A stretch of DNA of 63,671 bases, counting the filler, from Octopus bimaculoides (Eukaryota), in the NCBI RefSeq assembly GCF_001194135.2. It is 5 parts of 4 records of this genome, joined end to end, with 100 filler letters (N's around TTAATTAATTAA, not from the genome) between each part and the next. Parts side by side here need not be neighbours in the genome. Positions count along the whole stretch, not along the records: positions 21,576 to 32,264 come from NC_068982.1; 4 more parts are not named here. One strand, given 5' to 3'. Every line of letters begins with the position of its first letter. Position 1 is the first letter of the stretch. This document shows positions 1 through 63,671 of this stretch, piece by piece. The translations under genes were made by a program, and so were the position numbers. The notes under the pieces were generated by a model. That model was not told the origin of the DNA. It searched no databases and saw only the letters and a list, made by a program, of their open reading frames with translations.

Positions 1-13415: not shown

Positions 13416-15229
13416 AAGCAGAGGATTAGAGATTGGTTGGAAATGTATGTAGTTGTTGTTTCTTGACATGAAATGAAAGCCCTTCAGCCATGACCATCTG
13501 TTTATTTGATTATCAGGGGCTACATCCTTTAATCTATACTTTCTTTCTAATGGTAACTGAGAATACTTTGATTGTGAATTGGCTGCTGTTGTCAGCAAAT
13601 CGTTTAATTTAATAGTGTTCGTTTGTTGTTGTTTAGTGCCACTAATCCACAACTAAGCAAACATATGATAGTGTTGAAGCTGTGACCTTCATGTCTGTCT
13701 GTGTGGTATTGATTGCATAGACGAATGAATATTTTGTTTTGGAAATTTCACTGATATTTCAAGCATTTTGCAGAGGCTCCCTTCTAAACACGTACAGCAC
13801 ACACACACATCTGTACATTTGTATGTGTGTGTGTGTGTGTGTGGTGTGTGTGTGTGTGTGTGTGGTGTGTGTGTGTGTGTGTGTGGGTGTGTGTGTGTGT
13901 GTCCATACGCCAATAGGTTACAAAAAATGTTTTTACATTCTTATTTGAGCATGAGTGAGGCTTTGTAATGTTTAAATTATTTCATTTCTGATTTACACTG
14001 TGTTGTGCATAACATAAACATACCGATGAGAATTTAACACGCAAACCGAAAACAGAGCCCTTCATCAGTTGTCAACTGGAAATCCTCACAATTTCTTCAC
14101 CTAAAACGATATCGTTCATTCCAGCTTCGTCTGCAACATATTTGAGGAGCCTCGATATAGACACTTACACAAGATATTTAACGAAAGACACGAAAATAAG
14201 TATACGGTTTGGGCAACGCAAAAATAGAAAACGAAGCGGCCAGACAATTTATGATATTCGCCAGAAACGATAATTTGAAGGCAAGTTGTGCAAAGGATAG
14301 GAAAGATACAATGAATGAACAAAACAATATGAAACATTTAAAGTCTTAACGATTTAATGATAAATTAAAGACTGAAAGAGAAAAACAAAATGAAACATAA
14401 ATGATAACAAATGATTTTGCAAACTAGACGGTAAATGTGCGATAATTGTGTGAGTAAATGCATAGAAGTAGGGAGGAATGCCTTACGGCTTTAAAAAGAA
14501 AGTCAGGAGAGACTAACAAAACACCTGTATGCCGCAGCTGCAAGGTTGACGTGAAACATAAGGTTATTCAATAGAGAAAAGAAGAGGAAGGATTAGAGGA
14601 AGCAGGGAAGGGTGTAATAAGAAGGAAAAGTAGGTGATTGAAGTTGGGAAAGTGAACAGAAGTAGAGATGATGGAGAAAAGGAGAGAGATTGAGGAAAGA
14701 GAAAAGAGAGAGAGAGAGAGACGAGGTGTAACTGAGAGAAACAAAATCTTCATGCTACGCAAACGTTATAAAATTTTGTGTATACTGACACTGTTTTTGG
14801 AGAAATAACCGATTTTGCATTTTCTTTTCAAATTTCTCAAATTTCTTTACCGATGTTGTGACATCTATTAATTATGGTGTGATATAGAAGTGTTCGAAAC
14901 AGGTGAAGGTAATCAGGGATGTTTTTTCGGTATAAGGAAGATAATGAAAAATGTTGGGAATGGTTAGGTTTTGTTAATTTAACATGTTTTGGTTTTGATA
15001 GAATAAAATGTTAGAAATGAAGTATATTTTTCAATGAAGTAGGTTTCTTTATTTAATCTAACTTGTGTTGGTGTTCCACAAATTGTGGTCGTAGTTGTTT
15101 TGTGGTAGTAGTTGTAGTAGTAATTGTGTTAGTAGTCGTGCATCTGTCAATGTGTTCACTAAAGGGTATCATTCTGTATTTTGGGAATGCAATTTGCTGT
15201 CGGTGCAGAGTTCATCTGCATCTGAGCGA

Positions 15230-16095
15230 TAATCCCTTGGACACTATGAATCAGATTTTCCGAGGCACAAGTAAAGTCAGATTTAATTTTAATTTTTGTC
15301 CCTCTTTAAAAAGGAATTTTGATCATTCTAGAAGGTTTGGACATGTTGCACAGTTTGGTCGACCACATTTTTTCAGTTTCACTTTTATAAAGTAATTTTG
15401 TCTTTGTGAGGATCTATTTTAGTGACTTCAGATGTTTGTGGCTTTTAATGATCTTATGTGTGTGTAAAATCTCCTTTAATTTGGAGTCTTTATGTAGCAT
15501 TGGTAGATTTTGGATGATGATGGTGAAGGCTTCATTTTTCTGAGGCTGTATGTGGATATGTACGGTAGTATTTGCGGGGAAGTTGTGTTGCTGTGTTGAA
15601 CTTTCCTTAAGGATTTAATGTCGATTTGTGTTGCACGTCTGATTTCATTCTCTATAAGTTGAACTGTGTAGTGTCTGTCAATGAGGGTGTTTTTGAGTTC
15701 TTGCAGTCTAAAGTATCTGGTGTTTTTTCCTGACTCTCTGGTGCATATCCTTCTTGCAAGGTTGAAGGGGATGTTTGTTTTGGTGTGTCTTGGGTGGCAT
15801 AAATTAAATTGTAGATATTGTTTGGCGTCTGTGGTTTTGTAAAATATGTCCGTTTCTAGTTTTAGGTTTATTTTTTCAACTGATATATCCAAGAATGAGA
15901 GCTCCTTTAGGTTGTATTCCATTGTGAATTGTATGTTTGGGTTGACGCTGTTCAATAGTGTTTTAAATTCCACTTTGTGTTTTCATGCCAGAGGATGAAA
16001 TAGTCGTCCAGGAATCTTTACCAATTCTCTTTTATGTATTGGGAAAGAGGGTTTCCAAAGGTAGATAAAGATGCTTAGTATATTATTATCCTAAC
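15230..16095 (-). mobile_element. Penelope-like retroelement remnant (RT C-half, linker, start of GIY-YIG region), frameshifted
   Basis: RFLDDYFILW (RT YxDD-type motif, ~15985-16015); NSVNPNIQFTME...LSFLDI...TDIFYKTTDAKQYLQFNLCHPRHTKTNIPFNLARRIC; then KKCGRPNCATCP and FTCASENLI, typical of Penelope-like elements. Stops and frameshifts present. Confidence 0.9.
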
Positions 16096-16422
16096 CATAT
16101 ATATATATATATATATATANNNNNNNNNNNNNNNNNNNNNNNNNNNNNNNNNNNNNNNNNNNNNNNNNNNNNNNNNNNNNNNNNNNNNNNNNNNNNNNNN
16201 NNNNNNNNNNNNNNNNNNNNNNNNNNNNNNNNNNNNNNNNNNNNNNNNNNNNNNNNNNNNNNNNNNNNNNNNNNNNNNNNNNNNNNNNNNNNNNNNNNNN
16301 NNNNNNNNNNNNNNNNNNNNNNNNNNNNNNNNNNNNNNNNNNNNNNNNNNNNNNNNNNNNNNNNNNNNNNNNNNNNNNNNNNNNNNNNNNNNNNNNNNNN
16401 NNNNNNNNNNNNNNNNNNNNNN

Positions 16423-17307
16423 AGTTATTTGGCATGATAGATTAAATGCTTTGGTTGAACAAAATCCGAGAAAAATGGTTCGAAAACTTTCATCAGAACT
16501 CCAAACATCTTGCACAACTGTTTTTGGACACCTGTAAAAAATTGGAAAAGTCAAGAAAATAGATAGGTTTATTCTATATCAACTGAATGAGATAAAAAAA
16601 AACAGACGCCTCGAAGTTTCCTCCTTATTGCATTCTCGACTGGAAAAAGACCATTTCTACACGAAATCATTACTTGTGATGGGAAATGTATACTCTGTGA
16701 CAACAGCAGGAGAACAAACAGGACAGTGATTAGATGCAGGAGAGTCACCTAAACACTACCAAAGCCCATCTTTGCACCCTAAAAAGTTAGTGGTCACTGT
16801 ATGGTGGTCTGCGAAGGGAGTTATTCATTATTCATTATGCAACAAGGAAAATAAAATAGCAGCAACATCGTATTGCCAGGAAATCGATCGTATGCTTGAG
16901 AATTTGAAAAAGAAACAACCCAGACTGGTGAAGAATGATGGCCCAACGACAATGCACGTCCTCACACTCCTCAAGCTACGGTCCAAAAGTTGCAAAGCCT
17001 GAATTATGAGATTTTACAGCATCCTCCCTATTCTCCCGATATCTCTTCTACTGATCATCAATTATTTAAGCATTTTAAGCAATAAAACATTCTTAAACAG
17101 AGAAGAGGTAGTTGAAGCATTCGGACAGTTTATTACAACAAAAGATGATTTTTTTTTTAAAGATGGAATATATGACATAGAGAAACGCTGGGTAAACGTC
17201 ATAAATAGCCAGCGATCATGCTTTACTTAAATAAATCAGTTCTCTAACACTTCTGAAACATCTTATTGTTACCTTTCAAATTCAACATTTCGTGTAAAAC
17301 AGCCTAA
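16423..17307 (+). mobile_element. Mariner (DD34D) transposon remnant, transposase pseudogene, 5' end in gap
   Basis: Degenerate motifs EIITCDGKCILCDN (cf. ITGDEKW), HPKKLVVTVWW, NDNARPHT, YSPDISSTDHQLF (cf. YSPDLAPSD), DGIYDIEKRWVNVINSQ. Ends CAGCCTAA followed by TA. Confidence 0.9.
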
Positions 17308-17689
17308 TATATATATATATATATATATAACATATAAATATATATATATATATGTGTGCATATTTGTAAATGAGTTAACATGTGCTTAACAAAAATTGTA
17401 AATCCCAATATTACTGAAAGACATAATTACATTTGCTATATTACACAATCATGGAATACTCACACATATTACTAGGAATTTCCTAGCAATCCAAAGGCAT
17501 GCAATGATCAAATTTCTAAAATGGCAACCATGACATGTGCCACCATGTAGCAACAGTTGTGTGAAGCTGTTACAGGATGACCTGTGGCACATATATTAAA
17601 TACTGATTATGTATTGGATAACTTCATACCTGTGGCTTGCTGGGAGATTCTGTGTATTTTATGTGAATGCTTCATGTATGCAGAATATT

Positions 17690-17726
<37 letters not shown>

Positions 17727-17933
17727 TAAATATTCAAATGTTTACATTCGAAGAAAGATATTATTATTACTAATATTATCTGTGATAAAAAGAATAAGTA
17801 ATTGATAATAAATAGCACTAATAATATAGGTCCTTTCCGGTTTGGGACCTTAACTCCTATTTCTAAACAGGTTTGAGNNNNNNNNNNNNNNNNNNNNNNN
17901 NNNNNNNNNNNNNNNNNNNNNNNNNNNNNNNNN

Positions 17934-17978
<45 letters not shown>

Positions 17979-18772
17979 TATAATATGATATAGTATGATA
18001 TAATATATATACATACATATGTGTGTTAGTGGTATGTGTGTGTGTGTGCGCGCACGCGCGTATTTATATATACATTATAATGTACATACATAACACTATT
18101 CAGATTGATTGGAACATTAATCTGAGTCTGATGGTTTGTTCAACCAGCAAAAACAGGTAGGATACTTTAATAAATAGAAAATGGTGGTCAGTTTGTATTC
18201 TAAATTTGTTAAATTTTTTATTAAAGGATATTTTTATTTTATTTCGTGATAATTAGTTCCAGTTCAGTTTATCCATAGGTCTGATACCTTCTTAGTTTAT
18301 TTTAACACTTGACCAACGACTGACTTGTATTAATTTATCTCCATTTACAGTTTTTTAATGCATCTGTAATATTATATAATTATTTTAAAAGATTTTCATT
18401 TTATTTAGTAATTATTTTTATTTTATTTGTGTTTTATTCTTTCTTTTATGCATTTTAAATATATATATATATATATTTTTGTTTTTGCTTTTAACTTTAT
18501 GTCTCTTCACCTGTTCGATTTAATGCATATAATTTCGAATTTGTTTTTCTAGGAAAAAAATTCTTTCATTGAAAATTTAACAAATATTGCTAACAACCTA
18601 ACCATTTCCTTCAATTTAATTAAGCTTTCTATCTGTTTTACAATATAAATGCCAAAAGAACATTTTTCTTTACCTTGTAAAAAAGCCGTCAGGTGAAACT
18701 TTATGTCCCCCCTGAACAATTTTGTAATAAATACTGTTCTTCAGTATTGCGTCTTCCCATGAATAAAGGTCC

Positions 18773-18774
<2 letters not shown>

Positions 18775-18825
<51 letters not shown>

Positions 18826-18872
18826 GTTGTTGCTGTTGTTGTTGTTGTTATTATAATCATTATCATCATCAT
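18775..18872. repeat. Compound trinucleotide microsatellite (TTA)n(TTG)n(ATC)n
   Basis: Directly visible. Confidence 0.95.
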
Positions 18873-19535
18873 CTTAAAATATCTTGAAATAGTAACCTTA
18901 AATTAACACTGAAACACACACACACTCACACACATGTATTATTTATGCAAGTGCAGACACACACACTTACACACGAACGTACGCACACACACTTGCGTGC
19001 ACACACACACATGATTATATGAAATTTATGTCTAGGCACCCCCCCCCAAAAAAAAACACACACACAAAAACACACACACACACATATATATATAAACTGC
19101 CATCTTTAATTTCATTTGAGATTGTTCTGTTATGCTGTGAACATAAAATTTCAAAAGAAGAAAATATTTCCTGTCTGAGAAAATATTGTTACATGTTTCA
19201 AACATAATGAATGGAAACATGGGTTGTGATAAGACACACACACATGATTGGGTTCAGGAATTTAACCTCATATCATGTTCATTTTTGTTTTTTTGTATTT
19301 ATTGTCACTATTTAATCATTTAATGTTGTTGTTGCTACTGTAGCTATTGATGTTGAATATTTAATCTTTGTTGTTGTCCCTTCCTTTTGCCGTTTCTTTT
19401 TTTTTGGGGGGGGGGGAGCTTGCGCCCCTTCTTTGTGTCTGTGTCTGTTTTAATTCTCCTTTTCGTCATCGTTGTGTACTTATTATATTTAAACTCTTTT
19501 CTACTTATTATAGTCTTACTGCTTGTACTTTCTCT

Positions 19536-19696
19536 CTATGTATGTATGTATGTATGTATGTATGTATACATATACGTACATCTATATGCATATATATATA
19601 CATATATATTAATATATATACATACCTATATACATCCATACATACATACATACATAGATACATACATACATACATATACATACATACATACATGCA

Positions 19697-19751
<55 letters not shown>

Positions 19752-19895
19752 TATGAGTATATGCGTATATATATATATATTTACATATATACATATATGT
19801 ATATATACATATATATTAATATATATACATACCTATATACATACATGCATACATACATACATGTATATGTATATATATATATATATATACACATA
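19536..19895. repeat. Compound (TATG)/(CATA)/(TA) microsatellite with a higher-order duplication
   Basis: CATATATATTAATATATATACATACCTATATACAT occurs at ~19600 and ~19808. Confidence 0.9.
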
Positions 19896-20022
19896 CAGGG
19901 TGTCCACAAGGTCTGGGTATATGGAGTAAATAAAATCATAACATAAACAATTGAATATATGAAATAATAATTTCTTAAAGTATGTGTTAATCCCCATATA
20001 CCCAGACTTTATGGACACCCTG
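19896..20022. mobile_element. 127-bp Tc1/mariner-type MITE in a (TA)n tract
   Basis: ~29-bp TIRs CAGGGTGTCCACAAGGTCTGGGTATATGG / CCATATACCCAGACTTTATGGACACCCTG (2 mismatches), flanked by TA. Confidence 0.85.
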
Positions 20023-20929
20023 TATATATATATATATATAATATATGAGTATATGCATATATATGTACATGTATGTATATACCTTCATCGACATGTACAT
20101 ATAGATACATAACTGGGTACATGACGTGGCAAAAGAACATGGACAAAATGGTAAACAAGGTGCAACAAACAAGCAGGCCACATAAAAACATCTCGTTCAT
20201 CAGCTGCCACCATTAAAACCCCGGCGTTTCGAAGAATTAAGGCAGTACGCATCGTTAAAATGGTTATATATATGTGTATATATATATGTGTGTTAATCTG
20301 AAGTTATTTCGAGTGTTGATGCCTGTTTCTGGTTACAGCTAAATGCCATTGCCGATTATATAGCTTGTTTGTTCTATCTGTTCCCTTCCGTCTTCTTGGA
20401 ATCATTCTCGACAGCTCAACAACAACAACAACAACAACAATAACTTCAACCGCATCAACAACAAAATCATTTAAAGAACCTACCACTAAACAAAACAAAA
20501 AGCAAAATGTGAACTGTAACAATAATCACGTCAGCAACAACAAAAATACTGGCACCTCTCGTCCAATAATGATGATATAAGAATGAAGCCATAGTACAAT
20601 GTCTGTTGAAAATATTTCGTTAACAGGGAGCATAAAGAACTGTCTGCTACAAAACTCTAATTTTACAACGTCTTTTTGTTTTTGTTTCTTTTTATTTTGC
20701 AGACAGATTTTTGTTTCATATTTTTTACTCTGTCTTTTCTCTTTCTTTCTCCCTCTTTCTTGTTCGTTAAGTTTATTTTCTTCTGAAATTCTCTGTAGCT
20801 TTCTCCTTCCCTCTATTCTTACAATTTCCCTTTCTCTCTCCTACTTTTCTCTCTCTCACTCATATCTCTTTCTCTTATGTATGTCTTTCTCTCTTTTACT
20901 TCCTTCTCTCTCATACCTCAGCCATTCTC

Positions 20930-21240
20930 AGAGTCGGTCTCTTTCTCTCTCTTTCTCACATTTTCTCTCTCTCTCTCTTTCTCACATTTTCTCTCTCTCT
21001 CTTTCTCACATTCTCTCTCTCACTTTCTCGCATTCTCCCTCTCTCTTTCTTTCTTACATTCTCTCTCTCTCTCCTTCTCACATTCTCCCTCTCTCTCTTT
21101 CACACATTCTCCCTCTCTCTCTTTCACACATTCTCTCTATCTCTTTCTCACATTTCTCTCTCTCTCTTTCTCACATTCTCTCTCTCTCTTTCTCACATTT
21201 TCTCTCTCTCTTTCTCACATTCTCTCTCTCTTCCTCACCA
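20930..21240. repeat. CT-rich minisatellite, unit ~(CT)nTTCTCACATT
   Basis: More than ten imperfect copies visible. Confidence 0.9.
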
Positions 21241-21475
21241 GTTCAAACATTCTCTCAATCTCTCTTTTCTTATTCCTCTCTCTCCTTATTCCTCTCCATC
21301 TCTTCTCTTGCTCTCTTTCTTTACCATCTTTTCTTCTTCTTTCTTATGTTGTTTTCCCTTTCTCTTTTGTTTCCTTGTCTTGTTTTCTGCAACCATGAGC
21401 TGGTAGAAGACGCAGAGGTGTTGGCAGTTCCGGTGCCAGCATTGATGGTGGTAGCGGTGATAATGCTGTGATGGT

Positions 21476-21575
21476 NNNNNNNNNNNNNNNNNNNNNNNNN
21501 NNNNNNNNNNNNNNNNNNNTTAATTAATTAANNNNNNNNNNNNNNNNNNNNNNNNNNNNNNNNNNNNNNNNNNNN
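21476..21575. other. 100-bp scaffolding gap with TTAATTAATTAA spacer (also 11901-12000, 32265-32364, 53728-53827)
   Basis: Identical N44-TTAATTAATTAA-N44 layout four times; the 12-mer gives stops in all six frames. Confidence 0.95.
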
Positions 21576-22680
21576 GCTTTTGTAGAACTCACAGAAATTT
21601 GAATACCAGTTTCTTCCACTGGTTTTACAGTTACTGTGTCTTGTAATGGCATTTCCAATGTCTGCACTGTTATTTCTTTCTCCACCTCTTCTTCACCTGT
21701 TGTATATGTCTGTTCAGTCTTTATAACCATTGGTACCTGATCTTCAGACGTGACTTTCTTAGAGTCAATTGATACTACCATTTCCACAGGAATATCACTA
21801 ATTTTCTCTGGAGAAATCTCAGTCTTCCGTTCCTCAGTGCTTGTAGTTATAATTGAGGTAACTTTAGCAGTTTCAACTTTCTCTGGTATAATAGTCTGAG
21901 ATACATCTGTAAGTTGAATTTCAGAAACAGGTTTCACTTCTTCTTCTGGTTGTTTCTCCTTCATTACAGCAGTAGAAATTGCTGTAATATCAGTAATTTG
22001 TGGTTTCTTCTCTTTAATTTCCATTTCTTTAGCTTCAATCTGAATTGTACTTTCTGGCACAATATCGAATGTAGAAACTTCTGGTATAACTTCAGTTTCT
22101 TCTTTGCTAATGATAATTTCTCTTGTATCAATAGTGATTGGTTGTTTTTCTATAGAAATAACCTCAGGTACTTGAGGTGCAAACTGCATTTGAATTTCAC
22201 TGACTGCTTTTTCTGGTTTACCAATATCAATGGAGATAACTTCTGTTTTCTCAACAGGTTTAGCACCAATATCAAGTTGGATAGACATTTCCTCTTTAGG
22301 TTCTGGTTTAATATCAACCTCTGTCTTTGCTTTACTAGTTACTTGTATGTCTATTTTTTTATCAGGAATACTTTCAATGATTGTTGGTCCCGTCGTTATT
22401 TGTTCCCTGTGAGAAATATAAACTTCATCTGATTTTACGATTTCTTTTTCAACATCTTTTTGTTCTATGGTATGTTCAAGTACTTTTGTTTCATATGTAC
22501 TAGGTTCAACTACAACTGAAGCTGTTTGGATATCCATTTCAATGCTTTTAGGTGTTTCAAATGAGGGTGAACTTTCTTTTAATTCTGCAACTTCCTGTAC
22601 CACCGTCTTTGGTATTTCTTTAGTCCTTTCTTCTTCTTCTACCACTATTTCTTTTATTTCTGTATGAACTGGCATATCAC
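21576..22680 (-). CDS. Large downstream exon (3' end lost in gap) of the same giant acidic repeat protein
   Basis: Acceptor ttatttgatttatattAG|GTGATATG (AG at 22682-22681), phase 1, giving ...EDI-G-DMPVHTEIKE. Frame open ~1.1 kb into the gap. Same composition as the 31-32 kb exon and carries one near-identical copy of its 46-aa repeat (KTEVDIKPEPKEEMSIQLDIGAKPVEKTEVISIDIGKPEK). Confidence 0.85.
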
Positions 22681-23779
22681 CTAATATAAATCAAATAATT
22701 TTTAAGAAAAACATTTTTACATAGTAATTATTGTTTTGTCTCCATGTTTATTCATCCTGCTTTGACTTAACATAAAAAATTTATTATTATTATTTATTTA
22801 TAATTGGTGTAGTAAATGAGAGAAATGAAATCAGTAACATCAACTCCATAGCATATTTGTTATCTATACAGGTTTTCAATGAATAACTCTAAGAGTAGAT
22901 AATACTCGTACAGTATGCTGGTGTAAATGATTATTGCTATAAAATTTTGTATTTTCATTTGTTTTTGCTAAATACTGAATGAGTGAGGCTGCAAACAATT
23001 TTTACATAACTTAGTGTGTTTGTGCATAGGCTGTTGATAACTTAATATGTAGAATCACTTTAATTGGCATGTTAATGGCAGCATCAATTAAATTTATTAT
23101 CTTTTTACCTACTGCTTATTACTCTCCCAACTATCACTCAACTCTCTCTCTCTCTTAATCATTGTACTGTGGCTGGTACTGGTACTGTCTATATTCAGTT
23201 CCCCCACCAATCACAGTTTATCATCCTACCTGTATGTTTTCATGTGTAACAAGTCATTATTAGCAACCATTTTCTCTTCCCCACATCATCTTTCAATGAC
23301 ACTTACACTAAACACTCTCGTTTACCATCATTTACTCCCTTTCTTAAATATTAATCATCATCTCTTACTATCACCCATTGTTATACTTCAGCCTTTCTCT
23401 CTCACTTTCTCACACATATACACATACACACACATACACATTGCCCCTCTACTATAGCACTTTGTTGATATAGATTATTCTCTTTTATATAACTCTCCCT
23501 CACTTCAAGTATTTCTTCCATTAGTTTGTCCTAACATGTAGTCACTTATGACTGTCTCTTTTCCATTACTTCCATCCATACCACACTATTCACTCTGTTT
23601 AAAATCATTGCATGCAAACACATACTCATATATTATCTTCTGGTTATTCTGTTGTTTATGTGTCTTGGACAACAGGACAAGAGAGGATTATTTTGTCTTG
23701 CAAAGGACAAGGCATTCTCACTTGAGTGTAAAGTTATTGGCAAATGAACAGAGACAATAGCAAAGAGAGCAAAACAATC

Positions 23780-24008
23780 TTCTCTACTACTGGTGCCTCG
23801 ATAAAATACATTCAGTACTCTTGCTAAAGAGGCTGGTGTTAGGAAAGGTATCCAGCCTTTGACGCTATGTAAAATTAAATGTACAAGCAAGACATGGTCT
23901 CCTGAACCATCTGAGAAAGCAGTAACTCAAATAATGGAATCTAGCTGTGTCCAGGACAACTCATCTAACCCATACCATCATAGAAAAAAGATGTAAAATG
24001 ATGATGAA
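23780..24008 (+). mobile_element. RTE-like LINE/SINE 3' tail ending in (TGA)n
   Basis: GGTGTTAGGAAAGGTATCCAGCC...CTAACCCATACCATCATAG...AAATGATGATGA; same tail as at 3121-3260 and 6200-6320. Confidence 0.6.
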
Positions 24009-24629
24009 CATGTAATGTGCAACTGAGAATGTTCCTAACTGTAATTTACAAGGATTTTTTGAATGCAGGATTATGATTTGATAGTATGCATGTATGTATG
24101 TATGTATGTATGTATATAAAGGTGTGTGTGTGTGTGTGTGTGTGTGTGTCTGGTGTGATTGGATGTCATATAAAAACTATATTCATATAAAAACTAGATG
24201 TAGATACTAATATTGGAACATTATCATATAAATGATTACCATACATATATTGTAAGTTAGTTTCTACATTAATTTATACATCTTTCAATTTTGGTAAGGA
24301 ATACCATGTATATCTAAATGTTTAAATGAATATAATATAACTACAGATGAAATCAATATCAAATGCACCAATTAGAGAGAGCAGATATTGAAATTGGTTT
24401 GGCCATAAGGAGAGTATTACTGAAATGCTGAAAATATGTGACAAATTAAGATGTACACTAGTCCCTTGCATAGTTAGTCAGGTTATATAATGTGCTGAGG
24501 CATAACAGTATCATTGTTAACTACTACAAGGACAAAGGAAACGTAAAAATAAACAGTTATAGTTATGCCAAATTGATGTACAAGGCTATGAAAGAAATAG
24601 GCAATACACCTAATCATGAAAGTAAATGA

Positions 24630-25330
24630 TTAGGAAGAGAGTCAGTTTAGACGAGAAGCAGTTTTGGTTTGTACTGGGATGGAATACCGCAGGTACTCTC
24701 TTCTTAATGAGACATTTACAGCAAAATTTCTTATGTGAGAGTAAGCTGCTATACCTAGCACTTAGAAGAAAGTCTTTGAAAGGATATCACACTATGTAGC
24801 CTAGTGATCACTAAGAAAATTAGGTGTAAATAAATGGCTTGTGAGGACTGTGCAAGCCATGAACAGAAATGCCAAATTGTGAGTTAGAAATGAATTTGAT
24901 AAGAAATTTATTGTGCATGTAAATATCCATGAGTCATCAGTGCTTGGTTTCAGCCTACTCTTGTTTATTATACTTCTATAAACCATAAGGAAGGAGTTTA
25001 AGAGCAGCTGCCTAAGAGAACTTCTGCATACCAATAAGCTAGTTCTTAGTGATGTTGTTAAAGAATTAGAGAAGAAATCCCAACCATAGAAGCAGAATCT
25101 AAATTTGTGAGGTATCACAGGTAAGAAGGCAGGTTTCTATTGCTATCAGAGAGGTAACCATGCTCAATAGGCAGAAAAGGAGTGGATAGGGACTCTGTAG
25201 TTTGCACAAAATGTAAACTATAAATGCACAAGAGATGTTGTGGAATTATTGGAAGACTAACTGAGCAGATTTGGTATGTAGGAGATTCTAAGAAGTTTTT
25301 AACAGTAAGTCTCTTGTGAAAAAAATTTTA
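24630..25330 (+). mobile_element. RTE-clade LINE reverse transcriptase remnant, antisense to the host gene intron
   Basis: Degenerate translation SLRKLGVNKWLVRTVQAM...VRNEF...VNIH...LLFIIL..TIRKEFKSSCLRELLH..KLVL..KELEKK matches the RTE RT pattern (RKLGVxEWLVRAVQAMY; GCPWELLYADDL) with stops and indels. Confidence 0.75.
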
Positions 25331-26226
25331 CAGATGCTAGACAAGCTTCAGAAGCAGTTCATAGTGTTTGTTATCTAGGAGACTTTAATAAGATACAAAT
25401 TGTCTGACTTTTCATAATCAGATATAGTCATCAATGTTTGGTCAGTTACACTGGTTTTAGACAAAGAAAGAAAAGATTATGAGTGTAGTATAATTAAAAT
25501 AAAAGCTAAATTTGGGTTCCTGAACATTTCAAAATTGCATTTTCATCCTTAATTTACAGGTATTTTATCATAGACAAGACTGTAAGGCCCAAATTTAAAA
25601 TATAGACCAGTAAATGTGACAAATTATATATTGGTCTAAATAATTTACTTACTATTTAAACAATTATGATTAAAATACTACTGGTTTTAAAAAATCAAAA
25701 ATATAGACTTTGAAAATAAATATATATTGCATAATAACCAACAATGGTAGTGACTGAAAAGAAAACAACGTTGTTTGAGTGAGTGTACATGGTGATTAAA
25801 ATAAAACAAATATTAAAATCTAAATAAAAAAGTTGTTTACATCATACCTGATTTCCACAAATTTTAAATAGAAAGTAGAAATTATATGGAAACATACCTG
25901 AGTTGAAGATAACTAAATTATGATGTTGGTGAATATTCAGATGAATTTTTTTTAAATTTAAATATATACTTCCTGTATTGGTAAACTGGCATATTCTATT
26001 TTATGTCCACCATACATACACATATACGTGCATGAGCATATATATATGTATATATATATATATNNNNNNNNNNNNNNNNNNNNNNNNNNNNNNNNNNNNN
26101 NNNNATATATAACCCACACTTATATATTGTAAGAACTATTATATTAAAGTGCTGTAAAATACACATTTTGATTATGTAGGCTTGTCTCGTTATACAATAA
26201 CATGAAATCCATCATAAAATGTGTTT

Positions 26227-26270
26227 TCTTACCTGTAAAGAGAAATATAAAAGAGCAGTGTCAGATATGT
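26227..26270 (-). other. Abutting 3' and 5' splice-site consensus (candidate recursive splice site)
   Basis: CTGAC-actgctcttttatatttctctttacAG|GTAAGA; AG at 26234-26233, GT at 26232-26231. Confidence 0.5.
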
Positions 26271-29200
26271 ATTTGAACCATATAGGATAAATAAACCAAC
26301 ATACAAGAGAATAAATTACAGCAAATATATATACAATGTAGGTACCATAAAATATAAAATTTGAGGAAAAACAACATAAGCTTTAAATTTTGACAGGATA
26401 AATAAAGTCTAACTTTAATAAAGAGATTTTTACCACAATGGAGGGTAATATTTTGTAAATAATTAAATAAATAGATTGATAAATAAATATTCTGCAATCA
26501 TATTTGTCACTAATGATACACTAAAGTATTGGCTGATTGTCATGTATATAATTTAGTTTTCCAGTAGATGATACAAGAAACATAGTTTTTGTGTATTGTA
26601 TTTTATAATAATGTAATTGTATATTCTAATTATCTGGAACTGATTTCAGTCTTTTTTAATTATTTCACTTTATTTGTGTAGGGACAAGAAAACATCAGAA
26701 AGGTGTGACTAGCTGCTTTTCTAAAAAATTATTATATAAATGAAATTACACCAACTAAGAATGAAAAAGAGGATATACACTATGATTGTGAGAAAATCAC
26801 TACCATATGAAAATATGACCATTCAGTAATTTTTAAATATTTGTAATGACATTTTATTAAGAATAAAATAAAGACTCTAATAACATAATTTTAACTACGA
26901 AACAATTGTTGACATTTGTGAGATGTTCAATGACACACAACTATATCAACAAAAAAGCCAGCTGATAGTTGATATGTAGACTTTTACTAAACGACACACT
27001 GCTATGACTAGATCACTTCTGAACCATGCTCTTCCTCTCTTTCTCTCTCTCTCTCTCTCTTCTAGTGTAACCAAAAATTCTACCTTTTGGAATTGCTGAT
27101 TGTGAACCTACTACCATCTAACTTTCCTCTCCATATGACTGTATCCAATCCTCTAAGTATACTTCCATAACATTCTTTTTCAGAACTCTACCTGTAGAAT
27201 TTAATGCCTTGAATGTCTTTGCTACCTTGAAGTCAAATTAATCAGCAACAAGTGATTGTCATATATCCAAATTCCATATTAACCAGCCTAACTTGACCCA
27301 ACTATCCCTCTCCTTTACTGCCAAATTGGCCGTAAAAAGACTGGACACTGTCTTTCTTACTCAAAAGAAATTGAATTAAAATAAATAAGAGGTTTATAAA
27401 AAAATACTATAAATCTGAATGAGAAAAAAATTCATATCAATAAATTATATACTGAAATATTTGAATGATAGCAAAAAATTTCTAATTTTTACTTTTAAAC
27501 CAAGTGTGGGCAAAGATACAAATCATATATAAAAAAGGATGGGAAATGCATATCTGAAGAGAAGACATTTAAATTGAAACAGATTTTGTTATTCTTATAT
27601 TTGAAATAAAATTTGCCCCAAAATTTACAAAAATAAATACTATTTGCAACCACTTTGAAGGAAAATGTAGAAACATTGCAAGATAATATGGACCCAGTTT
27701 TCTACAATATGAATATGCTACAATATGAATAATCATTTCTAAATATGTGACTTTTGACAAGACATGTATTTTTCAAACATACAGCAATGAACAACTATAA
27801 TTCCCAAACTAGATGCTTACAAGAAAAACAATTCTTCTGTTCTTAAACTAAACTTGTACAAATATTCCTACTTCTGATGATGTAGTAATTAACAATTTTC
27901 CTGTATGTAAATATCTAAAATGAATTTTAGAACAAAATAAAATCCAGATTTCAAAAACTCAATCTGCACTCTTATATTGCTTTCCATTTTCCTCCCTTCC
28001 AAAATTAAAACTATTTATTTGCTTTTAAAATTCATACAAAATATTTTAGCCATAAGTAGATAGCCTAACATTTTCTCACAAAAAGAAGTTCTGAGACAAA
28101 TATTTCTAAAGTGAATTTTAATTTTCAGAAATTCAGTAATTATTTATCACTTTGCTAAAAGATGGTAATAATTGATCAAAACTTGATAATATCTTCATCT
28201 ATACAACTTCAAAAGTAAAGAAGGAATGGAATAAATATTTGTAAGCACAATGAAAAAAATAAAAGATATAATAGCATAAGACTGCAACACTAAATTCTAT
28301 AACATAATTACTGAGGACTGAGAATTATTGAAAACTATACTGAAGTATATGGTAAAATAGTAAATAAAATTAGGATGTAAAGAAATATTGATTTCTGAGT
28401 ATTGTTTCATCTGATGATACAAAATTTTCATTTGATTGCAATCCAAGAATTTAAAGAATTTTTGCTCATTCTAACTACCATTTCTAAGTAATGTTATTAG
28501 TGATGTCCCTCAGTTTGTAAATCAAAGAATAATACAAGTACAATTGTGATATAGGAATTACACATTTTTTTTAAAAGTAAGTATACACAGTTGAAAAATT
28601 AGATTCTGTATTAAAACTTCAGTTCCATTTTGATACTGATAAATAATTTAGTTTGTCTCTATGATAGCATTAATGGGCAATTCCTATATTAAAATACTTT
28701 TAAAAAAGAAAGGCACCTACATACTAGTTTAGATACTTCTTTCTAAATTAACTAATGGAATCATAGCAAACATTTGAATTGTATTTTTAGAAATCTGCCA
28801 AAGTACAATTATTGCAAAGCTGCTCATAGTGAAGCACACTAAAAGACAATGCTACAATAAATCATTTAAGTGAGACAGAGTTATGGCTGCCAAACAACAA
28901 ATACAATACAAAACAAGAAACAAAATAGTACCATTTAGCAAATATGGACAGTTTACATAAAATTTTTGAATATTTGTTTCACACAAGATAGATAACAATA
29001 TGTAAACCATGGAAAGCTCTTCAGCTGAGAATAAGCAACAAAATAGATACAAACGTGATCTTAAATGCTGATTTTTAAAGCACACATTAATTTTCAATTG
29101 TGTAGGAAAATTAATTCTAAATAATGTCTTTTTAAATTGTAATTTAAATTAAAATTGTGATCAGTTGAAATGGTAATAATAAAATCTAAAATTCAAAAGA

Positions 29201-29844
29201 TCTAAATACTTAAATAAGGATTTGTTACAAAGGTCATGAAATTTAGGAGAGGATATCATCAGTTATATCAACCTCAGCACATGACAGAAGATCAATTTAT
29301 CAACTTCAAGTGGATGAACAGTATAGTAAACTTAATAAGATTTGGACTTAAATGTAAATGCTGCAAAGCATTTAAACCTTGACTCCACTATTTCAGACAC
29401 TTACCACTCTCAATATAATTAAACAAAACCTATTATTGATCCAATAATACTATTAATTCAATAAATCCAATTTCTAAAACTATTTTTATAAAATTTCATT
29501 ATACAAGAAAGTATGATCTAAGTAAGAAATATATTAATTCACAAAAGTTTTATTAAATTTGAAAAATTTTTCTATAAATCTAACATTAACCAGATAAAAT
29601 AACTTGCAATTAAATATTAATCTGAGTTTCCAAAATGATTAACAATATTATAAAAAGATACACTACATGAATTTATTTTCATAAAAAATCTCATTGAATG
29701 TTCATTTTAAATACTTTTCCTTTGAGAAATAGCTAGTGTAAATAATCTATTATTTATTTAAAACAATTATTTTTTTCATAATATCAAATGTAATATTTTT
29801 ATGTTTCAGTGTTGCATATATAAATATAATATAATGGCTGAAAA

Positions 29845-30200
29845 TTTTGGCACAAGGCCAGAATTTTAGTGGGGTGAGTTTATTACATCAACCCTAGTAG
29901 AAAATTGGTGCTTATTTTATTGACAGCAAAAAGATGGAAGGCAATGTCAACCTCAGTGGAATATGAACATAGAGCTGGAGAAAATGCTACTTAGATTTGG
30001 ACTTAAATATAAATGCTGCAAGGAATTTAGACCCTGACTCTACTATTTCAGACACTTACCACCCTCAAGATAATTAAATAAAACCTATTATTGACCCAAT
30101 GATACTATTAATTCTATAAATCCAATTTTTAAAAATATTTTTACAAAATTTCATTATACAAGAAAGTCCAATGTGCTAATGATTCTGCCAGCTCACCACC
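29845..30200 (-). mobile_element. Old SINE family B copy interrupted by a duplicated local segment
   Basis: Body at 29845-29990 and head (GTGCTAATGATTCTGCCAGCTCACCACC on +) at 30172-30200; CpG sites of the consensus appear as TG/CA. Confidence 0.7.
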
Positions 30201-31081
30201 ATTTTATACATGTAAATATAATTCAAAGAAAGTTTTCTAAATTTATGCATGAACATTCCAAACACAAAATTTTAACTAAGTTATGCTAAGTTGTATATTA
30301 AAACTTTTCCTTAGTGAATAAAACAATTAAGATAACATTAAAATAAAATTATGTAGTAATTGGCATAAAATACTTATTATTTTATTTCCTTTAAATTATA
30401 TACAAAATAATAGTAATAATGTGGAAAAACTGAGACATATAAAAATGTAGAATTACTACGGATATAAAGATTGTGGCTATCTAAATTCATAGTTATGCAC
30501 AAAATGCAAGTATAAGGGCTTCTTTTCCATGCAAATGTTTGAACTGAAACATTCTAATCTATGATAAACTAATAAATCATAACCTAACTAATTCTAAATA
30601 TCATATGGCATTTATTAAATATTTTAGATATTCGAGGATATTTTAATACTATATATCTTAAAATAATCCTACGGCTAAAAAGCAGATATGATGAATTTAG
30701 TTTTATATTCAATATACATTTAGCAAAGCAAAAGTGTACAGATTGATTACTTACTATGTAAAATTATTATAAATACCTAAGCAAAGCAACATGCATCTAT
30801 ATGAAAATACGATGAAAGCATTTTCTTTTTATACAGACAGTTATACTCTTTAGATATGAGAAATAACAGAGACCCAACAAAACTATTGACAAATTATTGA
30901 GCTGAAAGAGACATAAAAACAAATACACTGGTTAAGTACATTAAAACACATCTAAATACACATTTAACAGCATGCTACCGAGGCATTGGTAAGCTACAGA
31001 TATTGATGCTTGTGTAAATTCAAGCAGTAGCAGCAAGTGCAGTAGCATAAATTAAATCCCGGATAATGCTCCGCAAAATAC

Positions 31082-32264
31082 CTATATCTTCCACAACTTC
31101 TTCTTTAAATAACTGAAGATCTTCAGGACCAGAAAGGCTACTTTTTGATTCAATCAATACATCTCCTTCATGAATTAAGCTTGGCACAATGGATTTCACA
31201 GCAGAAGCTTCATCATATATATTCAGACTTTGAAGCTCTGGACTGTACAATTCTGATGAAACAATTTCTTCAATGGCAGACTTTGCATCAGTGGATATAT
31301 CAATAACTTCAGATGGAGCACAAACTACATCACTAATATCAATTTTAGATGTCTCAGGCTTACCAATTTCAATGGTTGTAACTTCTGTTTTCTCAACAGG
31401 TTTATCACCAATGCCGAATTGGATAGATATTTCCTCTTTAGTTTCTGGTTTAATATCAACTTCTGTCTTTTCAATTTCAGTAACAACTTTCTCTGGTTTA
31501 CCAATTTCAATGGTTGTAACTTCTGTTTTCTCAACAGGTTTAGCACCAATATCAAGTTGGATAGACATTTCTTCTTTAGTTTCTGGTTTAATATCAACCT
31601 CTGTCTTTTCAATTTCAGTGACAACTTTCTCTGGTTTACCAATATCAATGGAGATAACTTCTGTTTTCTCAACGGGTTTAGCACCAATGTCAAGTTGGAT
31701 AGACATTTCTTCTTTAGTTTCTGGTTTAATATCAACCTCTGACTTTTCAATTTCAGTGACAACTTTCTCTGGTTTACCAATTTCAATGGTTGTAACTTCT
31801 GTTTTCTCAACAGGTTTAGCACCAATGTCAAGTTGGATAGACATTTCCTCTTTAGTTTCTGGTTTAATATCAACTTCTGTCTTCTCAACAGGTTCCTTTG
31901 AAACTACTTCTTTGTGTACAATTTCAGAAGGAATTGTCTCTTGAATTGTAATCGTTTGCAGATCAGTGCTAACAACAGCTGCAGACATAGGTATCTCCAC
32001 ATGTTCTTTCTCTATATCAGTTATATGTTCAATAGTATCAACTAACACATCTTCTGCTGTGCGAATCTCATCACGTACACTAACTGATGTGTCTTTTTCT
32101 TCATCAGAAACTTCTTTAGTTTCCACTTTCTTTTCTTCAGTTGATGGAATATCAAAGAATTCTTCTTCAGAAAGTTCTTCTTCAGCTGTACTCACAACAC
32201 TCACTGATGGAGCACTTATAATGGTCATTTCAGAGATACCTTTCACTTCTTTAGTCACAGGAAT
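31082..32264 (-). CDS. Large internal exon (5' end lost in gap) of an unidentified giant acidic E/V/T/I/K-rich repeat protein; contains ~3.7 tandem 46-aa repeats
   Basis: Stop-free frame from the gap edge (ATT CCT GTG..., IPVTKEVKG...) over ~1.2 kb of otherwise stop-rich AT DNA, with coherent biased composition. Candidate donor ATAG|GTATTT (GT at 31081-31080) is phase 1, matching the acceptor at 22682-22681. Without splicing the frame ends at TGA 31022-31020. Confidence 0.85.
31370..31890 (-). repeat. Coding tandem repeat, 138-bp (46-aa) period, ~3.7 copies
   Basis: Anchor GTTTCTGGTTTAATATCAAC recurs at 31441, 31579, 31717 and 31855 (spacing 138). Unit EKTEVDIKPETKEEMSIQLDIGAKPVEKTEVTTIEIGKPEKVVTEI. 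Confidence 0.95.
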
Positions 32265-32730
32265 NNNNNNNNNNNNNNNNNNNNNNNNNNNNNNNNNNNN
32301 NNNNNNNNTTAATTAATTAANNNNNNNNNNNNNNNNNNNNNNNNNNNNNNNNNNNNNNNNNNNNATATATATATATATATATACATATATATATGAAACG
32401 TTTATGTCGTGAAAAACCACTCCCATGATTTTTAATACAGAATTCTTTTGACCGAACACTAATAATATCACTTGAATGCTATACTGATGATAACATGATC
32501 AATTTTGATGCCATGTCTCAGACGCGAAACCAACAAACCTTACCCATAACACTGTGTCACTCATTATGCCATTCCATTCTACCCTTATTTGTGCATTTCT
32601 CATACTTTTCTGCACAATTTCTGACTGTCATTGCCTGAAACGTCTTCACAATGGTCTTTACTGATCCATCGAATGCCATTGCACAAATGCTTTTTTCTTC
32701 AATTTGATCGAAATCTTGTGACATGTCTGG

Positions 32731-32731
32731 C

Positions 32732-32810
<79 letters not shown>

Positions 32811-32865
32811 CTTGTGTTTGTGTCTGCTTATCTCTCTCACNNNNNNNNNNNNNNNNNNNNNNNNN

Positions 32866-32930
<65 letters not shown>
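32731..32930. repeat. (TATC)n and (AG)n microsatellites flanking a small gap
   Basis: Directly visible. Confidence 0.95.
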
Positions 32931-32935
<5 letters not shown>

Positions 32936-34680
32936 TCAGAGTTATCACCAAGGAGATAAACAATGGTAATGTGATATCCAGACGGAGCCTTAGGTAGCAA
33001 GGGTTGTAGTGAGTAGGGTTAATGATGGAAGAAAGTCTGCATAAGGGAAGAGTTAGAGGAAGTGAAAAGACAAACACGTATATTTATATATTATGCTTAT
33101 ATGAATTATTTTAACGTGCCTACAGGTGTACTTGTTTGGCTTTATGATAAAGTTTCTTGTTTATCATTACATGTTATCGAATTTACTCGTTTGCTGGATT
33201 TAATTACACCAATTTAGGAAATTTAAAATTCCGGGATTTTAACCAATCTTTCTCCAAGTGATCACAGGCTTTCATCACGAGCTTCAGTCAGTGGCTTTGA
33301 TCACGAGCTTCGATCACTGGCTTTGGAATGTTAAAAACATATCTATGTTCATTATCACAAGTCTAATGACAGAAACATTATTGTTATTTTCCCTGACATT
33401 CGATTCATATGAATAAAATGATTTTGCGCAATAGTTGAAATGGAAGTCAGCATATATGCTCACGGTTGTACCTTCGAAATAAGTCTCCTCCATCAGAATT
33501 ATGTATAATCTGTAATTATCGGAAAGGAATACGCTGTTGTTTAGAAGTGTGTATTTAAACCAAGAAAGATTTGAACTATTATAAGATTACAGGTTATAGG
33601 GAAATCCGATGAATCCGTAAACAATGCCTAATGAAGTAGCGGGTTGTCAACTTATTCATGAATGAATAATTGTTTAAAGCAAAATAATTTATCATTTGTA
33701 TATGTACAAATGAAACTGGATGGAGGAATAAACACCGACATCGTTCGTTCTCTCGTTTGTTTACAATGTATGAGAGTAATGCATCATTTCTGTTTATATT
33801 CATGAACCCGTGTGCGAAAATAAGTGTGAAATACTTTTGCAAATGTTGCTGCTAAACAGATAATATATCTTACAATACCAAACTTTCCATATAACACAAC
33901 CCACACCAGATCAATGGAAAGAGTTCCATTATCAAACAATATTCTATTGTTAAATTAATTACGATTAGAATAACTGTTAAATACAAGATACTGAAATTGT
34001 ATGTTATATTTAATGCATATAGCATTAACATTTAAAGTAATATATTTATAAGTAGTTTAGACGACAAACGAAGAAAAAGTAGGAATAGTTCCATCTTCCA
34101 GAAAAATACGTAAGACAATTACGCATTTATTCCATTTATTTTCAACTTCATTTGCGTAAGATATTCACCAAGAAGAGAAATTAAGATTCATATTTAATGA
34201 AGAAATTAAAATAAATTATATATTTCAGACGTAGAAACATGTAAATCTGTAGACATTGAATGAGGCTCTGACGTCATTCCTATTAACTCAGCGAAATGTT
34301 AACGAGTTTTCTAAACAAAATGGACATTACAAGACTATTTAATAGTAGATATATTTTGTATGAAAACAATATTTGTCCAAAACTAATATTAATTATTCTA
34401 CTTCATTATTTAAACTATAACATTAATTATACACACTTAGTACTGTTCTTTACACGGTCACGTGTTCAGAGTACTGGATTGAAATGAATTTCCTTTTTCT
34501 CTCACTTTTACCATTTTAACTTACACTAAAATAAATTTAGCGTTTTATGCATAAAATATTATTGATACAACATTAATTTGAAATGTATTCCAATTTTGTT
34601 ATGTTATATTGCTCAAGTTTAGAAAGATTTACGTATATTGTGTCTTATATCGTATATGTTCATAATATAATCTTAAGATT

Positions 34681-34772
34681 CTTTTCTACTCTACACACAA
34701 GGCACAAGGCCCGAAATTTTAGGGGAGGGAGCCAGTCGATCAGATCGACCCCACTATTCAACTGGTACTTAA
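34681..34772 (-). mobile_element. SINE family B 3' fragment
   Basis: Reverse complement of the 3' half of the 59134 copy. Confidence 0.8.
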
Positions 34773-35207
34773 GATTACAATGAAATTTTTCTTATTCTAT
34801 TTCTATGGTCAACGCATAAGAGACGCAATGATTCATGAGGGAAAGATTTGATCAGTTACCGTAGTCGCAATATAAACCTACTTCTTCTTAATTAAACGAC
34901 ATCTTTGATGTTGTAAACGTACAGGTTGTAAATCGTGAGACAAGTAATGAGTGTAAAAGATGTTAGGGACCTGATATTCTAGGTAGGCTGTAACAAGTAT
35001 ATCCACTACAGCAAGGAACGATAGTTTTATAAAGAGAAATAGGCAAACAGGAGACATAGCTCGTTTTGGAGTGAGGAATTAGATGTCATATGAAGTGAAG
35101 CTAGACGAGACTGGTAATATAGAATTTCTATCCAGCGGAGTTTATGGTATGTTACTCTTTTAGGTGTTTTGTACAATGTTTGGGAATTTCTTCTGGAACG
35201 GATAATT

Positions 35208-35271
<64 letters not shown>

Positions 35272-35810
35272 CACACATATATATATATGTGTGTGTGTGT
35301 ATGTATGTGTGTGTATGTGTGTGTGTGAATGTGTGTGTTTAGTGCCATGGGATATATACATGTACAATCGGGCTGTGCCTTAATGGTCCTAATGGCAGCC
35401 ATTTATTGGTACATGAGATATATATAAAAAATAAGAGAAAATGATGGACGTTCATAGGTTATGAAACCGGTTAATATAGCTTGCTTGTATGTTTTACACG
35501 GCATGGGTAAGCGTGGGTTGTAGACGTACATTATTTATTTCTATCATAAAAGAATGGATTGTACATTTGTATAGTTATATGTGGTTAATTTATAAAATTC
35601 TTACTGCTTAGAAATTAACTACATGTGCATAAATTGTGTGGATTTAAAGAACATTCTGTCGGTTACATGCAAATAATAATCCTCTGTGAATGTTGTGTAG
35701 TTCCGTCCAAGATTATCACTCATATAAATACGTACCATTTGAGAAACAGTAATAAGTTGCATCCTTGTAGCGACATAGCCAGTTCTGGTAATGAATACCA
35801 ATTTATCAAT

Positions 35811-36125
35811 TGTGGCTTAGTGGTTAGGGCATTCGGCTCACGATCGTAAGGTCGTGAGTTCAATTCCCTGCGACGCATTGTGGCTGTGAGCAAGACACTT
35901 TATTTTGCGTTGCTCCAGTTTACTCAGCTGGCAAACATGAGTAGTACCTGCATTTCAAAGGGCCGGCTTTGTCACGCAATGTGTCACGCTGAATCTCCCT
36001 GAGAACTACGTTAGGGGTACACGTGTCTATGGATTGCTCAGTCACTTGCACGTTAATTTCACGACCAAGCTGTTACTTTGATCGTATCAGCTGGGACCCT
36101 CGTCGTCGCAACCGACGGAGTACTC
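35811..36125 (+). mobile_element. tRNA-derived SINE family C (subtype 2: different head and middle, same 3' tail)
   Basis: TGGCTTAGTGG...GAGTTCAATTCC head, GAGCAAGACACTTTATT middle, tail shared with the 8670 and 61248 copies. Confidence 0.85.
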
Positions 36126-38999
36126 CGTCAATTGTGAGTAGGAGAATAATGAGAGCAGCATGTTTCAATGGAGCAACACGAATGAAATTCAATTCATGAT
36201 AGACAAGAAACATTTCCACAAGAAATGCGTGCAAAATTTTGTGAACGGCGAGAAAACGGTTAGCTACGTTGATATCTTTTTCGATAAGCATCTGAAAGAG
36301 TAGCAAACCATATCGCCTTTGGTTTCAACGGTGAAATTTTGGTTGAACATCCAGTGAATTATTTTGACATTCAAATTGTATCTAAATGGCTGAACGTTAC
36401 AAGAAGTGTGCACCGCACACGTCAGTTCTAGACAGATTCAATATGATGTTTTCGGGCTGTACCGTTGAAACATTTGTACGACAACCCGATGGGATTATCT
36501 GCAGTTTCTATTTGTCCAGTTTAATTCATCTTGCTGGGTCTTACTGGAGCCCAAACGTAAGGCAACAGTCCAAGAAATCATGAAGTTGTAGCAAACGTAG
36601 GGACTTGTGATCGGAAACTGATGTCAAATACTTAAACATTCTATATCCATGTAGATTATTTATTGTTGAATTACATGGAAGATATCCTACACAAGAAAAC
36701 GTAATTGTTAACCATTCTTCCCATCAATTTCAGATGTTAGGATTAAGAAGACATGTATCCTTAGTTGAAAATCTCACAGATGTTTCCTACTTGCTGAAAT
36801 ACCAGTCGTTCAGCAAAGCATATTGGCGTATCATGCAAGGGAGTTACTTTCATTTACAACGTTAAGACTACAGGGATTACGATAAATTTAGTGATATTCA
36901 TATTTTCAACTTAACGCTGGCGTCAACTATAGAAAGATGCGCTCTGCTATCATGAATATAATTACAACAATCACAGACCCGTATTTGGTTCAATATCAAA
37001 TATTAATGCTGCAAGTTTTCTATGAGTGTGGTTTAGAGGCTAAAACTAATAAATAAGCCAACAAAATAGAGACACAATAGTCTACACATTCATTATAATG
37101 ATGTCATTGTTGATTTTGCTCATATTTCTTTGGGGAAACAGTTACTGATAGCACAGGAAATATTGTTAGTTGTTAGAATACTTGTAACAGTGACAATTTA
37201 AAACATCAATTAGCATAACTTTGAGAAAAACAGTCAACAAAGATATAATTTTTTTTTTTTTTTTGAAAAAATATTGGTTTTGAAGTTTTAAATAAATATC
37301 TGCAAACAAAAACTCAAAGTATGTTTGAAATTCATAAAATCGTCGTATAATAAAGACTGACTTGAAACGAAGTGTCTGTGTGAAGTTGAAATAAAAAGCA
37401 AATATATGCAAAGCAATGAGAAACAAGATGTATATTAGCAAAATTTTAGCAATAAATAAAAAGGGAATTAAATTTGCAGACGAAATAATGTTATGTGTGA
37501 TACGCTAAAACTGATAATGTCCTATGCAATAAACTAGTACAGAACAACACAGAGGGACACCGAACTGCGATTAAACAGGCACTTTCACGATTATATATAT
37601 ATATATATATATATATATAAGCAAAAAGGATATTCAAAGTTAATGCAGAGCAATCTTCAGCTTCACAAAGATATAGAAATTTAATGAAATTAAATTTAAA
37701 CAGGACATATTTTTATAGTGAAATTTAAACTCACCAAGTAGAAAAGAAGAAGAAAAAAAACAGTTTTACTTAGCCAGACCATACAGTAAATAGTTGATTT
37801 TGCAGATGCAACATTAGTAAAAAATAGACTTAGGTTGTAATGGAAATTAACATTTCACCGGAAGTTGTACTAGAAGATGAATAATCATGTTAAGCTATAT
37901 ACTCGTTGATATTTTAGACTTAAAACTGAAATTTATTATTCTATAATCTTTTGTAAAACGATCGTTTTGAAGTGTTAATCTCCGATTAGTAGTATAATTT
38001 TTTTTAGATTGTGGCACCTATCCAGATAACGCAAAATATACTGCCTGTAGAGACTTCAGTTCTACTTGCTGGATGCTGGTCTTCAGCTGGGCAGTGCTAT
38101 GATGGATAATTAGAAATCATTTCATTATATGTAACATCGTTAAATGAAAATAGAGAAGTAATAAATTGCCTGTTATATGCGCAAGTTAAGTTACTTGGGA
38201 TCGACTGCAATTGTCTGAAATGCTGAAGTTGCTATAGATATGATATCACATGAAGAATTTATAATTACGCAACAAGATTCCCAGTAATTTTATGAGCATC
38301 ACACCAGTGAAGAAAATAAAGTGTGGAGCCCGTGTTCCTTTAAACAATTTTCTATCGCAATGTACACAGAAAATTCTGTGTTGCCCTGGATTTGATCATA
38401 CTGATATACATCTAACTCATTTACCGTTTGAATGATATTCGCGAGATTTTTTATATTTTCATGAATTTCGTATTAACAATGCCTGAAACATTAGCATGAT
38501 CGTGACATATCCTGTATGATCATACGTGTATGTGTGGAAATATGCATTGAAAATACTACTTAGTTTTTGCTTTGTTTCAACTTCCGTATGTTTATTTATA
38601 AACATATGTGTTTTTTGAAATTGCATACAATACCAAAAAGTTTGCAGGTTACAGCACATTTTTTTTCTTTTCTATTTAGGATTTTATACGCTATATGTTA
38701 TAGTTTAGTGTTATCCATTTTCTTTCGGTTTAAAAAAAAGTTTGACCAAACACAGTTTTTAAACAGTAGGAATTCAATGCTTGAACTACGTATGATAAAT
38801 GATTTGCATATATAATTGTGTAATATAAAGTGTTAAGTATATGTTGGACTTGATATTTTTAAAAGCTTTATTCTTCTAGAACTTAATTTAATTTTTGCCA
38901 GAATAACATTTTTATTACTGTATGATATTGTAATGTGCAGCCGAGTTTAAATTCCTTTTGAAGTTGTTATATCAACAATAACATTTTGACGCAGGTATG

Positions 39000-39019
39000 C
39001 ACGCACGCACACAAACACA

Positions 39020-39117
<98 letters not shown>

Positions 39118-39136
39118 CATACACACACACACACGC
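39000..39136. repeat. (CA)n microsatellite
   Basis: Directly visible; similar tracts at 9010-9090, 11858-11900, 40746-40845 and 47925-48000. Confidence 0.95.
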
Positions 39137-39708
39137 ATATATATGTGTTGGTAATTTGCTCGCCATCGCTGAGAAACATCGAGATCATTAAACAAGTTAA
39201 TATATCTCTTCATTCTTTTCATTCTTTAATATAATTTTAAAAAAATTGAATAGGCATCACTTGCATTGTTCAAAAGTCACGATTCGAACAATTCTAATGT
39301 CGAACACACAAATCCAGGCATTAAACTCATACAAACAAACATACTCAAACATTTATTTATATGCTGTATATCAATGCGTTAGAATCTTGACACAGTCTGT
39401 CAGTCGATTGACGATTAACCTCCATATGTCCTCCATCGAATCTTCTATATCTACAAATTTTAGTACTTTGTTAGCAAACAATATGAAAAATCCTCCATTG
39501 GCGAAATAGTTATTTTTCATACGATATACTTTTAAAACTAATTTAGAGATTAAGCAAACTAGTTTAATGGTCTCAGTATTTCACTAAATATTCACCGTTG
39601 CCTGTACAAGTCAGGTATAACGATAGCTAGCATATATATANNNNNNNNNNNNNNNNNNNNNNNNNNNNNNNNNNNNNNNNNNNNNNNNNNNNNNNNNNNN
39701 NNNNNNNN

Positions 39709-39775
<67 letters not shown>

Positions 39776-40511
39776 TATAAACATATATACATATATACAT
39801 ATATGACGAATGGTTTGTGTTTCTTTTATGACATAAAACCATTTGTTATTGACTGTATTTAGTCTATTGGGTATCTTCCCATGTAACATTTCAGTCGGCG
39901 CCTCTGTATTAATGTGTACGAAACGTACACATACGCATGTATATATAGGGCCTTTCCCATTGTTGATCAACTTATTCACAAACAACACAATAGTTACTGA
40001 TGGCATGTATCTATAAATTAAGGAGAGTAAAATTTTGATAATATTATTGATTCATTAGGGTGTCATTTTTGGAGATTAATGGAGTATTTTACAACTGATG
40101 TAATTATTGTGAACAATAATTTCAAATTATATCTGTTCAGGAGACAATCTCTCGTTAACTAGGTCTTCATTTAAAATGGAAATAATAGTTTGACGGTCAT
40201 AGATTCGATTGGCGTGGTTGCTATTCAGACAAACGCAAGGAAATTATAAAGAAATACATTTATTCATTGAAAATATGTTTTCATATTTTTACAATATAAG
40301 ACACTAAGTAAGGTAGTGGTATGATGGACATAATTATCAATTTCTTTGCTTCAAATTAAATTTCGACACTGAGGTAATAGCTATTTCTTGATTTAACTTC
40401 TTTCTGAATTGTTTCATATATAATGTTATTTATATGAGGGGAATACCTAGAAGGGAACTAGGTGAATTATTTGTATTATTTTTATCATTAAATGCATTCA
40501 CTCCAATTAAA

Positions 40512-40549
<38 letters not shown>

Positions 40550-40741
40550 TTATGTATAAACTTTGTTAATAAAGCTGCAAATCATCAGTCAGTTTTGGTT
40601 GAAGGAGAAGGTGTAACTTTCAGTAACATTTCTGTGATGTCTTTGCAATTTTATTAATAAAGCATGTTACTTTATATCAAGCCTTCGAGTATTCTTTTTT
40701 CCACCTTGTTGGTCATTTAATTGCGTGCTCTGGTGTGTATG

Positions 40742-40852
<111 letters not shown>

Positions 40853-41872
40853 GTTTGCGTGGATGTGTTACACGTCAGTTTTCTTCTACGCAAGATAACC
40901 CATTTTAGACAAAATGCCCACACTTCATTGTTGTCAACGGGGAAGAAATCTTTTTTCTGGCTCCTATATGAAGAAAACACGTATGTACGAGTATTTCTTC
41001 CTTATTTTCATTAAGTAGATGGCAAGAATTCTTGGCCAGTTATTCCTTTAATGAAACAGCAGTGTATGAAATATATGATACCAGAATCAAAATGATGACG
41101 CATAAAACAAAATATTATTTTTAACACACTACCGATTGTTATTAGAATAAACAAAACATCGATAGAAAACAGTAAACCGGTAAATGAATGTGTAAGAAAA
41201 TTGAAAGAGATGGGTTGAAAGACAAAGAGAAAAGTAGAAAACAAAAACAACTGACAAGAAAAAACATATTTCAAAGTCTACACCTCGATATTTTGACAGA
41301 ATAAAACAACAATATATACATGCAATAACTTATAATTGAAGATAAAAGAGATATTGATTTATTTTATTATTGAAGATAAAAGAAATATTCAGAACAATGA
41401 ATACTAGGGTTGAAGAAGAGGTCGTTGTATGAAGCCCAAGAACTTGAACTTTGATACCAAGCTTAATGATTCAACAGACAGAGAACGACACGAAGATAAT
41501 TTGTTTGTCTTTAACATTAAATTATTTTTAACGTGAACCTATTGCTTTAGAAGATATAAATAAAAATGAAAATAGTAAAAGGTGAAACTAGCTTACATAA
41601 GTGGAGAAAATAAGTCATACTATTATAACAAAAGTATATCATATTAAGTTTCCTATCTATTATATTAGGCTTGTTTTTTTATTTCAATATAATGTCGTTT
41701 AACTATTTTAACACACAGGTGATGTGTCAGTATATAAGTGTGTTAACCATCGGGGATATGATAGGTATGGTAATACTATACAAGAGATGAGGACATTTCA
41801 TAAGTACATACATACACAGACTTACAAACAGAGATAGAGACACACATACGCGAGCACGCACACATGTATATA

Positions 41873-42094
41873 CAGGGTAGGTCAAAAGTCACCTGATAGT
41901 AAATGAAGACAATTTAATTCCAAGTTTTATTTATGTTTAACAACTGAATGGATTTAATAAAAGCATCAAAACATGAAAATATTTCAAACTGAAGTCCTTC
42001 TTCAGCTACACATTTTCCATTGAAGTCAATACAGAATTACAGATAGCATTTATGGAATTTTGATTTACTGTTGGGTGACTTTTGGCTTATCATG
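41873..42094. mobile_element. ~220-bp Tc1/mariner-type MITE
   Basis: TIRs CAGGGTAGGTCAAAAGTCACC / GGTGACTTTTGGCTTATCATG (4 mismatches), flanked by TA. Confidence 0.65.
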
Positions 42095-43166
42095 TATATA
42101 CATAAACAAGTACATTATATATATATATATATATNNNNNNNNNNNNNNNNNNNNNNNNNNNNNNNNNNNNNNNNNNNNNNNNNNNNNNNNNNNNNNNNNN
42201 NNNNNNNNNNNNNNNNNNNNNNNNNNNNNNNNNNNNNNNNNNNNNNNNNNNNNNNNNNNNNNNNNNNNNNNNNNNNNNNNNNNNNNNNNNNNNNNNNNNN
42301 NNNNNNNNNNNNNNNNNNNNNNNNNNNNNNNNNNNNNNNNNNNNNNNNNNNNNNNNNNNNNNNNNNNNNNNNNNNNNNNNNNNNNNNNNNNNNNNNNNNN
42401 NNNNNNNNNNNNNNNNNNNNNNNNNNNNNNNNNNNNNNNNNNNNNNNNNNNNNNNNNNNNNNNNNNNNNNNNNNNNNNNNNNNNNNNNNNNNNNNNNNNN
42501 NNNNNNNNNNNNNNNNNNNNNNNNNNNNNNNNNNNNNNNNNNNNNNNNNNNNNNNNNNNNNNNNNNNNNNNNNNNNNNNNNNNNNNNNNNNNNNNNNNNN
42601 NNNNNNNNNNNNNNNNNNNNNNNNNNNNNNNNNNNNNNNNNNNNNNNNNNNNNNNNNNNNNNNNNNNNNNNNNNNNNNNNNNNNNNNNNNNNNNNNNNNN
42701 NNNNNNNNNNNNNNNNNNNNNNNNNNNNNNNNNNNNNNNNNNNNNNNNNNNTGTATATATATATATATTTGTGTGTGTGTGTGTGCGTGTGTGTTAACGT
42801 AATATATGTTGAGATATATCCACTTATACTTCTCTCTCTCGCTCTCCATTTATCTATTCATCTTTCTATATGTATTAACACATATATGTGTATACTAAAA
42901 CGTATATAGTTCCTTAAAATAATCTATCGCCTATCCTAGTAGACTCGATTCTTTTTGTCCTTTCAAATTTTATATGACCTCTTGATACATTTTTCAATAC
43001 ACTCTCACACACCTGTTTTCTTTTACAAAAGAAGTCTCATCTTCTAATGAAAGACTTATCGCTCGATGATATATCCTTCTATGGCAATCCCTCTATGAAA
43101 ATATATCACACAGTTATGGTTAATATCTATATAAATTTTATATTAACATATGGATTTTATTTTACC

Positions 43167-43497
43167 ATGAGGCGTGTGGTAAGTAGTTTGCTTACCGACC
43201 ACATGGTTTCGGGTTCAGTCCCACTGCGGGGCACCTTGGGCAAGTGTCTTATACATGCATATACGTATATTTATATATGTATGTGTGTGTATACATTTGT
43301 GTGTCTGTGTTTGTCCCCCAACATCGCTTGACAACAGATGCTGTTCTGTTTACATCTCCGTCACCTTGCGGTTCGGCAAAAAAGAGCGATAGAATAAGTG
43401 TTAGGCTTACAAAGAATAAGTCCTCGGGTTGATTTCCTCGACTAAAGGCGGTGCTCCAGCATGGCCACAGTCAAATGACTGAAACAAGTTCAAGAGT
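43167..43497 (+). mobile_element. SINE family A: tRNA-like head, internal microsatellite, 3' tail
   Basis: GTGTGGTAAGTAG...GGGTTCAGTCCCACTGCG...GGCAAGTGTCTT, (TA/TG)n, then tail ending TCAAATGACTGAAACAAG. Confidence 0.8.
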
Positions 43498-43644
43498 TGT
43501 AGCCAACCGAATTGCTTCTCCACCGAACAAAATGCTTAGCAACATTTCATCCGGCCTTTCGTTCTGTGTTCAAATTCGTTTCCTCCATTTAAGTTCGTTA
43601 AAATAATTATCAGTTGAGTACTCGCGAAAGTATATTCGTTTCAA

Positions 43645-43848
43645 ATGTTGGCACAAAGCCAGCAATCCTCAAGGGTGTGGTAAATCGATTACATTAACAC
43701 CAGCGATCAAGCGTTAACTAATCGACCCCGAAGTGACGAAAGGCAAAGTCGAAATCGGTGAAATTTTAACACAGAACGTAAAGACGGACGATATATCACG
43801 AAGCATTTTGTTCGGCGGCCTGCTAACAATTCCGCCAGCTCGTTGCCT
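43645..43848 (-). mobile_element. SINE family B copy (degenerate)
   Basis: GGCACAAAGCC...TCGACCCCGAAG...GGCAAAGTCG...CAGAACGTAAAGACGGACG...CCGCCAGCTCG on +. Confidence 0.75.
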
Positions 43849-46800
43849 TATTTAGACAAAATAATATTGTTTGATACCTTACGTTCATTATCTTAGTGCT
43901 CTAAAATATGTCATTTTGTCTAAATTTACATTTTACTGACCTACATATGCCAAAAAGTCCCATGTAATAAACGTTTTGTTGGAATTGAAATATATATCCT
44001 CAAACACTGTGAATTTTTGTTATCTACGAATTGCTAGAGTCATTTATACTCAGTATAATTACTTTTGATTAAAATTGCTTCACCAACCCCCAATTTTTCC
44101 AATATTACCCTGGTTACAAGCTACAAAAATATTCAATCATTCTCATATTTTATCCTTGTTGTTCTTGTGCCTGCCATATCCCATTGTACCCTCTGTCTAT
44201 GCTGGGATGGAATACTAAATCAAGTCGCAAATATGGGTGCACTGGATTTGAGAATATTATAATATTACTATGTTTGCATTGAATGCTATTTCTGAATAGA
44301 ACAACTGCGTTTTGGTTGAAGAAACGAAAGATTTATAAAACAAAGTAGGAACTGGCATAGCTTTGTAGTTAAGAAACTTCTTTTGGAGCTATGAAGTTGC
44401 GTATACAATCCCACTGCGTAATGTTGGACACGTGTCTTCGTCTATAACCCCCACACCGAGAGGAACACATCATTGCAAAAGGATTTGGTATTAAAACAGC
44501 CTTTGTTAGAGCCTGTGGTAAATAGATGAGTGCGTGTAAATATATATATATATATATATATATATTTAGAGGTTGAAATAGCATCAATATGGGGTAATAA
44601 TATACAATGAATTATTTGTTCTTGCCTAGCATTGTTTGGAAAGTAGTAATATTCATAATAAAATAAGTCTACAAATAAATCTTAGTTCATACATATTCAA
44701 CAGAAAATATATAAAACGGAGATGTAGCCCTAATATCATTTATGAACTGCCAAAATCCAACATATACTCTGTCGGGCGTTTCAATTTAGCCTATATATTA
44801 AATTGCAATAATTAAATCATTTTATTAGGCAAAATCTCATCAAAGGGGTAGAAGATATACCGTTAGGTTATTAGGTGTTGTGTTTTCAAATCAGCTCAGC
44901 AGAAAGTGATTATGTTGGATTTATGCAGTTAATAAATCATATTAATGCTACTTCTCCATTTCTTAAATTTCCTCTCTCCTTCACTCTCTCTCTTTCTCTT
45001 TCTCTGTATATATATACATATATATATATTNNNNNNNNNNNNNNNNNNNNNNNNNNNNNNNNNNNNNNNNNNNNNNNNNNNNNNNNNNNNNNNNNNNNNN
45101 NNNNNNNNNNNNNNNNNNNNNNNNNNNNNNNNNNNNNNNNNNNNNNNNNNNNNNNNNNNNNNNNNNNNNNNNNNNNNNNNNNNNNNNNNNNNNNNNNNNN
45201 NNNNNNNNNNNNNNNNNNNNNNNNNNNNNNNNNNNNNNNNNNNNNNNNNNNNNNNNNNNNNNNNNNNNNNNNNNNNNNNNNNNNNNNNNNNNNNNNNNNN
45301 NNNNNNNNNNNNNNNNNNNNNNNNNNNNNNNNNNNNNNNNNNNNNNNNNNNNNNNNNNNNNNNNNNNNNNNNNNNNNNNNNNNNNNNNNNNNNNNNNNNN
45401 NNNNNNNNNNNNNNNNNNNNNNNNNNNNNNNNNNNNNNNNNNNNNNNNNNNNNNNNNNNNNNNNNNNNNNNNNNNNNNNNNNNNNNNNNNNNNNNNNNTA
45501 ATTGCGACATATGTTCCTAAGAAAGCGTTGGTGTTATTCAAAAAGGAATCAAATGGTGTAAAACATTGCGATCGTCTTCTCATTGAAGAAATAAAGAAAC
45601 CAAACACAGCAATAAGATATTTTAACAGAATTTAATGACTTTGTATATGATGAAGGGAATGCCAGCATGTTTTTTGTTAAAACCCGTTAGTAGATGCAAT
45701 GTGAAAGTAGTTAATCGAAAGAGAAGGAGGAGAAAGAAAGAAATTAGCAGAAATCTAATAGTGGAGAGATATAGAGCGATCGGTGAATTAGAATAAAGCC
45801 TAGGGACTTGGAAGTAGATATATTTAGTGGACGTGAATTGTAAGAAGACATAGATTATCTGCTAATGTTGATATCGTCAACGATAAAGCTGAATTTTATA
45901 ACTCTACCTTACTTAAAGCAGGCTATAAACAAAACATTATTTATATATTAACCCTATTGACATGAATTTTACCTCTATTAATCAGAACATGAAATCAAGT
46001 CATAACGATATCAATTTTATTTCGAATACCAACACCAAATCGAGTAACGTAATTCTGCAGCGTAAGGGAGATAACCGTCATTTAAGACCCTTTTTTTCAT
46101 TATAAAGGTACATCGCGGACTTTTAATGCTAATTTCACTAATAACAAGGTATGCCCTAGCAAACACTTTGGTTAATAATTCCATATGGAAAGCAGATCAA
46201 ATCCAACCTCTCTTACCAATTTCCTGAAGCTAGAGAAAAAAAGGTAAAAAACAGGAACTTGTCTATGATCATTTGATGTATGGATAAAATATATGATAAA
46301 TCCACGTAAACTGCGTCTTATATATATATTATAGATATTTTCTTTTATTAATTAAAAAAGATATGACTACGGATGTGCGTCACAATTTATATTTAACATG
46401 ATAACGAAGAGTGTCACTCTGTTCTCAGTTAACTTGCAAGCGATATCAGATACGTTCTAGGTCAAAAGTAATCCTATAATATATCAAAGCTAACACTAGT
46501 ACATTAGTGTATAAATCAATATCAAGTAAAGCAATGAGGGAATCACCATGCAAGGAAAATATACCAATGGTCAATAGCTTTGATCATGAGCGAATAAGGT
46601 TTTATTTCCAGGCAGCTGTACGTATTTCATTCAACAAGTTAAGACTTATGATAATGAATGTATATGNNNNNNNNNNNNNNNNNNNNNNNNNNNNNNNNNN
46701 NNNNNNNNNNNNNNNNNNNNNNNNNNNNNNNNNNNNNNNNNNNNNNNNNNNNNNNNNNNNNNNNNNNNNNNNNNNNNNNNNNNNNNNNNNNNNNNNNNNN

Positions 46801-47266
46801 NNNNNNNNNNNNNNNNNNNNNNNNNNNNNNNNNNNNNNNNNNNNNNNNNNNNNNNNNNNNNNNNNNNNNNNNNNNNNNNNNNNNNNNNNNNNNNNNNNNN
46901 NNNNNNNNNNNNNNNNNNNNNNNNNNNNNNNNNNNNNNNNNNNNNNNNNNNNNNNNNNNNNNNNNNNNNNNNNNNNNNNNNNNNNNNNNNNNNNNNNNNN
47001 NNNNNNNNNNNNNNNNNNNNNNNNNNNNNNNNNNNNNNNNNNNNNNNNNNNNNNNNNNNNNNNNNNNNNNNNNNNNNNNNNNNNNNNNNNNNNNNNNNNN
47101 NNNNNNNNNNNNNNNNNNNNNNNNNNNNNNNNNNNNNNNNNNNNNNNNNNNNNNNNNNNNNNNNNNNNNNNNNNNNNNNNNNNNNNNNNNNNNNNNNNNN
47201 NNNNTATATATATATATGTGTGTGTATGTATATGTATATACACATACACAGATACACAGATACACG

Positions 47267-47307
<41 letters not shown>

Positions 47308-47955
47308 CGAAATAAGCATAAAACTATGATGTTGCTCAAAGCTGTATAAAACATACCTGCTTTTTAGCAAACTGCCAGTGGCAGCAGACACCAGACATCT
47401 AGGTTTGTAGTGAGTATTATGTAAGGCAATGGAAATGCAACCTTTAGTTTTCGCTCGGAAAGAGGTGCTACTTGCAGCATTTATCGATCCGCTATGGTCT
47501 GTGCTCAGGCATAATTGGCCACGTCGTTTCCGATAAGATTATCCACAGTGTTCTTTCATCTTTCTTCACGAAAGATATTTCCCTGTTCCTCCCGTTCAAA
47601 AGGAACTAAATGTAGCCAGATTCAGTTCCGAGGTCGTCGTTTCCGTATTGATTACTGGGTCTAAATGACACTCGACTCGACTTTCTCAGTGAATTATCGG
47701 CTGTCAGTTACTTAACAGATACACACAAACAAACACTGTTGTGTGAAAGTAGAACACCCTTATTCGGTTGGCTCCTAATGGACTGTGACACAATATAAAT
47801 GGTTATGCGTAGAGAGTGCAGAAAGTGTCGGCGAAGGTACGCCGTTCGGACTAGTTCCGCACTGAAGACGAAATACGTCGTCATAATGGATCATATCACA
47901 CCCAGACGCAAGTGCACGTACGCACAAACACACACACACATACACACACACACAA

Positions 47956-48003
<48 letters not shown>

Positions 48004-49939
48004 TGTTAATGGCATGAAATAGAATAAAATCTACCTGCGTATATTGAAATTGTAACCATAGACAAAGAAGTATTCATATGCACAAAATCGCTAATTCCTC
48101 CATGTCTTATATTTAAGATCACAGTAAACAATTACAGTTGACATCATAGCCAAAATACCATTAATCATATTGGATATTCTTTCAATATTCTATTATGGCT
48201 TCATCTTGTCTAAAATGCAAAATAATTTGATATATTTGTGAAAAAAGCAAGTAAAATATGCTCGGTTGAAACTGTTTAACTACAGCAGTCATATCTCTAA
48301 GTTCATGGCTAACAACTTACAAATTATTGTCTCATTAAATTCCAAGAAGACAAAAAATATCGTATACAAGAAAATATATGTATACATATATGAAATAATA
48401 CATATAATAATCTAGATGTAAATATTTGTACACGAAAAACGTTTAGATATATGGGAACACGTTGACTCACACGAATAAGTATAGATACGTATATGGTTGT
48501 TTCTGTGTGTAAGTTTATACTGTGTTAGATGGCTTTTAGAATTTGATTACAATTCGACATGCGTAGACAGATATACTTAAATATTCAAAACGAATTTTCT
48601 TTCAATTTTAGACAACTGTACTCAACGGGATACATTTTTCGTTGTATGAGCCCAAGACAAACATAAACACAGTCGTGATAAATCTCAGCATATATACGCA
48701 CCTTATTATCTATATAAATATAAGAAAATGTATGGGATTTTCTTTGATTTGATGTGGTATAATGTTAAATAGAGTAGTCGCTATTGAGGAAAAGCAATTG
48801 TGTTGCAGTGAATTTATGAACAGTGAGTTTGAATTGTGTATGGGGGCACAAGACACTTGGCTCTAGGATGAATTCTATACTTCATATATATATACATAAT
48901 AGTGTGTGCGCATGTGTATGTGTGTTTCAATGTGCATGCCTCCATGTCTGTGCGTTTGTGTAAGTGTGTGTATATGTCTATGAATTGGTTGGTGCTTTTG
49001 CATGTCCATATGAATCTATTGCTAGTACGTAATTTTAAGGCTACCAGCTGAGATCCACCGAATGGTATTGAAAATATTGTACTGGACACACTATTTCAAT
49101 AAAACATATTTCCATTTTACCTTTACAAACATTAATATTAGGGTAGACCTATAATAATTTAACCCAATACTCATGTGAATATTCGTAATATAATACTTTC
49201 ATGATACACATTTTCATGTTTTAGACGATCGTCAATTCTAAATAAAATTATCTGTGTAATTGTATGATAGAGGGTTTTATACAAGTATTACTTACCCGAC
49301 GCCCGTACTTCGAAATTTCAGCTTTATTGCCATGCTTTCATAAATTTTCGTAAATATGGATCCATTCATTCTTCAATAGCTGTTTATTGATTAGATCTTA
49401 TACGATATTGTATGTACGATATTGTGACGGTTCTTATCTGTTCTGCTCACTATTTTATTCCCGTTCTTTGCGCGTTGTGTTAACTGCAATTTTACTTTTT
49501 TTTTCTTTTTTTTTCAGTGTTTCAGAGAAGAAGGAGAGCAATATCCATTACCACTTACAGTTTATTTGAGATTTTTATAAAGGAAAGAACGGAAAATATA
49601 GGGAGGCGAAAAGATGAGAAGTGTAAAAATTCTCCCGGAAGCTTTCATCAGTGTAGAATACTCTAGAGAAACTGCAGCTGGCAGGTTGCGTAGTTATATT
49701 GTATAATAGTTTGCGTTTAATATCTCAGGATAATACAACCAAAATGTTTGCTGTCCAACGTAATTATAGTCAAGGAAATCAACAATCTTGGATTGATATT
49801 ATTTTATTCTCATAGAGAATTTCGAAGCTAGAGTTACTCTCATATAATATGTAAGTACACAAACGCACACCCACATACACACACATTAACGCACACGCAT
49901 ACACATGCATACATATGCATACACACATATCCATGTTAA

Positions 49940-50041
49940 CATACATACGTGCATGCATACATACGTGCATGCATACATACGTGCATGCATACATACATAC
50001 ATACATACAGACAGACAGAGAGACAGACAGACAGACAGGTT

Positions 50042-50079
<38 letters not shown>

Positions 50080-50088
50080 CAGATAGAC

Positions 50089-50131
<43 letters not shown>

Positions 50132-50132
50132 C

Positions 50133-50220
<88 letters not shown>
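49940..50220. repeat. Graded tetranucleotide array (CATA)->(CAGA)->(GATA)n
   Basis: Directly visible. Confidence 0.95.
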
Positions 50221-53200
50221 CATTTTATATTATGTGTGCCAGAATATGTATATTTACGGCACCAATGTAAGATCTGGTTAGAAAAACTTTACAATTACAT
50301 GCTTCATTTAAAAGAAATATAACATTACCCACTATCATTATAACAATTCAGAATAAGGCTAAGTAATTTTTACCGTTGAAGAAACAATCCTGTTATCACA
50401 TGTATTGTAATTGGCTTCCCGCAGTCGTTGGTCACAATTATATCACTTATCAATTTATAATATACCAAGGTGCAGATTATTCTACTGTTATGTTAATAGA
50501 TTATATTTCTAAAATAAATGTTGGATAGATCATTAGATGCATTGGGCATATCCCTATGGAACATAATACTTTGGAATGTGATAGCATCTAAGGTCACTTC
50601 TACATCCGTTTAAGATAGTATAGTAGCCTCCCTTGTCAAACAACAACCAGCTGATAGCTTTACTTTAACAGCTGTGTAAAGTTTGATTGCAGAATATTAA
50701 TCATCTTTCTTTATAGTTGAAATAAATGAAGTGGAAAAACGTCCGACTCCAGCCTTGGTCTATCTTTGTACTATCTGGGATATATCAGCAATCAAATAAT
50801 GTTTAATAAATGTTTGTTGCCTAATAGTGGCAATATGCTACGGTGATATTTCATATTTACATCATAGAATTCCTCCATTATATATCGCTCGAAATATCAT
50901 TCTAACAATTCCACATAACAAATGTGCCTTAGCATCAGAATAACTTTTATCTCTATAACTATGGATTAAAAATTTTCTTCCGAAAAAATATAATTGCTAT
51001 TTGAAGAGGAAGAAATATCACAAATTTAAGAATCAGAGTCGTCTTTTATGCATGCGGCATGCGAATATTGAAAGAAAATGCCAATTGGATAATAATTGCA
51101 AGGAGCTCATTGGGAAATATTCAAAATGTACTGAAAAACATTTCACACGAATTTATTTGTGGCAAGGGTTTGTATAATAGAGGTCATGCATCAAGCTAAA
51201 AGTGATCAGATTCAATAACATTTACCTTCACCTTTGCTACTTCGGTCGATTTTGTATCTAATCAATCTCATATTTTTTCCTCTTCGTATATATATTTTTT
51301 TGTCAAATATGAGTTTTATACATTAATGAATGTGATAATAAAAAGGATTTATATACACGTTAGCACAAAAGCTTTTGCGTTAGTATAATATTTGATTTTT
51401 CATACTTGCTTTGATTTGAAACAATAATTCTCCATTTACAGCTATGAATATAAAATAAGAAATATAAAAACGACTAACAACTCATTATCGACCATTCCAC
51501 AAAATTTATAATCTTCTGTAAAATTCGAATAAATCTGAGGGGATTCTAATGCTTTAGCCATCAACTCTGTGGATAGGAAAAGTTTGGCGTGGTAAAAACT
51601 ATGTAATCAGAGATGATAAAAGAGTCGACATCATTAATGTGGAAATTAAAAGGTTTAATACTAATGTATCAGATTAATTCTTTGAAAGCCACCGCTCTCA
51701 ACAAACTTCTTAATTCCTATATAGCTGATTAAGCTAGCTTGTGTTGGTAGAAGCAAATAAATGTAGTTGTGAGTGTGTATTAGTATCATTGCTGATACAA
51801 TACATCTTTTGATGGATGACCGAAATAAATCATAATTTTCATAGACGTTGTAAGGAACGAATGCACTAGAGGTTTAATACATTAAGTTATTCATTTTCTT
51901 ATCTGTCGATGATGGACTTCTCTAAACTTAGACATGATTATGTCTTCTATAATCCGAAATAAAAATGAAATTCTAACTAGAATTAATAAGTGAAAATGTT
52001 CTATTAGCTAGCATTAAGTCTATAAGATATATCTCGCGTACGAAATGAACAACAGATGAATACATTTTTACAAATGCTACCAAACTAAGTTTATACACAG
52101 AACTACTTTTACCCACCAAAATGTTTGTATGCATAGGATTGATACAAGTACAAAATAAAGAAAAATCCAGTACTCAGAATAAACATTTCTGATGTCTTGG
52201 TCTGACATCGTATGCTTACAATACACGAAATATCGCTCAGGATTATAAATGGAAAATGTTCTGCATATATGTAAATTTGAATATATTTTCAACTCACATG
52301 AAAATGCTAATTTGATATTGTTGAAATATGATCCTTAATATGGCTTTTTTAAATAAATTATGTTATTAAAATTAATCATGTATTTAACAAACATTATTAT
52401 TTTATTTCAAAGAATGTTATTAATGCAACATAATACAAACGTTTGCAGAGTCTGGTGCTGCAATCTTATTACAGTCTATTTTTTAATAATATATTCCAAA
52501 TGTTTGAATCGCATTTGAGCAAACTGTCATATCACTTTCACAAATAATTTAGAAACCGAATTGCGCTAAGTTTTGTTGTATTTCTTTGTCTAACACACGC
52601 AGACATAGAAATGTATGAATCGTATTCTTATAGATGTATCCGGAACACAACGGCTATGCTGGGTAAATATGTTAGATATGGCATGTCTCCTCATACGTTC
52701 ATGATATCAATATATATCTAAGTGAATTCTGTCGAAATATTGCTTAAATGCTCTGACACTTCTTTACAAAATTTAGATGTTTCATGAATGTCTCAATATA
52801 TTAAATTGTTCTAACCTTAAAGAACAAAGAATTATTCAAAATGAATTAAATTTCGAAAAACTACACTGGTTAAATCGACTTTTTCGCAAGTTATACATAG
52901 ATACATCCCTCTGTCTCTGTCACCCTCACTGGATACACACACGCACGCACACTTACATATTTGTGAGTACGTTTTTGTATGTAAATATATCTAGATATAA
53001 AATATCAAATGTGTAGTAGGCTTTTGGAATGTAAATAAATGCAATGTAAAAATTTACATCTATTAATTGTATATTTAAATTTACTGCATGCATTACTTTG
53101 ACGCTTGTTCAAATATCTCACCGGATATTTGTCGTGATATATAATGCAGATTACAACCTAGTTATCCTTAATATATATTTATTACAGAAAATAATTCATG

Positions 53201-55734
53201 TGTCTAAGTGCATTTGTTATCAGAAAATTTACTAACAACACCAACACACACACGCGTGCACACACACACTCACACACATACATACACACACACACACACA
53301 TACACACGCACTCACACACACACACATTGATACTGAGAAACACATTATTGTAACGGAGAGAAAAATAAATTTGCATCAGACAATCAAAGATATAGATTCA
53401 ATACTCATAAGATAAAAGCATTGATTCTTCATGAGAAAAGAAGTAAAATATTTATATAAACAAATTATTATTTTGAATAAGACAATGACATTTTCTGTAA
53501 ATTTAATGTCTCATTATAATACATTCATTATTGCACATATTTGCATTATTATTCCATTTTCACAAATAATAATTAATTGACTTAGAATACAAATAAGCAC
53601 ATTTTTATGACAATACGTTTTTGTACAGTCTGTCATTTATTTAGCAAATATTATATTGATACATACAGACAAAAACACACATACAGAATTATACGAGCAC
53701 ACACATAGAAATATGCATATATATATANNNNNNNNNNNNNNNNNNNNNNNNNNNNNNNNNNNNNNNNNNNNTTAATTAATTAANNNNNNNNNNNNNNNNN
53801 NNNNNNNNNNNNNNNNNNNNNNNNNNNATGTATGTATGTATGTGTGTATATATATATATACACACACACACCCACAACACCTTCCCCTCCACACACACAC
53901 TAACACCGACCACTTCTCTGCACCCACACCACATACTAATACCCACACACCCACACACAATCTTCAATAACGTCACCACACATCCCACTATGCGAGCAGC
54001 AGCAGCACACACTGTTTAACTCAGTACACACATCACACACCATTATGCACACTCCCACTCTCACATAGCACATAATACCTGAACACAGACAATATATACA
54101 CACACGCAACTCATATAGACAAAGATAGCTTTCGCCCACAATAATACACTATACATATGCACACTAGTTGGTCTCACACACACACACACACACACACACA
54201 TGTGCACTCACCACTTGAAAAGGCACACATCAACTGCTACACACAACACACACACAAACACACATGTTACACACACACACACACACACACCAGACTCACT
54301 CGCCCCATACACGCATACACACTAACACACCATTCTCACATACATACACACATTTTCTGACTCATTGTGGGGATTTGAAAGAATTCTCATATCTCTTGTT
54401 GACCACATATAGACAGTGAGTTCCTTATGAACTTTTCTAAATTGTGTTATGAAGAGGAGTCAAATATGATCAAAATGGTAAACAAACTCGCTTACATATA
54501 CATATTCAGCAGCATAATGGTATGAACACTAAGTAAAACATTTCCTTTTAAATGTACAACAAGAGTGGTTGAGTGGTTCTATTACATAAAAGAAAAGACT
54601 TTGTTGTTTTCTTAGCTTGTTTTTTTTTGTGTTCTGAAAGAGTTAGGAAGTGATATTGTGATTTAAAAATAATATGCCTAATACTTTGAGTAATCAAGTG
54701 GTATCTGAAGCTCTTTGACTCATATTGTTAATTATTTTTTCGAAAATTTACTTTATCAATACCTGCGGCCCACAATTAGCACTTATTCACGGCACGTGTT
54801 TAATAATGCATATGTATGAGCCGTACATATGTGGACCCGTACTTCGAAACGTATAATCTTATTTCTACGAAGAAACATTTCCCAGATTCTCGTAATTATG
54901 AATTGAAACTTGGACAATACATTCAGAAAGCATCAGAAACAAATAAGAATTAGAAAAAAAAAAAAAAATTGGTGACGCAAAATTTGAAACATTAAACTCG
55001 AAACTACATCAAATGAAACAAGAACTAGTAACAAATGAAGAATAAAAATATAAATCAACGTATTATAAATGCTAAAACTGCTGAATTAACGGTTCACCAA
55101 AGACCTTAAATCAGTCTACCGTAACTTCTAGCGTAAACAACACAATTTCAGTAAAAGACACCCCATCAGAAGAACAAGTTAAAAGCCACTGGAAGTCTGA
55201 AATAACGGGTAAAACAATCAAGCTGCGTGGATGAAATAATTAGAACAAGACTACTAGCAAAGATGTTGAACAAGAACAGTGTGAAATAAGTGACACAGCG
55301 CGGGAAAAAAAGTTTTTGAGAAAATGGCAAAACTAAATTTCTGAAGGCCAGATCTTATAACAAAAAATTTCAAGTATTTGCTACAATAATTTCACCTTCT
55401 ATCATTGAGTTTGATTACATTATATGGAAAGAAAAATGGGTTCGAATAACCCAAATAGATACCAACCGCACTTACCCTTCTCATGTCAAAACATAGCCAA
55501 ACCAACCAGACTAGATATAACCAACCAATAACCTGTCCGAAAGTCACGTATAAGATATTCACTGGAATCACCAGTCTTTTCTCACTTGATCGTTTGCTCT
55601 CTGGGTAAGTTGGGTAATAGAAGGAAGCATGAGGCGGTATAGAGTTGCTACTTATTAACCAAGTGATTCAAGACATCACAAGGGGAAAAAAATATATGAA
55701 TTTAACTGCAGTACGGGTGAACTACCTGAAAAAC

Positions 55735-57232
55735 CTTTTTGAATTTGTTTAAGCAGGAACACGACGAGATGGTCATAACACCTCGGAAGCTGGTGTGTTG
55801 TTTATATCTCAACCTTAATGTAAACAGATTATGTTTCCTAAGTAGCGAAGGAAGCCGTTGTTTTCGATTCGAATAAATATAATCATATGAAAACTGAATT
55901 GTAACACGAGAAAATGAAAATGCCATAAAGTAATTACAGAGAAACATTAACCTGAGAATAGAAATGAAGAAAAAGAAAACAGAACAAATTTCTCTTCTAA
56001 AGGAAATTAGGAAAATCCTATCCTTATCCAAAAATATGACTGAATTATCCATATGACATCGATTACCAAGGCTATTCTATTAGACAAAGTTCTAAAATCA
56101 CAAGTAGCTGCTATTCAAAACCTAAACCTAACTAACCATAATACATTCTCTTACTCCTGCGAAATGAGAGGAAAAAAAAATTAATATCATAGATTATCCA
56201 AAAGCATCCTCCAGGGCAGGAGCTTGCGAGTTCTATAAAGTTTTCTGTTGTTAAGTTTATTATTATACTTATTCACAACAAAGCATAGGTACGGGATTCA
56301 CCGAACTAAAGATAAGAGCCTCCATGCAGTCGCTCGATCTTTTAAATACACCAACCAATTCCCCTTTAAAGTGCTACTTACTGTTTTAATAAAGGTGAAA
56401 CACATTTGACAGACTATATCTGAATAAAAGAAGGGACAGTCACGGACAGAATGCCTTTGACAATACATAAACTCTTCTGTGGTTCAGCAAAAACAACATA
56501 GTGTTTATAGAAATGAATATACTGTATATAAGCAAAATTCTTGCCTTTTCTATGAAAACAGTCTGAAGCTCTATAGGCCAAAATTTAATCAATCATATCG
56601 CATATCAAAAAATAATCGGATTTCGACGCCTGCAATTCAACCGAATTTGGAATCAAATTTGGTGATTGCAGATACGTATTTAGGGTAATAAGACGAAGAA
56701 AAACTAGTACGACTCACTAAGAAAACATAAATGACATAGCTTACAATACCCCTTATGAAGCCAGTTGAGAACTTGAAATATTTTGAACCAGATGAGATAT
56801 CAGGTGTGACGAACATATGACAAGACATGAATACTTCAAGAAATTATTAAAGAATAATGCTCATCACAGTTGTTAGTCTATGAAGAAGCATAGCGATACG
56901 AATTTATAAAAAGAATATACACTGGAAATTAAAACGATGACCAGTCACAAACGAACAGAAACACCGCAACTTAACCCACCACGCAGGAAACACATTAGAC
57001 TCCACGAAAGGAAGAAACAACACTCATATGGAATTAATGGTGCAACTGATAAATCTCGGTTTCGGGGCCCTCACAGAAAAGTGACACAGGTTCAGACAAG
57101 TGGTGAGATGAGTGACTTCTAGTGCATCCAATACATTCAAGTTATAGAAAAATGCGCATTAAACATTGATGATGATGGTCATGATGATGATGATGGTCAT
57201 GATGATAATGATGGTGTTGGTGATGATGATGG

Positions 57233-57280
<48 letters not shown>

Positions 57281-57865
57281 CGACGATGACGACAACGACG
57301 ACGAAGACGATGACAACGAAGACGATGACGACGAAGACGATGACGATGATGATGATGGTAATAGTCATAGAGTTGTTCAGTATCTAGTTTATGCCACTCC
57401 ATCATTTTAGAAGTATTTTTGTGATTTTTCCCTTCTTTTTACTTCATTGAAATGTCAGTGAGAGTAAATATTTTTATTTAAGGTAAAAAGATTTTTGAAA
57501 AATTTTCTTACCGTAATAAAGCTGCGCCCATTTTCAGCGCCTACCTTGACTTCTGCATTTGGCCTTTTGAATTAGTTTATGCAAGAACCTGACGAGATAA
57601 TTATAATACTTCGGAAGCTGGTGTGCTGTTTATATTTCAACCTCAATGTAGACAGATTGTGTTACCTAAGTAGAGAAGGAAGCCGTTGTTTTCGATTCGA
57701 ATAAATATTATCATATGAAAACTGAATTGTAACACGAGAAAATGAAACTGCCATAAGGTTAATTAATGAGGAACACTAACCTGAAAAGAAAAATGTAAAA
57801 AAAAAAAAAGAAAAGAAAGAAAGACCAAATATCTCTTCTAAAGGAAATGAGGAAAATCTTATCTC
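55735..57865 (+). repeat. ~290-bp direct repeat pair: 55735-56025 and 57565-57865
   Basis: Shared sequence from CCTTTTGAATT through GGAAGCCGTTGTTTTCGATTCGAATAAAT to CTCTTCTAAAGGAAAT; scattered substitutions. Confidence 0.9.
57166..57360. repeat. (GAT)n/(GAC)n trinucleotide array inside the LINE remnant
   Basis: Directly visible; explains the poly-His, poly-Met and poly-Ile ORFs. Confidence 0.95.
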
Positions 57866-58510
57866 TGTCTCAAAATAGACCAGTTCACTGATAGGGTTAT
57901 ACTCAAAGCAAACTCATTGACCACGGAAGGAATAAATCGCACCAAATATCTAACACGGAGTATAGAGTGTTTATATGTCACATTTCATACATATGTATTG
58001 TCCTACACACACGCACACACATCTATACTATGATGGAGAAAGCTGCTTGTTAATTAGGTATGTGACAATTACTAAAAGTACCAAAAGAAAGCGATTATTA
58101 AAGGGTTGTTCTAAGAAATTTCCTATTATTTCTCAAATTTACTGAATTTTTTAAACTCCAATTTCTCGCAAATTTAAATATTCAATGCGTCCAATTCATT
58201 ACAAATTTACATATTCATTGCATTCACTGCGGAGTATTCCATTTTCATTTGCAAATCTCACTTTTCCTTTTAAGTCTTAATTCACTATTTATGTATACGT
58301 AATGTAAAAACATTATTTATTAAATGAAAATTTTTTAAAATAACCGTATAACTTTTGAACGCAGGATAGCTGTGAGAAGAGCCTAGAAAGTTGGGTAATT
58401 ACTATTAGAGACGAGGAGACAAAAAACAAAAAGTTACCGGCAAGTACCCGAAACTTGCAGCTTATTCGCAGTTTCCAAACAAATTCAACAGTGACACACA
58501 CACACACACA

Positions 58511-58543
<33 letters not shown>

Positions 58544-58615
58544 CACGCACACACCAATACACACTCGCGCACACACATAGATACACACAAATGAAAGGCA
58601 ATGAATGTGTGTGTA

Positions 58616-58673
<58 letters not shown>

Positions 58674-59133
58674 TTACTAACAAGACTTCGTGCTGCATCA
58701 CTTTTGTGAAGTTTTGTCAATGAATAGGTCGCGGTTTCAAAGCGACGAAAATATTTTGACACAAATGAAGTTTTAATGTTGAAGTAAAATGGTTTATAAA
58801 CATCTTCCCCGCTTCAATTGTTTTTCTTTCAGCACACGATCTCAGATCAAGTCACTGTGGATAAGTGCCAGCAATGACCTTCTCAGGCTCTGCAATATTT
58901 TAATTTCTAAGCAGAAACAATCGGAGGCAGGGAGAGGGATTGCGAAAAATTCATAATTTCTCAAATTTTCTTTTTTTATAGCATATAAATGTATTTATAG
59001 GGAAAAAGGTTTGAAAACCATCAATACATGCGACAATGCTAAAGAAACGAGAAAGGTTGTCTTTGAATGTGATAGAAACAGCAGCCAAATCGCTCTTAAA
59101 TCACTTTTCCCTCTGAAAATATTAACAATTTTA

Positions 59134-59303
59134 AAGGCGGTGAGCTGGCAGAAACGTTCTGAGTTCAAATTCCGCCGAGGTCGACTTTGCCTTCCATCCT
59201 TTCGGGGTCGATAAATTAAGTACCAATTGCGTACTGGAGTTGATCTAATCGACTGGCCCCTTCCTCCAAAATTTCGGGCCTTGTGCCTAGAGTAGAAAAG
59301 AAT
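59134..59303 (+). mobile_element. SINE family B copy with a 47-bp internal deletion
   Basis: AAGGCGGTGAGCTGGCAGAAACGTT|CTGAGTTCAAATTCCGCC; probable TSD AACAATTTT on both sides. Confidence 0.9.
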
Positions 59304-59991
59304 AGCAACAATTTTTATTATTTTTTTTATCGAAAAAGTACAAAAAGAAAAAAGAAATTGGCCAAAATAGGTCCGGAGTGGGATGTTGAAGGGTGGGGGT
59401 GTGTGTAAAAAAAGAGCTTTCAAAACTTATTCATTCAAAGATGCCTAACCCAACCCCATCATTTCGAAGGCTGTGGTTTAAAAGAAATGGGGGGAATCCC
59501 CCCCCCCCCAATGTTCCTCACAACTTTCTTTATAATCGTAATCTATGCCGTTTGAAAGGGATTTGAATAAATTTTCTTTAGAAAATACCCATCTTCCTGA
59601 AAGTTATGAAGGAAAAAAAGTCAAATCGTGTGAATTTTCTGAAACTCCTCTCTCCAGCCCCTCACAAAAATTCTTTCCCATAAATCCCTATGTACTCTGA
59701 AGCTACAACATCTAAGTGGTATTTGTAGAAAGTTTTGTTAAAAGGTATCAATTTTTCTGGATGTTATGAGGCAACAAATTCGAGGGCGTATACATCTGTA
59801 GTAATGGCCTTTTATTTATACGATCTTTTTTCATTTCATGTTTATTTCATTCGTTGTTTGCAATGTTTTTTCTCTTATTCTATCTCTCTCTCTCTCTCTT
59901 TCTCTCTTTCTCTCTCTCTTTCTCTCTCTCTTTCTCTTTCTCTCTTTCTCTCGCTCTCTCTCTCTTTCTCTCCCTCCCTCTCTCTCTCCCC

Positions 59992-60025
<34 letters not shown>

Positions 60026-60360
60026 TAGACTCACACACTGCAAAGCTTGCAGATGAGCTGGTGAATTGAAATCTTTATGTTGCTTTCAGAGGAAAGTAAA
60101 ACTTGACAAATTGCTTCTCCCTCTGTTTTGGACTATCGTGATGTTTGTTTAAAAAACAGAGAGATTATGATAGTGATAAAATAATCAAAGCAATTCTTAC
60201 TAAGCAAGTGGCCACTATTATGCAAAGAAATATTTAGACGTAAAATATAAAAATTATTAGAAATGGGAATCAAATGTGAAAATATTATGAAGGGGCTAGC
60301 AGAAAACCGCCCGGAGGATGGTCTTTCTGCTAGTATACATAATTATATATATATATATAT

Positions 60361-60757
60361 GGTGGTGGTTGTCTACTCCTTAAACAGAGTTTGACCACCT
60401 CCTGCACCTACACCTTAGCCCTTTCATGGCGTCTGATGTGGCTTTTTAAACCAGACAGTGTTTTGAAAAAACACCCACACAGATTGCACCTCTGATTTGC
60501 ACTACCAATACCTGCAAGTAAGTTCTGCTCATTGTGGATCCTAACATGTCTTTTAAGACCCACATTGGATTTGCAAACCCTCTGGCACACACCACATTCA
60601 AACGTGTGCACAGACATATAATCAGAATAGCTGGGTGAGGTTTGTTTTCCATGGGTTCGCAGGTGAGATTTGAGGCCAGCCAAGGACAGACATGGTCTGT
60701 CACAGACTGTGCACACAAAAAGGTCCTTGTCATTCACCTTCTCAGTCTTCATATATA
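60361..60757 (-). mobile_element. 5'-truncated LINE (RTE-like) 3' end: zinc-finger C-terminus, 47-nt 3' UTR with stem-loop and (ACC)n tail, next to (AT)n
   Basis: After the stop: GTGCAGGAGGTGGTCAAACTCTGTTTAAGGAGTAGACAACCACCACC then (AT)n. GGTGGT...ACCACC can pair. The CxxCxRxCxSxxGLxSHxRxH finger type resembles RTE ORF C-termini (from memory, not searched). Confidence 0.55.
60408..60752 (-). CDS. Intact 114-codon frame with three C2H2 zinc fingers; probably the C-terminus of a 5'-truncated RTE-type LINE ORF, possibly exonised
   Basis: Three C-x2-C-x12-H-x3-H motifs: CTVCDRPCLSLAGLKSHLRTH, CGVCQRVCKSNVGLKRHVRIH, CNLCGCFFKTLSGLKSHIRRH. Linkers are 14-16 aa and not TGEKP. TAG at 60410-60408. 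The ORF-track extension to 60974 is CT-microsatellite noise. Confidence 0.7.
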   Translation of the reverse strand: MKTEKVNDKDLFVCTVCDRPCLSLAGLKSHLRTHGKQTSPSYSDYMSVHTFECGVCQRVCKSNVGLKRHVRIHNEQNLLAGIGSANQRCNLCGCFFKTLSGLKSHIRRHERAKV

Positions 60758-61247
60758 CTGAGAGAGAGAGAACGAGGAAGATGGAGAGAGAAGAGAGAAA
60801 CGGAGAGAGAAGAGAGAAACGGAGAGAGAAAGAGTGCCACAGATACGTGAACCAGATAGTGTTGCGGAACCTATCCTTATATTGAGAATTAAGTGTTGGC
60901 TTTGTATCTAATTTTGTCATTGAAATTGTTATTTGCTTAAATGCTGCTGTAATACGGGGCTGCGCTTTTAACAATCGTGAAACTAGAAGAGCGATTAGAA
61001 ATTCTTTCCGCTATTATTATTGATTAGTTTTTTAAAATCTAGACCAGGGCATGATGTGCATTTTATGTTTCCGTATCCTTTTGGGTTTGTTATACAGACC
61101 ATAATTGTTGTATTAAGGTTGTGTTAATTTTTATTTTTAGGCCTACTAAATTAAAGATGCTGCTAGGCTCTTTCGCAATTCAGTCTAACACATATTCGGC
61201 AGCGTACATGGTCTCGATTAATCCATTATCTCTATATAAGTTGGAGT

Positions 61248-61614
61248 GGAAGTGCAATGGCTCAGTGGTTAGGGCAGCGGACTCGCGGTCATAGGATCAC
61301 GGTTTCGATTCCCAGACCGGTGTTGTGAGTGTTTATTGAGCGAAAACACCTAAAGCTCCACGTGGCTCCGGCAGGGGATGGTGGCGAACCCTGCTGTACT
61401 CTTTCACCACAACTTTCTCTTACTTCCTGTTTCTGTTGTGCTTGTAATTCAAAGGGTCAGCCTTGTCACACAGTGTCACGCTGAATATCCCCTACGTTAA
61501 GGGTACTCGTGTCTGTGGAGTGCTCAACCACTTGCAAGTTAATTTCACGAGCAGGCTGTTCCGTTGATCGGATCAACTGGAACCCTCGACGTCGTAAGCG
61601 ACGGAGTGCCAACA
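61248..61614 (+). mobile_element. tRNA-derived SINE family C (subtype 1)
   Basis: TGGCTCAGTGG...GGTTTCGATTCC head; colinear with the 8670 copy. Confidence 0.9.
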
Positions 61615-61974
61615 ATATAAGTTGAATCCCTTATCTAATCTATGTTTTAAAAGATCCAGAACTTCTTTAAATTTTAGGTCGACATTGACGTTTTACTTTA
61701 TAAGGTCGATTTAAAAAATTGTAGTTAAAATAAAATTAGCATCTAACAAAAAAGGCATGTATGGGGGAGGGTGCGTGGTAAATAGCGTTGAATGAAATAT
61801 AGTTATGCTGTTATGTTCAAACATATTTAACATGTTCGTCTATACTCGGACATGGAAACAATATGCTTTGCAAAAATTTCTCTAGAGAAGAAATTATATC
61901 ACCGGACAGTTGGGTGCGTGCTTTTCTGCGTGTTTACCTTTCATTAGCTCTGTATACCTGGCGGTCATTCATGA

Positions 61975-62186
61975 TCACACTAAGGGAGCTCGTCGTTAGC
62001 ATGCCAGACAAACAGCTTAGCAGCGTTTCATCCGTCTTTACGTTTTGAGTTCAAATTTCGAGGTAGCCAACTTTATCTTTCATCATTTCGGTGGCGATAA
62101 AATAAGTACCAGTTGGGCACTGATCGATGTAATCGACTTAACCCTCACCCCTACCAAATTTCTGACCTTGTACTGAATTTTGAAAC
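61975..62186 (+). mobile_element. SINE family B copy (degenerate)
   Basis: GTTAGCATGCCAGAC...TTACGTTTTGAGTTCAAATT...GATAAAATAAGTACCAGTT...GATGTAATCGACTTA. Confidence 0.75.
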
Positions 62187-62505
62187 CAATATCTTCAGGT
62201 AAAAAATTTGGTAAATAAAATAAAATGAAATGAAAACAAACCAAGTTTTTTACTCTACGGATATTCACACATTTCCAGATGTATCTTCAATAATACGATC
62301 AATTTTCGCTACAAAATCGTGTTTGATAGCCGATAACCGTGATATGCATCCATATATATTTATACATATGCATACATAAATATATGTATATATTTATATA
62401 TATATATATATATATACTGTTGTATCTGGGGAGAGTCGTTCTCTTTTAGTGCCTATTAATTTAACACACTCACCGGTAAAATTTCCACACACACATATAT
62501 AGACC

Positions 62506-62551
<46 letters not shown>

Positions 62552-63058
62552 CTTGGGACGGTAGAATATGATATGCGGGATATTTGGCTGCTATTTCTAA
62601 AAGAAGGGTTGTTAATATGGTTGCTTGCCCAAAGTCATTCCTGATCGAGGTGACTTATAAGGAAAGACATTCTAATCATGGCCACCCAGTCCGTATGTCA
62701 CACATGATGTATTCCTAATACGATTATACGAAGTATCCTCTTTTTTTAAACGATACATTGTGATTTAAGACGCATTTGATTGTTGTTTCTAGCAGTTACT
62801 ATCACCACAGAGGGGCTCCCTTCATTAACCCGTCCCTTATTGGTAGATGGGATAGGTTGATGATGAGTCGTGGGAGATGAAGGGAATTGTCAGACTTTAC
62901 GGCGAGTTATTATGGTTGGGTGTGGGTTTTCGGCTGTTTTGGAAGAATTGTTGTGAAAGGCATTTTCAGATGGAGGGAAGTGGGGTTAGAGTGTATTAGT
63001 GCCGTATTGTGTGTCTTGAATGAATGCATGTATGCGTCTGTTTATGTATGTATGTATG

Positions 63059-63089
<31 letters not shown>

Positions 63090-63483
63090 TTTATTTTTTA
63101 GAGATAAATTTTCTCTATATATGGAGGACACACCGAAGCGCTCAAGACGTTTGAACCCTAGGAAAAGTAAAGATGAGAAGCAAAAGACTGGTTACCAATA
63201 AGCATATAATAAAATATATTCTGTGCACATAGTTTTTATAACAGAATATATTTTATTACATGCTTATTAATAACCAGTCTTTTGTTTCTCATCATTATGT
63301 ATGCGAATGTGTGTATGTATGTATATATATGTATACACACACACATGTATGTATGTATGTATGTATGTATGTATGTATGTATGTATATTGATGTCTGTGC
63401 GTGTATATTTGTGTTTGTGTATATGTGTGAATGTGTGTATGTGTATGAGTCCACTTGTCTTTATTTGTATGTGAATATGTGTA

Positions 63484-63671
63484 GGTGCAGGAATGGCTGT
63501 GTGGTAAGTAGCTTGCTTACCAACCACATGGTTCCGCGTTCAGTCCCACTGTGTGGCACTTTGGGCAAGTATCTTCTACTATAGCCTCGGGCTGACCAAA
63601 GCTTTGTGAGTGGATTTGGTAGACGGAAACTGAAAGAAGCCCGTCGTATATATATATATATATATATATAT
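63484..63671 (+). mobile_element. SINE family A head running into (AT)n at the window end
   Basis: GGCTGTGTGGTAAG...GTTCAGTCCCACTG...GACGGAAACTGAAAGAAGCCCGTCG(TA)n. Confidence 0.85.

What the first reader, a model, noticed from the sequence alone, without database searches (positions are those of the whole stretch)
21576..32264. Fragment of a giant, intrinsically disordered acidic repeat protein encoded by kb-sized exons
Seen: about 760 codons in two exons joined in frame by a phase-1 GT-AG intron (31081-22681). The sequence is rich in E, V, T, I, K, S and P, lacks Trp, has little aromatic content, and shows no recognisable enzyme domain. Established: giant low-complexity repeat exons occur in titin/sallimus-like proteins, nesprin/Msp300, spectraplakins, giant ankyrins and MAP1B/Futsch. 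Inference: this is a lineage-specific spacer or elastic region of one such cytoskeletal giant. I cannot say which, and the 46-aa repeat is not one I recognise.
Basis: partly seen in the sequence, partly recalled or inferred. Interest (0 to 1): 0.7.

Follow-up and report, generated by a model that had tools for sequence, protein, structure and literature searches.

The report
Cephalopod giant acidic super-repeat protein fragment
This piece holds the ends of two very large exons of a real gene, so far seen only in cephalopods, that encodes thousands of residues of acidic, repetitive and probably unfolded protein; in cuttlefish this region sits directly upstream of muscle-type immunoglobulin domains, so it is most likely a new kind of spacer or spring in a titin-like giant.

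Summary
On the minus strand, two stop-free frames (32264-31082 and 22680-21576, both cut by the piece's edges) join in phase 1 across a GT-AG intron (31081-22681). The joined protein is 762 residues: E 18%, I 13%, V 11%, K 10%, T 10%, no Trp. A 138-nt (46-aa) repeat is present 3.9 times, plus one copy in the second exon. The N gap lies in an (AT)n microsatellite deep in the intron and does not affect the frame.

An exhaustive search of 1.84 billion proteins found relatives only in cephalopods: Argonauta hians (4426 aa, "hypothetical") and Sepia pharaonis (1135 aa, "unnamed"). The Argonauta locus carries at least four giant exons of the same material, two of them cut by the locus ends. The window's donor (DIG|GTATTT) recurs at all three Argonauta donors and its acceptor (TATTAG|GT, once TACTAG|GT) at all three acceptors. 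The two complete exons are multiples of three.

dN/dS against Argonauta is 0.35-0.53. There is no Pfam or PDB match, and AlphaFold mean pLDDT is 32.

In Sepia the repeat exon ends 3.7 kb upstream of disulphide-less I-set Ig exons and an IQ motif, on the same strand and in a compatible phase. "Cytoskeletal Ig giant" is therefore favoured, but which one is unresolved and no RNA evidence could be obtained.

Two extras: an invariant LSEEEFFDIPS-type motif occurs once per super-repeat, and a ~210-nt intron block is conserved from octopods to cuttlefish.

The parts
31082..32264 (-). 3' part of a giant exon (394 codons plus 1 base). It is cut by the piece edge at 32264 and ends ...FKEEVVEDIG at the donor.
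   Evidence: Open frame. 75-78% nucleotide identity to 13 copies in A. hians L001. dN/dS 0.45-0.53.
32142..32174 (-). Acidic di-Phe motif LSEEEFFDIPS, one per super-repeat. It resembles an FFAT or LIR motif.
   Evidence: A copy of LS[DE]EEFF.[IV][PL]S is present in all 13 A. hians and all 12 Sepia super-repeats; one A. hians copy has H for D and two Sepia copies have L for P. It is the best-conserved block in the window-Sepia alignment.
31332..31883 (-). Tandem array of four 46-aa (138-nt) units, KTEVDIKPETKEEMSIQLDIGAKPVEKTEVTTIEIGKPEKVVTEIE. The last unit is degenerate at its end.
   Evidence: TRF period 138, 3.9 copies, 93%. Copy coordinates, and pN/pS 0-0.38 among the complete copies.
31080..31082 (-). 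Phase-1 splice donor G|GT, in the context GATATAG|GTATTT.
   Evidence: The identical context occurs at all three A. hians donors and nearly so in Sepia (CTAG|GTATTT). The A. hians gene model places its intron here.
30850..31079 (-). Conserved non-coding block at the 5' end of the intron. It holds a branch-point-like TTAAC, a pyrimidine tract and TTTCAG|C about 178 nt after the donor.
   Evidence: It aligns with three A. hians introns (66-70% identity) and with the Sepia intron (71.6% over 208 nt; score 41 against shuffles -36 +/- 7). The reading frame is not conserved, and there is no consensus RNA structure.
22681..31081 (-). Inferred intron of 8401 nt. It contains microsatellites and a 180-nt two-copy repeat, and no coding-like frame.
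   Evidence: Its ORFs have no Pfam hit and there is no Rfam hit. Only its two ends align to A. hians.
26064..26104 (.). Assembly gap inside an (AT)n microsatellite within the intron.
22681..22755 (-). Conserved 3' end of the intron with the phase-1 acceptor TATTTGATTTATATTAG|GT.
   Evidence: The same motif occurs before all three A. hians exon starts and before the Sepia giant exon.
21576..22680 (-). 5' part of the next giant exon (2 bases plus 367 codons). It begins (G)DMPVHTEIKE and is cut by the piece edge at 21576.
   Evidence: Open frame. 70-76% nucleotide identity to A. hians copies. dN/dS 0.35-0.40. 29% protein identity to the Sepia unit, collinear over 370 residues.
22190..22327 (-). 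Single further copy of the 46-aa unit in the second exon.

Best explanation
The piece contains the tail of one giant exon and the head of the next, separated by an 8.4-kb phase-1 GT-AG intron. The gene is known so far only from coleoid cephalopods.

The gene encodes many thousands of residues of a highly acidic super-repeat rich in Glu, Ile, Val, Lys and Thr, with a net charge of about -0.12 to -0.16 per residue. The super-repeat period is about 400-1000 residues. Each super-repeat carries three things: a few collinear conserved blocks, one near-invariant acidic di-Phe motif (LS[DE]EEFF.[IV]PS), and a short tandem array whose unit and copy number differ between lineages (46 aa in this genome, 38 aa in Argonauta).

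Most likely mechanism (inferred): the region is an unfolded or only weakly structured polyanionic spacer or entropic spring inside an intracellular immunoglobulin-domain filament protein of the titin / obscurin / MLCK class. Its length would be tunable in two ways: by super-repeat number, and by inclusion or skipping of whole giant exons, which are all phase 1-1 and multiples of three. The regularly spaced di-Phe motifs would dock a partner protein.

Shown here: coding status, purifying selection, repeat architecture, conserved splice sites and their flanks, restriction to cephalopods among the sequences searched, and adjacency to Ig exons in Sepia.

Inferred only: that the repeat and the Ig exons share one transcript in this species, disorder, spring or spacer function, alternative exon use, and partner docking.
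For: 1. Coding status. Open frames of 414 and 371 codons compare with at most 161 in shuffles. The window's own repeat copies differ mainly at synonymous sites. dN/dS against A. hians is 0.35-0.53 with dS 0.43-0.69.

2. Relatives. An exhaustive phmmer search of 1.84e9 representative proteins gave only A. hians GAB1610542.1 (E = 0, 27 matched stretches), Sepia CAE1290795.1 (1.8e-32) and one weak snail hit.

3. Giant size and exon structure. A. hians locus L001 has open frames at 1-4200, 9908-17536, 22746-28502 and 32152-38505. Each of the three exon starts reads FILG(D/N/E).P and each of the three exon ends reads DIG|GTAT. The two complete exons are 7614 and 5742 nt.

4. Composition is conserved even at 30% identity.

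5. No Pfam or PDB relative was found. AlphaFold gave mean pLDDT 32 and pTM 0.23. Hydrophobic residues are dispersed: adjacent hydrophobic pairs are depleted, z = -4.6.

6. Link to Ig domains. In Sepia locus L002 the repeat exon ends ...GPKDVQSLKEDNLG|GTATTT. It is followed on the same strand by a called gene that starts inside the repeat exon and carries I-set/Ig_3 and IQ hits. I read two I-set exons and an IQ exon there. The acceptor of the first Ig exon is phase 1. These Ig domains lack the canonical Cys pair, and their best PDB match is titin Ig (5e-34).

7. The di-Phe motif is present once in every super-repeat of all three taxa.
Against: - The junction and any exon skipping are therefore predictions.
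- The link to Ig domains rests on one species (Sepia), on a gene prediction, and on phase compatibility, which has a one-in-three chance level. The 38.5-kb Argonauta locus shows no Ig exon.
- Pro is only 6%, and P+E+V+K sum to 46%. The segment is therefore not a PEVK segment by composition.
- Mean hydropathy is 0.455 against a disorder boundary of 0.458, which is borderline. AlphaFold without an alignment is a weak test of disorder.
- The Sepia region contains frameshifts. They are 1-2-nt changes, almost all in runs of A, relative to 97%-identical intact copies, which points to assembly error.
Confidence: 0.55

Rival explanations
1. It is specifically the PEVK-equivalent elastic segment of the cephalopod titin/connectin (sallimus) orthologue and is expressed in muscle.
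For: Ig exons of the titin-like, disulphide-less I-set type lie downstream in Sepia, and their best PDB hits are titin I-band Igs. Established knowledge: invertebrate titins carry lineage-specific elastic repeats in large exons, such as crayfish I-connectin SEK/PEVK, C. elegans TTN-1 PEVT and Drosophila Sls PEVK. This background was recalled, not tested here.
Against: I-set Ig domains are generic, and Robo, DSCAM and MyBP-C score nearly as well. An IQ motif follows the Igs, which is not a titin or sallimus feature as far as I know. The composition is not PEVK. No sequence similarity to any titin segment appeared in the exhaustive search.
Confidence: 0.2
2. It is a stand-alone, cephalopod-specific orphan gene that encodes only the acidic repeat. 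It would be cytoplasmic or neuronal, for example a MAP-like or scaffold protein. The Sepia Ig gene would be merely a neighbour that was fused by gene prediction.
For: The A. hians and Sepia models P0001 and P0002 contain nothing but repeat. No Ig exon lies within 38.5 kb in A. hians. A conserved block after each donor contains early stops and a TATAAA-like signal, so it could be a terminal 3' UTR.
Against: Every giant exon seen starts and ends in phase 1 at conserved splice sites and has no conserved start or stop, so each looks like an internal exon. The Sepia exon can splice in frame to the Ig exon 3.7 kb downstream. The Sepia gene model starts in the repeat and carries Ig hits.
Confidence: 0.2
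3. It is a secreted or extracellular acidic matrix protein, of the mucin or biomineralisation type.
For: Acidic repetitive proteins with phase 1-1 exons are common in extracellular matrices, and the segment is rich in Ser and Thr.
Against: No signal peptide or Cys-rich module was seen. Asn is almost absent, at one residue in 762. The acidity comes from Glu rather than Asp. The neighbouring Ig domains lack the disulphide pair and are followed by a calmodulin-type IQ motif, both intracellular features.
Confidence: 0.04
4. It is not a gene: the open frames are a by-product of a purine-rich satellite or of a transposon.
For: Several frames, including antisense ones, are open across the repeats.
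Against: The sense frame is far longer than any other: 414 and 371 codons here, and up to 2543 in A. hians. dN/dS is below 1. Homology to Sepia is collinear at the protein level. Splice sites are conserved. There is no transposon domain.
Confidence: 0.01

Closest known systems
Titin PEVK segment and its invertebrate counterparts (Drosophila Sallimus PEVK, C. elegans TTN-1 PEVT, crayfish I-connectin SEK/PEVK)
   Same: It is a very long, low-complexity, Glu/Val/Lys-rich and Trp-free region built from short tandem modules. It evolves fast but under compositional constraint. It is encoded by symmetric exons, and in Sepia it lies next to disulphide-less I-set Ig domains.
   Different: Pro is 6% rather than 20-30%. 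Ile and Thr are major components. The net charge is strongly negative. The region is organised as 400-1000-residue super-repeats with conserved blocks and an invariant di-Phe motif. Its exons are 5-15 kb rather than mostly about 80-nt PEVK exons. There is no detectable sequence similarity.
Obscurin / UNC-89 and Stretchin-MLCK type Ig giants with disordered inserts
   Same: These are intracellular Ig proteins with long unstructured repeat regions (the UNC-89 KSP region, stretchin repeats). Vertebrate obscurin has an IQ motif between Ig domains, and an IQ exon follows the Sepia Ig exons.
   Different: No SH3, DH-PH, FN3 or kinase exon was within reach to test. The Pfam IQ hit in the gene model is 'faint'. 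The repeat sequences are unrelated.
FFAT motif (EFFDAxE in an acidic tract; binds the MSP domain of VAP proteins; PMC8306308)
   Same: The window's motif is EEELSEEE-EFFDIPS. Core positions 1-4 (E-F-F-D) match, and there is an acidic flank upstream. The motif lies in a probably unstructured region, is conserved across species, and recurs once per super-repeat.
   Different: Position 5 is Ile or Val instead of Ala, and position 7 is Ser instead of Glu. The position-weight score could not be computed because the matrix was not available. FFDI/FFEV also fits the [WFY]xx[LIV] core of an LC3-interacting region. No binding has been tested.

Membership tests
Titin/sallimus-type PEVK elastic segment | Composition dominated by Pro, Glu, Val and Lys | tested here: not met
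   P 6.2, E 18.0, V 11.3 and K 10.4 % sum to 46%. Ile (13%) and Thr (10%) are major components instead.
Titin/sallimus-type PEVK elastic segment | Lies in one polypeptide with tandem intracellular I-set Ig (and FN3, kinase) domains | tested here: inconclusive
   In Sepia L002, I-set exons lie 3.7 kb downstream on the same strand with a phase-1 acceptor. The called gene starts in the repeat exon and carries Ig hits. None lies within 38.5 kb in A. hians. This cannot be tested inside the window piece.
Titin/sallimus-type PEVK elastic segment | Lack of stable tertiary structure (entropic spring) | tested here: inconclusive
   AlphaFold single-sequence mean pLDDT is 32 and no residue reaches 70. 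There is no PDB or Pfam match. Charge-hydropathy is borderline, 0.455 against 0.458.
Titin/sallimus-type PEVK elastic segment | Sequence homology to known PEVK/PPAK/poly-E modules | tested here: not met
   The exhaustive phmmer search returned only two cephalopod proteins and one weak snail hit.
Titin/sallimus-type PEVK elastic segment | Expression in muscle and sarcomeric location | not testable with these tools
Obscurin/UNC-89 | Ig arrays with an IQ motif, SH3-DH-PH and kinase domains | tested here: inconclusive
   An IQ-like exon (AATKIQAAFRGFKV) follows two Ig domains in Sepia. The rest of that gene lies beyond the fetched locus.
Nesprin / spectraplakin / giant ankyrin / MAP1B-Futsch giant exons | Flanking spectrin/CH/KASH, ANK/ZU5/death or MAP1 domains | tested here: not met
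   No such domain was found in the proteins or in the loci within reach. The only neighbouring domains are Ig and IQ.
FFAT motif | Core EFFDAxE with an upstream acidic tract, in a cytosolic unstructured region, conserved across species | tested here: inconclusive
   The core is EFFDIPS or EFFEVPS, so positions 1-4 and the flank fit and positions 5 and 7 do not. It is present in all 26 copies across three taxa. It was not scored with the published matrix, and binding is untested.
Transposon-encoded protein | RT, integrase, transposase or gag-like domain | tested here: not met
   No Pfam hit in the exons or in the intron ORFs of the window. The only RT is a LINE-like ORF inside an A. hians intron.

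The most novel reading that the evidence does not exclude
The protein is not just a passive spring but a giant multivalent docking ladder. One invariant acidic di-Phe motif of FFAT or LIR type is displayed every 400-1000 residues along a polyanionic thread. This would tether ER/SR (VAP) or autophagy (ATG8) machinery to an Ig-domain cytoskeletal filament. Isoform length would be set by a deeply conserved ~210-nt intronic element after each giant exon, which controls exon skipping or early termination. The whole arrangement would be a coleoid-cephalopod invention.
Probability: 0.12. Interest if true: 0.75.

Novelty: new variant of a known kind. Interest (0 to 1): 0.5.

Why it matters
Giant repetitive exons are routinely left unannotated or labelled "hypothetical", and both relatives found here are unnamed. 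This one defines a protein family, so far seen only in cephalopods, with an unusual architecture: 5-15-kb exons that are all phase 1-1, super-repeats of hundreds of residues, and a tandem sub-unit that differs between lineages.

If the family belongs to a titin- or obscurin-class protein, it would be the cephalopod solution to building a long molecular spacer or spring. That bears on the obliquely striated, hydrostat muscles of these animals. It would also be a natural experiment in which composition, not sequence, is conserved.

The strictly conserved di-Phe motif and the intronic block conserved between octopods and cuttlefish are concrete, testable handles on partner binding and on the splicing control of giant exons.

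Tried and rejected
- Word-indexed protein searches found nothing with three queries: the whole protein, the least repetitive 119 residues, and the Sepia Ig/IQ exons. The index evidently lacks these cephalopod entries, so named octopus orthologues could not be retrieved.
Only the single-sequence model was obtained. I did not run fold search on it, because a pLDDT of 32 would make any match meaningless.
- A PDB profile search with the 29-row alignment found nothing.
- The Bulinus truncatus hit P0003 is a peptidylglycine-monooxygenase-like protein with MSLQLDIIDVSPDPKGR repeats (E = 6.8e-4). I judged it a low-complexity resemblance to MSIQLDIGAKPVEK, not homology.
- The read-through peptide after the donor (GILRSIIRDLIYATALAATA*) looked conserved with one A. 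hians exon. I rejected it as coding because the two other A. hians introns stop after one codon and Sepia reads the conserved DNA in another frame.
- A conserved RNA structure in that intron block is not supported by RNAalifold (-5.3 kcal/mol, positive covariation term).
- An FFAT score could not be computed, because the matrix sits in a supplement that is not held.
- No hidden exon or transposon was found in the window intron: there is no coding-like frame, no Pfam hit and no Rfam hit.

Full report
**1. What is in the sequence**

The gene lies on the minus strand. Two long stop-free frames stand out from an otherwise AT-rich stretch full of stop codons. One runs 32264-31023 (414 codons) and the other 22690-21578 (371 codons), and both run off the edges of the piece. 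Base shuffles of the piece give a longest stop-free run of 96 codons on average and 161 at most. Shuffles with exon composition reach at most 173.

The upstream frame meets a donor G|GT at 31082/31081-31080, in the context GATATAG|GTATTT. The downstream frame is entered at an acceptor AG at 22682-22681, in the context TTATATTAG|GT. One base lies before the intron and two after it, which makes GGT (Gly). The join is therefore phase 1 and in frame, and it gives 762 codons.

The composition is E 18.0, I 13.0, V 11.3, K 10.4, T 10.0, S 8.7 and P 6.2 %. There is no Trp, and only one Asn and one Cys.

A 138-nt (46-aa) unit is repeated 3.9 times at 31352-31888 with 93% matches. In register, the copies occupy 31883-31332. 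A fifth copy lies at 22190-22327 in the second exon. Read directly, the unit is itself three degenerate ~15-aa modules of the form [VLI][DE]I(G)(A)KP[EV]xK.

**2. The assembly gap**

N 26064-26104 lies about 5.0 kb downstream of the donor and 3.4 kb upstream of the acceptor. AT-dinucleotide repeat flanks it on both sides. No frame that crosses it has coding-like composition. The gap is intronic, so its unknown length cannot affect the reading frame.

The same arrangement of exon tail, intron and exon head occurs three times, without gaps, in Argonauta.

**3. Is it coding?**

Yes. The complete copies of the window's own 46-aa repeat differ mostly at synonymous sites (pN/pS 0-0.38).

Against the best-matching Argonauta copies, dN/dS is 0.45-0.53 for the head of the first exon and 0.35-0.40 for the second exon, with dS 0.43-0.69. 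This pattern fits a fast-evolving but constrained protein.

Antisense and off-frame ORFs exist. They are much shorter and follow from the purine-rich sense strand. There is no transposon domain. The intron ORFs have no Pfam hit, and the piece has no Rfam hit.

**4. Relatives**

The word-indexed searches found nothing. The exhaustive phmmer search of 1.84 billion representative proteins found three hits:
- P0001, 4426 aa, E = 0, with 27 matched stretches.
- P0002, 1135 aa, E = 1.8e-32.
- P0003, a weak hit at E = 6.8e-4.

P0001 is "hypothetical protein" GAB1610542.1 of the octopod Argonauta hians. P0002 is "unnamed protein product" CAE1290795.1 of the cuttlefish Acanthosepion (Sepia) pharaonis. 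P0003 is a snail monooxygenase with an unrelated short repeat, which I take as a low-complexity resemblance. Neither cephalopod protein has a Pfam domain above threshold. Within what was searched, the family is known only from cephalopods.

**5. Architecture in Argonauta (locus L001)**

The 38.5-kb locus has four giant open frames on one strand: 1-4200 (cut), 9908-17536, 22746-28502 and 32152-38505 (cut). Together they hold about 8,000 codons of the same material.

Each of the three exon starts reads FILG(D/N/E).P, which is TATTAG|GT (TACTAG|GT in one) read through. Each of the three exon ends reads ...DIG|GTAT. These are the same acceptor and donor as in the window.

The deposited gene model joins the two middle exons exactly at DIG|D. 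The two complete exons are 7614 and 5742 nt. Both are multiples of three and phase 1-1, so any of them could be skipped without breaking the frame.

The protein is a super-repeat. In P0001 the sequence that ends the window's second exon (...ISVSSTK) runs on, after about 25 residues, into the sequence that begins the window's first exon (...ISEITIISAPSVSVVSTAEE...). The window therefore shows the last super-repeat plus the tail of one exon, and the head plus the first super-repeat of the next.

Thirteen super-repeats lie in L001, spaced 1.2-3.0 kb apart. At the position of the window's 46-aa array, Argonauta has a different tandem unit of 114 nt (38 aa), present 2-3.5 times per super-repeat.

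**6. Architecture in Sepia (locus L002)**

About 15 kb (roughly 1197-16311) is one repeat exon. It contains 12 super-repeats of 1218 nt, or 406 aa.

The frame is broken between about 5.4 and 9.9 kb. The breaks are 1-2-nt length differences, almost all in runs of A, relative to 97%-identical intact copies. That is the signature of long-read assembly error, not of decay.

The window and the Sepia unit align collinearly at 24-29% identity. The conserved blocks are LS[ED]EEFF[DE][IV]PSTE, SDEV.IS..EQI, a ~60-residue block (VETAKVTSIITTS...KTEQTY), and [IL]QISV.S.

Composition is nearly the same in all three taxa. Composition and a few blocks are under selection, while most of the sequence is not.

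**7. What the repeat is attached to**

The Sepia repeat exon begins at a phase-1 acceptor, TATTTGATTTGTAATAG|AT. It ends ...GPKDVQSLKEDNLG|GTATTT, which compares with the window's ...SGPEDLQLFKEEVVEDIG|GTATTT.

A called gene starts inside the repeat exon, at an in-frame Met at 13653, and continues beyond the locus. It carries I-set, Ig_3 and a faint IQ hit.

I read the following exons there:
- A split I-set domain at 19995-20198 plus 20246-20506.
- A second I-set domain at 22309-22653.
- An IQ-type exon (AATKIQAAFRGFKV) at 23139-23252.

Both candidate acceptors of the first Ig exon are phase 1, so the giant exon can splice to it in frame. Both Ig domains lack the canonical B-F cysteine pair, which is typical of intracellular muscle-type Ig. 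Their best PDB matches are titin I-band Igs (5e-34), although Robo, DSCAM and MyBP-C follow closely.

It does not show which Ig giant this is. The IQ motif would fit an obscurin-like protein better than titin.

The link rests on one species and on prediction. No Ig exon lies within the Argonauta locus.

**8. Disorder**

There is no Pfam or PDB relative, even with a 29-row profile. AlphaFold without an alignment gave mean pLDDT 32 and pTM 0.23, with no residue above 70 and only low-confidence beta-hairpins in the repeats.

Mean hydropathy is 0.455, and the Uversky boundary for this charge is 0.458, so the sequence sits on the line. Hydrophobic residues are kept apart: adjacent hydrophobic pairs are depleted, z = -4.6.

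"Disordered" is therefore likely but not demonstrated. The 24% of beta-branched Ile and Val leaves room for labile beta structure.

**9. Mechanism proposed**

The region is a long polyanionic, largely unfolded thread that acts as a spacer or entropic spring in an intracellular Ig-domain filament protein. Its length would be adjustable over evolutionary time through super-repeat and sub-repeat copy number. It may also be adjustable per isoform through skipping of the phase 1-1 giant exons.

The near-invariant acidic di-Phe motif, one per super-repeat in 26 of 26 copies across three taxa, suggests regularly spaced docking of a partner. It matches positions 1-4 and the acidic flank of the FFAT consensus EFFDAxE (PMC8306308), but not positions 5 and 7. 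It also fits an LIR core. This is a lead, not a result.

**10. An unexpected extra**

The first ~210-300 nt of the intron are conserved. Identity is 66-70% with all three Argonauta introns and 71.6% with the Sepia intron over 208 aligned bases. The alignment score against Sepia is 41, against -36 +/- 7 for shuffles. That is better than the last 240 nt of the exons, which score -2. The rest of the intron does not align.

The frame through the block is not conserved, and there is no consensus RNA structure. The block contains an invariant TTAAC, a pyrimidine tract and TTTCAG|C about 178 nt after the donor. After that come early stops and, in the window, one Argonauta intron and Sepia, a conserved AGAA.AATGCTTT block (preceded by TATAAA in the two octopod sequences only).

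It could be a splicing-control element for giant-exon definition, or an alternative short terminal exon or polyadenylation unit. It needs RNA data to resolve.

**11. Verdict**

The feature is a new variant of a known kind: a lineage-specific low-complexity spacer in a giant, probably Ig-bearing, cytoskeletal protein. Three features are not described for PEVK-type segments: the super-repeat organisation, the invariant di-Phe motif, and the conserved post-donor intron block.

Noticed in passing
window 31081-30779 (minus strand); L001 4138-4440, 17534-17800, 28503-28760; L002 16312-16620: The first ~210-300 nt of the intron after each giant exon are conserved across octopods and cuttlefish. Window versus Sepia is 71.6% identical over 208 nt, better than the adjacent exon. 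The block has no conserved reading frame and no consensus RNA structure. It contains a branch-point-like TTAAC, a pyrimidine tract and an invariant TTTCAG|C about 178 nt after the donor, followed by an AGAA.AATGCTTT block shared by the window, one A. hians intron and Sepia (preceded by TATAAA in the two octopod sequences). It may be an alternative terminal exon or a splicing-control element.
   Followed up: partly
window 32142-32174 (minus strand); 13 sites in L001 and 12 in L002: The motif LS[DE]EEFF.[IV]PS occurs once per super-repeat and is kept, with single substitutions in three copies, in all 26 copies seen in three taxa. It resembles an FFAT motif (EFFDAxE in an acidic tract) or an F-type LIR.
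   Followed up: partly
window 31020-31081 (minus strand); L001 4138-4200: Reading through the donor gives GILRSIIRDLIYATALAATA* in the window and GILWNIMQYSLCASALAATA* after one A. hians exon. The two other A. hians introns stop after one codon, and Sepia reads the same DNA in another frame. The resemblance is therefore at the nucleotide level and is not a conserved C-terminus.
   Followed up: yes
window 29333-29512 and 29988-30167: Two 180-nt copies, 91% identical and 655 nt apart, lie inside the intron. This is either a local duplication or a short interspersed element. They were not characterised.
   Followed up: no
window 23076-23575, 24084-24157, 27035-27060, 26038-26063: The intron holds several simple-sequence tracts: a strongly C-over-G-skewed stretch (GC skew -0.58) with ACACATAT repeats, (GTAT)8, (GT)18, (CT)13, and the (AT)n tract that borders the assembly gap.
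   Followed up: no
L001 7127-9235: A 703-codon ORF with reverse-transcriptase and PHD-finger domains (RVT_1, 4.9e-32) lies in the first A. hians intron. It is a retrotransposon insertion in the intron and is not part of the gene.
   Followed up: yes
L002 5300-9950: The Sepia repeat exon has about 20 frameshifts in this stretch. All are 1-2-nt length changes, almost all in runs of A, relative to 97%-identical intact copies. They are probably unpolished long-read assembly errors that split the Sepia gene into several models.
   Followed up: yes
L001 1-4200 and 32152-38505: Two further giant open frames of the same family (1400 and 2118 codons, both cut by the locus ends) flank the annotated A. 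hians gene and are not in any called gene. The deposited 4426-aa model is therefore a fragment of a much larger gene.
   Followed up: partly
joined protein (window exons), P0001, P0002: Asn is almost absent (0.1%, 1.2% and 0.2%) although the genomes are AT-rich. Cys, Arg, Tyr and Trp are also rare. This composition is shared by all three taxa even at 30% identity.
   Followed up: partly
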